From: Bugula neritina | Lineage: Eukaryota > Animalia > Bryozoa | Direction: 5' to 3' | DNA: 64,000 nucleotides | Assembly: GCA_964035545.1 (NCBI GenBank) | Contig: OZ037768.1 | Coordinates: 4,310,741 to 4,374,740 of the forward strand | Shown here: one piece after another, positions 1 through 64,000 of the stretch | How the letters are laid out: each line of letters opens with the position of its first letter | How positions within the stretch are numbered: the stretch's first letter is position 1 | Translations under genes and position numbers: made by a program | The notes under the pieces: generated by a model | Database searches by the model: none | Told to the model about the DNA's origin: nothing | Seen by the model: only the letters and a program-made list of their open reading frames with translations

Positions 1-2296
1 AGAAATATCTTGAGAATTTGATCCAAATTGCAAAAGAAGAGGTAAGTTGATATTAGTATCTAAATAGAAACTATGAGTAGTTCCTGTTGAGATATCAATG
101 TTGACTTGCAGCAGACAGTGTTTCTGAAGTAATATAATTCTGTAGCTGTGTATGTTGGACATGTAGCTCATGTCACACATGTCAGCCTGTAGCACAAGAC
201 ACTATAAGTAATTCATTATCATTTTTAGTGAAAGCACTGACAATAAAAAATATATAAAACTTGACCATTAAGTAATAATCATTGCTGTCAATGTATTATC
301 CCATGCAGATTTAGTACAGGCAGCTTTTTGGGTACCTCTACCACTTTGAGTACATAGGTACCAGCTAATCAGGCAGAGACTGTAAAACAAGTTAGCTTTA
401 TTTTTTTGCAAGAAAATTACTGATTACTTATTTATATGAAATAATTTGCAATTACAGCTACAAATGCGATAAATTTTGCCAATTTATCCATTTATTCATT
501 TTAACAACTAACAGGGCTTATTTATTCTTTTGTAAGAGCTTTATAAATATTTGTGATGGTAAATACTAAGATTGCAAATATGAACCCAATTGTTTTTTGC
601 AGATCGCATGCTTTGTGATGTTAGGAGACATATTTGAGATGTGGCTGGAAAAATTTGCTGAAGTTCCACCAGATAATGCTGCCAGAGTGCAGGACTGGAA
701 AGAATCCGCTTCAGTGCTTATCAATGCAATCGACAAACTTGTTTCAGAATGTGATGTTAAAGTCTTTTATGTCAGAGGAAATCATGATCGAGAAATAACA
801 GAGCAAGACGTCAAAACGATTTTTGGCGAGAAGGTATCATTTGTCCCGTGCACGCTCATTCTTAGACTCAAAACAGGAAGTGAAGTTGAACACCGAGTAC
901 GATTGGCCCACGGGCATGAATGGGATGTTTTCAACAGCTACATGTTGCAGGATTCTAACAAACTTATACCTAATAGACCTATCGGATATTACATCGCACG
1001 AGCTGTGTCCACAGCGGAGAGGCATGACAGTGGCTCCGAGGTAGAGGATTTACTAATCGGACTGGCTGGTGGTCTACTCAGCATGATTCCTAAAGCCTTA
1101 GAGGACGATCTTATTGATGTTTTACTCAGGCCAGAAGTTCACAGGAAGCTCATCGGGCGGTTGTTCGAGGGCGCTTTTGAAGTTGAAGACATCGACTTCC
1201 TCCTTCAAGCTAAATGTCGAGTCAGCGAAAATGAGTATGTGCGACTTCAGAGTCTCCTCGAATACCCTCTCTTTAGACTTTGCGGGTCAGAGGTAATGCC
1301 TTATTCATCTTTAAATAATTTAGCTTTAGCAAAGCTAAATGCATGAAAAGGTTATTTCACAAGTTCAGTAAAATTGAGTTTTATTTAATGCTGTGGAAAT
1401 CATCAGAATGATACAAAAATGCTCTACACATTGACTTCCATTTGAAGCATGTGATAAATTATGATTATATTAGCTTTAAGTAAATGATTCTTGAAAATTT
1501 TCACAAGTATATGATATGCATGCCAATATTTGGTGTAATATTTTTTGACTCATTGACTTTTATCTGCTTCTATTTATACAGTTTTCTGTTAGTATATATG
1601 CAGCATATGCGGAGGTATCATAGATTTACCAGTTTCACACAGCTTTATATTTATTAACTTTTTAACAACTTGTGTCTAAAAGCAGCTACTTTGACACTTC
1701 CTTTCAGTTTACTTCATGCACAAATATGGCCCTTCTTTGCAATTGTATAGTAACATTTCTACAGCAATGGATGCTTTTGTAAACGCTTTTTACAAACAAA
1801 TAAATTTTGTGTGAGCATGGTCATGTGAAATCAGCATCTTTATCAACCACATTTGTTACTAAAGGTTGGTAAACATGATGTCTTCCACATGATTAAAGCA
1901 TCTACTGGTGACTACAAGAAGTTTATAAGAAGAAGTGACGAAGATGTCGTTGTCTTAGCTCACACTCACAGGTGGGACTTGAGGAAATACAGGAACTACA
2001 AAGGAAACCAAGTCGTGTATGCCAACACAGGCTGCTGGACATGCAATGCTGAAGAGGTAAAACATGAAGATCATTGTATATATCAAAGGAACTGTTACCT
2101 TGTATTATAAAAAAAACTTGTTTGTTACTTTTGAACTGGCTTACAGTATTTTAGCAGCAAATCATATAAAACATCAATGCTGATTAACAGACTCATACAG
2201 ACACTCTTCTACTTGTAGTTCTCCTCAGTTGTTTTGGACCCGCCAACTGCAGACAAAGACGGGTTGGTCACCATAGACTATGGTAAAAATGAATAA
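1..2296 (+). CDS. Calcineurin-like metallophosphoesterase, LpxH/UDP-2,3-diacylglucosamine hydrolase-like motifs; 5' end lies outside the window
   Basis: Exons <1-41, 603-1292, 1865-2056, 2219-2296 (TAA) join in frame at GT-AG sites. Metallophosphoesterase motifs GDIFEMW, RGNHD, AHGH, LAHTH, YANTGCW. Confidence 0.8.
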
Positions 2297-2718
2297 GAAC
2301 TTCATTAGATCCTGCGCTTGCATTCAAAGACTTTCTATACATCAGATCCCATAATGATGCAAGCGTCTTGGCAATAACTGAAATTTCTCCAATATTTTGA
2401 TTTCAGTTTTTTTGGAACTTAAATTTTTATAAAGTTTAAGCTTTATTTTTTATACCGAAGAGTTTTTTATTTTGATTTTCAAATTTTTTAAGTAAATAAA
2501 ATTATCTTTACGAAGTTTTGAAGAACAAAGTCCATTGAAAAGCTTATTCATTTAATATACAACATATTATACATAATAGGCATATTTTTTCTTAGGCTTA
2601 ATTAAAAATGTTACTGATAATAGTTGTGCATGTAAAAGCACATTATTGCAAAAGGTACAACAGTGAGTGAAATAGCAGTGTATCAACAAAGCGAGACAAC
2701 TCCAATGAATAATGCTTC

Positions 2719-5700
2719 TCAGACGTTGCTGCCTGTGTTCCCTGGATGAGGCTCTTTATTGTCAAATAAAGTAGGCGCCATCAGCATGAGAGTCAATGTG
2801 CCCAAACAGCAGGCTATTGAGAATATCCACAGGAATAGTCTGTCCACAACCATAGCTACGTACTTCCAGTCTTCCATAACCTACATTAGAGGAAATAAAA
2901 CTACCAGCTTGCTATACCAATAAAATTATATCAATTATCATTAAATTAAATATATTCATAGAAAAATATATTTAATGACAAAAATTAAAATTCTTTGGTA
3001 AGTGCAATAACTAGAAGCATCCTTGCTATTTAAAACTTAAAAAGCTGCTTAAAATATTTTGAATTATTTTTTGTATTTCACTCTTTTTCCTAGCTGGTAA
3101 ATTATTTGCACCACTAACGTTGTATACAAGGCAGCATATCACATTGCCTTATAAAATATACAAAGCAATTTTGCCTTAAAAAACAGCTTGCCTTGCATAT
3201 TTTGCGACATTTCTGTACTATTTTCCGGTTAACCATATGTAAAAAGAGTTGAATCCAGGTACATTAAGAATTGTGTCCTTATTGTAACATGGAGTTGAAC
3301 TTAATGAGTTCCCCAAAATTTATGAGCAAACAAAACGCATTTACTGTTTAATCTGGCACAATATGAGCTACACAATGACATTCTGCTTACTTGACTTTTC
3401 AAATGCTTCTAACAAAATAACTTTACACAAGCAAGTTACACAGTATAGCTATATGACATAATTACATACAATATACTAGAAATACAATGCATTGAGTAAA
3501 CTATGGCAGGCTCACTTACTATGTTCTCTTCATGTTCTTCTTGCAAATGCTCTGCAATAAATTTGACACCATCAAGAGCTCTTTGTTCCCGTAGTGTCAA
3601 GCCATCATGTGATCCCGTCCCCGAATCCATGAATGGGGCAAACGGGTCACTTAATGTTTCTGTAGTTCTTCCTTCCGATAAAAGACTTTCCATCTCTATT
3701 CCATTTCCGGCAGAAAACTTTGTGCTGTACATTAAAAACTACAGACTAATTTGCAAAACAAACACATTATGGAAATGTTATGATTATTAGTCTATATACC
3801 ACTTTAAATGAAACAAATTGTAATGCAGTTGTTTTTATCAAATTAAACATTAATTTACTATGTTGTACACAATTTAAAGTTGTTTTCAAGTTATATATAA
3901 AATTTGGACAAAATAATATTTTGAGATATCTGTAAGCATTGTGGTTGACAGTAAAGCTATACAAACTTAAAATCAAAATGTATGAAATAAGTTGCAACTG
4001 GTCACTAGAATAGTGTAAATTTGAAAGTCAGCAATTTTAACACAGCAAGCTATTAGATCATTTTATTCACAAACTTAGTTATAACTTACATTAGAATACA
4101 TAACATTAAAGTACATATTTGCCTATATAAAGTGCTACATGTTTCCTTTATGCTACATACTATATTATTACACTAGCTAGTACATCTTTAGCTGTTGTTG
4201 CACTCACCTTTTAGGGAGACTGGTTGACATGCTCTTTCCCAACGGTTGCGATTTCTTCAATTTCTTTCCCAGTCTTTCCCTGATTCTTTGTCGATAATTT
4301 GGTCTTTTCATAAGCAAATACTTTGGTAGTTTATCAAGAAAGACAGTTTTCATCCACTCGGGCATATTATGTGTGCTCTTAGATCGATTGTGCAAGTTGA
4401 GAACACCAACAGTGATTACAACTGACAGTGTTACCAGAATCATAGTAAATAGAAGGTATTTCCCGATTAAGGGAATCACGAGCGACGTTGGTGGAATCAG
4501 CTCACTCAGTAGCAAGAAAAACACAGTCAATGAGAGCAAAATTGAGATACAAAGAGTTATCTTCTCTCCTGAGTCCGATGGCAAGTAGAAAACCAGGACA
4601 GTGAGAAAGGAAATGGCCACGCAAGGTATTATAAGATTTACTGTGTAAAATAATGTTTTCCTTCTGATAGTGAGACTGAATGTGACATCAGGGTATACTT
4701 GGATACAGCAAGGGTATTGTACTAGATGTCTTCTAGCTGGTACAGACATTATGTCCCATACGTATGAGGCTGAGTACTGACTCATGTCAATTGCCTCCTC
4801 GATGTCCACCTCTCCATCCACGTCTGCTTGAAACATGTGCTTCAAGTTGACTGTAAAGCAAGTCAATAAAATAGAAAAAAGACATCATAATTATCTGTAA
4901 TATTAGTAATAATTTTAGTCTTTTATTGCATTATTTAGTCATTATGCTATATTGTTGTAGATATAATAGTGTAGTAGAAATATTGAAAAAAAGTTATGTT
5001 GTGCTTCTAAACCAATTTTTAGACCGATAATTTATTTTGCTCTACACAAAAACAAGATGTCTGTAGTTTCAAAAATATCAACTGACAGTTACTGTCAGTT
5101 ACTGTCAGTTACTGTCAGTTACTGTTAGCTACTGTTAGTTACTGTTAGGCACTGTCAGTTTCAAACATCAGTAATAAAAATACATTTTTAGAATAATATA
5201 ACTCACTCTCTGTTTGAGTATAAGTCCATGAGCTGAATTTCATGTTACAAGTTTGCTCATCAAATGGGAAGAACTGAACATTAATCTCGCAGGCTGATTT
5301 GTAAATAGCTGGAGGTTCCCAGTGCACTCTGCCATCATGGTAGACTGTGGCCTTCGTTGAGAGAGTGATTTCAAAATTCCCATCTGCACTGCAATGCAAT
5401 TAAAAAGTGCACTATAGCATGCAAGCAATTAAAATTATAAATTTTTTTTTGAGTTAATTTTTTTTAACACTAGACTATTATAATTATAGTATATTTTGTA
5501 AATTAACTCCTATTATGGCATATTTAGTACTCAGGACTTCAACAGAAATTTTGCAGAAGTTTAAATTTTAAGAAAAGTGATATGGTTAAAGAAAATAAAG
5601 AAGTTAACTTAAATTCCAATCAGAATAAACTGCGATAAAGAGCATGTTTAAAGAACTGCCTTTCACTGAATCTATTATGTATATTATTTATAATATAAAA

Positions 5701-8068
5701 AGTTGTCTGCACATCCTTTAGGTATTTTATTTTTGACTCATTTCTATGTCAAACTTGACGCTAAAGAAAAGTTGCTTGTTTGAAGAAATCATACCCTAAC
5801 TTTCCCTTCCTTTAAAAGCCCTACACCAGTGTGTGAGTATATAAATTGTACATACTTGTTGTACAAAACAATATCAGGTTTCCAAATCTCTTCCGCGGGG
5901 ATGTAGAGACGGTCTACTCCCCCATAATCTTCCACATTCCATCTCAAGTAATGGTCTATCCACTCCTGTGTTAACCAAACATTTGTGGTCATCACCTGGT
6001 TCTTTTCATCCTAGAATTATATAGGCACATAGGCTATAACATATTATATGACAATATAGTCGCATAGGCTGTAACATATTATATGACTATATAGTCGCAT
6101 AGGCTGTAACATATTATATGACTATATAGTCGAATAGGCTGTAACATATTATATGACTATATAGTCGCATAGGCTGTAACATATTATATGACTATATAGT
6201 CGAATAGGCTGTAACATATTATATGACTATATAGTCGCATAGGCTGTAACATATTATATGACTATATAGTCGAATAGGCTGTAACATATTATATGACTAT
6301 ATAGTCGCATAGGCTGTAACATATTATATGACTGTATAGTCATATAATGTTATAACATTATACTACTATATAGTCATATATGTGTATAACACATGTATAG
6401 TATAGTATTACTTATGCAGCTAGTGCATGCATTATGTTACATATAGATTCTGTAACTTTTATGTGTGAAATCAACTCCTATAATGTTTCAAAATTGCACT
6501 AAATTAAAAGAAATTAACTCAACTGATAACTTGTGAGTAAAAAGCCTATTAATTATTCAAATGAAGTTGTTAGCAGATAATTAAGTGTTGAAAACTGTTT
6601 TCAGTTTACAATTGATTTTATGTTGTTTCTTCTTCATTAAATTCAACACTCTTTTGAATTTGCACCGGTTTTGTTTAAATAATTTATAAGCTTGTAAATG
6701 CATTTAGTTTAAATATCTCTAGATGTATATAAATGTAGATTATTTAACTTTTAAACAAACGGTGCTATCTCTGTATATTATATAAAAATGCCACTATAAA
6801 ATAATTGTGCGTATAATTACAGTATATAATAACTATATAATAACATCCAGAAATAGGTGGAGCTGTGTTATATAATATGTAAAGTAATAATGTAAACCAT
6901 TTTATATAGCATGATGCATTATACTGAAAAAGTCATTGCATATGTTGCTGTGTAACATATAGTTTTTCTTTTAATATCATTTTAAAATAGCCTGAATAAA
7001 CATAATATTGTAAAGATTTGAGTAAGCTGGCAACTTGTCAACCAGAAGTACTAATTGGGGGCTATGGGCAGACATTGCGCTGTAATTAAGGAACTTTCAA
7101 ATAGTTTTCTATACCTACACAGTTAAAAAGTATTAAATAAAATAATTTAGCCCATTAAAGTAAGAAAATTCAAAGCCTACATAGTAAGATTTTTAAACAA
7201 AATACAAAACAAATATGATAAAATATACATTGCATTACATAATTGTACACGTAATTTGTAAGGAAATATATTTCCCTTTGATCCAGTCAGAGTTAAAGCC
7301 GTGTAAACATTATACTATGATATCTAACAACTGTGATGGCATAGCTCACCACGCCGATCAGTTGGGAGAGTTTGAGTCCCAGTTTGACGTCTAGCCACTC
7401 TGAGCTGCTAGCCACTGGTCTGACGAGGTGTGAGTAGTTTGCCATCAGATTGCGATGAAGTCGCTTTGCGTGTTCATTTCCTTCAGCCAGCCATATCCAC
7501 ACAGCCAACACCACCATTGTCTTGTTTACTGAAAGAAAGATGATTGTGTGAAACAGACATGTCATTCTTTTTTAAATAAAGGTAGTAAACAGCGACTTGA
7601 ACAATTATGTATTCTAATTATATTGCTTTGTATGAATTTTAATTATTGCAAATAGAAAACATTATATTTTCTTGCAGTCTTGGTTTATTTTCTACTATTT
7701 ATTCTTTAGCCATTTTTAACTATTTGCACCATATAGCAGTCATAAGTAGCTAAAGCTGTCCCAGAATAGGCTTTTTAGGCCTTTCAGAAAAGGTTCTATA
7801 CAATATATTCCTCTTTGCAATATGTTTGCAAAAAGTCTCTTTAATTCAGCACTAGAAAATAAACTAATTTTATATAACTTTATGTTAGGAACATGAAAAT
7901 ATGCTTGTACTCAGTTTTTGTGAGTAGGTATACGTATCTATTATTGTAATAAATGCCCGGTATGAGTCATCATACAAACTATTTACTAGTTTAAATACAT
8001 ATTCTTTGTATTTGAAACAGAAATATTTAAAAGTAGATTATATACTTACATATACTAAGTTTCAACAT
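2719..8068 (-). CDS. Nicotinic acetylcholine receptor alpha subunit, cation-type (nAChR-1)
   Basis: Exons 8068-8050, 7528-7350, 6010-5856, 5388-5207, 4850-4208, 3724-3520, 2880-2719 (TGA) are all phase-compatible. Signal peptide, [13 protein letters not shown], Cys-loop [15 protein letters not shown], loop [17 protein letters not shown] before M2, M4 [17 protein letters not shown]. Confidence 0.93.
5081..5160. repeat. 10-nt tandem repeat (ACTGTCAGTT)n in an nAChR-1 intron
   Basis: About 8 visible copies. Confidence 0.9.
6027..6345. repeat. 35-nt minisatellite (CGCATAGGCTGTAACATATTATATGACTATATAGT), about 9 copies
   Basis: Direct tandem copies starting close to the acceptor at 6011. Confidence 0.93.
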
Positions 8069-9012
8069 TGCGCTATAACGTAGTATCTTCCAATCAAAGT
8101 GGTGGAACTATTGTTATTGAAGTAGTTTCATGCCAGCTGGTAATATTCTAACAACTATTAGCATAGCAAACAACTGTTAACCTTTTTCATAATGCTCTTA
8201 TTCATTGTTGTGTAATGTATACTTATATTAATCACAGTTAACACATATGTTGTGTTTCAAAATAAAGTTATGCTTGCTTTGTATAAAACCCGTGTATTGT
8301 GCTGCTAATTTGCTTTTGTTAGTCAATCAATTAGTCAGCCTAATAGGCAGCGAAAATATTTATTCTGCATACATTTTATAATTCTTCACTCAGCTTAATT
8401 GACAGCAACATAATAATCATGCAACTAATAGCCGCTACAATTGTATGATGGATTTCACATCACATTTAAGATTGAACATTATTGCTGCTGCATTACAAAC
8501 TTTATATAATATGTGTTTTATAACTTGTTGAGTTATTTAATGCAATAATTTAAAATTATTAATGTGCTACATAAACTAAAAGCTCAAAACTATTAGCACA
8601 ATAAATGTAAAAGTACCATCTAAAAATTGCTTTTTTAAAATTATGCATATACTATATAATATAGATATATTATATATATAATATAGATATATTATATATT
8701 TATATCTAGTTTGTACAAATTTCTCATCTTCACAATAATATTTTAAACATAGCGAAAACAAATAAATGTATTTTACAAGAAGTTACATATATAAAGCTTT
8801 AAGTGTAATAAACTATAAAGCATAAAACTAAATATATAATTGTTATCAAGTGTGATAAGAAACCATGTTTATACTAATTAACTTATCTACAGCTCCTAGC
8901 TTTATCAAATTTTGACATTTTTAGATCCCAAAATTTTTTAAAGTAGCTTCAGTGCATTTTTAAAAAAAGGTGAATATAGTTTTCCTTGATCTCTCAAATA
9001 TAATCGTGATGA

Positions 9013-11675
9013 TTAGACTATAGCTTTCCTACTATCTGGAGAGAGACCTTGTAACATGAGAGCTAATGTACCCACACAACACACAGCTGTAAATATCCAC
9101 AGGAATAATCTATCTACAACCATAGCCACGTATTGCCAATCTTCTATTACCTGTAAGGAAATAAATGAATACATTTATAAAGCCTGTGTGAGGTTTGCTA
9201 ATTGGTTGTTCAATAAATGAGTTCAACTTAATATAGCAGCTACAGGGCAGTCATTGCAGCAGCAAATCACTTTACAAAAGTGTTATCATCGCATTAATAG
9301 AAACCTTGGTTTATCAATAACCAAAAAATTGTGGTCAAATAATTTAACTTTTAAGGTATTTTTTATTATAAAATAACAAATACTTTATTATAAAATAACT
9401 AGGTAATACAAATATTATAGCATATTACATTATGTGGCATTGCACCATGTGAGTTTCAAAGGTTTACCTTATCATCTTCATCTTCCATCAGCATATAGTT
9501 AGCTATAAACTCAATACAATCCAATGCTTCCTGCTCTGCAGCAGAAAGTGGGCTCTTTACTATCCCATGATGGCCGTTTTCTCTGGTATTAGAGGAAACT
9601 CCATTTGTAAACTTCTTGTGCGAATACAAAGATTGGAGTTCTATACTTGCTGTGTGAGCTGATGTTTTTAATCTAAAAGGTAATAATGTGAATCTAACTG
9701 AAGCGTTATGAGTTTTTAAAAACAAGAGTTAAATGCAAATATTCTTATGTGAGCCAAAGTTCTTTCCAATTTAAGATAGTCATGTTGAAAATTGTTGGTT
9801 TTTAATTATAAATTTTTAGCAAACACATTTGGCACAGCCTGCTAGAATTTTTATACTCTAACTGCTCCTTGCCATACCTTTTACGTGAAGTTGCAGCCAA
9901 GCATCTCTGTCGTAGTTTCCACCTTTTTGTTGCCTCTCCATTTTCCCTTTTAGCATAGTTTGGTCTTTTAATAAGAAGATATTTTGGCAGCTTTTCAATA
10001 AGAACAGTTTTAATCCATTGAGGCATCACGTGTGTGCTGACGGAACGGTAATGCAGGTTGAGTACCCCAACTGTTATGACAATAGAGCAGGTAACCAGGA
10101 TGAGTGTGAACAAGAGGTACTTTCCTATCAGCGGAATTACCAAAGATGTTGGCGGAATGAGTTCGGCCAGCAGCAAATAAAACACAGTTAGAGCGAGAAG
10201 GATAGATATGGACAGAGTGACTCTTTCTCCCGAGTCGGATGGCAGGTAAAACACCAGTATTGTTAGAAGAGAGATACCAACACACGGTACTACTAGGTTG
10301 ACAGCGTAGAACAACGTTTTTCTTCTTATGGTTAGATGAAATGTCAAGTCAGCAATTGCTGGATAACCCTGCTCATGTATTATATTCTTTCTAGCTGGGA
10401 CAGCGAGCACATCCCAAACAAACAAAGGTTCGTATTCTGACATGTCAATGGCCACATCGATGTCTACTTGACCAGAGATGTTTCCCTTATCTAGATGTCT
10501 CAAGTCAACTGTGAAACAAAATAAAACTATGTTACAATAAATATCATGCATACCATATTACATGTATATGTATGTAAATCATATTTTATGCAATAGAATA
10601 CTTTTATGCTCCACAGTAAATTTCCCTCATGGCTTGAAACATATAAACTTAAGCCAATAACCCATTTATCTCAGATCTTACAAATTACACAGCTACAAGA
10701 AATATATTTGAACAATTACTATACCTTGTTCTTGAAAATATGTCCAAGAGCTAAACTTCATCTCGCAGGTTTGCTCATCGAAGGGGAAGTACTCAACGTC
10801 GATAGCGCATGAGGATTTATAGAGCGCAGGTAGCTCCCAGACTACTTTACCGTCAGGATACACTGTGGCTTTGGTGGAAGATGCTGCTTGAAAGTTGCCA
10901 TCAGCGCTACAAGTTTGAATATTATTTCAATAAAGATATCATTGCAGTTAGTGATTCTTTTGAACAAACCAAAGTGTCACGCACATATTATACTCATACA
11001 GCTTGTTATACCTGAAGTACTATAACTCACTTGTTGTACAACACAATATCTGGCTGCCAGATTTCTTCTGCTGGTAAATAGAGATGATCAACTCCGCCAT
11101 AGTCATCCTGATTCCATGTGAAGTATATATCCCGCCACTCCTGAACTAACCAGACGTTGGTCGTCATCACCTGATTTTGTTCATCCTAAAATTAGATTGA
11201 TGATTCTTCACATGTAATCATTGTAGCAGTTGTCAGGGTATAAAGAGGCTTTAAGTTCTTATATATAACAAAGCATAATGCAGCAAGAAAAATACTACTT
11301 TATAACATAATATGCCAATAAACATAAATTTTATTATATTTATTATTGCAAAGCTTTATAGCTAGTAGCTCTATAATATAAGCATGTTTTATGATTGTAT
11401 ATTGCATGATAGAAACATAATGAAATTTTGTTGAAGACATTGCTTTTTCTCGGCATCAAGATTTAAAATAGTCCTACTAACCACTCCCAGTAGCTGTGTC
11501 AGACGGAGTCCAAGTTTCACTGTGAGTGTCTCAGAATCATTATTCACTGGTCGTATCAACTTGTCATAATCTTCCATCAGATCTGTATATAACCTTTTAG
11601 CATGTTCATTTCCATTCACTTGTATTACAGCTGTCCAAAGGTGTAGGCAGAGTATACAAATCTTTATGGTAAAAC
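9013..11675 (-). CDS. Nicotinic acetylcholine receptor non-alpha (beta-type) subunit (nAChR-2), tandem paralog of nAChR-1; first exon unresolved (candidate 11847-11830)
   Basis: Exons 11675-11482, 11185-11031, 10906-10725, 10508-9878, 9672-9468, 9150-9013 (TAA). Cys-loop [15 protein letters not shown]. Loop C reads [11 protein letters not shown] with no vicinal CC. SDSGER before M2. Same intron positions and phases as nAChR-1. Confidence 0.9.
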
Positions 11676-12441
11676 CTACAAACAATATATATAGTAAAAG
11701 TATAATTAATTGTATGACTGTATGAAAATTAAATTAGGGTCTAAAGGTTTGTATTGCTAGCTTGCCAGTCATAATGTATATTCGTATGTTGCGCAAAAAC
11801 TGACATTTCAAGTTGTATTTTTAGCTTACATCGAAGTTTTTAAGCATATGCATCATTCTAAAATAAATATACTTTGAAAAAAATATTTATATTTCTTAAC
11901 TTGTAGTCACAGAGTTTTAACTTAGACTACAATACTATAAATATGTATTTTGTTTCAAACCAGAGAGAAAAATAACTTTTTCCAATTCAAAATAGTGACA
12001 CAGATTAACATTTGCAGTAAAGTATACTAGCAAATTTATCAAAATTTTGCCTTTTGTAAGTTTGTCAGCTGGGAAAATATATAAGGCCATAAAACACATA
12101 TAATATGCGACTATAAAATTGGTTATAAATGTAATCTTGAAATATGAGTACATTATAAAGTTAATAAATAGAAATTAAAATTAATTAAAGTCAGACAATA
12201 AGAATTTAGAAATAGAAACTTGTAGGTTTTATTAATATAAAAACGGTTTTGCTCAGAATTTTGTTAAGCAGCATATATAATATTTTAATCATCATCACAT
12301 ATTATCAATTAAAAATATATTCAAAATCATTTTAAAAATGTTCAACAATTACAAATATTTATCTGTTTAGATCACAAATATTTCATCTTTCACTTTCAAA
12401 AGATTGGTTTTACTGTCAAACAACAATTATAGACATCAGGT

Positions 12442-13758
12442 ATGTCGTCCGAAGATTTAGCTGTGAGCCCTCCTTCTGATAATCAAGAAGAAGAAGTGGA
12501 AGTCACCACCCCATCTCCAGATGTTGCATTAACTTTATCTAGACTAGATTCGCCTTACCTGACCGATACTACATCTCTGACTATAGTTCCCTATACGAGG
12601 AGTGTTCATGGCGCACCACTTTACTACGTGATGAACCGAGGCCAGAAATTAGTGGGTGAGTTGATAGTACAAGAAGGTTTAGAAATTGTACAGTTTAGAA
12701 GTCGACTGGGCAACAAAGATAACATCTTAAAGACAGATGGCGGTCTGCAAAGATATAATGATGAAATGATAATATACGGGTTTAATGATACGAGTGCAGA
12801 CGAGCCTTTTGTACGTAATGAGAGCCCCAAGGAAGTGGCACGAGTTGGCACTGACTTGGGCATTTATGTGGACGAGAAAAAAATATTTTCTCTAGAATTT
12901 TCTACAAAACTTCTCGACCGAAAAGAAGATTTTAGCATCAACATATTAGATTGTTCAGATGAATCGTCAAGTTTAATAGCATCTATAGTTCCAGATGGAA
13001 AAAATGTAATTGTATTATTCAAGACAGCTGATGTTGTCAGCAACTTGTTGAAGGGAGTTGTGCTGATGTACCTTGTCAAAGTATATTACACCATCTTCAT
13101 GGCTCATAGGTTTCCATACCCAGCCCAGACTTTATCTCAGCTACCACCAGCAGCCTCAACGCAACTTGGATTGGATAGTCTCAAAAATATCACTTCAGTT
13201 ATATTTAGAGCATCGAGTATAAACGCTCACGACGATCGATATGTCGAGGTTCTACGACACGCGGACAGGAAGTACTGTCTGATAATGCACTATGAAAAGA
13301 AGTCGGAGACTGTGCTGTTTAAGGACGAGTTCGGGGATATGCAGTTTTGTTATGAAGACAGCGACGGTTGTGACATCCATGTTTATGACAGCTCGAAAAA
13401 GGAAGTTGGGCATTTTGCCAGCGGGCAAAATGACAAATATGTATTTGATGCTGTCACTTCTTATCCAATAATGACAACAGAGAGAGTTCCTTGTGAAAAT
13501 TATGTTAGTCGATCAGATTTTATTAAAATGAAGCCCAAAGATAACTTTATACTGAGAAATGTATGCAATGTGCCGTTAGCAGAAATCAAGGTTGAGGACT
13601 ACAACATTCGAGTAGACATCACTGACAAGGACCTCTGCCCTCCTCATAAAGCACTAATCTTGTCTCTAACTGGTAGACTGGTGATGAAATACTACAAGCT
13701 ATTCAATGTCCTTGCTCCTGTACTTGATGGCGTCACATTCAGAAGCAAGGAGGTTTAG
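12442..13758 (+). CDS. Intronless 438-aa protein of unknown function; possibly two tandem scramblase/Tubby-C-like domains
   Basis: Long uninterrupted ATG-TAG ORF with coding-like composition in AT-rich surroundings, AATAAA at 13854. Two halves each end in a hydrophobic helix (LLKGVVLMYLVKVYY; PHKALILSLTGRLVMKYY). Confidence 0.75.
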   Translation: MSSEDLAVSPPSDNQEEEVEVTTPSPDVALTLSRLDSPYLTDTTSLTIVPYTRSVHGAPLYYVMNRGQKLVGELIVQEGLEIVQFRSRLGNKDNILKTDGGLQRYNDEMIIYGFNDTSADEPFVRNESPKEVARVGTDLGIYVDEKKIFSLEFSTKLLDRKEDFSINILDCSDESSSLIASIVPDGKNVIVLFKTADVVSNLLKGVVLMYLVKVYYTIFMAHRFPYPAQTLSQLPPAASTQLGLDSLKNITSVIFRASSINAHDDRYVEVLRHADRKYCLIMHYEKKSETVLFKDEFGDMQFCYEDSDGCDIHVYDSSKKEVGHFASGQNDKYVFDAVTSYPIMTTERVPCENYVSRSDFIKMKPKDNFILRNVCNVPLAEIKVEDYNIRVDITDKDLCPPHKALILSLTGRLVMKYYKLFNVLAPVLDGVTFRSKEV

Positions 13759-15297
13759 ATATCCCATATGCAAACCCCGGACACCAAATATTGTGCACAC
13801 AACTTATGAGAATGATATAAATATTTTGTAATGTTGAAAATATATAGCCTTTGAATAAAGCTTATGTACATCTAAAAAGAATGAGTACGAAATTTTATGT
13901 TTATTAGATTTACACATTTTAAAGAAACTTAAAGCGCTGGTCAGTGACAAAAAGCACAGAACGTTTACTCATATAGTTATGTGCACATATAGAATATTTA
14001 AAAATCTACATATACAAATGATACAGTTGTTATTCTAAACAAGGTAATTATTATCTATGTTAAGTGTAATTTATTGTGCAGTGAATTATACTTGACATAT
14101 ACTAAATAATTAATATAATATGATTAATCACTAATGTTCACCTCCGATATATTATATAAGTGTATTAAAACTATATATATTTTATGCTGTAAGTATTAAG
14201 CTGCTATTGCTTATTACACTATAACAATTCATAAATTTATTGCCTACAGTGCTAACCAAAAGTCTAGCAATTGCACTATCATTTACACTGTCTGAACGTT
14301 ACTACTGTATAGCTTGTACTGTGGCATACTTACCATTCCCATTTAATAGATTTCCCATTCTTCTTTGTTTTAAAACAGTTTCTCATAAGCACTAGTCTAG
14401 CACTACTTTAGTTTATACTTTTACTAGCTCAGCAGTGTTACACAACATTGGATAGCTGTTATGTGGAGGTTAACATTAATTAGTGAGAGAAATAATAGAA
14501 TATGAATAGCTATTAAACTAACTACTCTACTTCTTTTTATTCTTTGGCTACATTATTTGTATTACTAAGAATTATAATGTGCTTCATTGTGTATTTTTGA
14601 CAGCATGTATTGCTTTGATTCACAAAGAACAATATAATCTTAATGCTTTGCTTTTGATAACTGAAGAAAATATAACATTTTGATGATCTGTGCTTATAGA
14701 GATCTTGACAATGTTATTTAAATTTGGCTTATGCCCGAACTGACTATAATTGAGTAATAGTAGAACTTTAATTTAAAGCATAATTGTTTTTCTTTATGAG
14801 AAAAACACTTTTTTCTGAAGTAACTATAAAGCTAACTGAGTTTCAACAGGAAGTCTGCTCTTATTCACTTTATATTTTTAACTATAAAATTAATTGTCAT
14901 TGCATCTAACTTCAAATTGTTTACAAGCATAAATTTACACGATTTTTCTATGTAACAGTTGACAAAAAATAATAAATCATTGATTCATGGTAACATAATA
15001 ATATAATGGAAAGCTCTAGTGTTGAAGTTGTCCTCTCGTTCTTCGATAAAAAAATTGCTGTAACTTTTAGAGGTGTAGTATATATTCAGCCGTTTGAATT
15101 TAAATGTTTGTCTATAATATCACTATACGACGGAAGTTTTGCCAGCGTGTAAATAAATAACACTTCTATAGATTTTCTTCAATGACTACATATCAACAGA
15201 AAATTTTTTTAATTGATAATATACTTTAAGTTTAAATTCAAGTGCTTTAGCCTTTTCCCTTACCAGTTTTGACGTTCTAAATAGTTATACTATAATC

Positions 15298-18200
15298 ATG
15301 GCTTCGGGCCAAAATAGCAAGTTGAGTATTGATCGTTCTTTGCCTAATGGATCAAATAACCCTCCAGTTATTAAAGGAGTCGAGCAGGACAAATATGCTA
15401 AGCTTTTCTATGGGGTAAGAACGAGAATATATACTTATACTTATAGGTCTAGCAGTTGCAGTGGCAGTGTCAGTTAAATTAAATAACTCAAAAAGTACTG
15501 AATGCTACAGTAATTCACTAGCTCTATCACTATGAGTATGTGGGACACAGTATCAGTATGAGTACGACTATCACTATAACTTATGAGTTATGAGGAATAG
15601 TTATTCACTTATACTTCTAGTTATAGTAAATAAGTATCAGTATCACTATCAGTATCAGTATGAGTGTGAATGACTATCAGTATCAGTATCATGGTATGCC
15701 CATACTGACTATCAGTATCAGTGTCAGTAACTGTAAATCACTAAGTGAGTAAGTGGCAGTATGGGTATCTACTATCTAGTATTAGCAATCAGTAAATCAC
15801 AACATCCAATTCAATAAGCATTTAAGTATAACAAATTAACATAAGTTAAACTGTAGCAATAAAAGTAACAGTAACTGATAACAATTACAAGCATGGCCAC
15901 ATGAAGTGATGACAGTTTGAATTAATATTTTTATTATACAAATCCAAAATGTCATTTAAATCTACAATCACTATCACTATGTCTTTGACTTTGGCATTAG
16001 ACTTGGTGATTGTGATTTTTCTTATAATTTTATAGTTTTACTGTAGCTTAAAGTTGACTAGTTCAAATTGGTAAAACTTACTATATGAATTGAATACATG
16101 AATCACATGTGTGATAGCTGATGTAAGCTATGACCATATAATCATATGGCATTATAAAGTGATTATAATTGAGACCATCCTGAGGTTGAATCTATGGCTT
16201 AGTCTTATACTAATGCTTGCAGTTATATTATTATACTACTACTCTAGCAAAAAACAAAGTAGTTGTCTTAGCAGAATAGAATTATTTTAAGTCTTGCGTT
16301 TAATGATTCATTTGTAATTAAAATATTCAGCTGCTTGAGGTTGGTCAATTATTAATATTTAAATATTTGTATTCTAGAATAAAAGTACTTAATTATACTT
16401 AAAGCTTAAATATATTAATAATAATGATATAATTATATAAATAGAAATTTAATTGAACTTAAACCTATCTTGAGAAGCTCGAACTTGAATTTAGTTTTAT
16501 ATCTATTCTAGGTTATTTTAATACAATTACTTCTACTATTATCTTGTATTTATTTTGATGATTATTAAACATATTCTATCAAATTATAATAAAGTAACTA
16601 CACAACAGGTTGTATGTCTAATTTATAGGCGATGGGGCCTCAGATGGCTAAACTAGAGCAAGATATGGAGGAGCAACTGAAGGTACTAGATGACATGAAT
16701 AAGTGAGTTTAGGTCTATGGCAATGTTTATAGATGATAGATGGTAGCTTACTGTAGAACATGTTGACTGTAGAACATAGTATCTGGTGAACATAGTAGCT
16801 GTAAAACATAGTAACTGTAGAACATATCAACTATAGAAAGTAGTAACTGTAGAACATATTAACTGTAGAACATAGTATCTGTAGAACATAGTAGCTGTAT
16901 AACATAGTAACTGTAGAACATATTAACTGTAGAATATAGTAACTGTAGAACATAGTAGCTGTATAACATAGTAACTGTAGAACATATCAACTATAGAAAG
17001 TAGTAACTGTAGAACATATTAACTGTAGAACATAGTATCTGTAGAACATATTAACTGTAGAACATAGTATCTGTAGAACATATCAACTATAGAAAGTAGT
17101 AACTGTAGAACATATTAACTGTAGAACATAGTATCTGTAGAACATAGTAACTGTAGAACATATTAACTGTAGAACATAGTAACTGTAGAACATATTAACT
17201 GTAGAACATAGTAACTGTAGAACATATTAACTGTAGAACATAGTAGCTGTAGAACATTGTAACTGTAGAACATAGTATCTGTAGAACATATCAACTGTAG
17301 AAAGTAGTAACTGTAGAACATAGTAGCTGTAGAACATATTAACTGTAGAACATAGTAGCTGTAGAACATATTAACTGTAGAACATAGTAACTGTAAAACA
17401 TAGTAACTGTAGAACATAGTAACTGTAGAAAGTAGTAACTGTGAAACAGTAATCAATCATATGATTAATCTCTATTAATTGAAATACAAAAAGTAATTTG
17501 ATTAGTTAATTTTAGTAAATGGAAGGAAGAAAAGGAAGCAAAAGATAAAGCTGAAAAGCAGAAATATGTGCCTCAGCCTCTCAAGAACAGGTTAGTTACT
17601 CTAAACTACTCAGCAGTTCAAGTCTGAAACTCAAGTGTTTAAATTACCGTGTAAAGCCATTTCAAGTAATGTCCTGACAAGTGAAAATTATTAGTAATGT
17701 CACAGTGTTGATAAAAGGAGAAAACTCTTAATTATTTGCTAAGTAATAATCCATAAAAGGAATTTCTCTGTAAACCAAGTAACAATTGCTCAGCAGTTTC
17801 ACAGAGAGAAGTCTTGTTTAGTAGAGAGTTTTACAAAGCATTTTCATTTTTAGTGGACAAAACCTAACACAGATATCTAGACGGATAGGTGGTCTGTTTC
17901 GTTTCACCAACTTTCCTGAGAAGTATGTGGAAAAACCGGAAAAGCCCGTAGACCATACGAAAGTACTTACCCAAACTCTGGAGGAGCTGCAGGCGTCCCT
18001 CAAGACAATGATGCCTGCTGGTGGACCTGGGGCTTCTCATGCAGCTGAAAACACGTCTGCTATAGAAGCCAAGGAAGAGGAAAAGGAAGAAGACGAAGAC
18101 GACGATGAGTTTGCAGACGAAGGGTTGATGTAAGTTTATATGGCAATACTAGATAATCTATGGTGTCGCTTTCCTAAATGTTATTATTATGATGTCATTC

Positions 18201-21200
18201 AGGTAACAAAATTACAAATAACTGCCTAGATTTGACTAATTGTAACATTGTTTGGAATGTAGATATAAACTTTCCCAGTATTCAGCTTTCTATAGATAGT
18301 TTTCTAATGACACTTTAGCCTAGGCTAGCTGACACCAGGTTACTGTGAAGGTGGTAACTGGGCCATCACCTTCACAGTATACACCAACATCAATTGTCAA
18401 AGGAAGTTGGAGTCATTTGCTGTGATAGCTTTAGATAATCTGTCTAATTGACACGAAATTTACATATGCGCTGCTGAAATTTACATATAGGCTGCCGAAA
18501 TTTACATATATGTTGTCCCAGTTTACATATAGGCTACTGATTGCTACAAGATTTTGTAATATTTGGCAGTTTTTGCAACTATTATGAGTACCAAAAGGTC
18601 TGCTATGTTTGTACTGTAGAGTGTTCTGCTATTGTGACATGTGTAATCCTCTGTACAAACACAGATCTGCATGCATTACACTTATCACACTGCACTGCAG
18701 GTGCTGACACGTGTATGTATGCTGTCTGAATACGTCTGCAGCAGCTTATTGTTCAGTGAATCTATTTATGACAGAAGATAAATGTATACGAAAATCACTT
18801 ATGCTTGATTGTTTAAACTTTAAACTGTGTCCATAATATATATTATTAAAGAATCAACATATAAATTGATTTACTCCAATTTGTTAAAACTTCATTAAAA
18901 TTATTTGTTAATTAATTTAATTTCACTGAAAATTGTAAAGTATTCAAAAATTTTCCCAACATCAGTTGGAGGAAACTCTCACCAGTTGTGTTGTTGAAAT
19001 GCTGTACTCAGTGTTGTTTATATTCAACAGCCTGTCTAACCTACCTGAACTGAGTGATCTAGAGAGAGTGCTCATGCTGTCGCACAGTATGGCAGCGTAT
19101 GCTACGCGACTCTCGGTTGACCACAGAGAGAGGTTCTATAAGAGAATCTTAAATGACACTACGGAGTGGGTTACAGCTCTCTTTAGGTGTGTGCACCATT
19201 TGCATATATCTCATTGTGTTTGGGTCAACAAGCGTAACAGAATAGTATACTCATTGTTTGTATGTTTCACCAGATTTAATAGGTGGGTTGTTGATTAGAA
19301 ATTAGTGATATAAAGTTGCCGTATGCTTTTTCGCCATAGAATTGTAGTCACAATTATCACCAAGTATATTCTTTAGAGACAGCAATAGGTAGCATGTATA
19401 GTTTAGATAAGGGTAGCCATTAAATAACTCCTAAAAATTAGGAGTCTATAAAAAATTTATAATTATTATTTCATTTTATTTTCTGTGAGTAACTGTGTGA
19501 CTCACAACTAGTCTAGCTCAGGCATACAGACTAGCAGGTGTGAGATTGAGTGTGCAAGGGTATGTGTGCTGTTTACTTAAACGGTTAGGAATACTATGGC
19601 TATATATGTAATATATTATTGTGTAGAATATACACTATAATTATGGCAGTAAGGTACAGTAAAGTGTAGATTATAGTTACTAGTTACTGATAGAACTAGT
19701 GTAGAATATAGTTACTAGTTACTGATAGAAGTAGTGTAGACTATAGTTACTAGTTACTGATAGAACTAGTGTAGAATATAGTTACTAGTTACTGATAGAA
19801 CTAGTAAGACTCTGTTTATGTTACAACTCTTAGAGTGAAGGACTCCACTGCCATGTACCATGACGAACCCAGTGAAGGGCTTATCAATGTGTGTCGTCTA
19901 GCCCTAGCTAGTAAATATCCCGACTACCTGGAGAAGGGCTTTGACTCCCTCTATTCCAAGCCTCCCGTCTTCTACATAAGTGAAGCCAGTTCCCCAGGCT
20001 TAGCTCAGGTTCTTTCAAGAGGGGTAAGCTTTCACTAGACTTTATTTATACACATGGGAGAAATTATGTCATTGTACCACACTGTATACTGTAGCTGCAT
20101 GTTTATATGTATTGTAATATACAGCATTGTTATACTCTGTGAAACTTACTTATTTGATATAGTTTCATCTCTTGCTATATGTTTTATTTTTGAGCTGTTT
20201 TGTTGTCAGGAGTTGAGATGATTTGTATTTATCGAGAAACTACTAGAGTACTAGTTGTTGGCTCAGAGATTCACCTCATCTGTTTAGACTCAATTAAACA
20301 TAACCATTTGATGTAAATCAACACAGCTATTTATATACATGGTGTATGAATTGTAGCTTGGTTTACCAGAAAGCTGTATCTGTGTTGTGCCATGCAAGAA
20401 ATCTGAAGCAGGTCAACTTCACAAGATTGTAAGTTTTGACAATGTTGAATCTTGTGTATAGTGTGGGTATGTGTATAGTGTGGGTATGTATTGTGTGTTG
20501 TGGGTATGTGTATAGTGTGGGTATGTGTATAGTGTGGGTATGTGTATAGTGTGGGTATGTGTATAGTGTGGGTATGTGTATAGTGTGGGTATGTATTGTG
20601 TGTTGTGGGTATGTGTATAGTGTGGGTATGTGTATAGTGTGGGTATGTGTATAGTGTGGGTATGTGTATAGTGTGGGTATGGTGTGTCTGTGTGTGCGTG
20701 CGCGCGTGTGTATGTGTTGTGGGTGTATAGTGTAGAGGTTTACATATGTTGGTTTCATTTAGATTTTAAAGAACCAGTGAAGTTGCTGTAAAGTAGATAT
20801 TCAATTAAATTATGTCTTATCGTCTATCCGCTATAGTTTAGTCACCAACAGTATTCCAAATTGTATACATTTATTAATAATTATAGATTATATGATATTA
20901 AAAGTGTTGCAGGCATATATATATATATGACTAAGTCAGGTGAAGTATGTGATGTATACTAGTGTACAGTGTACAGTGTGCACATTCTGCTGGTATTAAA
21001 TATGCATTCAAAGTACAAACATAAAAGCAAGTTTGTTTCGAGTTTATGCCTCTCCACTTCTCTATTAACTCACGAGTGTCTCAAATTGCTTGCAGGACAC
21101 GGAGGCATTTGAGTCGTTAGTCGGTGACCACATGGCATCTACGAGGGAGCCAGTGCTTCTCTTGGCGTATGCGAGTATGTCTGCACGCGTCTACACATGG

Positions 21201-22399
21201 TGCTGTAGTGTGTACTGTACACACATCAGCACACTGTACTGTAGTATATACTGTACATACCTCAACACACTGTACTGTGGTGTATGCCGTACTGTAGTGT
21301 ATGCTGTGCACATATCAAAACTTTGTGTGTTGTAGTGTATACTGTTTACATATTCAGCTAGTGTTTACATAAAGTTAATAGATTGTTATTGTAGAGTGAT
21401 AACTATATATTTTTGTGGTTCTGGCATATAGTAATAGTACAGTTGGCTAGTTTAGTTGCATTAACTGAGTATTCACTCATTGTGGTTGAAGTATAGGTTT
21501 GAGTGAAGTAATGGACACTGAGCCTTTACACTAGAGCTGATAACTCGTGAGCTTCAAACGTCTAAACATGAAAACTCTTTTTATTCTCCTGAGTGATTGA
21601 GATTTGTCTTCTCGTAATTAGTTGGCATACTATGCTATACTAGCCATGTAAGCTATGACTCATAGACTAGGAACTTTATACTCCAATGTTCATGGTTTAG
21701 GTACTCCTATGTTGGCTGCTGTCGATCCACTTCAGAAGCTGAAAGCAGTTTGTAAAGCTAAGAATATCTGGCTACATGTTGAAGGGTTAGTGATACATAT
21801 CAGCTTGACGTGTGTGTGCGTGTGTGCGTGTGTGTGTGTGTGTATAAAACACATTTGTTGTGTGATTCCATAGCACCTGTGGGTGACATTACAATCTATT
21901 TCATTCCTATGTTTCTTGCAGCCTCAACCTAGCCACACTGTGTCTGATGAGCATACCAACCAACATAGTGTCCGCGCGTACCAGTGACAGCTGCACTCTG
22001 GACATGGCCTCCTGGTTCAGCTTCCCCGGCTCACCCAGCGTCACGCTCTACAGGAAGGAGAGCGAACCCACTGCCCAGTTGCTCAATCTCACTAATGAAT
22101 CTAAAACACAGAAACTTAAGTGTCTCCCACTCTGGATTGCCTTGCAAGCTGTTGGAGTGGACGGCATGATAGAGCGGGTGAAATCTGCAGTACAAATGGT
22201 ATGTCTGATCTCTCTTTCAGTCTCCCTCCCTCCCTCCCTCCCTCCCTCTCTCTCTCTCTCTCTCACTCTCTCTCTCCCTCCCTCCCTCCCTCCCTCTCCC
22301 TCCCTCCCTCTCCCTCCCTCCCTCCATCCCTCTCCCTCCCTCCCTCCCTCCCTCCGTCCCTCCCTCCCTCCCTCTCTCTTTCCCTCCCTCTCTCTCTCT

Positions 22400-22461
<62 letters not shown>

Positions 22462-25400
22462 GTCTCACTCTCTCCTCCTGTATGGTATTTCCTGGCCAAT
22501 AGTTACTCAATCTACCCCTAGAAACTCGTAGTTATACGCATTTCAACTCGATTTAATCTCTTGGATGAGTTGCTCGTAAAAATATTGTTATTGGTTGGAT
22601 CCGTGCATTAAAAGACTCATTATCCGTTAATAAAATCTTTTCATTCTTATTTTAGCCACAATTTTTGTGTATAAAACACGAATGTCTTTTTATAAGAACT
22701 TGAGAAGTATTTAGACTCACTTAAGCTGCTGTTGAGTAATACGTGTTGATTCGTATGTTTGTAGACTGCAGACGTATTACAGTTCCTGTCAAAGATCCCG
22801 GCTGTACATATCTTGGTAAGTGATTTCATCAGTCAATCGCATTGGGTAACTTTTAGCTATGGTGGTGGGTGCTCTTCTATCAGCTCAACATTCTAGCCAA
22901 CTAACACGCTCTCCCAGCTTGTAAATATTGCTTTGCTTAATGTTTACTAGCTCTGCCACTGATTTGTACAAAGTGAGAATCTTGGATGTCACATGTTTTA
23001 TTTGTTTAAAATTAACTGCCATTAGAGGCAAAGCTCTATTCATTAACATTGCATGAAGTAATGCTCATTTCAAGTTTTAAATATTTATTAAGTTTAGTTT
23101 CTTATATAAACGCTCCTGCTGCAATTTTACGGAAAAGTAGCATTTTATTGATTGTTTTACGTAATAATGAAAAAATAAGTGATGTTTTGCATAGTTACAA
23201 CTCTAGCATAAAGTCTATAAGCTAATGTAGGAAGCATAGGGGTGGGAACTTTCAACTTTCAACAAGCTAATGGAAACTATTTTTGGTCTTACTTTTCCGT
23301 GGGAATGTTTAACCTCTTCCTGTTGGCTGGAATGCTGCTAATCCGTGATGGCGGTGACTTGATTGTAGAACAAAAAAGCCAAGGAACAAACTAAAAAGGG
23401 TGTAACTGAGTATTCTGGCCTGGGGGATCTGCTGGGTCAACTTTTGTCTGCCATTGTGAGTATTGACTGAGTGGTCTTAACTGAGTGCTGCCGTAGTGTG
23501 CTGCTGCTGCCGTGATCTTAGCTGAGTGCTGTTGCTGCTAGCTCTTCTATCTGCTATTTTGACAGTAATTGGTAATGCTGTAGGGTGGTAGTTGTCTGCC
23601 CCTGAAATTTGTGTGATTCATTATAATCTAATGCATGCATTCTCCGCATGCTCTAACCAATTAACATGTTTACAGAAAATGATTTCTTTTGCTTCTCTCT
23701 ATTACCTATGTTAAGATATATCTTTAGAAATATTAACCTTCACCTCGGACTAGGTCTTTCAAGTTTTTCCCTTAGCCTTAAATCTCACAATGCTTGTGAG
23801 ATTTTAGTACTAGTACTTTAGTACTAGTGTAATAAAACTATTTCTTTATAAGATAGTAAGTATTCATTTTTTCTAATTATTGCAGCAATTGGTCATCAAT
23901 TTGCACTGGCTAAAATATTGCATTTTTGCAATAATTTCGGGAAATTTTATATATTTTACATTTTAGTTGGTGTTTGAAATGGCCACTCCAGTTGTGATAT
24001 TCAAGTACGGGAAATCTCGAGAGGCGCCCGTTCCAGGTATGTTGTGCTATGTATTCTAGTGTAGTGTTATTCTATATAGTTTTGTGTCTTATGTAGTGAT
24101 GTGTGTTATGTAGGGTTGTATGTATCGTGTGATTAAGTAACATATGTGTAAGTTTTCTTCCATGAATTTGGAATTGCCCTCTTTAGTTCCTGGCGCTGAA
24201 TAATTTATTGCCGAGAATCCTACAGTTTTCCACTCATTTTCAAAGTTTTATTGTAATAATTTACTTTATGAGGATGTGTAGTGCTCAACACTTTCTTTTT
24301 TATTTTATAACTCCCAGACAAATAGTCCAATCAGTTAAATATATTGCTTCACTCTGTATACATGTAGTAAAGTTGTAAAAACGGCATAATTTAAAACTAA
24401 TTTTCCATTTTTGAAAAAGAGATGGTGCTGAATTTGGAATTGTATTCTTTTTTATGCTTAATCTGGCTGTTTATATACTAAACTCATAGTATAAGTATTT
24501 TTGTTACTCCCAATGCAATTTGCATATAGTGTAAAATAAGCATATATTTTGTCACTGGTGGAATTTTGGAGTTGTTGCACCTTGCAAGTACAAGTACATG
24601 CGCGTTTAATGATTCAGTGCAGAGTTGTATTTGGATGCTGTAATTGCTGTCAACATATTCCTGCAGAAGTTGCTCCGTATGCTGCTAGTCAAGATCCAGC
24701 ACCTCAGAAAGAGGCTGATGGTGACAATGACGAGAGGTTGAACAGATATCTGGAGTGTCTCAACATCTGGGTGAGTTGTAACTTTGTGTTGAGATGACAG
24801 GATTGAAATGATTGGGCGATCAGTGTTTTTATGTTTGGTTGTATTTTAGTTGCATGTGGTAATGAAAACATAATAATATAATATAAGTTTTATATTATGC
24901 TATAGACATAATAGTATAATATAAGCATAATAATATAACATAGCCGAATAAACTGTTAATTCTGAATTATCGTCAATTCCAAAGTTTTATTAATGAGTAA
25001 TCAATATTGTTTTAATAATTTTCTAAGCTTCTAATAAGAGTTTTTGATTCCTTTAAATCTGCACAAAATCTATGAGTATTTTGAGTAGATACAAGCCTTC
25101 AGTTACATTCACTAATTAACTGTATAATTCAACAATACTGTAAACAATACCTGCTCAGTCGTATTGCCACTAGGTATCAACTTGTGCATTGCCTTTATTG
25201 ATTGATTCCCCACCTATTGATTAGCTGTGAATTGAAAAGACCTTTGCTATTCTCTGTAATTGAAACAATGCTTGCAAATAGAATTGTTGATATTTTGTCT
25301 ACAACCCGTAATGAACAGTCTATTCATCGCAACTCATACAACTTTTTGCCTAAATCCAAAATCATTTTATAAAATAAACAGTGACTGTGTAAAGCATGCT

Positions 25401-28400
25401 TTTGTCCTGTTATAGATTGCAAATCTCCGTTGCTGTAGCTATGCCTGTATGCTTAGTTTACATTCCTTACGCAATATCTCTGCAATAAGCAAATACCCAA
25501 CACTTACAGCTTAGACTATATCAGTCAAAACTTTCATACTGTAACCCATGTAATTCAGTGATGGATAATTTTTAATGTTTATTATCATTTTTACTCAAAA
25601 ATAATTGACTATTCATGGTAGTTTTATGATCATGTCACGTGTTTTCTGGTGTCTTTAGTTTGTGGAGACTGTAAAGAGAGATTGCCCGCACGTGTACCTT
25701 GAAACAGTAACCCTAGAAGATGGTACTCTGGCTATCAAGTTTTCTCCCCTTGAATATGCATACGGTATGCTTCTCTATTCCGGATATAATAGCATAACCA
25801 TGGGTCAACTGATTGCTACTACTTTATGTGCCAACTTAATTCTTAGCCAAGTATACCTAATTCTTGAAAATTTGCTTTGTAGCCTTAGGGACTACAGAAG
25901 ATCATGTTAAAGAGTTCATAGGGGTAGCTCAAAGACAGTTGGTGAGTGATTGCATTTTATCAAAGTATTTTATATAAGATGCACAATCAAGTGACACAAA
26001 AATCGTTTTATCTTTAACTTTTATTGTTGTGCCTGTTCTAAAGTCTTTGGGAATGCTTCGTGAGATAAATGCTACTATGTCACAAATATACTCATAGTGA
26101 CTATTACTACTACTATACTCATAGTGACTGTTACTACTACTATACTCGTAGTGACTGTCACTATATTGTTAATACTGTTGTACATACAGAGTATGATTTA
26201 TTTGTGTCCAGAGCATAATGGATGCCACAGTTAGTCACCGGGAATCATTCATAGCAGTTGTGGAGGCACAAGACAATCTGACGTACATAGAAATACCCGG
26301 ATATGCTGGCATCGGTGCTGTTCAGTAAGTCGTCTGCTGAATTTTCTTTCACAGTTTGTCAACATTTTACTGTGTGAGGTGTTGTGTGTGTTATGCGTGT
26401 GTGTGGTGTGCTGTACAAGATGCAATCATACAAATCCACATTAAGATTTTGCTGCATGTTTTATGTGAATGATAAATATATTGGCGTAACACGAACAACA
26501 TTTCTGATGTCTAGTGCTAACCTCCTTTCTTCTTTCATACACACTGTTCTTCATTGGTTCATTTCTATATGAAACTTGCTTTTAGAGATGCTTTTAGTAT
26601 TTCACTCACTCATTATGCTTCAAGTCGAGCGGACTGGTCAAATTCAGTGTGATTTGAGTGGCTGTTTTATCAGAGATGGTAATGTGTGTATAAATAAGTA
26701 GGCAGACTACACTCATATCATATCTCTACTCACACCCAGGTACATACCCACTGATTGGCTGGAGCACCTGTCCAACCTGCCACCCAAAGGTAAGGATGAG
26801 ATAGACAAGATCAACATGGAGCTGGTGCATCAGCTGAAGTCTAGTGACTCAGCATTCACTCTGGGATATACTAAAGACAACCTGGCGTGTGCGAGGTTTG
26901 GTCTTATCTCTCAGGACACTGATATGGAGGAGCTGCTGGGACTAGTCTACACTACTGGCAAAGACATAGAAGAGTCGTCTAGGGTGAGTGTGACTACAGA
27001 GTATCACTGAGTGTGACTATAGAGTCTCACTGAGTGTGAGTACAGAGTTTCACTGAGTATGACTACAAGTACTGTGTAGAGTATCATTGAGTGACTACAA
27101 GTATTACCGGGTGTGACTGCATATACTGTTATCTTTACTAGTTTATGGAGCAAATGGCAGAGCTGGTAAAGAAAGGAATACAGCAGGCCAACGTTGATCT
27201 GGAGAAAGAGAATGAGTCAAGACTACTTCAAGAGGTGTGTGTCATGTGTTATGAGTCATGTGACATGTGTTATGTGACATGTGTTATGGGTCATGTGGCA
27301 TGTGTTATGTGACATGTGTTATGTGACATGTGTCATGGGTCAATACTAGTACTACTTATACTACTAATACTAGCTTTTTGTTTCTATTGCTATATGGTTT
27401 CTACAGGTGTGTATGTCTAATACTGCCTTAATGTTGACAAAGAACTTGGGCTATTATAAGTTGCTAATAAATTTATTTAGCATTAAATGGGTTACCTTAT
27501 GTACACTGCAATATACTATTGGATTTTTATTAAATACAATGGAAGTTGAACAATGAATTTGCAGGTTACCGCCAAAGTCACGGTAAACTATTTGGCATTA
27601 AAGATGTTGAGTTTAACATGTTGTTTCTGATGATAATTATTTACCCTAGATTTGTTAGCTTTTCCTTGTGAAATCTGTAAGTTTTAGCTGGTAAAACGTT
27701 GTGCCACATGTTCTAGGTATAGGATGTGCGTATGCCAATCTGTGTGCGACAATATCCAGTATGTCATCATCTCCTCATGCTTTGTGTTGTCTTTCACAGG
27801 GAGTCCTGAGACAGATTCCGGTGGTCAGTTCTTTTGTCAACTGGTTCTCCCCTCCACCCAAAGAGGTCTCCAATATCAAAGGACGAGCTTTCAACTTGAA
27901 TTCAGGTACAACTACTGCATCCATATTTGAAATGTTAAACAATTTAATAGAAAAAACACAATTTGCTTGAATCAGTAGTTTTGTCTCAAGACAAAAGTAA
28001 AACTGCAATGTGTTGTACTGCTAATATTTCTGTGGCCATTTTGTTTTCTCAATAGGAACGGTGAAGAGCACAGAGCAGACGTATAAACACCACATGCAGA
28101 TATTAGAGCAGCAGCCTGTCACCCCTAAACGGCAGCAGCCGCTCAAAACTATTCTCAAACCCCCAGCCGGGTCTGTCAGCACCCCTCCGTCCTCCCCTTC
28201 CACTCAGCACAACAACTCCCCTATTGCCAGTACGTCAAGTCTATACTTGATTCGTAATCTTGTCTTACTAAGTCATGATGAAACACCCATGTGACTGCAA
28301 TTTTTATTAGTAGATAATACATCATTTCCTGTTTCAGTTCGCAATCTTAACTAGGTTTTTTTCCCTAAGCATTCCTCTACAAGTGGAAGCTCTAGTTTAT

Positions 28401-28629
28401 GTTATCCAATGACTAGTTGCCTATTTCAGATGTAGCAGTTAGTTCTGCCTCTGCCACAGTAGCTGCGTCCTCCACTCTCCCAGCCACTCCTTCCACCAGT
28501 GAGAGTGATACCTCCACCACTGCTACTTCTTCCGATTCCAACACTTCTGGCTCAACACTCGAGACTGTAACTTCTCCAGAGGTCAGCCCTAGGGACCCAC
28601 CCTCTACCTCCCACACCAAAGAGGTATAG
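15298..28629 (+). CDS. PDXDC1: Pyridoxal-dependent decarboxylase domain-containing protein 1
   Basis: Exons 15298-15414, 16629-16702, 17516-17590, 17854-18129, 19031-19186, 19834-20023, 20357-20428, 21096-21174, 21701-21785, 21922-22198, 22765-22815, 23369-23455, 23967-24036, 24667-24770, 25659-25764, 25883-25941, 26212-26324, 26740-26983, 27142-27234, 27800-27905, 28056-28229, 28430-28629 join in frame. Recognisable PDXDC1 segments: SHSMAAY..RILNDTTEW, EGLINVCRLAL, IWLHVEGLNLATL, LPLWIALQ, GVLRQIPVVSSFVNWFSP, KGRAFNL. Confidence 0.9.
15430..16020. repeat. Degenerate 6-nt-periodic tract (AGTATC/ACTATC/AGTGTC-type) in PDXDC1 intron 1
   Basis: Runs such as agtatcagtatcactatcagtatcagtatgagtgtg. 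Confidence 0.65.
16750..17445. repeat. 16-nt minisatellite (ACTGTAGAACATAGTA-like), more than 40 degenerate copies
   Basis: Direct tandem copies in PDXDC1 intron 2. Explains the spurious ORFs 16648-16830 and 17163-17456. Confidence 0.93.
19672..19805. repeat. 35-nt minisatellite (TAGTTACTGATAGAACTAGTGTAGAATATAGTTAC), about 4 copies
   Basis: Direct tandem copies just upstream of the acceptor at 19833. Confidence 0.88.
20455..20680. repeat. 17-nt minisatellite (GTGTATAGTGTGGGTAT)n
   Basis: Direct tandem copies just after the donor at 20429. Confidence 0.9.
22208..22458. repeat. (CT)n/(CCCT)n polypyrimidine microsatellite
   Basis: Almost pure C/T tract following the PDXDC1 donor at 22199. Confidence 0.95.
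26984..27340. repeat. Two degenerate short tandem repeats (GAGTGTGACTACAGAGTATCACT-like; CATGTGTTATGTGA-like) beginning at PDXDC1 donors
   Basis: Repeats visible at 26984-27120 and 27235-27340. Confidence 0.7.
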
Positions 28630-29507
28630 AAACTCTACTATTGTGTCTATTATTGCTAACTACTGTTTGGGGTGTGTATTATATCCATTGCTTTGTGTGT
28701 TTTAATTAGACAGATGAAGTTTTCAGTGAAAATTATTTTCTTGGTATTGATTTTTAAACTAAGCCCGGTATCAGTGACACACACTAGTGTAAGACTTGGC
28801 ATGCTGTGTAGTGATGGCTGTTTACATTGCACTTGTCAGTGTGTCATGTGCCTATATATAGGTGTTTACTATTGTGCTGTATGTATTTGTCAACAGTAGC
28901 TGTGTTGTGGTTATCGCCAATGTGTAGGGCAATGCTATAAGTTCAGTTTGTAATATTTCAGGTTGACTTGAAGTGAACTATTGGTACAGAGTATGTATGA
29001 GGACAGAACAACTGTGGTAATATCATCATGTATATGCACTAGAAGACTGCACTGTGATATTATATTAATCTAAAACAGTAACAATAAAACAAATCAAGTA
29101 CATAAAATATCAACACTTCCCAGAATAAATACAGTTTATGCTCATTACGGAATATGTTACTCCTGGTGTAATAATTTTTTTCTTTTGGTAATTTAAATGT
29201 TCTATTATAACATTCCACATTAGCAATTTCCGGTTTCTTCTAATTTTCACTATGATATTATAAAAATATTATAATACAATTAAATTATTGGTTCAATACA
29301 TTACAATAAATTATTAATCAATTTAATACCCATTATATTGAAGACATTGATTTTTATTGTTATATAATTACTAGCATTAATTTATTGTCTGCTAAAATGC
29401 CAAGGCATTGTATACACAATTGCCGACAGTAAATATATAGTCTGAGATTCCTTGAATGCAGGCAGGTCTCTAAGATAAAGCTACACAACTGTTTGGTTCC
29501 TAGTAGA

Positions 29508-32500
29508 CTATGTTCCCCGGGGAAACATAGTTGCCAGTGATACTACAATAGATATCGTGTAGAGGCAGAAGAATGTTCTGTCCAGAACTAAGGCTACGGC
29601 CCTCCACTCCCCTCTCACCTTCTCTAGACTCTCCTGTGCCCTCTGTTTGTATATTAATGTCTTGATAAACCTTCTTATCTCCTTGACGTCTGACTCAAGG
29701 CTCTGGTACAGGTGTATAGGAGACAAGTCAGGTGACTGATCTACGTTCTCCTTGATAGAGTTCTTACTAGTGTGGGTGTGGTTGTTGTGGTTATTAGCAT
29801 TGGCTTGGTTCACTCTGTAGGTGCACGGTGAATCTGTTAGAGAAGACAACTCACGTGGCTGATACTTATTGTATTTCATTTCGTGAGCCTTTATTTTCTT
29901 TAGTTCCTTCCTAATTCTAGGGTCTGTTTCAAATTGAGAAGGTGGTTTGTCTTTTGGGACGTAATTTGTCATGAAAACTACTCGTGCTAAGCCCACCAAC
30001 ACAATCTACAAGGACATGCATAGTTGCTTTACACTCTGCAGTATTTTCCTGTTGAAATTGAAAATCAATGGTGCTTAAACCATCATGAAAATAACTATTT
30101 GCATTTGTGATATAGATAAACATTAAACAATGTTCAATATTTTACGTAGACCTTGAAATTTCTATACATGTTAAGTAAATCACTTGTATAATTTATGACT
30201 ACACCCATACTAATCCTATAACAGAGATACTCCCAAATACACATTTGAAAACTATCAAAACTTACTCGTTTAACCCAATAAGGAACTTTATTGGTTCGTG
30301 GACCGCGAAAATACAAGTGAATGACTACAACAGCTAAAAATGTCGATAAGGTTATCATAATCATGTTCAGACAGTAGTAGGCCCCTGCAATAGAGTAAAT
30401 AGAGAATATTATAACATAAGTAGAGAGGTTGCCCAATTTATTCAGCATTGTATATATGTATAGCTTGAGAAAAAATTGTCTGCCATAGTACTAAACATAT
30501 TTTTTTAATGTTATGTATAATGTGCATTAAAAATTCTAAAATTTTCTTCTGGTACCAAAAGTAATGATATATAGAGTTCTCATAGCAGACATTTTGAATT
30601 GCTAACTTTGTTTAATTTAATAACTTGAAATCACTAGAGTAGCATTTCCTTACAATAAGTGGTATATTGATTTCAAAAACTATACCTGTATAGTTAGCAG
30701 CCGACAATTATGTAAAAATCAAGTGTTAGTTATAAAAGAAAATAATATTAGTATTGAACTGTTAAACACCAAACTGGGTCACACAAACTATAATATGCGA
30801 AGTACTAAATATTGAAAATTAGTAAAGCATGCAAAAGCAGCAACCAAAAATCAATAGATAGAGTCAGGCTTTACAGCATTTCAATTTGTACAATGTGCTA
30901 TATGTGCATGTAGCTTGTGGGCAATAAACTGTTTAAATGCATTCAATGAACTCGATTTTTTCATTAGGTTAAATTAGAACCTTTCTATGTCAGTTAAACA
31001 AACCAATCAAATAATCATAAACATAAAATGTGAAGCACTCAAACAGATTTGTCATCTAACCTAATGTTTAATTGGCCAATTAATTTTGATTGCGATCTTG
31101 AAACTCAAACTATGCTGGTTTGATAATCAGGTCCTCTGTCTTGCTTTTAGCCCAAATAAGCAATTAACTGCAGCATAAGCATGTAACTTGAATTGAAGTA
31201 AATAATTAAATGTTATTTCAGAAAGTCAATTAGAATTGAAATGCTAGTGCCAATCTAAAAATGAATCAGTACCTATGCGGGGTATACTCTCTGAATCAGC
31301 AGGACACGAATCAGCTAACAGTAGTAACAACACAAAAAAGGCCACAAATATACTCATGCCTACAAATAGAGAATATTAATACAAGCCAACAGACTAAATA
31401 TTATATAAATCACTCTCATACATGTATTTTATAACTGGTACTTCAGATGTGCTGGGCTCCACAACTTCACTAACTTGACAAAATAAACTAATAATTATTT
31501 AGCCAGCGTTGAATTACCAGTTATTTCTATACATGTACAAAATCATAAGGGGGTGCTAACACTTCAAACAGTGATGTGCTTAATGCAACACTTTAAACCA
31601 GCTTGATGCAAAGCATAATTCCCTCATCAACTAATTGAAAGACATTTTCAGGACAACCCATGGTAATTAATGCTGATTCAGTCAAGCTGGTTAAAAGCAT
31701 TGCGTTTGCGAGTGGTGGAGTGAGTGACGTGGGGGTCTGCACAATGCTGCTGTTACCTATTAGCGGAATTGCTGCCGCAGCAGGTGGCGTGTTATCAGTC
31801 AATAACAGAAGTAGTAGAAAAAACGCCACAAAGATGTTCATTCCTAAAATTATATAACAATAATTTAAAATAAATAGTATACTAGTTTCTTGAACACAAA
31901 CAGGAATGTAATGGCTTTGCTTTGTTTTGTGTGAATGTCAAAGAATCATTCATGCAGTGGATAATGACTTGACATTGAGAATAGCTCTGCTTCTTCAATG
32001 ATATTTTGACCAGATTTTCTCAACTAATGCAAAATTATTGTTAAAATATACAAAAACTACTTATCAATAATTGCTAGTAATAATTTCTACACAAAGTGGT
32101 GTATTTCAAGTCTTTATATTCCAACAGCTGGCAATTTTAAATAATTTTCAAAATGCAGAGTAAAATATTATTTGTATCATAATATATAGTACATTTCATC
32201 ATACGAAAGCGATGAAAAAACGAGTAACATGTTAAATGGAACTTTCAGAATATATATATAAAGTGCATGATGCTTGCATATAATACCATGTAAAACATGA
32301 ACTGAAAATGCTATAAGGGCATTTACTCAGATTGTGTGTAAATGTACATTTACAGATGAAATTGCAATTGTACATTACCTGCTTGTTATTTTATAATTTA
32401 AATTTATTTATGATCATACGCACATCTAAATGCATGCGGATTTGCATTATGTCATCTACAATCAAGTTAAATTTGTACCATTGCATATTTTTTAAATGTT

Positions 32501-35500
32501 CAATACACGACTCAGAGTTTGTTCTGTGTAGAAAAGAAAGTTTGTGTAACACTAGAATGTTTCCCTAAAGACAAAACTAATGGTTTATAATTCTATTTAG
32601 TGGAAAAAGGAATAAATAATTATGATAAGAAAAGCACATCAAGCTTATTCCTTCTTCTGGAAGCCCAGTGTTACATTAGTAAAGTTTCTTTATGCTGTTG
32701 AAGTGTTAGGATAAAGTTTTCAAAACAATTAGTTGTACTAAAACAACTTCACTCCAACTGCATAATATGTTATAAAGTTAAGCTATTAGTCTGCACTGTG
32801 CTTATTGTATGAAACAGTCTAAGTAAGCATATATGCTGAGAAATATGCTTATTGTTGGTTATAGCACAGGTAATTCGTGCGGAGAGATAGTTGCACAAAA
32901 CTGAGCGAATCTAATGGGAAAAGGCACAACAAAGCTGATCTGCTGACAGCTACAAGAGGGACAGCTTACCCAGCTGCATTTTAGCAGCAGATTCTGGTGG
33001 CAGCCAGAATAGAATCATTGTCAGCAGGGAGAGCAGAACGCAGGGCAATATCAGAATGTAGTTGTAAAAAGCCACCTACAAAACCCAACCTATCATGAAG
33101 AAAATTAGTAAAGTTGACCTTGAGACAAGGTATACCAATAATTCCAGAGCTCTGATATGACTATTTATGTAATCAGTTCAACTGTGAGTCTCAGACTTAG
33201 AAAGTTGAGTTGTGACTTAAGTTTTATGACTTGCAGAGCTCTAGAAATGTATTGGTATGCCTTCAACGGCCTGATTTGTAACTTTGGCCGACACAAACTC
33301 ACCCATCTGCATCTTAGCAGGAGACTCAGGGGGCAGCCAGAAAAGCACCATAGTCAGTAATGAGAGTAGCACACAGGGTAATATCAGTATGTAACTGTAA
33401 AAGGCCACCTAAAAACTCATCACCAATAGTACAAGCATAAATTTATTTGCATTGAAATTTGTTCATTTCACTCCTAAAAGTATCATATATTTTATTTAGT
33501 TTAATATTTTATCTAATTATGATCAAATGTCACTGAAAAGCAGGAAAAGCTATGTTTCCTATAACAAGGCACTGTAATTTAATTTATGTGTTACAATGTA
33601 AATAATACAAGTTTTAACTCCACAAATGTCCACAAAGTCAAAGTATTTTGACTTCACAGCAATTTCCAACATACTAATCTGTTATATAACATGAAGCAGC
33701 ACAAGGTTGAATTTCTAACCAATAATTTTGATAGGATAAATCATTTGACTTTGGTGCTTGAACTTGCATCACATTAGTTTGAAGAGTTAAAAGTATCGAT
33801 TTTACCTGCCGTTTAATGACCACTGTAAAAGTGAGGTCAGGAAATGGCTGAGTGCAACACGGGTAGAAAATGACGTTCTTTCTACCGGGGTGAGCTAACA
33901 CGTCCCACTCATTACTAGGAACATAGTCCGTCAGAGAAATGTGCGGAGAATCCTAATAAAAAATACAGTTTCTAATTAGTGAGCCACATAATGGAATAAG
34001 AGTTCAAACACCCCCAGCAAACTATTGAGAGAGAGATGGAGTTATAAACCTGATTCTTAATTATATTATATAGAAATGCTTGTGGAGATCATTTATCTTG
34101 ATATTAAACTACTATAATTGAAAAATCAATGTCCATATCAGAGCTGCTTATGAAAGTATACAACAGCCCATACAGTGAAAAAAAGGCTGCACTGAAGTTA
34201 TATTAGACATGAGTGACCACTATTTGAAATATATAGTTATAGGAATATCTTACTTGATAGAAATCTATATCCAATTTTAATCCATCGTAAGACCAGGAGC
34301 CAAACTTGAGATGGCAGATTTGGGAGTCAAACGGGAAGTTTGTAATATCAATTGAGCAGGCGCTTTTAAATATACTCGTTGGAATCCAAAGCACTTCACC
34401 ATTCTCTGACACCACACAGAGAGCATCGCGGAACTCTGACAGTCGGTCATCAGCGCTGTAAATGTTACCATGACAACATGTAAACACATTTTGAATGTTA
34501 TCTGGAAGGTTTACGATATTACTTTGTTTGCTGATCGCAAATCTTTGAAAAAAAACTAATTTTTTAAATAGTAGTGTTGACAAAGTTGAGTTATAATGTT
34601 AAATTTCTGCCTAATTTATTTATAAAAAATGTAAGTAAACAGCAACTAACATGTAAAATCAAATACATCATTTTCTTTTATAAACAACTGTGAGTTATAT
34701 ATTGAAGGACACTGCTGGACCTAAGCAAATAAGTTGCCCACTTTTGTTTAAAATTGTTCCACATTTGTACCATACCCTTGTTTTTAAATACAAATTAGAA
34801 GTACATAATATATAGATCATTTTTGTATTCTGTAATTATGCATATGAAAAATTTCAATAGTTTCATTCTTATTAACACTGGTGAGAAAACTAATTGCACT
34901 TATATATAGAATACTTACCTTTGTTATATTACATATGCAATGCAATTGTTGTGTAAGTGGTTAATAATTAACAAAAGTTCTTTTCAAGCCTATAGCTTCC
35001 ATTCATATAATTACCTCTATTGTATGATCATGGGAATTGCCATAGGCAGTATGAGCATGATGCAGTTATGAGAAGACGCTATATCCACATACGTAGTAGG
35101 TGTGGGTGGAAAATTTACATTGTACTTATAGTAAATAGTAACAGTACTAAAAGAATGTATTATGTAAGCTGAGAGTTGAGCCTTACAGAAATGAAATAAA
35201 TTGAAATAAACCAACAAACTAAAGTTATAAAATTTAAAAAATTTTTGCATTTAAACTGTTTAGTATTTTTGATATTTGACACTTTCAAATAGAATTAAGG
35301 GATCTCGTCATAGGAAGGTAATATTAAGTACTCAATATACGAACTAGTTGTAAAGCACTAAGTCAGGTCTCCAAATATCTTTAGCAGGAACTCGAACTTC
35401 ACTGACTCCACCATAATCACTTGAGTTCCAGCTGAGTAGATAGTCTGTCCAAATCTGTTATAAGAATAATATTACTATCACAGACTATAAGCATTTCTGT

Positions 35501-38500
35501 ATATATAGTATTGATCATTTTCAAGAACTTGATTCTAACTGAACTAAATCTGCATTAAAAAACTGCTTGTATTTATATTTATTGTGGTTATTCCACATTA
35601 TGTGATGGTACGTTAATAAAATTTAACGAAGATGGTAGTATGATTTGGCAAACTCTACATTGTCATATCTAAAAGCAATTTAACAGCATGCAACAGTATC
35701 TTTGTATATCTTCACTAAAAATTACCACATGGAAAAAAACCGCTTTAATAATGCATGAAATTTGGAAGCCAACCGGTATTTAGATATAGTAGTTGTTACC
35801 AGACGGTTCCAAGCCCTGATAGTCAGTACTTGATTCTTCTCATCTAGTCTAAGAATCTGCACTAAGCCAAGTCCATATTTGAGAGAGATTGGTTCAGAGG
35901 AGTTTTTGACGGGTCTACCGGTAACTCCAGCCTCCTTGTATGTGTCTATGAGATCTTTTATCAGCCTCTTTTCATGCGAGAGCGCTAGATTACCTACCAA
36001 TAAAATCCAATTGTTGGTGAGTTTGATAATATCACACGCAAAAAAAACACATCATATTTTGGTAGAAAGCTGTAATGCATATTCGTAACCAAACTTTTAA
36101 ACATAAGCTATTCAGATATATAAATTATTCAAACGGCAACTTATTGAGGTTTTCAGAGTAATTCTATCTTGTTGAACGTTTAGAGCACATATTCAGTTTA
36201 ATTAAACATAATTCTACAGACTAAATATTAAATATTTATTTCCAAAACTTTAATTGTAATTAGTTGCTTACATTCAGTGAACTCTCAATATAAAAAGCAA
36301 GCAATGACATAAGAAAGAAAAGTGTATATATATTGAAAAATTCAATTAGGCTTTCTTACACTGCTATATAAAGTATACATGCAGCAAAATATTTCCCCTT
36401 ATTCAAAGATAGGTCATTCAGTAGCAAGGCAAGCTAATAAATAATATAGCTAAATATAGCAAACTCCATAAATGCAGAAGACTATCTTCAGTATGGCAAA
36501 GCAGCGTAGGCAATGAAGCATAACTTATATGACTTCTAACCTCACAAACTACGTTGCAGTTACACCTATAAAAAAAGCTTGTACAACCATTATAAAGGGC
36601 TTTTCATCTATATTTTGAATACTATTTTTATTAATGAAATTAATAAAAACATGCGCAGTGCAACAGCAAGCAAGCATAAGCGAGCTCTGACATGAAAAAC
36701 CTGTAACTGCATCTCATTCTATAGAATATGATTATAGATTTACACAACAGCTTGATGTTTACTTGATAACGAATTTGCATAGAGAATGTGCGAACTGGAT
36801 GTTGGTATGTTTTACTAAAACCGCTTCAAGGTGACAAGTAGTACCTGAGTGTAGATTTAATAGGAAATCAATCCACTCTGAATTATAAGGTGACACAAAC
36901 ACAGCTTATTGTGCTTAGCTGTCATTTCAAACACACAAATATGTAATAAATACATTATGCTATACTATGCTACAGTATACCATACTATGCTAAACTATAC
37001 TATACTATGCTGTGCTATGCTATGCTATGCTATGCTATGCTATGCTATGCTACAGTAAACCATGCTACTCTATGCCGTACTACAGTATACCATACTATGC
37101 TATGCTATACTATGCTGTAGCTATGCTATGCTATGCTATATTATGCTCTACTATGCTGTAGCTATGCTATGCTATGTTACATTATAATATTATATGATTT
37201 TGGGAATAGAACTATTAAATATGGAAATCTCTTGGATTAATGCAACTGTTGTAATAGTGGTGATAGCTAAATTCCCAGTTGGTTGAGCTAATGGTGTGTG
37301 GAGTAGATAGGACACCCCATCTAGCTGCAGATGAGCCACTTCTAAATCACTAAATCATATTATGGAAGAATCACTATATTGAGATATCCTGATTTTTGTC
37401 CCATTTACATACACACCAAGTTTATACTTGTATCTAGTCTAGGGAATTTTAATAATAGCTGCAAATGCTAATCAAACGGCCAACATAGTCATGTATACTG
37501 ACCCTATAGTTGAGCCTGTTTAGCTGAGTAAACACGAATATAGATGATAATTAGATAATCTGGGGACCAATCAATATATCCCAAATAATACTAAGTGTTA
37601 GTTGCATAGCAGACGCCTCCCCTTTGAATATATTGTGTTTCCACTGACCAGTATTGCATAATAAGTTATTTACACTTGATCTAGTTTTTACCCAACATTT
37701 TGGTAGATTCAAAAATGCTCGACTAACGCTCGCTTACAATCCCCGTTCTAAACAAGCTTCATAGAAATCCACATACACAATAAAACTAGTTATAGTGTAT
37801 AAACTGGCCAAATAACCTGTCAATATCCTTACCTTTAACTATTTTTCTACAAACTAGACACACTGATGTTAATTAAATAGATGTTAATTAAATAGAATTT
37901 ATATTTTTGAAATATGTTATCTATAAGACAAATAAGATTATTTTAAAATAAAACTGATTTAGTTTAATCAAAAGCCTGAAATCAAGTTTATAAATGTGTG
38001 TTGACAGTTAAAAGGGGATTAAACTTTTTCTAAAATAACCTCGATAATATTTACTGCATATGATGTTTTAATATTGTAATATAAAATATGTTATTTCAAA
38101 AAAGTAGAGTAGTGTGGGATAGAGGCATTCATGTCAATTTACTATGAGATCATGAATTAATCAGCTATGATATACCTTGATTTGCAAACAGGTGAAGTTA
38201 ATTAGTAAATTAGCTCATACGCTGTCTAATGGCCAATGTTCAATGAACTGTCTGCTGCCGTTACAAACATGGATTTGCACTAATTGCCTTAACTTTCAAA
38301 CTCAGTACAACGCAAGCTGAGCATGTTGATAAATATTTTTCAAAGTTAACTTCTATTCAAGATAGTTATTAGCCTCTAATTAGAATAACAATCTCATTGT
38401 TTTGGGAGGTACAAACAAGAATTCTTATATGACAAGTTGAAAAATTAAAGCATTGTTTTAAGGCATGACAGAGATGGTGTGATTTAGTAAGTTATAAGTC

Positions 38501-41500
38501 AAAGAGCTGGTTCTTTGAGTGCAGTCACTCAACCTGGTAAATTACCATTCTATTGAATATAACAGCCATGTGGATACTTGGGTGTTGGCATTAATTTTAC
38601 TTATAACTATTCAATTATATTTAAAAAATATGCCAGAAGTTTGAATTAAGTGGTTAATAACAGTTTTGCCAAATTTATCAGCATTCTAAAATTTACTTTT
38701 GATACGTAAATTTAGTAAATTACTTGCAATGATATGAAGCAACTGTATTGTAATAGGATATATTGCATTGGGAGAATAAGATGATTAAAATGTAGTAATT
38801 GCAACCAAATAATACCAAGTAATCATTTTGTACCATGAAATAACGCTCAAATACAATTAGCTGTAACCAGAAAAACCAAAACCATCAAAAAATCCAGTTA
38901 ATTTTTTATCTCAAAGTTGTTTAAATGTTATAAGAAAAAAATTTCCGTATTATATAATCTATTTCAAATGTAATATAGGATTATGATATCAGATTTTAAG
39001 CATATGGTACATTTTAAATAATCAGTTGTTAGTAATAATATAAAATAAATTTAAGAGAAAAAGATGTTGTTTAAATTAAAGCATGAAGCAATAAATATTA
39101 TATTTCAAATAAAACAACTGTAGAACAATTGTTGAATAATTACTATATGAAATCTTACGTACTATGTACCACATGGTTGTTACTTCTAAACAGATAAATT
39201 CTAGTCTTTCCTTACTGAATATGTCAATAAACACCATATTAGAAAGTTTTCTTACCTTTACCAACTCTTGATCCGGGAATGGAAAGATGCTTGTTAGTGT
39301 TACATAAATGCAGAAGACATAACAATACTAATAATACTCCTGTATACGTTGAACACATGACAAGGCATTCAGCTCATGGTGGTACCCAACACAGCAGTAC
39401 CAAAATCTTTTTTAACAATAATGCCTTTCTAAAACATGGCTGCTGAGCTGATCTGATGAAGGTACGGTGGCAGCAAGCAGTGCTACACAATACAATGCAT
39501 TAGCCAACAGTTAGTGGTCACTCCCAGCTTCATAGTGAAATGGGATCAATCACAACTGCATGCAGTAAATTGTTTTCCAATAAATATAGGAAGTCAACTA
39601 TAGGCTTGATTCAACTCAACCACGCGTGAACTCTATAGTAGATTAGCATAGGATTTCTATTTATAATTCAGTATAAATACTCATACTGTATTTCAGATAG
39701 AAACTACCGTGAAAAACAAATAAACAAGTTTTAAGGCTGAGTGTTTAGCGATGTCTGTTTTTATGAAAATATTATTTATTCGAAAAATAAAAAAATAAAG
39801 TTTGAATTATTTTGCTACACATAATATAAATTCATATTATACACTGTTTAGAAATTTTTCAACTTAATTTTGTCTATTAGTTTCACTTTTAATAAATAAT
39901 ATAAACAAGGCACTAATGAGAAGCTTTCATTTATGTCAGCAAATGTTTTGATATTCAAACTATGATTCTAGGATGGCATTATCTGGTTTTATTATAAAAT
40001 TATATAGCAAAAGTAATTTTTAATGAAAAAAGTGTCAATATTATCAAATCAGCCAAAACTACTTCTCATTCTATTTTTTGACATTGTATGGTGTAAGTTA
40101 TAGTACATGTGTACCAAGAGGTTCGGTAGATGCAAGAGAAACTAACTCCAAACAAGTATTTTTTATAAATAATTATGCAATAAAAATATATGTAGTGCAT
40201 TTAATTGAAGTATAAAGAAATGGAACATCAAAAATATGATACTTTATTAAAGTAAATGTTATTGGTGTAAAAACTAAAATAGAGGTAAAGCAAATTAAAT
40301 ATGTTCCTTTGATAAAAGTTCTTCTTTCACACTTGTTTAGTTTTCAAGAAAAATGCATTTTATGATTCATGAATATTGAACATAAATGCCATATTACATG
40401 TCAGTATGCAATTTACCTACATGTGCAGGTAAAAGTAAAGTTTTTAATGTATTTAATAATCAAATTGCATTATGATTTATTATCTGCAGGGTGAGAGTTC
40501 AAAGTTCGATGTTTAAGTCTTGAAATTTCAATCATAAATTGGAATTTTTTCTATAGTCTACGCAGTCTATGCAGTGATGAGTTATTCAGCAACATGAGCA
40601 CAAGCAATAGACAAAGCATATTTTTAGTTTTTACAACAGCGCTTGGATATGCATGCAAAACTATGCACAACAAAGCTACACAACTATATTAGATTATATT
40701 ATTATGCAGCTGGAATAATAATACAACAGTATCCAATACACAAACCTTACCATGGGATCAGTTTTAAAGAAATCCAAAGCGGTATATTTCATTAAAAAAC
40801 AAAAAGTTAGCTTAAGTAACATTTACATAAAATTTGCAAAATTTATTCTCTGTGAAACAATTGCTGGCTATAACAAGCTAACGGAGGGGTGAAATATCTC
40901 AAGATTTTTCAAAAACATCTTTTATACATTCAACACCAAAATTTTGCTTATGAACTGCCAGAATTTTAAATAATTCCTAATTAACGTGTCATTTTTTTGC
41001 AGACAAAATTAAGAATCAAACAAAGTCTTGCGTGTGCACGTGGCTCAGGCTATTTGCAGTGTTGAGTAAATGTTGGTAACAGTCATAGGTAAGGAAGCAA
41101 TTTCTTTAGACGAATCACTTATTGTTTTTTATTCTATATGGTGTTTTAGTAGTCTGTTGAAATATTTAAAAAAGTTTTTTTAGATATTTTTGCTCATCAC
41201 TAATTATTAAGATAATGATGAAATGCCACTGCTGCACAAAAGTTATTTTCTCACTGCAAAAGAGTGAGCACAATTCCCAAAAATTGCAAATCTAAATGAA
41301 AAATAAAGCTCTAAAACCAAAAAGGACACCATGCATTAAGGCATTTACTTAGTAAATTACAGTATATTTGTTAATTACAGTACTTAGTAAAAGTAGCGAG
41401 TCTTTGTAAAGACATGTGCTTGCTTGTAAATACTTTATTTTTAACTGTATTTAATCAGCTAATTACTAATATATTAAAAGTTTTCCCATGAACGACTATG

Positions 41501-44500
41501 ATGCAAGACAACTTTGCATTTCTCAGACACATTCCATTAATATGAACAATTTTTAGAATAATAGAAAACCTAAGTAAATTATGCAATATTAACACGCCTA
41601 ACTCAAAAACACTTTTTATGAGCAATTTACTTTAACAGAACTAAGGTTAGGCTGATAAAAATGCGTGAATTTTTGTTTTGAAATGAAAGTTTGCGCAAAG
41701 TATTTAGTATTAAATTCTGCTATTGTTCTGCACATAGACATTGCATTCATATCACAGCTAGCCATACATATTCATAAGTGCTAAAAAGAGTCAGTTGAAC
41801 ATAATATCTAAGCAAAGCTTAAAGTTTAATACATTAAATCGTTAAATCTGGATGACCTTTTAATTGTATAACAAAATTTGTTGTTGACCAGTTTTAGAAC
41901 CAGATGAGTTATTTACACTTACTAGGTTTATTTTTATAGATCAATAAATGTAGAAGCAGTTATAATAGCATGTGTTTATTTGATTCTTCAAGTACGTGCA
42001 TATACATACATGCTACAACGGCTATTGGTCATATGACACCAGATAACCTGGCTAAACTTATAGCAATTGATTGTCAATGTAGAGATTGATGAAAAGTAAA
42101 CAACCAGAAATTAAACTTAAAGTCAACATTTGCTTTTAATTTAGTTAGCAGTATAATCTGCAACATGCATAGTATAAATCAATTTATATCAATTTATTGT
42201 ACAGTTGGTAAGTCATTGTGAAATTGGTATTGCAACAGCGACTGGTTTTAAAATGCTTTAAAGTATTATATATTATAGCAGTTTTTATGTTAACCAGCCC
42301 ATAACCATAACTCTGATCTCAGCATAAGATAGACTTGAGTTTTCTAAATATATTACAATTACAAAAAGGCACAATATAATGTAATACACAAACAAATAAA
42401 ATTACTTCGAGATTTTTATTTTTACAATAAATATATAGGATAGATAGATTAAGCATTGTATATACTAGAAAGGATCTAATAGCAGACTTGGGTATAACTG
42501 TTACGTAAACTGCTTGAATATTTTCTTTAGGAATTCATACTGGGCAACCCGCGAAGGCCAGCCTTGCTAATTAATAGCAGATGTTTCAGCACGTAGAGGC
42601 TCAAACAGTGCTCACAGTGGTAGACTGGGTATTGCCTCTAAACTGATACCTTTAGATTAATCTAAACTTCTAGCAAAACTTTTGACTGCAACATTTTTTG
42701 GCTAAGTTGGTAAAGAATCTTTAAAGTTGAAGTAATTGAAATTTTAAGTGGCCTAGTATTTTTTCACTTTTTCATTTCAAAATTAAAAAACAAATTAAAC
42801 ATGTATATTAGAAAGTCCTGATGAAATGATTTAAGTTAGCCACTGTAATTATTAGCTAATTGCTCTTTTGACATAATAAGATGGTATTACACTTGCATTA
42901 ATTAACATGCATCTTAAAACTATTTCTGTGCACTTCAGAAGAGAACTATAAATCTATGAAGGGAAATACAAAAGCTTGATTGGATCCTTCAACCATAATT
43001 TCGATGAATGATTTGAAAAAAAGTAACAATGTTTTATTATTGAAATCACATGCCATATTAACTCTATTCAACTAAGCAACAGCTTTGATGAAGCATGTAT
43101 TTTATATTTTCAATGTCATAACTTCACTTTATTGAATATTTAAAACACATTTTAATTTTTGCACCGCTATAAGTGGCTGTTCACTATATTATACTCTATT
43201 TTTAAAGTTGTAGTTTTGATTCTTAATTCTTCATTGGAAAAGAATACATACGCTTCTAGTAAATGACTGCTTATATTTTTGTTCTTATAGGTCAGGTTTT
43301 AGCCATATAATTTTTACTTTGACATGATTTCTCAAATAACTAACTCACTCTGTTGTGTTGGTGCCCAAAAAATTTATTCTACTTTGTACTCAATCTCTAC
43401 AGTTACTTCATGTAGCCCTAGTTCCAATGCCCAGACAATAAATGCTACAAGTATATACTAATACAACATCAGCCTTAAGATTAAACCTAGATTCAGCTAG
43501 TACTCGACTATGATCAATTTGTTTTAACTTTCTATAGAAAGCATTATTTTATAATCTTAAAAACACGCAATAAAATAATTTCTAACAAAATGCTGATGAG
43601 TTTCTTATTGACTAAAATACAGAACTTTAAGTAGAAAATGTGCAAGTTCACCATAATATAAACTATAGATTATTTAAACCTGGTAGCCAAAGTTGTCTTC
43701 TCTATAGAAAATAATGGTTTCCCCCTCATGTGTTTTCCCTTGTTAAGCAAGAAGGCAGAGTTTTATTTGTGATTATCTATATGACTGCAATGTGAAATCG
43801 AGTAACAAAAATAAGAAGTTAACTTGCCAGACATGCTAAATGACAACTTAACAATACAACTTTGCGCTTCCTATATTAAATTCTCAATACTACCTCGTTT
43901 CCTGTAATACTAAGCTCCTTATGGTTAGTCTGAGATCTCTGTAGTCATTAGCCTGAGAGCCAGAGTTACACTCTATATCTTACAGCCTACCGGATTTGTA
44001 ATCTTAGTCACTACCATTATGTGCAACTTATTTTTTGAGTTCAGCCTTCAACCATGCAAACAATCCAAAGCTAATAATGAAATTTTCATCAAAGCTACTT
44101 TTTATCGCTTAAATAGTTCATTTTTATTAATTGCAGTCAAGTATTTGACCAGAAGCAAAACTTTAATGCTATGGTTACCAGTTTTTCTGTCCTAGCACCT
44201 CTGCATTAAAAAACCAATTTCAAGCCAAAACTGACTATAAGTAGCTCAAATAAATATTAGGTGAATAAAAACCTTGCTAATATTCTAATAACTATAATAA
44301 AATCACTTTAAATCCTAAATTGCCTGTGTGTACAAAGTCAAGTTTGCTAGCTGTTAAGGTGTTGGGTCCTAAGTGTGCATGAAACGTTAGCAATAGAAAA
44401 AATAGTAAGCTATACCAGGTCCTGATTGCCTATAATAGGCCTCTACGTAGTTTTGAACTTCCAGAATAAATCTGGTGCAGATTAGAGTAGCTACTAATAG

Positions 44501-45148
44501 TTCAAGTTGTACAAACTTGGTTTGGGGGTCAAATTGGACGTCTAAATTGCCAGCTGTTGACTCACCGCAATGAAAAGGAAACGGAGATTAGCATTCATGT
44601 TGTCAATAAGCAAGCAGCACCGTAATCATTAAGTGCAGAAATTCATAACACTATCAATAATTTCTATAGTAGTCCCGAGTGTTTACGCAAGTCAAGTATC
44701 ATTAACATAAATAAATCAATGCCTCCTAAACACTGCTGGTAATTATTACTTTATTATAACCTAATTTTATATACTCTGCACTTTGATTTATGTTTAAACT
44801 TTTTATTGCAACTCGTACAAGTGAGTGCATAATACTATAATTATCCTTTGACATGCAAAACTGTAGTTTTTACAGAATCGGGTATCAATACCGGTAGCTT
44901 TTTTAAAACCAAGCTATCGTTAGTAAGCAAACTTTATTAATGTGCTATGTATTGTGCTTCTATCTATATCAGGACTTTGACTACTGCACAGTGTTCATGT
45001 AATCATGTCATCAACTTGATTTTTTGCCCTACTATTTGGAAATGATGCAACACCAGGGTAAAGGAGGCTTACCTGGTTTGAGAAAGTTTCCATTGCTAGA
45101 GGAAGTTAGAAACAGTACCACTGAGCATACATAAATATAAACCTTCAT
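29508..45148 (-). CDS. Nicotinic acetylcholine receptor alpha subunit of the anion-selective (PAK) lophotrochozoan clade (nAChR-3), with alternative first exons and two mutually exclusive exon pairs
   Basis: First exon 45148-45073 or 39358-39256; then 35993-35800, 35454-35345, 34455-34254, 33952-33806, [33408-33303 or 33075-32970], [31843-31757 or 31359-31273], 30384-30266, 30005-29508 (TAG). All phase-compatible. VLYNYADDRL, Cys-loop [15 protein letters not shown], loop [18 protein letters not shown](P/A)AKMQ. Confidence 0.92.
31273..31359 (-). CDS. nAChR-3 alternative exon B2 (M2 + M2-M3 loop)
   Basis: AG/GTACT-bounded, 87 nt, phase 1 to 1. Encodes (G)[28 protein letters not shown](G). Confidence 0.9.
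31409..31728 (-). promoter_or_regulatory. Two intronic RNA hairpins, possibly closed as a multibranch structure, between exons B1 and B2
   Basis: Stem 31419-31458 with 31501-31537; stem 31582-31606 with 31682-31706; closing 7-bp helix 31409-31415 with 31722-31728. Confidence 0.62.
31757..31843 (-). CDS. nAChR-3 alternative exon B1 (M2 + M2-M3 loop)
   Basis: AG/GTAAC-bounded, 87 nt, phase 1 to 1. Encodes (G)[28 protein letters not shown](G). Confidence 0.92.
32970..33075 (-). CDS. nAChR-3 alternative exon A2 (M1 + selectivity filter, AAK)
   Basis: AG/GTAAGC-bounded, 106 nt, phase 0 to 1. Encodes [35 protein letters not shown](G). Confidence 0.92.
33127..33263 (-). promoter_or_regulatory. Intronic RNA hairpin between exons A1 and A2 (candidate splicing-control structure)
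   Basis: Arm 33127-33154 aaggtataccaataattccagagctctg is a near-perfect inverted repeat of 33234-33263 cagagctctagaaatgtattggtatgcctt. Confidence 0.65.
33303..33408 (-). CDS. nAChR-3 alternative exon A1 (M1 + selectivity filter, PAK)
   Basis: AG/GTGAGT-bounded, 106 nt, phase 0 to 1. Encodes [35 protein letters not shown](G). Confidence 0.92.
36955..37180. repeat. (TATGC)n pentanucleotide microsatellite
   Basis: Direct tandem copies in nAChR-3 intron 1. Confidence 0.9.
39256..39358 (-). CDS. nAChR-3 proximal first coding exon (signal peptide)
   Basis: Encodes [34 protein letters not shown] followed by a phase-1 GTAAG donor; in-frame stop upstream of the ATG. Confidence 0.75.
45073..45148 (-). 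CDS. nAChR-3 distal alternative first coding exon (signal peptide)
   Basis: Encodes [25 protein letters not shown] followed by a phase-1 AG|GTAAGC donor, in frame with exon 35993-35800. Confidence 0.68.
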
Positions 45149-48100
45149 TTCCAGTCTCTTCCCCACGACTAAAATATATTATATTATATTACATCATAAT
45201 ATATTATATTATATTATACTAATATTACTATACTATATTGATAACAAAAAGCTAAGCTGGTGGTCTGCTGCTCAATGTAGTCATTTTCAGTTTCATTTGT
45301 CAATTACCGGGTAACTTAAATTAAAAACAAAAAGAAATAAACTGTAATTTTGACTATACTCGTAACATCAGTTGATGTGTTTACATAATTGAAAACATTT
45401 AAAAACCTTTACTGCATTTGGCAGGCTAAAATGAGAGAGAGGTTGCTTGCAAGAGATAATGTTGTGTAAAATCATGAAACAATCGAAAACAAAGCATTAC
45501 CAATTGAAGCTCCGATACTTATTATTAAATTTTGAGTATTAAGCCCTGACCCTGATAAGAGATTAGGCAGCGAAAATGTCCTGACTGGAAGCATCGAATT
45601 TGTAAACAAACATTTAAAAGTGTTAGAGTTTTAATTTAGACAAACAAAATTATAATGTGTGCGGAAGATATAATATAGCATTAGAAAAAGGTATATAAAA
45701 CCACAATACACCTGGGATATTGTAGCTGGGAGATGTTATATACTGGAGTTTGTCTAGAAATTAACTACTCAGTAATTTGATTGTTTTAATTTAAGATTTC
45801 TTTCTCAAGGATACAGAAGCATCTTGCATGCACAAGCAATAGAAATGATACAGCTACTCCTTGGAATAAGATAATTGTTATAAAGTTATAAATTTTCTTA
45901 GTTGTATTAAAATTAAGTCCACATCCTCATGAATAATTGCCTAGAATTACCATAGATTAATGTAGTGCTTTATACAATAATAAAACTGGCTGTAGCAGAT
46001 ATAAATTATTTTTGATTTAACTTTAGATAATATAAAACAGCAAAATTTATAAATATAACATTTATTGCTATACCTAGTCTAGTCCTAAACAGATGCGCAG
46101 CACACGCCGAAGACTTGCATCCAGTAGTTTAGTTGAAACTTTCCGCACTTAGTAGCCTTAGGTCTACAAGCATAAGTAATTAAACTCAAAGTAAACATTA
46201 ATATTAGAATGTGTAGAAATGTAATGACAGTAAGTCCTCAGAGAAATACTTGAGATAAATCTAATCTCTAGGTTCAAGTATTAACTGATTGATGATGCTT
46301 ACCTGTGCAGGCAGCGTCCCCTGGCAGCAATGCTTCTATCTGCCCGGCAGCAATGCACTAAGCTGTATTAAAATATTCACTGCAAACACGCCAGCTGATT
46401 CCTACTGCGTCTAATCTACAGAGCAAAAGATTTATTGGGAATATCAGAACTCAAATCTAATTGCAATTTTCCTCCGCTCCATTGTACTTTTATTGATATA
46501 AGGAGAAATGACAGAGATAAATAGTTAAATCACGAATAAACATTAAACCACTTTTTTTTTGTAAAACAGATTTATTTATTCTTTAAAAACCTGTTGAGCT
46601 AAATCAAAAATTTAATTAGTTGTTCAAATAGTTATACAAGAGATTATCTAACTTACCGGCTGCTGGTTGACATGTGATACGTATAGTAATGCTGAAAATA
46701 TTAACTTTGTGTATGCTCAAGTTGATCAAGTTTCCATATTGATCTTTGATAAATTTCAAAAAACAAGCGGTTAAAAAATGGAACAGTTGTACAGTAAAAT
46801 TGCAATTGTAACAATTTGTATGGTAGAATAGCTTATTAGATAAATTACATAGTAAACAACTTCGTTTTTTTCACAGGTTACAGCACATTCAGTCGCAAAA
46901 GAGCATGCCAACATTGTTTTAATATTATAACAGCAAAAGTTTTCAAAAGCTATATCAATTGTAATAAGCCATCAAACAAACTTTAAATTGACAAAAAAGT
47001 TTAAGTATACAATTTTTTTAAGGATAACATTACAATTTCATACTGTCTTGCATTATTATTAGTAATAACTTAACGTATCTGCAGCATTGTGTATAAAAAC
47101 CAACTCTTATAATTTTGTCAAATTTGAATTTTAAAGAAGTTTTTTCTATGCTACATACAATTTAAATCACCAAACATGAATAATCATGAGTCATTACTAA
47201 CCTTATAAACACTCTCAACAACTACATAGTGCGTGTTTGGTGGAAGCATGAAGCTTACTGCTACTCATTGTTATTCTGTGGTGTGTATACTGCAGCACAA
47301 GTTGCTAAACTGCTGCCTATCTATTAACACTTCGTTAAGAGTTGAATTAATTATATAAGGCTGGGCTACAAATACCCAATGACCAACCACTGATAGTACT
47401 GCTGGTTACAATAATATATCACCGCAGCACTGCTGTTACCAAAGCAGCTTATATCATATTGGAGAGAGCAACTTCTAAATTAGATTTATGGCAATTATAT
47501 CTATGCCTAATTGCATTTAGGTACTTTCAATACACATATGATCCATTGAAGATCATTGACAACTGGCTGAGATTTTTTGTCGGAGTGTTAAAAGTGTTTA
47601 GGGCAAGATATAAATATAGTTCCACCAAGATATCGCTGCAAACCACAAGCCAATAACAGCCTAGATAAATAATTCTATACAATCAAAAACACAATTATGA
47701 TAACCAAATCTATGCAAGTATTATTATATATTATTACAATCATTAGCATGTAAATTCTGTAGCATATTACAACATGGTTATTTTAAGCAATGTTGCTAAA
47801 TGTTAAGCATATTAATTTTTTTACACTACACATATCTAGCTATGAAATTTTGTATTTATACTTACCAACAATAACTTTATAGAGTGTAGAAGACTAGGTC
47901 AGCTTGAATGGTCAGCGAGTAGGCAAATGAGACACTTTCATGCTCTACTTTTAGCATGCAGTATTTGCAGTTTAAATTAAATTTCTAATCACTTAAGGTT
48001 GAGTGGTGACTGGTTACAATGAAACAGCAACACTCTTCTTGATTAGTAGCAATTATTTTAATTAGCATGTCCTCTCATAATGTCAAGTGAATTCATCTCC

Positions 48101-50474
48101 AAGGAAAATTAAATTAAATAGTATTTACATCTATTGACTCTGTTAGCTGGGTGTGTACATACACTTGAGATAAAGCTTTCTCATCAAACCAGTTCCTAGA
48201 TGGTGTAACTGTTTTCTTTCTTCAAAGTTGCTGCCACATAAAACAACTAAACAGGTCTTTTGCTAATGTAATATGCTAATGTCATAATGGTAAAAATTTT
48301 GACTGAATATCTGCGAAAATTTTTAGCAGTTGAGATACAATTGGCTGGTCCCTGTTTAGCAAGCCCAATTTTTTGTTTTAGTTTTACATTTATTTTATTC
48401 AAATTGCTTATTATTGAAACTAGCTGGCAAGATTTCAAATAGAAATAATTTATAACTTCGGCAGTAAAGCCATTGCCAAATACAATTAACTAATTGAATT
48501 TCCACTGACATTTTGCATAAGGCAGATAACTCCTGCAGTTGGTTTTACGTTTTAACCGGATGCAGAAGTTCTGCTCTGTGTGGCTTGATAAAACTGTATG
48601 CAAACTTCAACTTAATGTAGCTATAGCAGCTGTTTAAGTAAATTTAGGAAAATTGAGCACTTAAAACTTACGGATCAATAGAGAAAGTTTAACATTAATT
48701 ATTTTGTTTTAAACATAATTAACGAAAAGGTGCATGCAGAAGTAATCAGCAAGTTATCAATATAATGCAAGGCATTATTTACACAAGTTATAGAAATTAA
48801 GCTGCATAGCTGCTAGCGCTAATTTAAAATATAAAGTTATATTATTTCAATGGTTGTTACATCATGTTTTTAGTATTCATAAGGAAAGCAGTTACTGGGG
48901 CATTCAATTAAAGGTAGCGCAACTCCCAATAATATCACAAGTAGACTATTAATGTTCTGCAATATTGATAGGCTGAGAGCAAACAATTGATGAACAATAC
49001 ACTGGCAGTAAAACTACTATATAACCAAGTCTTACACAGATCAGCGCTAAATGAAGTAAAGTAATTTGCTGTATTTTTGATTATATTATTAATGCATGCT
49101 ATTTTTCTTGAAATCATTCTTTTATTAGAGATCAAAATAGACAAGCAATTTTTTATATATAATATTGATATAGTTCAGCAAGCAATGAATTTGTAGTAGT
49201 TGATGTTATGAACTGACTAATGCAGCTAAATATACACACACATAATGTATATATCACAAATAACAATATTTATGTACACAACATGTTTATACTGTTGTGT
49301 GATCTTTTGGTTGTTGGAGAAAGCAATAATATATTTAATTAGTGATTAAATAGATTTCGTTCTATTCAGAAAACATGGAGGAGAAAACATGAAGGTTCAC
49401 AATTAGTCAATAATTATGTACATCTAATTTACCATGAGAAGATGATTCTAAATAATGATACAAAAGCTTTCAGTTATACCTGCAACAAATTTCTAGACTT
49501 ATGAAAGTTGTGAATATCCATAATGCCAGTTTTCACATAGGAGTTTTAACCTGAAACTAAGAATTTATTAGAGATTCACAAGAGCTTTATTTATTTAAAA
49601 CTTTATTTTTCTACATAACATAAATTTATATATGTAATATCTTGCATAAATAGGTGACCACTTTAACAGACACAATTACATAAAACTACATAAGATCATG
49701 ATGAGCAATGACTGTAATCAACAGTAAACATAGTCACATAATATATCTTATGCATAATGCACCGGTATAAAAACTGTTTACATTTGCCAAAAAACTTAAT
49801 AGCTACTCCGTAGCTGATTAAAGCAAAGCCTAAACTGCAAGCAATTTTCTCCATTTGTATGATCCAAGATTAAGTGTAACAATTCTGTTTACAGGAAGCG
49901 CTAAAAAGAGTTTGCACCTCGTTGGTAACTAATTGACTAATGATAACTTCCACGAAAGCCTTGCAAAAATGTTAGAAATTCAGGTTTCATAGTTTTGCTC
50001 TGCAGAATGGGCTTTACCTTTCTTCTGGTATATTTTCAAGATTCCCTCAAATGAATGTTTAATATAATAAACTACACATGGCGTGTAGGCTTGAGATAAT
50101 AGCTTTACAGTTTAGATGCACGGACAGAAGAAGTTTTTCGAGAGGACAACTTTAAAAATATAAAATTATTTATATATATGGAGTTTCTAGTTTCACAAGA
50201 AGTTGAAAATAAAAAGTTTGTTGACTCAAACCCGAACTGAAGTATGAGAAATGCACATAGTCAAACTTCAAGAACCCTAGAAATGAGGATGCAGTTTGTA
50301 TTACTACTTTTGTACCTGTTCCTCAATCTACAACAAAGCAATTTGCATTCATTATTCTCAGCTTAAAAATTTCTTCAAACACAGTATTCAGCTTATAAAA
50401 ATTTGATAGGATTTGTCTATTGGCAATATTATTTCAAATGATTTTTAATATGTAATGGTAATGTGCATAGCATG

Positions 50475-53400
50475 TTACACAAAATTGTTGTTCAAAATAA
50501 AAATGGAGCTTTTTGCCCAACATAACATGTTTTTACAACTTCTTCCAAAAGTTAAGAGAAAATACTGATTACTGACTGAGTTTAGATTACCATATGCAAT
50601 TTTGGTCAATACCTTATACAGGAAGACAGCGCTTTCAGAGCCACAAGCAATGGCTAGAGTTTGTTTTGATATCGCCATATCATAGCCAAGAAAATCTTTA
50701 GGTAGGTCTATGGCTAAACATCCAAACCGCTTTCCTACAACCATATCACATGTACTTGAAAAGGTCAAGTCAAAATTTCACACTTTTATAGACAGCACTG
50801 GGTACACATTAGAGCACAAAATTGAAATTCAGTTGGGACATCACAACGCTTCAAATTTAAAGGAAATATTACTTTTATAGATGCAACTTGTAAAGAAGCA
50901 GAATAAGGCCAACCAGAAAAAATATGCTTATAAACTACACTTGAAATAAGAAATAATACAAGTAGTTTGCAGTCTTATAACTAATAAATGCAATATGACC
51001 AGCACAGACTTGCTTGAAGTTGTTGATATTTGGATACTCAGACTCTCACAAACCTGTAGTTAAATCATACACTTTAATGGCGCCGTCTTTCTTGCTATAA
51101 GCAAAGAGATATTTTCCTTTATAGCAGTGTATACCAAGTAGTTGGTCCGTACAATGGTGGATCCACATGACAACATTGCTGCTAATGTCTAACCTGTACA
51201 GTCTACCGGAAAGAGAATCATTGATAACCACAGAGGTTTCATCTACAGCTGCGATGGAGATGAAGCCTTGGCTAAGAAAGGGACAAGATATGGTCTTACG
51301 TACTCCGCCCTTTGTGGGTAGCACCACTAGCATCTTGTTGGGCCTGTCTGGCACCACAAGTTGATAGTTTACGACCACAAAGTTCATAGAGCTTTCAGTT
51401 GTATCTCCATTAATGATGGCCCAGCGTCTATCTGGTTTACCGTTGGACTTGTGTGTATAAACTATGAACGTGTTTTCTTTTTTTGTCAATGTGTAAAATG
51501 TACCACGGCATTCGGAGATGTGACATATCTCCTCATCAAATCCCTCTACAACCGGCCCGCCTAACTCTAATCCTTTTTCGATTCGAATTATTGTTTGATT
51601 ACGACCAACATATATCCTGTTTTTAGTCGAACACACAGATATCCCATTCTTGCTGGGAGAGAATTCAAATTGATGTATTGGAGACAAGAGTGCAGAAAAC
51701 ACCACCAGAGACTGCTGGGATTCCATCAACTTGCAGATATTAGATGGATTCGGTTTCCTAACCAGAGAAACAGATTTTTTCAAAGATGGTAAATTTTCCA
51801 GGTTTACAAGTTCTATTGGTGACATTTCCAGTTCTAAAGTTGGAGGGTGGTCTGAAAAAGTACAATGCAGAAATACTTGTAGAATATCTATAGTCAATAT
51901 GAACGAACTTGAGAAGGTCTTGCATAGGATTTTATCGGTTTGATTTCTAATTTACAGAATACATGTAAGATAGTGCTAATCTTCAAAGCTTATACGATGT
52001 ACATTTGCAAATCGAGATTACAACACTACCTGGGAGTTTCAATTTCACCGACTGTATGCGTAGAGGAGACAAATCTTCATTTGTTACACTTTGAATGTTG
52101 TCTTTCGTCTGTTTAAAACTTTTAATAATATCAACCTAAAATAAGAACAGACCAGAAAGGCTGATGTTAAACTATAAAATTGTGCTGCAATCACATCTCC
52201 ACTAAGCATATTATAAACATAACAGCTTGTCCAGTTTGAACACACAGCAAACAACATGAGTTACTGAGCCTCTACCTCATCAGACTAACATTAAATAAAG
52301 AAGGAAATTTCTTGCACAGTTCAGAATATTATATACTTTCCAGACAAATAGTAACAAAATAACAAGCTAGATAGCTATTCATATGCATGCTGAACATCTA
52401 GATGGCGTTATATTATGCTACCTTGTGACAATATTTTCTCCCTGATTGGATACACAGCCTATACTGGGTTAGTTTAGCCAATGACTGTCCCAGATTCTTT
52501 TCAGCATAATCTACCAGCTCATCTTGTGTTTTCTTTCTTTTCTCCACCAGTTGACTCTCCAACTTTGCATAGTGTGCTTTAATCGCATTCAACTGTGTAC
52601 AGAATAACCAGGAAATAAACAAAAACAATAACATGCTCTTATCTACACATGGAGCCAGGTCTTTTTTTCTAAAACTTATAAGTAAATGTTTCACTTGAAA
52701 CAGGAAAAAGGAAACATATTCAAAATACATGATGTTGTTAGTATGCTGTGGGTCACAAAAATTAATCAAATAGCCACATCAAAGTCACATCTCATTGTTT
52801 AAAAAGTGCCAGCGATAAGGATATAACTAAAACATTGCAAATCTAAACTAATTTTATATACCTGTTGGTCTTTAGTTTTTCGCACCAGTTTAACCATCTC
52901 CTTTGTGTCTTCCTCGTAGTTCGAGACACTCACAGAGATTTTCTTAATGAGTGTAGAAATTATCTTCTCTTTGCCCAGAGCTTCAGCTGACAACTGGTCT
53001 AGTAGTTGAAGCAGTTCCTCAAACAGATCATCTAGTGGTAGCAGCTGGTGTGCCTTCCCTAGACCCAAACAATACACCCAACTACTGCTAATCCCGAGTG
53101 GATAACTCCAAGTGCTACAGTATTATGGCTAAAGGTTAGCCATGTCTGTTTTTATAACATAAGTGCGGCAATAATGCTCCTAACCTACACCTAATAAAAG
53201 AAAGTGCAGTGCTTGAGTGACATTATGGACACTTGATTTTCTGACTCACCCTCAGAGCACTGTGCAAGACCTGCCAGACATTTCACACAGAACAACTCTT
53301 GGCATGCTCTGCATCCAACTGTGTATGGTAGCTCCTCATGCGTTGCGCAACTTTTCACTTCTAACCTCTTAGCCTGAACTTTATACTCCTCTATGCTGAT

Positions 53401-54677
53401 ACCCTGATGACTTACAAAGACCTCATTGTGCAACTGCAACATAAACCTTGGCTAACTCATCCAATGAGCAGACTTTTAACTCTTTCAACTAACAGAATTT
53501 CATAGTGTTAATAAAATGTACAACTTATAAACATAATCTAATATATAGGAATAAATCAAAGAGGAAATAGAAAATCGAGTAATGCTAAGAAGTGCTTTAA
53601 CCATAATGTTGATACCTACATTAATGACTTGAGCCTGTAGTTAGTAGTATATAGTTATCTGTGTTGAGATAACATATTGAACAGCGTAAAACAAGTACTT
53701 AGTATCAATATCAAGTATCAATGCGTAGAACAGGTGTACTTAGCTTACCTTCTGGTGTGCAGGACAACACTTGACTGGGCAGGTTGGACAGTAAACCACG
53801 GCAGCCACATTGCTGACACCTTTTTGGAAACAGGAATCACAGGCTATGATAGGCTCAGGTTCAAGATTGTAGTCTGGTAGGCTGTCTACTGAGACATCAA
53901 ATGCTTCACTGCCAAACATTCAACAATAAGCAGTAGACTAGAACTTGGCTATTTACCAGTCAGCAAAGCTTTAGTAAACTCTGTACCAGAAACACTTCAG
54001 CTAAATCTTTTCATCCATCTAAGATATTCCTCTATTTTAGTAAATAGTTTAGGAATAGAGGCTATTAACTGATAACATAGATTAGGTTTCTTCAATGAAT
54101 TTATTGCATACAGTTCACTGCTTAGTTGCAGGCTAAGTGGCAACAAGGCTCTGATCAGTAAATAGTAAAGTATTTTTCAAGTGTCTACTGATGGGTCCAA
54201 TCTAACCCTTGAACTCTGGAGCAATAAGATTTTACAGAAACTGCTAGTTGCAATATTTCTTACAGATAGCTTTCTAAAATCTAAGCCTTGAAATTTAGGA
54301 AACTAGAAATGGCAATTTAACCCATCACCATACCTACCTACAAAACCACATTATCATTGTTAATATGCGCTCTTTTAGAAACATGCTAGTATATTAAAAA
54401 CGTGAACTTATTTATTTATTTTAAAATTAAAGATATGTTAAAATGATTATACAAAATGACGTTATTTGTACTTTTTGAACATTTTGCAATTTTATAAAAC
54501 ATATCACCTGCAAGTTGGACATTGAATCAGATTGTAGGTTTCGTAAATGCTTATTAAACACTCTTCACAGTGTATATGAGAGCACGGCAAATGCTTTGGG
54601 TTAACTAGAGAATCTTCTGTGCGCAAGCAAAGAGCACACTCGACTCGGTCAGTTGGGGTTGCTGCACCTTCAGCCAT
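50475..54677 (-). CDS. TRIM-like E3 ubiquitin ligase: RING + B-box1 + B-box2 + coiled coil + divergent NHL-like beta-propeller; 3' end uncertain
   Basis: Exons 54677-54508 (C3HC4 RING CALC..LPCSHIHCEEC..CPTC), 53908-53749 (CDSC..YCPTC..CPAH), 53433-53250 (CATHEE..GCRACQELFCVKC), 53058-52862, 52592-52422, 52135-52030, 51851-51054, 50734-(50613 or 50475) are in frame. Confidence 0.85.
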
Positions 54678-55789
54678 GCTTCAGTGAAGATACTTTAAAT
54701 AGAAGTTATACCCGTCAAAATTTTTCAAGCTTCAAGATTAAACTTGATATATAAACTTACATCGTCAGTTACAAATAGTAATTAGTAACTGACAGCTCGA
54801 GACTGTAACCTATTAGCTCACTTACACTAACTCTCCCAAATATTTAACTAACCAACTCTTGGAGTAAAAATGGTAGCATCAATATCATATTCTCTTCATC
54901 ATAAAGTGATCATGTTGCGATTATCACCATACAGTTAGACATAAGCCTAAGCCCAAGATTTTAGTGACAGATATTGCTCATTCAGTCATTGCTGGTATGA
55001 TTGAATTTGCAATACTTATAGTCATACTTGAAGTAGTCATTGAGTTTGACATAGGACTAGGAGTAGGTGATAGGGAATGATGTTATTATGATTATGATTT
55101 TCGCTATGAATAATACTACATGTCTATAACTATTACTATGACTTATGAGTAAGAGTTTGAGCATCTTTATCAGTATAACTATAAGTATATATCCGTAGAA
55201 CTCTATGAATAACTGTAAGACTCAAAACAACGCTAACACTAACAGTAACAACTAGTACTACAAGCACAGGTATTGCAATAAAATTCAAATAAATAATTAT
55301 AAAATCAAGTCAAATTGAAATTGCCACGTTAAGTCTAATACTAAATCTAATAGTTATACTTATACTTATAGTAATTTACATTCACTTTCAGATTACTCAG
55401 CTACACTTACACTTACAGTTACTGCTAGCCTTAAATTAAAGTTACTGTCACACTTAGTGAGTGACTTACAGCATCTAGTACAATAAATCAACAACAATTA
55501 CAATGTGAATACTAGTATTAGTATGACTATCACTCTGACTATGAGATAATCATAATCATAATGATAATCACTTTATGATAATGTAAATGAGCAAGTGTTA
55601 GTGTAACACTAACAGTAACAGCAAAACTAAGTCTTAGTCTAACAGTAACACTGTAACACCAACAGTAACTGAAATTCAAATTGAAATAGAATTTTTTTAT
55701 TTGAAATTTAGAGAAAACGCATGAAAACATATTTGAATTAACACTTGTCTGTTGTCATAGGGGTGATAGGCCTCAAGTAATGCTTGAAT

Positions 55790-55900
55790 CGAGGATGAGA
55801 ATCATGTGCGAAATTTTGAATGCAACCACGTGTGACGACAAAGAAAACGCCCATGTGCAATGGCGTATGATTGGTTGATTTCTTTACGAACGTTTGACAA
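55790..55900. promoter_or_regulatory. Putative bidirectional promoter between the TRIM-like gene and SMG9
   Basis: Locally CpG-richer patch between head-to-head genes, with E-box CACGTG (55826-55831) and reverse CCAAT (ATTGG, 55870-55874). Confidence 0.45.
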
Positions 55901-56844
55901 ATAGTTATAGAGTTATCTTCCTTCGGGAAACTAATGCTATGAAATAGTAAAAACCCAAAAAGAATTTGGCTGAATTGTAGCTAGTCAAATATAAAATTTT
56001 CTTTAAATACTTATTAATAAATATTATATTTAATAATAAATAATTGTTGTACCTTTCATTGTGATTGTGTACAATAATACTTTAATATAGTATAGCGTGT
56101 CAATAGTAGCAGTTATATTAACATTGTGATTGTTATTGTAAGTTATTAATATTTATTGTTTGTATTGATGTATGGGGATATTATATACATATTCATATTG
56201 ATAAGACATTGTGATTGTGATTGATATTGATAATTGGTTATTAATTGACATAGTTATACTTATAGTTATAGTAATAGTTTACGTGCTGGGTTAAATAACT
56301 AAATTTAAATCAATTTTAATCATAACTCATAACAGATAGCTCATAATACTAACTCTAAGTCATAAGTGATAAGACATAATGATAATGATAATCAGTATCA
56401 CTGATGTTGATAATGATAATCATAATGTTAGTGTTTAGTTATGAGTTGATAACATTAACTATAAGTTATAATTATGATTATTATGATTATAAGTGTAAGT
56501 ATTGGTATGAGTATCAGTGTCACTATTACTATAACTATAAGTATAGGTATACTTAATAATTATCATAGCAGAGATAGCCCTAAACGGAAACCTACAAAAC
56601 AAAGTAAAATTTTGTCATAATCATTTTGAACTTGATGTTTATCATTGTGATTGTCTGTATCTTATGTTAAATTGACACAATTTGAAATTAATTTGGATTT
56701 GAGAACTTATAAAGTCCATCTGAATACTAACATTTTATTCAAGACTGTTTCAAGACTGAACCATCGTGTGAACTTATCAAAGCAGCCTAGCATAGCTCAG
56801 TGGTACCGCAAAGCAATAGTAAACCGTATTGTGATTTCCAAATC

Positions 56845-59800
56845 ATGCTAAAGGTAAGATCAAGATTACAATTGAATTTGAAATTCAACATTTGCAAATT
56901 GGTATTGATCAAATAATATTTGGTAGTATTTACCCAAATTAATCACTACTTCATCATAACTACTACTTCTACTGCCACTGTGATTCATTAAAATTCTGTA
57001 CACCAATAAAAATGTTCAGTTAATTTGAAGTATGGGCAGGTCTAAGATTTTTCAGAATTTAGGAGCTGTCTTGTACTAGAAGTTTCAACTTAATTACTTT
57101 TAAATTCATGTAACGCTATAAGATTCATTATTCATCCTAAAATGATTATGTGGCCTTAACCTCTTGAGTCTGTTTTCAATCTTTGTGATTCTCTTTAATC
57201 AGAATGTGTGATAATAAAAACTCGAAACATTGCGATTTGAGAACTTTCATTATTTTTTAACAGTTATAAAAAATCAATCTGTTTTCTGGTACACTCACAT
57301 TTAAAGTAATAAAGTTATCTAAATAGCACATGTTATATGGCCGTTCAAAATCATTAGAGTGCATAAAGGTATGTAGCACTGGGTTAAGCATAGTCTGTAT
57401 TTTCCAACAAACAGCTCAGGTCTGTAGGTGGCATAAATCGCTTGTTTTAAACTGTAAGTGTTAGTTCATAATCTAGTTTGATAAGCATTTAATTTAACAG
57501 CATTTTCCACTAAAGAAAATTACTGAATGTAACTCATATGTTTTATTTAATATAATATACTGTACTAAAGTATAATTTAATATGCTACAATATAATATAA
57601 TGTAATATAATGCATTATCATATAGTATAATACAATATCATACACTATAATATAACATGACCTGGTTTGTAGACCGGCACTACCAATACTCAACCCGAGC
57701 ATGGTTCTCCTGTTAAAACTCCTATAATTCTTGCAAAGCATGAAAAGGTACGTAGCATACACTTTATTACACAATATAGACTTTTTGTTATCTTCTAATA
57801 GTTTTACGATTAAATGAATGTAACTCAGCCTCATGATTGTCCTTTGTAGTTACAGAAAAAATTGTGTTAATAATTGAAATTCTACCAGCTTACCACACCT
57901 AATTTTGTGTGCAAGTGGCACTACATTTGAGTGTATGGAAGATGTTTGTTGCACATTGCAATAAAATTTGTCTCATTTCACGATTTTTGTGTAGCTTTTA
58001 GTGCCTATCCTATCCACACGCTTTGTTTTGGTCTTGATTGTGATTGTGATGATTATTATTGGTATAGTTTATGTGAAACACTGGCGATACAATTTATCAT
58101 TGTATAATTCTAGTATGGCTAGTTATTGACCCTTAGAACAAATCTGTTTCTACCAAAATAAAGTTTGATTTACTCAGTTCGTATTGTAGTCCATGTGATG
58201 TTGATAAACTTTGTAGAAAAACTCATGAGCTACATGAGCTGTATCAAACTTTATTAATCATTTTTCCATGAAACGTTTTTACCATCTTGTATTGTATCAT
58301 TGTTCATATTTACTTATAATATTGTAGCCCGGGGTCTCTAGTGAGTTACGCGTTAGTTCGGGCAGGTTATGGAAGCCCCGAGGTGATACTGATGTGAGAC
58401 TGGCGACTAGTCCTAAACACTCTATACCTACTCTGCTACAATCTGGAGAGCTGCCGTCCACTCCCCAGCAACCTTCATATAAGATACAGCAGAGAAATGA
58501 TGTCAAGCCTCAGCCAGGTCAGTAGGTCACATGTTTCTATGATGACATCATACAGTTTGAGAAAGCAGTTGGTGTATGATAATTCCTTAGACAGTTGAAA
58601 CTCATGTTTGTTTAAAGTCTCCATTTATGTGAAAGCCCCTTATGTAATTTTTTAATAAATGAATATATGTGCATGCTGTAGCGCAAGAGCTAGTATGATT
58701 GGATGCTCTTACTAGCACCACTAATGGTTATGCCGGGATTCAAACCTCAGTCTTAGTGCAAGCTAAGCATTACACCACAGCTACTCCCAGCTACTTACAC
58801 TTTTGTCATAAAATATTGATATTAAATTTCTCTCTTACCAATGTATTGCATAAAGTTATTGATTGAAATTATGCAGTATTAAATACAATGGCTGGTGTGT
58901 CATCAAAGTCTTGATTTAGTGACTTAACAGCCTCAAGTATTACTTATTGAATATATTCAACAACCTGACTTGCAACTGCCGTTACCTACCTACTTGGTAG
59001 AAACTGATGACAGGTGTGTAAAACTTACGTTATAGGTTGCTAGATTCAATTAGTAATTACTCTAGACTCTAGAGGTTGATAAATATTGAAATATAAAGCT
59101 GTGACATACAATTAGAGTATTGCTTGTCTATAGATTCTGATTGGACACACAGCACTTCACAAACTACATCTGTGAAGATTATAGATGAGTACATGAATTG
59201 GTGTCCTGATGTTCTTTCAGAGTTCCTCTTAGACCAGAATGACTACCGGTAAACTACCAACAGTTGTTATTTCTTTACTCTTGAAAGTGGGATTTTTAAT
59301 GTGTTTTGTGTAACTGTGTTTTGTGTAACTGTGTTTTGTGTAACTGTGTTTTGTGTAACTGTGTTTTGTGTAGCTGTGTTTTGTGTAACTGTGTTTTGTG
59401 TAACTGTGTTTTGTGTAACTGTGTTTTGTGTAACTGTGTTTTGTGTAGCTGTGTTTTGTGAAACTGTGTAAACACTGCTTTAAGTCCTCACCGCATACCC
59501 TTATATAGCTGCCTGCCTATCAGCAAATTAGTATAAAAAGTGCTGTCACTGTATTCTCCTCCCAGCTTTCACAAGGTGACCAAATAATTTCAGTTTCTTG
59601 CACAACCAAGCTACATACATGTGATATAAACTGGTATTTTACAATTGTAGTACAACAATAATTGCGGTAGAGTTGTGTCCTCCTGACATCACCTGTTTAC
59701 TGTAGAGTTGTGTCCTCCTGACCTCACCTGTTTACTGTAGAGTTGTGTCCTCCTGACCTCACCTGTTTACTGTAGAGTTATTGGTGTCCTAGGACTGGAG

Positions 59801-62800
59801 GGGGTAGGCAAGACATATATTATGAATCTACTAGCCACTCGGCCCAAGTCCTCCGCACCACCATTCAAAGCAGAGAGAACCGGACCTGATGGTGCCGGTC
59901 ACTCCACGTTTGGGATGAATGCTTACGTCACTCCAGAGAGAGTCATTCTTTTAGGTTACTATTTACTGCTTTTATTTCAGTTGACTGCAGGTTCTGTTTA
60001 GTTATATACTGCTTGTTGCTATATCTATAGTCTGGTAATGTTGCTTGTTGGTATATATTCTGTTTCACAATGTTGTTTGCCGAAATATATTTGTTATAGT
60101 TTTGCTTGCTGCCATATATTTAGTAAAGTGTTATTTGCTGCTTTATATTTATCGTAGTGTTACTTGTTGCTATATATTTATTGCAGTGTTACTTGTTGCT
60201 GTATATTTATCATAATGTTACTTGTTGTTATATATTTATTATAGTGTTATTTGTTGCTATATATTTATTATAGTGTTACTTGTTGCTATATTGAGTAAAC
60301 ATGACTGATTTATTATAGACTGCCAGCCATTGTTCAGCTCGGCTGTACTCGATCATATCCACTCTAATGAGAGGAAGTTTAACTTCAATGGAGATCTCTC
60401 TAGCGGAGAGGACCTGTGTGATGCAATCAACATGCAGCTCACCATGTTCATGCTCTCTGTCTGCCATATTGTCATCATTGCAGAAAACTGGTTCACTGAC
60501 CCCAACCTTCACAGGTCAGCAGTTGTCTTCTCTTTGCAATATGATTGGTTAACAACAATAAACGAATGCTAAATTGACTACCAAATTGTCATTAGTTTGT
60601 TTGGAGCTGAACTCAATGTTTAATTGCAGGTTTTTTCTAGTTAAATTACAGCGTAAATTTGAACAGTTGCCTGAAACTTTACTTTTACTTGTATGTTTTA
60701 TTATCAATTTTGACTAAATGTTGTACTGATTTGAACCAAATTTCTCTCAAAATTTAATGTTACCAGCGTAATCTTTATTAGAAATGTAGTTTATAGAAAC
60801 CTTCTTTTAGCCAACATGCTTTAAAGTGAATGTAGATTTGTCTAAGCTCTGAATTATCTTCAATATACCATATTTGCACACGCAAGCTGTGAAACCGATA
60901 CACTGTAACATTTGCTAGTATGTAAGAGTAATACTGTTGTGTACTGCAGAGTACTACAAGCTGTGGAAATGCTTAAACCTCCTCAACTGTCCAATGAGAA
61001 ATCTGAAGACCATCCAGACTTTACATCCCGTATCGGTGAGTCATGAAGACCGGTTAGGATCAAATGAAACGTTACATTGTAAACACTAGCGATATTTTTC
61101 AGTTTTGATCTAGAATTTTTTTTCTCTTTTTGCTGGTGTAGTTGACATTCATTATTTTAGTGCCCATTTTGAGTCATTAAGTTACAATCACAATCTGCAA
61201 CTAAAATCTTTATGCTACAAATAGTTTATTACTGCTAAAGGTTGTTGCTGCTACGGTTGTAAATGTTTGTTTCAATAATTATTACATTCAAATTTTCTTG
61301 AGCTTCTATTATTAAAATTTTTTTATTTCTATTTTACTAAAACTAGAAGTAGGAAATTATATATATATATTTCTTCTATTTTTAGCTCTAGTTGTGGTAT
61401 TAATGTAATTATCAAACGTAGTAAATGTTAGAAAACACCAAACTACATGTATCTGTCTGTAGGTGTTAACTTAGATAATTTAGCATGATGTAAGGTAGAG
61501 CAATGATAGAATAATAAAAGTATTAAATAATTCATTGTGATGAGATTCTGCACATATTTAGTATAACCCAAGTTCTGAAAACTGTACTTTGTCGTTTGCT
61601 ATTTTAGATAGCTTCAATTCTATGCATGTTTCTAAGCATACGACTTGTTATTTCGGAATAACTATTTTCTGGTTAACATGTTTTAGTGTTTGTACAGAAC
61701 ATGTGTGCAGCTAACGACCCCGATGTGTATGATACTAGATTAATGGAGGAGAGCCTGTGTAGTATATATAGCTCCTCAAACCTCCGCATATCTCGCCGTA
61801 AGAATGTCCTTTTATTCAATTATTGCTTTCTAAATTATTGGATTTTCTAAAGCTAAATAATTTTATTGAAATCATTTAGTTTTTAATGCCATATTGTAAA
61901 GAATTCATAAAGTTTACCTGTACATACATGTATGTTCTTTTTGTGAATGTTATGCTTAAACTTGATCTGAAAATTGTATTTTGCTGTAATGAATTTAATC
62001 ATTGGTGATAAACTCATCTCTTTGCCAGTAACTTTACACATTGAGTGGTACTAAATCTTGATTAAAGTATTTTCTTAAGATGCTGTGGTAAGCCCTGTTT
62101 ACCTTTTGTAGATAAGTCAAACGGAAAAGTAAAAATACTTTCTTTGGCACTGAACAAGTCCGAAGGTAATGAATGACTAGTTTTCATTTTATTATCTAAT
62201 TTTTAGTTTATAATGTTCCACCAATAAAATATCTAGTAATGGTGTTCCAGGTAGCGACATTGAAAGAGTCGTATGCACCAAGTTAGAACAGAAGTTTCTG
62301 CAGGATATAATGGCAATGCACATTTTTCCTATTGTGAGCAAAACAACGCTGACAGAAAAGAACTGGTAAGAGATAAAATAAAACTAGTCAACCAAAGGTA
62401 GGCTGTATGGCTGTTGCTTCTAGTGGAGTTGATAATAAAGTAGATTAGCCAAATAAATTGGCTCCTTATAATTCGTATGTATCAAATTTCAACTGGAATA
62501 ACATGTTGAATTTTTCTCAATTTGGAATATAAGCTGCTCGGAATATATTACCTTGCCTCTTTTTATAACCAAGCTGCCTCATCCTCTCGCACTATAGTTC
62601 GATAGTTGTAGCATATTTGAAATAATAGTTATTAAAACAATAATAATTGCTTATGTATGCGCATGTAGTGCTGGTGTATTCTACTTAGCCATGAAAGAGT
62701 ACCTAGGTGATACACATTACTTTTAGTCAAAGTTGGTGTACATTTGCTGTGCATACATGTTGTAGGTACCTGTATGCATGCAAGTTGTGGGATGCAGTAA

Positions 62801-62847
62801 AAAAGTCGCCGTTTATCTCAGAGTACATTCGCTTATTGATCATGTGA
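56845..62847 (+). CDS. SMG9: Nonsense-mediated mRNA decay factor SMG9; start codon tentative
   Basis: Exons 56845-56853, 57673-57747, 58328-58517, 59134-59248, 59776-59954, 60319-60514, 60950-61035, 61687-61797, 62112-62165, 62251-62365, 62766-62847 (TGA) are in frame. KTPIILAK, VKIIDEYMNWC..FLLDQNDYRVIGVLGLEGVGKT (P-loop), LLDCQPLFSSAVLDH, WFTDPNLHRVLQAVEMLKP, LTEKNWYLYACKLWDAVKKS all match SMG9. Confidence 0.9.
58731..58792 (-). mobile_element. Possible decayed tRNA-derived SINE fragment in an SMG9 intron
   Basis: Minus strand reads gtagctgtggtgtaatgc...gaggtttgaatcccggca, with A-box-like and B-box-like (GGTTTGAATCCC) motifs at tRNA-like spacing. No intact cloverleaf. Confidence 0.3.
59300..59468. 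repeat. 15-nt minisatellite (TGTGTTTTGTGTAAC)n
   Basis: About 11 tandem copies in an SMG9 intron. Confidence 0.93.
59667..59779 (+). repeat. 35-nt x3 tandem repeat that duplicates an SMG9 3' splice site
   Basis: Unit AGTTGTGTCCTCCTGACCTCACCTGTTTACTGTAG. AG dinucleotides end at 59670, 59705, 59740 and 59775 (the productive acceptor). Confidence 0.92.
60100..60292. repeat. About 29-nt degenerate minisatellite (ATATTTATTATAGTGTTACTTGTTGCTAT-like)
   Basis: Tandem copies ending just before the acceptor at 60318. Confidence 0.8.
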
Positions 62848-64000
62848 CGGAACTGATGCTGATTGGTCAGAATTTGAGAGTGAGTAGTAGAACTGCTTGC
62901 GACACCAAGCAAAAAGTTCGACACGCTACTGGGAAAGATTTAGTACAAAGAATTAACTTCTCTTCACTCATGTGTGAAAAAAATTAAAAAGTTGCTGAGC
63001 AAGAAATAGGAAACCAACTTTGTTTGAGATCAAGTGACTGAGTTATAATGGACGTTTGTTGTTGAGCTCTTTATTATATGGAAATATTTTTACAATATTT
63101 ATTTATTATTTTAGTTTTGGCACTTCCTTGGAGTTCTGTGCAGATTATTATAAAACCTTATCAGTTATATCTCTTCAGGTTTTTTATTAAAGTTCTCAGC
63201 ACAGCGTATACTTGTAGTGATGATATCGACCATAATTAAAATGTTATATAATAAATGCAGAATAAATAAGTATGGAATAAAATATATTGCAGCTAATACC
63301 ATACATATGCGGTATAATGTAAAGTGCCACACCAATGAAATATAATTTTACAGTTAGGATATAAATAAAATCTGTCTTGCTATAAATAAAAATTTAGTGC
63401 TCTAAGCTCACCACAAATGTTAAGGAATGTTGAAAGATAATAGTGGTATATAATTAAATGCTTAGAAAGGCCCATAAAGATTTTAAATTAAAAAGATCAG
63501 AAATATTATTATTTACAAAAAACTTCATTGAGCGATGTGAAAACAGCTACACTACCATAAATATGTAAATGACAATATCACAGCTTTCTGTAAGAATGAC
63601 TAGTACAAGTAATGACTGGGTGAGGTTAGAAGCAGCACACCGGCCTATTGAATGCCAATATCTGACAGCTGAATGTTTTGAAGGTTATTTCTTGGTTGAA
63701 AGTAGCAAGTATCTGTATCATTATCAGGTTGGGGTATGAAGGGTGCCTCTATATTCCGTAAGTTATCCCAGTCTAATCCCTAGAATAACAACCAGGTTTA
63801 TAGAAAATCTATCAAATTACTGTACTTTTTATTCTACTATGATGTAAGTAAAATAACGTTAAAATCGAATTTGAATTGCTGCCAACATGATTCTATATAT
63901 AGAATAAACCTACTTGAAATAATGGATGATGTTTCAAAGAGTTTAAGTTGGCCCTTGAACATGGGTTGTGACAGAGCAAGGATAAAATGCACGACTGGGC

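Follow-up and report, generated by a model that had tools for sequence, protein, structure and literature searches.

Gene structure and the two pairs of tandem exons

The window analysed here, a stretch of 64,000 nucleotides from Bugula neritina, carries on its minus strand a gene in which Pfam, searched exon by exon, recognizes both the ligand-binding (PF02931) and the transmembrane (PF02932) domains. Vicinal cysteines (YPCC) and a Cys-loop read in the exon translations indicate an alpha-type subunit of a Cys-loop nicotinic acetylcholine receptor (nAChR). The probable first coding exon (39256-39358), signal-peptide-like and of phase 1, was placed by sequence and frame arithmetic. It is followed by the exon that starts the ligand-binding domain (35800-35993; PF02931, 70% identity to C5, a paralogue in the same genome), by the loop A exon (35345-35454; PF02931, with the RNA contigs X2 and X4 showing a loose end at 34455), by the Cys-loop/loop B exon (34254-34455; PF02931, with an RNA joint 34253/33951 in three runs) and by the loop C exon with the YPCC motif, whose bounds (33806-33952) we add to the preliminary description. 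Two pairs of paralogous exons come next, A1 (33303-33408) and A2 (32970-33075) of 106 nt each, then B1 (31757-31843) and B2 (31273-31359) of 87 nt each. The M3 exon (30266-30384) and the last coding exon (29508-30005; Pfam and an RNA joint), which encodes the intracellular loop, M4 and the stop codon, complete the gene.

On rechecking, the bounds given earlier for the four paired exons proved right, as did the statements that all have AG/GT ends, share their phase within each pair and are stop-free. The same description held that the ORF track misses three of them; our ORF list catches A1 and B1 and misses two. Exon A1, of the ancestral type and supported by RNA, PF02932 and conservation, encodes M1 and the M1-M2 linker up to 3' with a proline at -2', and A2 encodes an alternative M1 and linker with an alanine there. 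B1, the default form, encodes M2 (4'-20') and the M2-M3 loop with Leu13' and is 89% identical to the single corresponding exon of C5; B2 encodes an alternative M2 with Val13' and Ser6' and a more polar M2-M3 loop, and ends in the non-consensus donor GTACTG. A1 and A2 are identical at 85 of 106 nucleotides, with 14 synonymous and only 4 non-synonymous codon differences (S5N, V21I, P30A at -2' and M35L at 3'), confirming the reported excess of synonymous changes. The B copies are more distant (51/87 nucleotides identical, 10 synonymous and 11 non-synonymous codon differences). An assembly artefact or haplotype duplication was rejected on the 14 synonymous differences, the orthologues and DNA contigs of another individual (run X14), one of which holds both B copies, the two A copies being on overlapping contigs. 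Two interleaved genes were also rejected, as the other exons have no second copy in the window.

Judged from its sequence, the gene encodes a subunit of an acetylcholine-gated chloride channel of the AChRB/LnAChR-B type (PAK), the chloride current being putative. This placement was based on best matches and exon-wise identities. Searches with exon A1 and with its full-length homologues gave as best matches type-B proteins of molluscs, annelids, a brachiopod, a nemertean, a bryozoan and flatworms, with A1 89% identical to Octopus bimaculoides P0006 and 97% to Watersipora P0186, and the database matches carry the name 'subunit type B'. Prime numbering follows from aligning P0186, a close homologue, with human alpha7, which needed no gaps. 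On this numbering A1 has PAK in place of GEK at -2' to 0', as do 270 of the 298 clade motifs, and A2 has AAK, an alanine at -2' occurring in only 3 of the 298. Octopus AChRB1 is an acetylcholine-gated chloride channel (10.1101/2025.04.02.646353), and the Pro-Ala motif has been termed defining for these anion channels (PMC4055736). The PAK motif and the type-B relatives bear out the initial assignment to the anion-type nAChRs. The gene thus resembles Lymnaea LnAChR-B, Octopus AChRB1 and Schistosoma SmACC in its nAChR fold, vicinal cysteines and PAK, but differs in having an exon, A2, without the proline of the motif.

Conservation of the duplicated exons

The full A1-A2-B1-B2 layout was also found in two other species (L034 and L039), with further copies of A2 in L020 and of B2 in L033; a homologue search using the B2 stretch itself gave no candidate. 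Against L034 and L039, A1 has a dN of 0.00-0.013 and a dS of 0.8-2.6. For A2 dN reaches 0.033 at most and Ala-2' is fixed in four lineages, and the Pro/Ala switch has been retained across species with saturated synonymous sites. The B2 orthologues of L033, L034 and L039 share the GTACTG donor, with dN of 0.03-0.22 against dS of 0.6-2.2. In simulations of neutral decay, none of 20,000 runs left B2 as conserved as observed, which rejects such decay. B. neritina B2 nevertheless changes faster than its orthologues, from which it differs by 7-9 residues (dN about 0.2). Because the two-by-two layout recurs in two other species and dN lies far below dS, B2 is not a relic, and an old pseudo-exon is excluded by the selection tests. 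Purifying selection, suggested initially from A1 and A2, holds for both pairs. The fixed differences are Pro/Ala at -2' for the A pair and Leu/Val at 13' together with 19' and 21' for the B pair.

As far as homologous sequences tell, duplication of the M2 exon is not peculiar to the B. neritina gene but recurs in homologues of several phyla, with duplicated M2 exons in brachiopod, annelid and oyster genes. In exon trees the A2 copies cluster weakly (65/79), three of them at 99/98, and the B1 copies from bryozoans, whichever of the two paralogues they belong to, fall together and apart from the B2 copies; these trees rest on 87-106 columns and fit one ancient M2 duplication as well as several independent ones outside bryozoans. 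Gene models often miss M2 copies or wrongly join both (Dimorphilus, Pinctada), and one Aplysia type-B model omits the M2 exon. The mollusc type-B RefSeq isoforms examined have no second A or B copy.

Transcripts and proposed exclusion of co-inclusion

RNA evidence came from assembled contigs of three RNA-type runs from three studies, of a lineage about 4-5% divergent from the genome. In these contigs loop C is spliced to A1 or to A2, and either one continues to B1, M3 and the last exon. No A1-A2 joint was seen in the three runs, where contigs could miss a rare form, and the proposal that pair A is mutually exclusive is upheld. B1 is present without B2 in transcripts of all three runs, and no joint with B2 was found in any of them, assembled contigs being prone to drop rare forms. 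Out of the junctions proposed as a check, 33806>33408, 33806>33075, A>31843 and B1>30384 were thus recovered from the RNA contigs; A>31359 and B2>30384 were not. Of the up to four pore variants envisaged, the three runs contain A1B1 and A2B1, and neither A1B2 nor A2B2; two isoforms are therefore demonstrated and four are possible, because B2 was never found spliced. A RefSeq isoform of Lingula (X2) contains the other M2 copy alone.

The introns between copies point to steric exclusion of co-inclusion, because they are only 47-63 nt long in three animals (49 and 63 nt in L039, 47 nt in Dimorphilus and 53 nt in Pinctada) or hairpin-folded in B. neritina. Under the steric rule, distances below about 50 nt from the upstream donor to the downstream branch point block joining (PMC5740500). 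The 227-nt A1-A2 intron of B. neritina is filled by a long hairpin (33116-33271; z -3.6), a candidate steric block, and its orthologues likewise either fold (z -4.3 and -4.2) or are just 49 nt long. The B1-B2 intron has two putative elements, a hairpin with 25-nt arms (31582-31706; z -2.7) and a second at about 31409-31545. With predicted branch points, folding would shorten the donor-to-branch distance to about 42 nt for A1-A2; for B1-B2 it is not clearly brought below 50 nt. As background, z values below -2.5 were also reached by 3 of the 30 intron tiles used as controls, and between species the hairpin sequences could not be aligned. The A1-A2 hairpin and the first B1-B2 hairpin are each single-copy in the genome, which rules out transposon (MITE) insertions. 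A 9-mer in the second B1-B2 hairpin (31449-31457) is common to two orthologues and has no consistent partner, and docking site-selector pairing was discarded, no pairing being conserved among four species. Co-inclusion would be barred by too short a donor-to-branch distance, a real constraint in the species with introns of 47-63 nt and one probably created by hairpin folding in B. neritina. For pair A a frameshift would further back exclusion.

Pore residues, alternative readings and relation to known channels

Our best explanation, with a probability of about 0.72 as a whole, is a single AChRB-clade gene in which two consecutive mutually exclusive tandem cassettes tune one chloride channel, and one gene probably yields several fine-tuned versions of that channel. 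Each mRNA would take A1 or A2, a choice demonstrated in the transcripts, where both are common, and B1 or, to judge from conservation, B2 at low frequency or in a small number of cells or stages. At the -2' ring, which in anion-selective Cys-loop channels forms the constriction on the intracellular side and the gate for desensitisation, A1 gives Pro and A2 gives Ala; the B choice would exchange the pore-facing 13' residue (Leu/Val) along with the upper end of M2 and the coupling loop between M2 and M3. Ala-1' and Lys0' are identical in all forms, which should all remain chloride-selective; gating would therefore be tuned, the pore not being rebuilt nor charge selectivity flipped. The preliminary description, in which the cassettes rebuild the whole pore, overstated the case, as the conserved differences are confined to -2', 13', 19', 21' and the M2-M3 loop and leave the selectivity residues unchanged. 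Most likely the properties tuned by the cassettes are cooperativity, desensitisation and the sensitivity to agonists and blockers, a range that mixed pentamers would broaden. In the GABA rho1 receptor, P-2'A shifts the EC50 from 0.8 to 2.8 and the Hill slope from 3.4 to 1.1 (PMC2174155), and in the glycine receptor P-2' is the desensitisation gate (PMC6945115). That all four combinations are made, by cell type or stage, and that the -2' switch and the alternative M2 give clearly different desensitisation or permeability, is a tentative extension to which we give somewhat less than even odds.

The missing B2 joint could also mean that only pair A is alternative, B2 having been functional in an ancestor and recently silenced, with decay just starting and two isoforms left. 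The B. neritina B2 does lie on a long branch (0.6), its loop residues Cys22', Ala24' and Asp25' occur in 0 of 197 clade members, and in C5 the second M2 copy, retained by Watersipora and others, has been lost. Its frame, both splice sites, conserved donor, whole M2 helix, Pro23' and Pro30' are intact, however, the changes are concentrated in the loop, dN/dS to the orthologues is 0.14-0.34, and rare conserved exons have a precedent in insect exon 8c; we consider recent silencing unlikely. A role of B2 or of co-inclusion in regulation, with B1+B2 or a retained B1-M3 intron giving non-functional or dominant-negative subunits, is the least probable alternative. B1 and B2 together would remain in frame, and unspliced contigs span the B1-M3 intron in all three RNA-type runs; among the introns covered in X4 it is the main one. 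These contigs may be pre-mRNA or DNA, though, B2 is under purifying selection at the amino-acid level in four lineages, and the inter-copy introns of three animals are too short for splicing.

Hardly more probable is a change of ion selectivity, in which A2, perhaps with B2, would give a mixed or cation-permeable acetylcholine channel and alter the sign or strength of a synapse. GABA-A beta subunits have an alanine at -2', which argues against it, no acidic residue is gained, Ala-1' and Lys0' are constant, and Leu/Val at 13' is conservative, both residues being found in the clade. Its appeal lies in the rarity of Ala-2' in a clade whose Pro-Ala motif is called defining, set against its fixation in A2, and in the classic cation-to-anion conversion of alpha7, which involves -2', 13' and one further position (PMC8011927); yet P-2'A in rho1 hardly alters permeability and keeps anion selectivity (PNa/PCl 0.05; PMC2174155).

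The precedent cited from insects is correct: nAChR alpha6 has mutually exclusive exons 3a/b and 8a/b/c (PMC6393475, PMC1919356), and the most divergent copy, 8c, is conserved and hardly found in cDNA (PMC1919356). The B. neritina gene shares with alpha6 a tandem mutually exclusive exon over M2 and a most divergent copy that is least used. In contrast, alpha6 belongs to another clade and conducts cations, its two cassettes lie apart, and the second (exon 3) lies in the ligand-binding domain and not at M1/-2'; we infer that the two M2 exon duplications arose independently. Rdl exons 3 and 6, GluCl exon 3, glycine receptor alpha2 exon 3, AMPA receptor flip/flop and Cav1.2 likewise use either-or duplicated exons to tune a channel, and convergent tandem-exon splicing in ion channels was reportedly described by Copley in 2004. 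In the Cys-loop cases (Rdl, GluCl and glycine receptor alpha2) the alternative exons are extracellular, whereas both B. neritina cassettes are transmembrane and pore-forming. The literature searched reports no alternative pore exons in the AChRB/LnAChR-B clade and no back-to-back cassettes, in agreement with the earlier claim, and an alternative M1/-2' exon adjoining an alternative M2 exon is new in this clade.

Decades of mutagenesis have been devoted to the -2' proline in anion-selective Cys-loop channels, and here a Pro/Ala switch has been kept by evolution through splicing. In a clade whose members express as homomers in oocytes, this natural isoform set can be used to ask how -2', 13' and the M2-M3 loop contribute to gating and selectivity, and the tiny and the hairpin-filled introns allow two ways of keeping exons exclusive to be compared. 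M2 exon duplication, familiar from insect alpha6, extends to the inhibitory acetylcholine receptors of bryozoans, brachiopods, annelids and bivalves. If all four combinations are indeed made and differ clearly in desensitisation or permeability, the gene would offer the first case in which the -2' ring of a Cys-loop receptor is switched naturally at the level of splicing, and the paired M2 cassette would have been duplicated repeatedly, or retained since early times, across Lophotrochozoa.

The receptor gene and its pore exons

Domain and homologue searches of the spliced model, run exon by exon, identify the receptor gene as a Cys-loop nAChR alpha-type subunit (PF02931, PF02932, YPCC). On the minus strand the loop-C exon (33952-33806) directly precedes two exons of 106 nt, A1 (33408-33303) and A2 (33075-32970); two exons of 87 nt, B1 (31843-31757) and B2 (31359-31273), come next and are followed by the M3 exon (30384-30266). 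All four copies have AG/GT ends, matching phases and no stop codon, and the positions, lengths, ends and phases given in the preliminary description were reproduced. A1 and A2 show 14 synonymous and 4 non-synonymous codon differences (dN 0.06, dS 1.4), B1 and B2 10 and 11 respectively. By frame arithmetic, one A plus one B exon yields a frame of 521 codons; joining A1 to A2 shifts the frame and joining B1 to B2 keeps it.

The matches of A1 belong to the lophotrochozoan type-B clade (Octopus P0006, Biomphalaria 'subunit type B', and annelid, brachiopod, nemertean and flatworm members). One member of this PAK clade, Octopus AChRB1, functions as a homomeric acetylcholine-gated chloride channel (10.1101/2025.04.02.646353), and the accepted mark of these chloride channels is the Pro-Ala motif (PMC4055736), which occupies -2'/-1' in 270 of the 298 M1-M2 motifs of the fetched proteins (Ala-Ala in 3). 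Among named proteins the nearest is one of the bryozoan Watersipora, 97% identical over the A exon. Because the alignment of the close Watersipora homologue P0186 with human alpha7 is ungapped over M1-M3, the prime numbering of the M2 positions is fixed: exon A spans M1 to 3', and exon B runs from 4' through the M2-M3 loop. Contig C5 of the same genome carries a paralogue whose introns sit at identical positions and which has a single A exon (PAK) and a single M2 exon (B1-like); A1 and B1 are therefore the copies of ancestral type.

At L106:4993-5193 (G000:C5:10349992-10350192) the Cys-loop exon of this paralogue recurs as a lone, stop-containing copy; no other receptor exon was found in the 20 kb examined there. 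The window also carries, at about 2800-11600 on the minus strand, two more nAChR genes in tandem, of cation type with a GEK-like filter and few introns, the second lacking the loop-C vicinal cysteines. A plus-strand gene at about 19800-28600, which we take to resemble PDXDC1 (a pyridoxal-dependent decarboxylase domain protein), converges on the receptor gene with less than 1 kb between the 3' ends. The non-coding DNA includes a 16-bp-period tandem array and a TAGCA-type pentamer array, at about 16790-17440 and 36950-37180.

Transcripts of the duplicated exons

The RNA data were assembled contigs from three RNA-type runs of three studies, their source lineage being about 4-5% divergent. Contigs of these runs contain A1-B1, A2-B1 and B1-M3 joints; joints of loop C to both A1 and A2 occur in X1, and X2 and X4 give loose ends matching the loop-C exon. 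Depths of A1-B1/A2-B1 (31/33, 130/93 and 117/170 per run) are of the same order, contig depth being a poor gauge of level. The contigs of the three runs contain neither an A1-A2 joint nor any joint using B2, which is covered by low-depth unspliced contigs only; since contigs drop rare forms, the missing B2 joints are absence of evidence. Mutual exclusion had been proposed for both pairs: in these contigs it held for A, both copies being spliced and not to each other, and for B only B1 was seen spliced. The exon pairs are real and conserved, and RNA proof covers half. Both pairs are present in a DNA-type run from another individual, which excludes an assembly artefact.

Unspliced contigs cover the B1-M3 intron (30385-31756) in 3/3 RNA-type runs, and in X4 it is the main covered intron; it may be retained or spliced slowly. 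The pyrimidine tracts before the M3 acceptor (30397-30416) and the B2 acceptor (31364-31383) are identical at 18/20 positions, which could bear on competition between the two acceptors.

Conservation, spread and splicing of the copies

Orthologues were found by a metagenome-contig scan and an exon survey, their M3 exons being 85-95% identical. Loci L020, L027, L032, L033, L034, L039 and L041 are, we infer from sequence, bryozoan. L034 and L039 have the complete order loopC-A1-A2-B1-B2-M3; L033 has a single A exon and both B exons, and L020, which has A2, starts with the six last bases and the GTGAGT donor expected of A1. Among orthologues synonymous sites are near saturation and introns unalignable, A1 copies differ by 0-1 residues and A2 copies by 0-2 (dN <=0.033, dS 0.2-2.8), and -2' is Pro in every A1 and Ala in every A2, the window included. 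B2 copies have Val, Ala and Ser at 13', 19' and 21', where B1 has Leu, Thr and Asn, share the unusual donor GTACTG, and show dN of 0.03-0.22 vs dS of 0.6-2.2. The window B2 has diverged more than the orthologous ones, nearly all changes lying in the M2-M3 loop, plus Ser6'. That B2 was recently silenced, a reading set between this divergence and its unspliced coverage on one side and neutral simulations on the other (0/20,000 retained its frame, splice sites and as many residues), appears unlikely. Trees of the short exons are consistent with duplications of A and B that would predate the sampled species; for the M2 duplication they give no date across phyla.

Among the loci surveyed, a duplicated A exon was found only in this orthologue group. 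Annelid and brachiopod genes have loop C and A fused in one exon and thus lack the intron that the A duplication required. Orthologues of the C5 paralogue (Watersipora L023, and L027, L041, L032) have another M2 exon downstream of B1, more divergent in sequence, and L032 has three copies. Two M2 exons also occur in Lingula, Dimorphilus, Pinctada (another subclade) and contigs L036, L040 and L074, and many loci of mollusc or oligochaete-like type have one. The RefSeq isoforms of Lingula differ in their M2 copy, X2 taking the upstream one alone and X1, X3 and X4 the downstream one. Public models of Dimorphilus (DgyrCDS7085, L021:13144-13364) and Pinctada (FSP39_006302, L105:16730-16953) fuse both M2 copies, probably through annotation error. 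In annelid-like L036 the loop-A exon is tandem-duplicated (L036:1687-1967) alongside the two M2 exons, and oligochaete-like L097 and L104 have broken partial repeats of the A-region start upstream of the intact copy. A divergent, GC-rich transcript of the clade (L024; P0058, SRR17902662) combines AAK and a B2-like M2 in one mRNA.

Short or hairpin-folded introns between copies may sterically exclude joint inclusion, steric interference applying to donor-to-branch distances under 50 nt (PMC5740500). The inter-copy introns of L039 (A1-A2 49 nt, B1-B2 63 nt), Dimorphilus (47 nt) and Pinctada (53 nt) fall within this rule. Longer A1-A2 introns fold strongly (z -3.6 in the window, -4.3 in L034, -4.2 in L020; 3/30 control tiles below -2.5), and with the window hairpin (33271-33116) folded, about 42 nt would separate the A1 donor from the predicted branch point at 33105. 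The B1-B2 intron of the window has two hairpins (z -2.7), folding being less clear in orthologues. The A1-A2 hairpin and the B1-B2 hairpin element are each single-copy in the genome. No docking-selector pairing was conserved across the species compared. One candidate splicing element is the 9-mer GCCCAGCAC (minus strand, 31449-31457): the window, L033 and L034 share it in their B1-B2 introns, L039 has a near copy of it in its 63-nt intron, and no consistent pairing partner was found.

Isoform function and precedents

Binding is coupled to gating through the M2-M3 loop. In the filter, Ala-1' and Lys0' are constant in all forms and no acidic residue is introduced. The -2' Pro-to-Ala change leaves GABA rho1 anion-selective (PNa/PCl 0.05) and shifts both its EC50 (0.8 to 2.8) and its Hill slope (3.4 to 1.1) (PMC2174155), and the desensitisation gate of the glycine receptor is its ring of -2' prolines (PMC6945115). 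Given these points and a conservative 13' Leu/Val swap, tuning of gating and desensitisation is the best reading of the variants (probability about 0.7). A switch of ion selectivity could appeal to the hydrophobic girdle position 13', which with -2' and -1' takes part in the alpha7 selectivity conversion (PMC8011927), but the unchanged filter, the rho1 result and the fact that both 13' residues are common in the clade make it very improbable. Purely regulatory cassettes, to be set beside copy-specific residues kept across orthologues, are harder still to credit.

Mutually exclusive M2 exons are of a known kind, since insect alpha6 has exons 3a/b and 8a/b/c, exon 8 encoding part of M2 (PMC6393475). 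The window B2, conserved and not seen spliced, closely parallels exon 8c, the most divergent alpha6 copy, which, though conserved, is rare in cDNA or missing from it (PMC1919356). Our search, which most subscription papers lay outside, turned up no paper describing alternative pore exons, either for the AChRB clade or for receptors of bryozoans, and a survey of lophotrochozoan nAChRs leaves alternative splicing unmentioned. New here are the alternative M1/-2' exon, the alternative M2 exon placed immediately after it, and the recurrence of M2 duplicates across the clade.

Follow-up and report, generated by a model that had tools for sequence, protein, structure and literature searches.

A conserved pair of candidate mutually exclusive exons that differ at pore position -2' in an anion-clade nicotinic-receptor-like gene of Bugula neritina

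Gene structure and family membership

The window analysed here, a 64,000-nucleotide stretch of contig OZ037768.1 from the bryozoan Bugula neritina, carries on its minus strand a gene of the Cys-loop receptor superfamily with two consecutive pairs of alternative exons, A and then B. Its features are given below in the direction of transcription; L098, L093 and L028 denote orthologous loci.

35800-35993, minus strand: first mature ligand-binding-domain exon (Pfam E 3.8e-07)
35345-35454, minus strand: ligand-binding-domain exon with the W-x-P-D region, 110 nt (Pfam E 1.2e-11)
34254-34455, minus strand: Cys-loop exon, C-x13-C with FPFD (Pfam Neur_chan_LBD E 7.5e-20)
33806-33952, minus strand: constitutive exon preceding the A pair, with loop C (YPCC, alpha-type) and pre-M1, ending in phase 0 (sequence and splice sites; Pfam Neur_chan_LBD positions 169-215)
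33303-33408, minus strand: exon A1, 106 nt, M1 helix, M1-M2 loop and first M2 residues; filter P(-2') A(-1') K(0'); AG acceptor, GTGAGT donor (Pfam Neur_chan_memb E 7.5e-08)
33076-33302, minus strand: A1-A2 intron, 227 nt, with long-stem arms at 33127-33154 and 33234-33263
32970-33075, minus strand: exon A2, 106 nt, alternative copy of the A1 segment; filter A(-2') A(-1') K(0'); AG acceptor, GTAAGC donor (Pfam Neur_chan_memb E 1.4e-07)
31757-31843, minus strand: exon B1, 87 nt, M2 from 4' on and M2-M3 loop, leading member of the second alternative pair (orthologues in L098, L093 and L028)
31273-31359, minus strand: exon B2, 87 nt, alternative version of M2 and the M2-M3 loop (orthologues in L098, L093 and L028)
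30266-30384, minus strand: M3 exon (Pfam Neur_chan_memb)
29508-30005, minus strand: last exon, with the intracellular loop, M4 and stop codon (Pfam)

The signal-peptide exon lies further upstream of 35800-35993 and was not located. B1 and B2 diverge from each other far more than A1 and A2 do.

Searches were made with single exons or with database proteins as queries, and trees were built from per-exon alignments, with counts summed over exons. The extracellular part combines the C-x13-C loop with PF02931 on four exons (best E 7.5e-20), and the four-transmembrane part is represented by PF02932 on A1, A2, the M3 exon and the last exon, the M2 exons being recognised by alignment to relatives. The vicinal cysteines that mark alpha-type nicotinic acetylcholine receptors (nAChRs) are present as YPCC in the loop C exon (33806-33952). 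All database relatives of the gene are annotated as nAChRs, among them the 'subunit type B' entries of Lymnaea and Biomphalaria and flatworm 'acetylcholine-gated chloride channel' entries, and the gene is closer to nAChRs than to GABA, glycine or GluCl receptors. With the bryozoan relative P0151 as the query instead of the joined gene model, solved alpha4 and alpha7 nAChR chains are matched at E about 1e-91, above 5-HT3; the last exon has its best database match in P0001 (60% identity, same C-terminus). In a per-exon neighbour-joining tree, the gene groups with the bryozoan Watersipora within a lophotrochozoan clade characterised by a Pro-Ala filter. The protein collections yielded no protein of this species derived from a transcript.

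Anionic nAChRs are defined by a Pro-Ala motif (PMC4055736). Both A exons lack Glu at -1' and carry Ala(-1') and Lys(0'); A1 reads P-A-K, and A2 is without Pro(-2'). The PAK filter occurs in about 122 of the 130 family members surveyed, and among the nAChR M1 exons located in the genome, all others read G-E-K or close variants. These sequence features place the gene among the alpha-type nicotinic-receptor-like subunits of the lophotrochozoan clade that includes the acetylcholine-gated chloride channels of Lymnaea and Schistosoma, and its channel probably conducts chloride. The Lymnaea anion nAChRs (van Nierop et al. 2005, as reported in PMC4055736 and PMC6896357) and SmACC of Schistosoma (PMC4055736) fall by sequence into the same clade, have an nAChR-type ligand-binding domain with YxCC, and replace the intermediate-ring Glu before the basic 0' residue with Pro-Ala (PMC4055736). 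However, as described in these sources, their subunits have a fixed Pro-Ala motif, and anion selectivity is what we infer for the present gene.

The A1/A2 pair and its conservation in relatives

The first-pass annotation of this DNA had placed two 106-nt exons here, ending in ESPAKMQMG and ESAAKMQLG, and we find them at this place, on the minus strand and with AG/GT borders. The translations end in ESPAKMQM (A1) and ESAAKMQL (A2), the codon of the final G being completed by the next exon. That annotation also held that S/N and V/I were the only changes beside P/A; both are present, but the count has to be raised to four amino-acid differences, as M/L at position 3' had been printed there without being counted. 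The two exons differ in the window by 16.5 synonymous and 4.5 non-synonymous changes (dN/dS 0.04). A repeat search of the region returned a single direct repeat of 118 nt (81% identity, spacing 333 nt) and no other repeats, so the likeness of A1 and A2 reflects true duplication rather than chance. In the window as well as in L098 and L093, the two neighbouring exons are homologous, match in length and phase and have intact splice sites; the A1/A2 pair carries every genomic hallmark of mutually exclusive exons.

Orthologous pairs were located by a degenerate-pattern scan of metagenome contigs, which showed two further species to have the PAK/AAK pair:

L098:4441-4546: A1 orthologue, PAK
L098:4869-4974: A2 orthologue, AAK; 322 nt from A1
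L093:1906-2011: A1 orthologue, PAK
L093:2061-2166: A2 orthologue, AAK; 49 nt from A1

L098 is the closest orthologue, with ligand-binding exons 86-92% identical. At the DNA level, reciprocal best matches among the window, L098 and L093 join A1 with A1 and A2 with A2, and the donors are constant in the three species (A1 GTGAGT, A2 GTAAG). Conservation of the P/A split in orthologues, which had been put forward as a check on the first-pass reading, is borne out by both loci: the copies differ by four amino acids in the window, by two in L098 and by one in L093, and the only difference common to all is P/A at -2', which in L093 is the sole one. Pairwise comparison of the A2 orthologues gave synonymous/non-synonymous differences of 17/1, 16.5/2.5 and 19.5/1.5 (binomial P 1e-7 to 1e-9 against neutrality). 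Few non-synonymous against many synonymous changes indicate that A2 is a maintained coding exon, and with dN/dS values of about 0.01-0.04 both copies are under purifying selection. The L093 exons have been homogenised over their 5' two-thirds, and nine of their 13 differences lie within the last 32 nt, around the filter codons (P 0.004). Judged by these comparisons, selection preserves the P/A split between A1 and A2.

A single PAK exon only is present in the L028 orthologue and in an in-genome paralogue on contig C5, and in the RefSeq isoform sets (bryozoan, cephalopods, gastropods, nemertean and brachiopod) the M1 exon is invariant and PAK only. The lack of the pair in these three sources indicates that the splice switch is restricted to one lineage. 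Taken by themselves they had made the pair look private to this genome, a view overturned by the L098 and L093 pairs of the metagenome scan. The introns of L028, examined for the route by which A2 was lost there, did not align with those of L093.

An AAK filter fits an expressed subunit, as it is found in P0020, a spliced, full-length transcript contig. P0020 belongs, together with L035/L087, to a stand-alone AAK-only paralogue group of other animals whose M2 starts with INIF, and which also takes in non-alpha AAK subunits of oligochaete-like contigs. In a maximum-likelihood tree of the 106-nt exons, the A2 exons of the window and L098 group (UFBoot 90) with AAK exons from other genes; given the 106 sites available and gene conversion in L093, we do not use this placement to date the duplication.

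Reading frame and the intron between A1 and A2

Since 106 nt is 3n+1, inclusion of both A exons or of neither shifts the reading frame. In the window, A2 read after A1 meets TAA at nt 93-95 of A2, and exon E5 spliced straight onto B1 or B2 gives xxA TGA, with a stop as the second codon; upon double skipping, such a stop arises in five of the six B exons compared. In L098 and L093 the shifted frame passes A2 without a stop and would end prematurely further downstream. By frame computation both double inclusion and double skipping are non-productive, and the earlier argument that nonsense-mediated decay (NMD) could proofread this pair holds.

The 227-nt intron between A1 and A2 is predicted to fold nearly wholly into hairpins (MFE -61.2 kcal/mol, z -3.6, with none of 200 shuffles as stable), and its long stem matches inverted repeats I2 and I4. 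Three control introns of the gene gave z values of +0.3, +0.6 and -0.2. The equivalent intron of L098, which is non-homologous in sequence, has a z of -4.3, and that of L093 measures 49 nt only. The hairpin was also considered as a repeated element, which was ruled out by its single copy in the genome. With regard to docking/selector pairing, the window shares no conserved intronic blocks with L098 or L093 apart from some 10 nt beside the exons, and there was no convincing long-range complementarity.

The predicted folding suggests that steric hindrance enforces the exclusion of A1 and A2. In exon pairs of the alpha-tropomyosin exons 2/3 type, the intron between the alternatives is too short to be spliced, resulting in steric exclusion. 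The 49-nt intron of L093 resembles this arrangement, whereas the introns of the window (227 nt) and L098 (322 nt) would need the predicted hairpins to be shortened accordingly. The locus could serve as a compact model of exon exclusion enforced by introns that are very short or collapsed into hairpins.

Proposed role of the Pro/Ala switch and alternative explanations

We consider it probable that A1 and A2 are a conserved mutually exclusive pair in an anion-clade alpha-type subunit, in which the P/A switch at -2' tunes the channel and exclusion is secured by frame and by steric hindrance. We propose the following scenario, in which (i) each mRNA would take either A1 or A2; (ii) exclusion would probably be steric, through a 49-nt intron in one species and a hairpin-collapsed intron in the other two, and probably also frame-dependent, as transcripts with both or neither exon would run into premature stops; (iii) two isoforms would result that share one ligand-binding domain and present Pro or Ala at -2', the cytoplasmic constriction of the pore, which in anionic Cys-loop receptors is part of the charge filter and desensitisation gate; (iv) the switch would most likely alter single-channel conductance and the rate of desensitisation, with a possible effect on the anion/cation permeability ratio as well, whether the pore is a homomer or a mixed P/A ring. 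A change in the sign of selectivity is unlikely because Ala(-1') and Lys(0') are kept in both forms, and both isoforms most likely conduct anions. GABA-A beta subunits have Ala at -2' and are still anion channels; as the exchange of Pro for Ala is itself mild, the functional effect could be small. We predict that the A1 and A2 isoforms differ in conductance and/or desensitisation, not in selectivity sign. The first-pass interpretation as a whole is partly supported.

The -2' proline has been described as both desensitisation gate and charge filter (PMC10011588), and desensitisation is controlled by the M1-M2 linker (PMC4410641). Substitutions of this proline in GlyR alpha1 (P250T) and GABA-A gamma2 (P302L) lower conductance and accelerate desensitisation (PMC5301078). 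Anionic Cys-loop pores are tightest at position -2', which is central to questions of charge selectivity, conductance and the desensitisation gate and has so far been probed through mutagenesis and disease mutations. Here, evolution would have isolated it as a splice-selectable variable; the result would be a minimal Pro/Ala experiment set up by nature and kept by selection in an anion channel of the nicotinic type.

The closest parallel is insect nAChR alpha6 with its exons 8a/8b/8c and 3a/3b, which are likewise tandem duplicates of equal length in a nicotinic gene and exchange a portion of the channel domain; these exons, too, are old and conserved, occasionally lost in single lineages, and conserved between orthologous copies in protein rather than nucleotide sequence (PMC1919356, PMC5111602, PMC6393475). 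In contrast, alpha6 channels conduct cations and have Glu in the filter, the alternative exon of alpha6 spans M2 and not the segment from M1 to -2', and no variant that toggles -2' has been reported for it; in the present gene, two pairs follow one another, A and then B. Filter-toggling splicing in acetylcholine-gated chloride channels was not reported in the literature searched, which covered few subscription journals.

A further reading is that one gene builds heteromer-like pores, with A1 and A2, possibly linked to B1 and B2, supplying alpha-like Pro and beta-like Ala positions of the -2' ring, so that cells could adjust the P:A ratio of desensitisation gate and filter through splicing alone, and with A2/B2 standing in for the AAK-only paralogue group, which was not found in this genome. 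The underlying alpha-like/beta-like analogy, already drawn in the first-pass annotation, has backing in the literature: the same residue pair occupies the same position in glycine and GABA-A receptors, with Pro in GlyR alpha and in GABA-A alpha and gamma, and Ala in zebrafish GlyR beta (PMC10011588, PMC4410641, PMC5301078). In those receptors, however, the two states belong to separate genes with different ligand-binding domains, whereas here one gene would provide them with a single ligand-binding domain, and the GABA/glycine receptors form another branch of the superfamily. We regard this reading as unlikely. In a broader sense, the locus illustrates that exon duplication can reach a pore diversity gained elsewhere through duplication of genes for alpha and beta subunits.

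It is more doubtful still that both exons are used while P/A is functionally neutral and the pair is kept for RNA-level reasons such as cell-type-specific splicing control or linkage to exon B. Chemically, the exchange is a mild one, functional anion channels (GlyR beta) and the AAK-only subunits of other animals have Ala at -2', and the adjoining B pair, which differs far more, may carry the functional change. Yet P/A is fixed in all three species and has persisted as the sole L093 difference although the rest of the exons was homogenised, and other substitutions of the -2' proline strongly affect GlyR and GABA-A conductance and desensitisation.

We hold it to be very improbable that A2 is a regulatory 'poison' exon, whose joining to A1 would create a premature stop, trigger NMD and lower receptor output, the AAK peptide never being made. 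The frameshift on double inclusion, with its stop within A2 in the window, would suit such a role, and the unusual intron structure could regulate double inclusion. However, the shifted-frame stop is not kept within A2 of L098 or L093, the 49-nt intron of L093 makes A1-A2 joining unlikely, and A2 is conserved as an exon translated in frame 0, its amino acids kept while synonymous sites diverged; poison exons are typically conserved in nucleotide sequence and not in one frame.

Least credible of all is a silent or decaying duplicate ignored by the spliceosome, with the PAK form alone being made: PAK is near-universal in the family and the L028 orthologue and C5 paralogue work with a single PAK exon, but an unused exon would be expected to gather indels, stops and replacements, whereas in three species with synonymous sites near saturation A2 is unchanged in length, still has an open frame and retains its AG/GT borders, at 1-2.5 non-synonymous against 16.5-19.5 synonymous changes.

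Exon pair A and the receptor gene

Sequence comparison indicates that A1 and A2, two tandem exons covering M1 and the M1-M2 filter, are an alternative pair that is conserved and under selection, with the residue at pore position -2' as the difference that is kept. The pair described in the first-pass annotation at 32970-33408 is real; its PAK and AAK ends (residues -2', -1' and 0') were seen, while the amino-acid differences number four (S/N, V/I, P/A, M/L) and not three. A repeat search of the region returned a single direct repeat, formed by the two exons (81% identity over 118 nt, spaced by 333 nt). Each exon covers M1, the loop between M1 and M2, and three residues at the start of M2. Open stretches on the strand of the pair supply the other exons of a Cys-loop receptor, and Pfam located Neur_chan_LBD and Neur_chan_memb on the gene's exon pieces. 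Sequence searches used single exons or database proteins as queries.

Exons of the receptor gene (window coordinates)
35800-35993, minus strand: ligand-binding exon, open stretch
35345-35454, minus strand: ligand-binding exon, open stretch
34254-34455, minus strand: ligand-binding exon, C-x13-C with FPFD
33806-33952, minus strand: ligand-binding exon, loop C bearing the alpha-type motif YPCC
33303-33408, minus strand: exon A1, 106 nt, AG before and GTGAGT after, translation ends ESPAKMQM
32970-33075, minus strand: exon A2, 106 nt, AG before and GTAAGC after, translation ends ESAAKMQL
31757-31843, minus strand: exon B1 of the second pair, M2 and M2-M3 loop, 87 nt
31273-31359, minus strand: exon B2 of the second pair, M2 and M2-M3 loop, 87 nt
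30266-30384, minus strand: M3 exon, open stretch
29508-30005, minus strand: last exon, open stretch

Conservation and selection

Whether the P/A split recurs in relatives was examined by scanning metagenome contigs with a degenerate DNA pattern encoding W-x-P-P-E-S-A-A-K, which gave 63 matches, about 30 of them genuine M1 exons. The closest orthologue found, on contig L098 with its 3' part on L051, is 86-92% identical in the ligand-binding exons and 95% in the M3 exon. The PAK/AAK pair is present both there and on contig L093, so that the P/A split noted earlier is conserved in these two relatives, and both contigs also carry both B exons.

Exons of the orthologues (contig coordinates)
L098, 4441-4546: A1 (PAK)
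L098, 4869-4974: A2 (AAK)
L098, 6045-6128 and 6599-6682: B exons
L093, 1906-2011: A1
L093, 2061-2166: A2, 49 nt from A1
L093, 2324-2407 and 2474-2557: B exons
L028, 3667-3750 and 4180-4263: B exons

All six A exons of the window, L098 and L093 are 106 nt long with AG/GT borders, the donors are GTGAGT for A1 and GTAAG for A2 in all three species, and reciprocal best DNA matches pair A1 with A1 and A2 with A2, which together place the duplication before the three-species split. The orthologue on L028 shares the C-terminus and two B exons, yet has a single PAK exon; as the per-exon tree is ((window, L098), L028), A2 was most likely lost there. A paralogue in the window's genome (contig C5) has a single PAK exon and a single B1-type exon, and the RefSeq isoform sets of Watersipora, Octopus, Lineus, Lingula, Patella, Pomacea, Physella and Gigantopelta show no M1 variation.

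In the window, A1 and A2 differ by 16.5 synonymous and 4.5 non-synonymous changes (dN/dS 0.04). Orthologous A2 pairs give synonymous to non-synonymous counts of 17/1, 16.5/2.5 and 19.5/1.5 (binomial P of 1e-7 to 1e-9 under neutrality), an excess which argues that A2 is retained as a translated exon. At the protein level A1 and A2 differ by four residues in the window, but by two in L098 (V/I, P/A) and by one in L093 (P/A only). The 5' two-thirds of the L093 exons are nearly identical, which looks like gene conversion, and nine of their 13 nucleotide differences cluster around the filter codons, within the final 32 nt (P 0.004). This reduction to P/A, together with the clustering, points to Pro/Ala as the maintained difference, and provides the strongest support for the earlier idea that splicing toggles the filter.

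Pair B is kept more widely than pair A, in all four bryozoan-like orthologues (window, L098, L093, L028), and, 87 being 3n, is not policed by frame. M2 exon alternates also occur in RefSeq isoforms of Lingula (P0163 vs P0345) and Octopus (P0164 vs P0359). Several annotated proteins from molluscs and flatworms, isoforms or models (P0363, P0365, P0217, P0218, P0224 and P0297), skip the M2 exon and pass from the filter straight into M3. Either the annotation is at fault or products without M2 are real.

Filter type and expected effect of the switch

The last exon, searched by HMMER against the whole library, matched mostly exon-sized fragments (best 60% identity). Full-length proteins from HMMER matches, and word searches using them, yielded a large lophotrochozoan set of molluscs, annelids, a nemertean, a brachiopod, flatworms, rotifers and the bryozoan Watersipora, with names including Biomphalaria/Lymnaea nicotinic receptor 'subunit type B' and trematode 'acetylcholine-gated chloride channel'. 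In the literature this clade is that of the anion-selective nicotinic channels, whose defining feature is Pro-Ala at the site of the filter glutamate (PMC4055736). Among about 130 members, the filter is PAK in 122 and AAK in only one. The best matches of the Watersipora relative among solved structures are the alpha4 and alpha7 nAChRs (E ~1e-91), and the C5 paralogue is close to Watersipora (82%). PAK/AAK filters in the window's genome are confined to A1, A2 and this one paralogue, the other nicotinic M1 exons found being GEK or close variants. Two further nicotinic-receptor genes in the window (minus strand, ~4420-4671 and 10084-10332) have the usual cation-type filter G-E-K; their M1-M2 segments lie in long open frames (G000:C4:4315160-4315411, 4320824-4321072).

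Conversion of alpha7 into an anion channel took proline insertion, glutamate loss and a 13' change together (PMC6800317). Since A1 and A2 both lack the filter glutamate and carry Lys at 0', both forms are expected to be anion channels, with the sign of selectivity unchanged. In GlyR alpha the -2' proline forms the desensitisation gate and belongs to the motif for charge selectivity, and in zebrafish GlyR beta the position is occupied by alanine (PMC10011588); substitution of the -2' proline in GlyR alpha1 (P250T) and GABA-A gamma2 (P302L) lowers conductance and accelerates desensitisation (PMC5301078), which in GABA-A and glycine receptors is controlled by the M1-M2 linker (PMC4410641). By analogy, the A1 and A2 forms would be expected to differ in conductance and desensitisation, and perhaps in permeability ratio.

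In other organisms, AAK-only subunits occur as separate genes (contigs L035/L087, and transcript contig L033, which is spliced and encodes P0020). These form a long-branch paralogue group with one AAK M1 exon and one M2 exon beginning INIF. L050, L061, L076 and about 20 similar contigs, presumably from oligochaete hosts, have an AAK filter, an M2 exon beginning MSVF and no Y-x-C-C. Their subunit is a non-alpha member of the lophotrochozoan clade, so that Ala at -2' accompanies a beta-like subunit there. No separate AAK-only gene was found in the window's genome, which leaves room for A2, perhaps with B2, to fill that role.

Proposed mutual exclusion of A1 and A2

The prediction that double inclusion or double skipping shifts the frame was borne out: 106 is 3n+1, and in the window A2 read after A1 runs into TAA (A2 nt 93-95). 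Inclusion of both also shifts the frame in L098 and L093, where the stop must lie beyond A2. When both are skipped, the phase-0 end of the preceding exon meets a B exon, and five of the six B exons then read xxA TGA. The 227-nt A1-A2 intron of the window, single-copy in the genome, is predicted to fold almost wholly into hairpins (MFE -61.2 kcal/mol, z -3.6). Structure is exceptional as well in its unrelated 322-nt counterpart in L098 (z -4.3), and unremarkable in three other introns of the window gene (z +0.3, +0.6, -0.2); the A1-A2 intron of L093 measures only 49 nt. From these predicted folds we infer steric exclusion, in which the distance from the A1 donor to the A2 branch site would be too short, or shortened by structure, blocking A1-A2 joining; in classical cases, this distance is likewise too short for joining both exons. 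A 17-nt hairpin-loop stretch (33185-33201) is 76% complementary, as an inverted repeat, to the A1 E-S-P-A-K codons (33312-33328) and might, tentatively, mask the 3' end of A1.

Mutually exclusive pore exons are found in the insect alpha6 nicotinic receptor gene (PMC1919356). The predicted A1/A2 switch is a novel variation on such exons and on anionic nicotinic channels; literature searches, of incomplete coverage, found no published description of this switch.

Upstream of the receptor gene, a TRIM-like gene is suggested at ~52400-54700 (minus strand) by open frames that encode a RING finger (C-x2-C ... C-P-T-C-R), cysteines resembling a B-box and a segment resembling a coiled coil. Simple or short-period repeats at 20330-20770, 22050-22500 and 59230-59520 produce long spurious open frames (H/T/Y-rich, ER/GR-rich, 'HSYTK' period).
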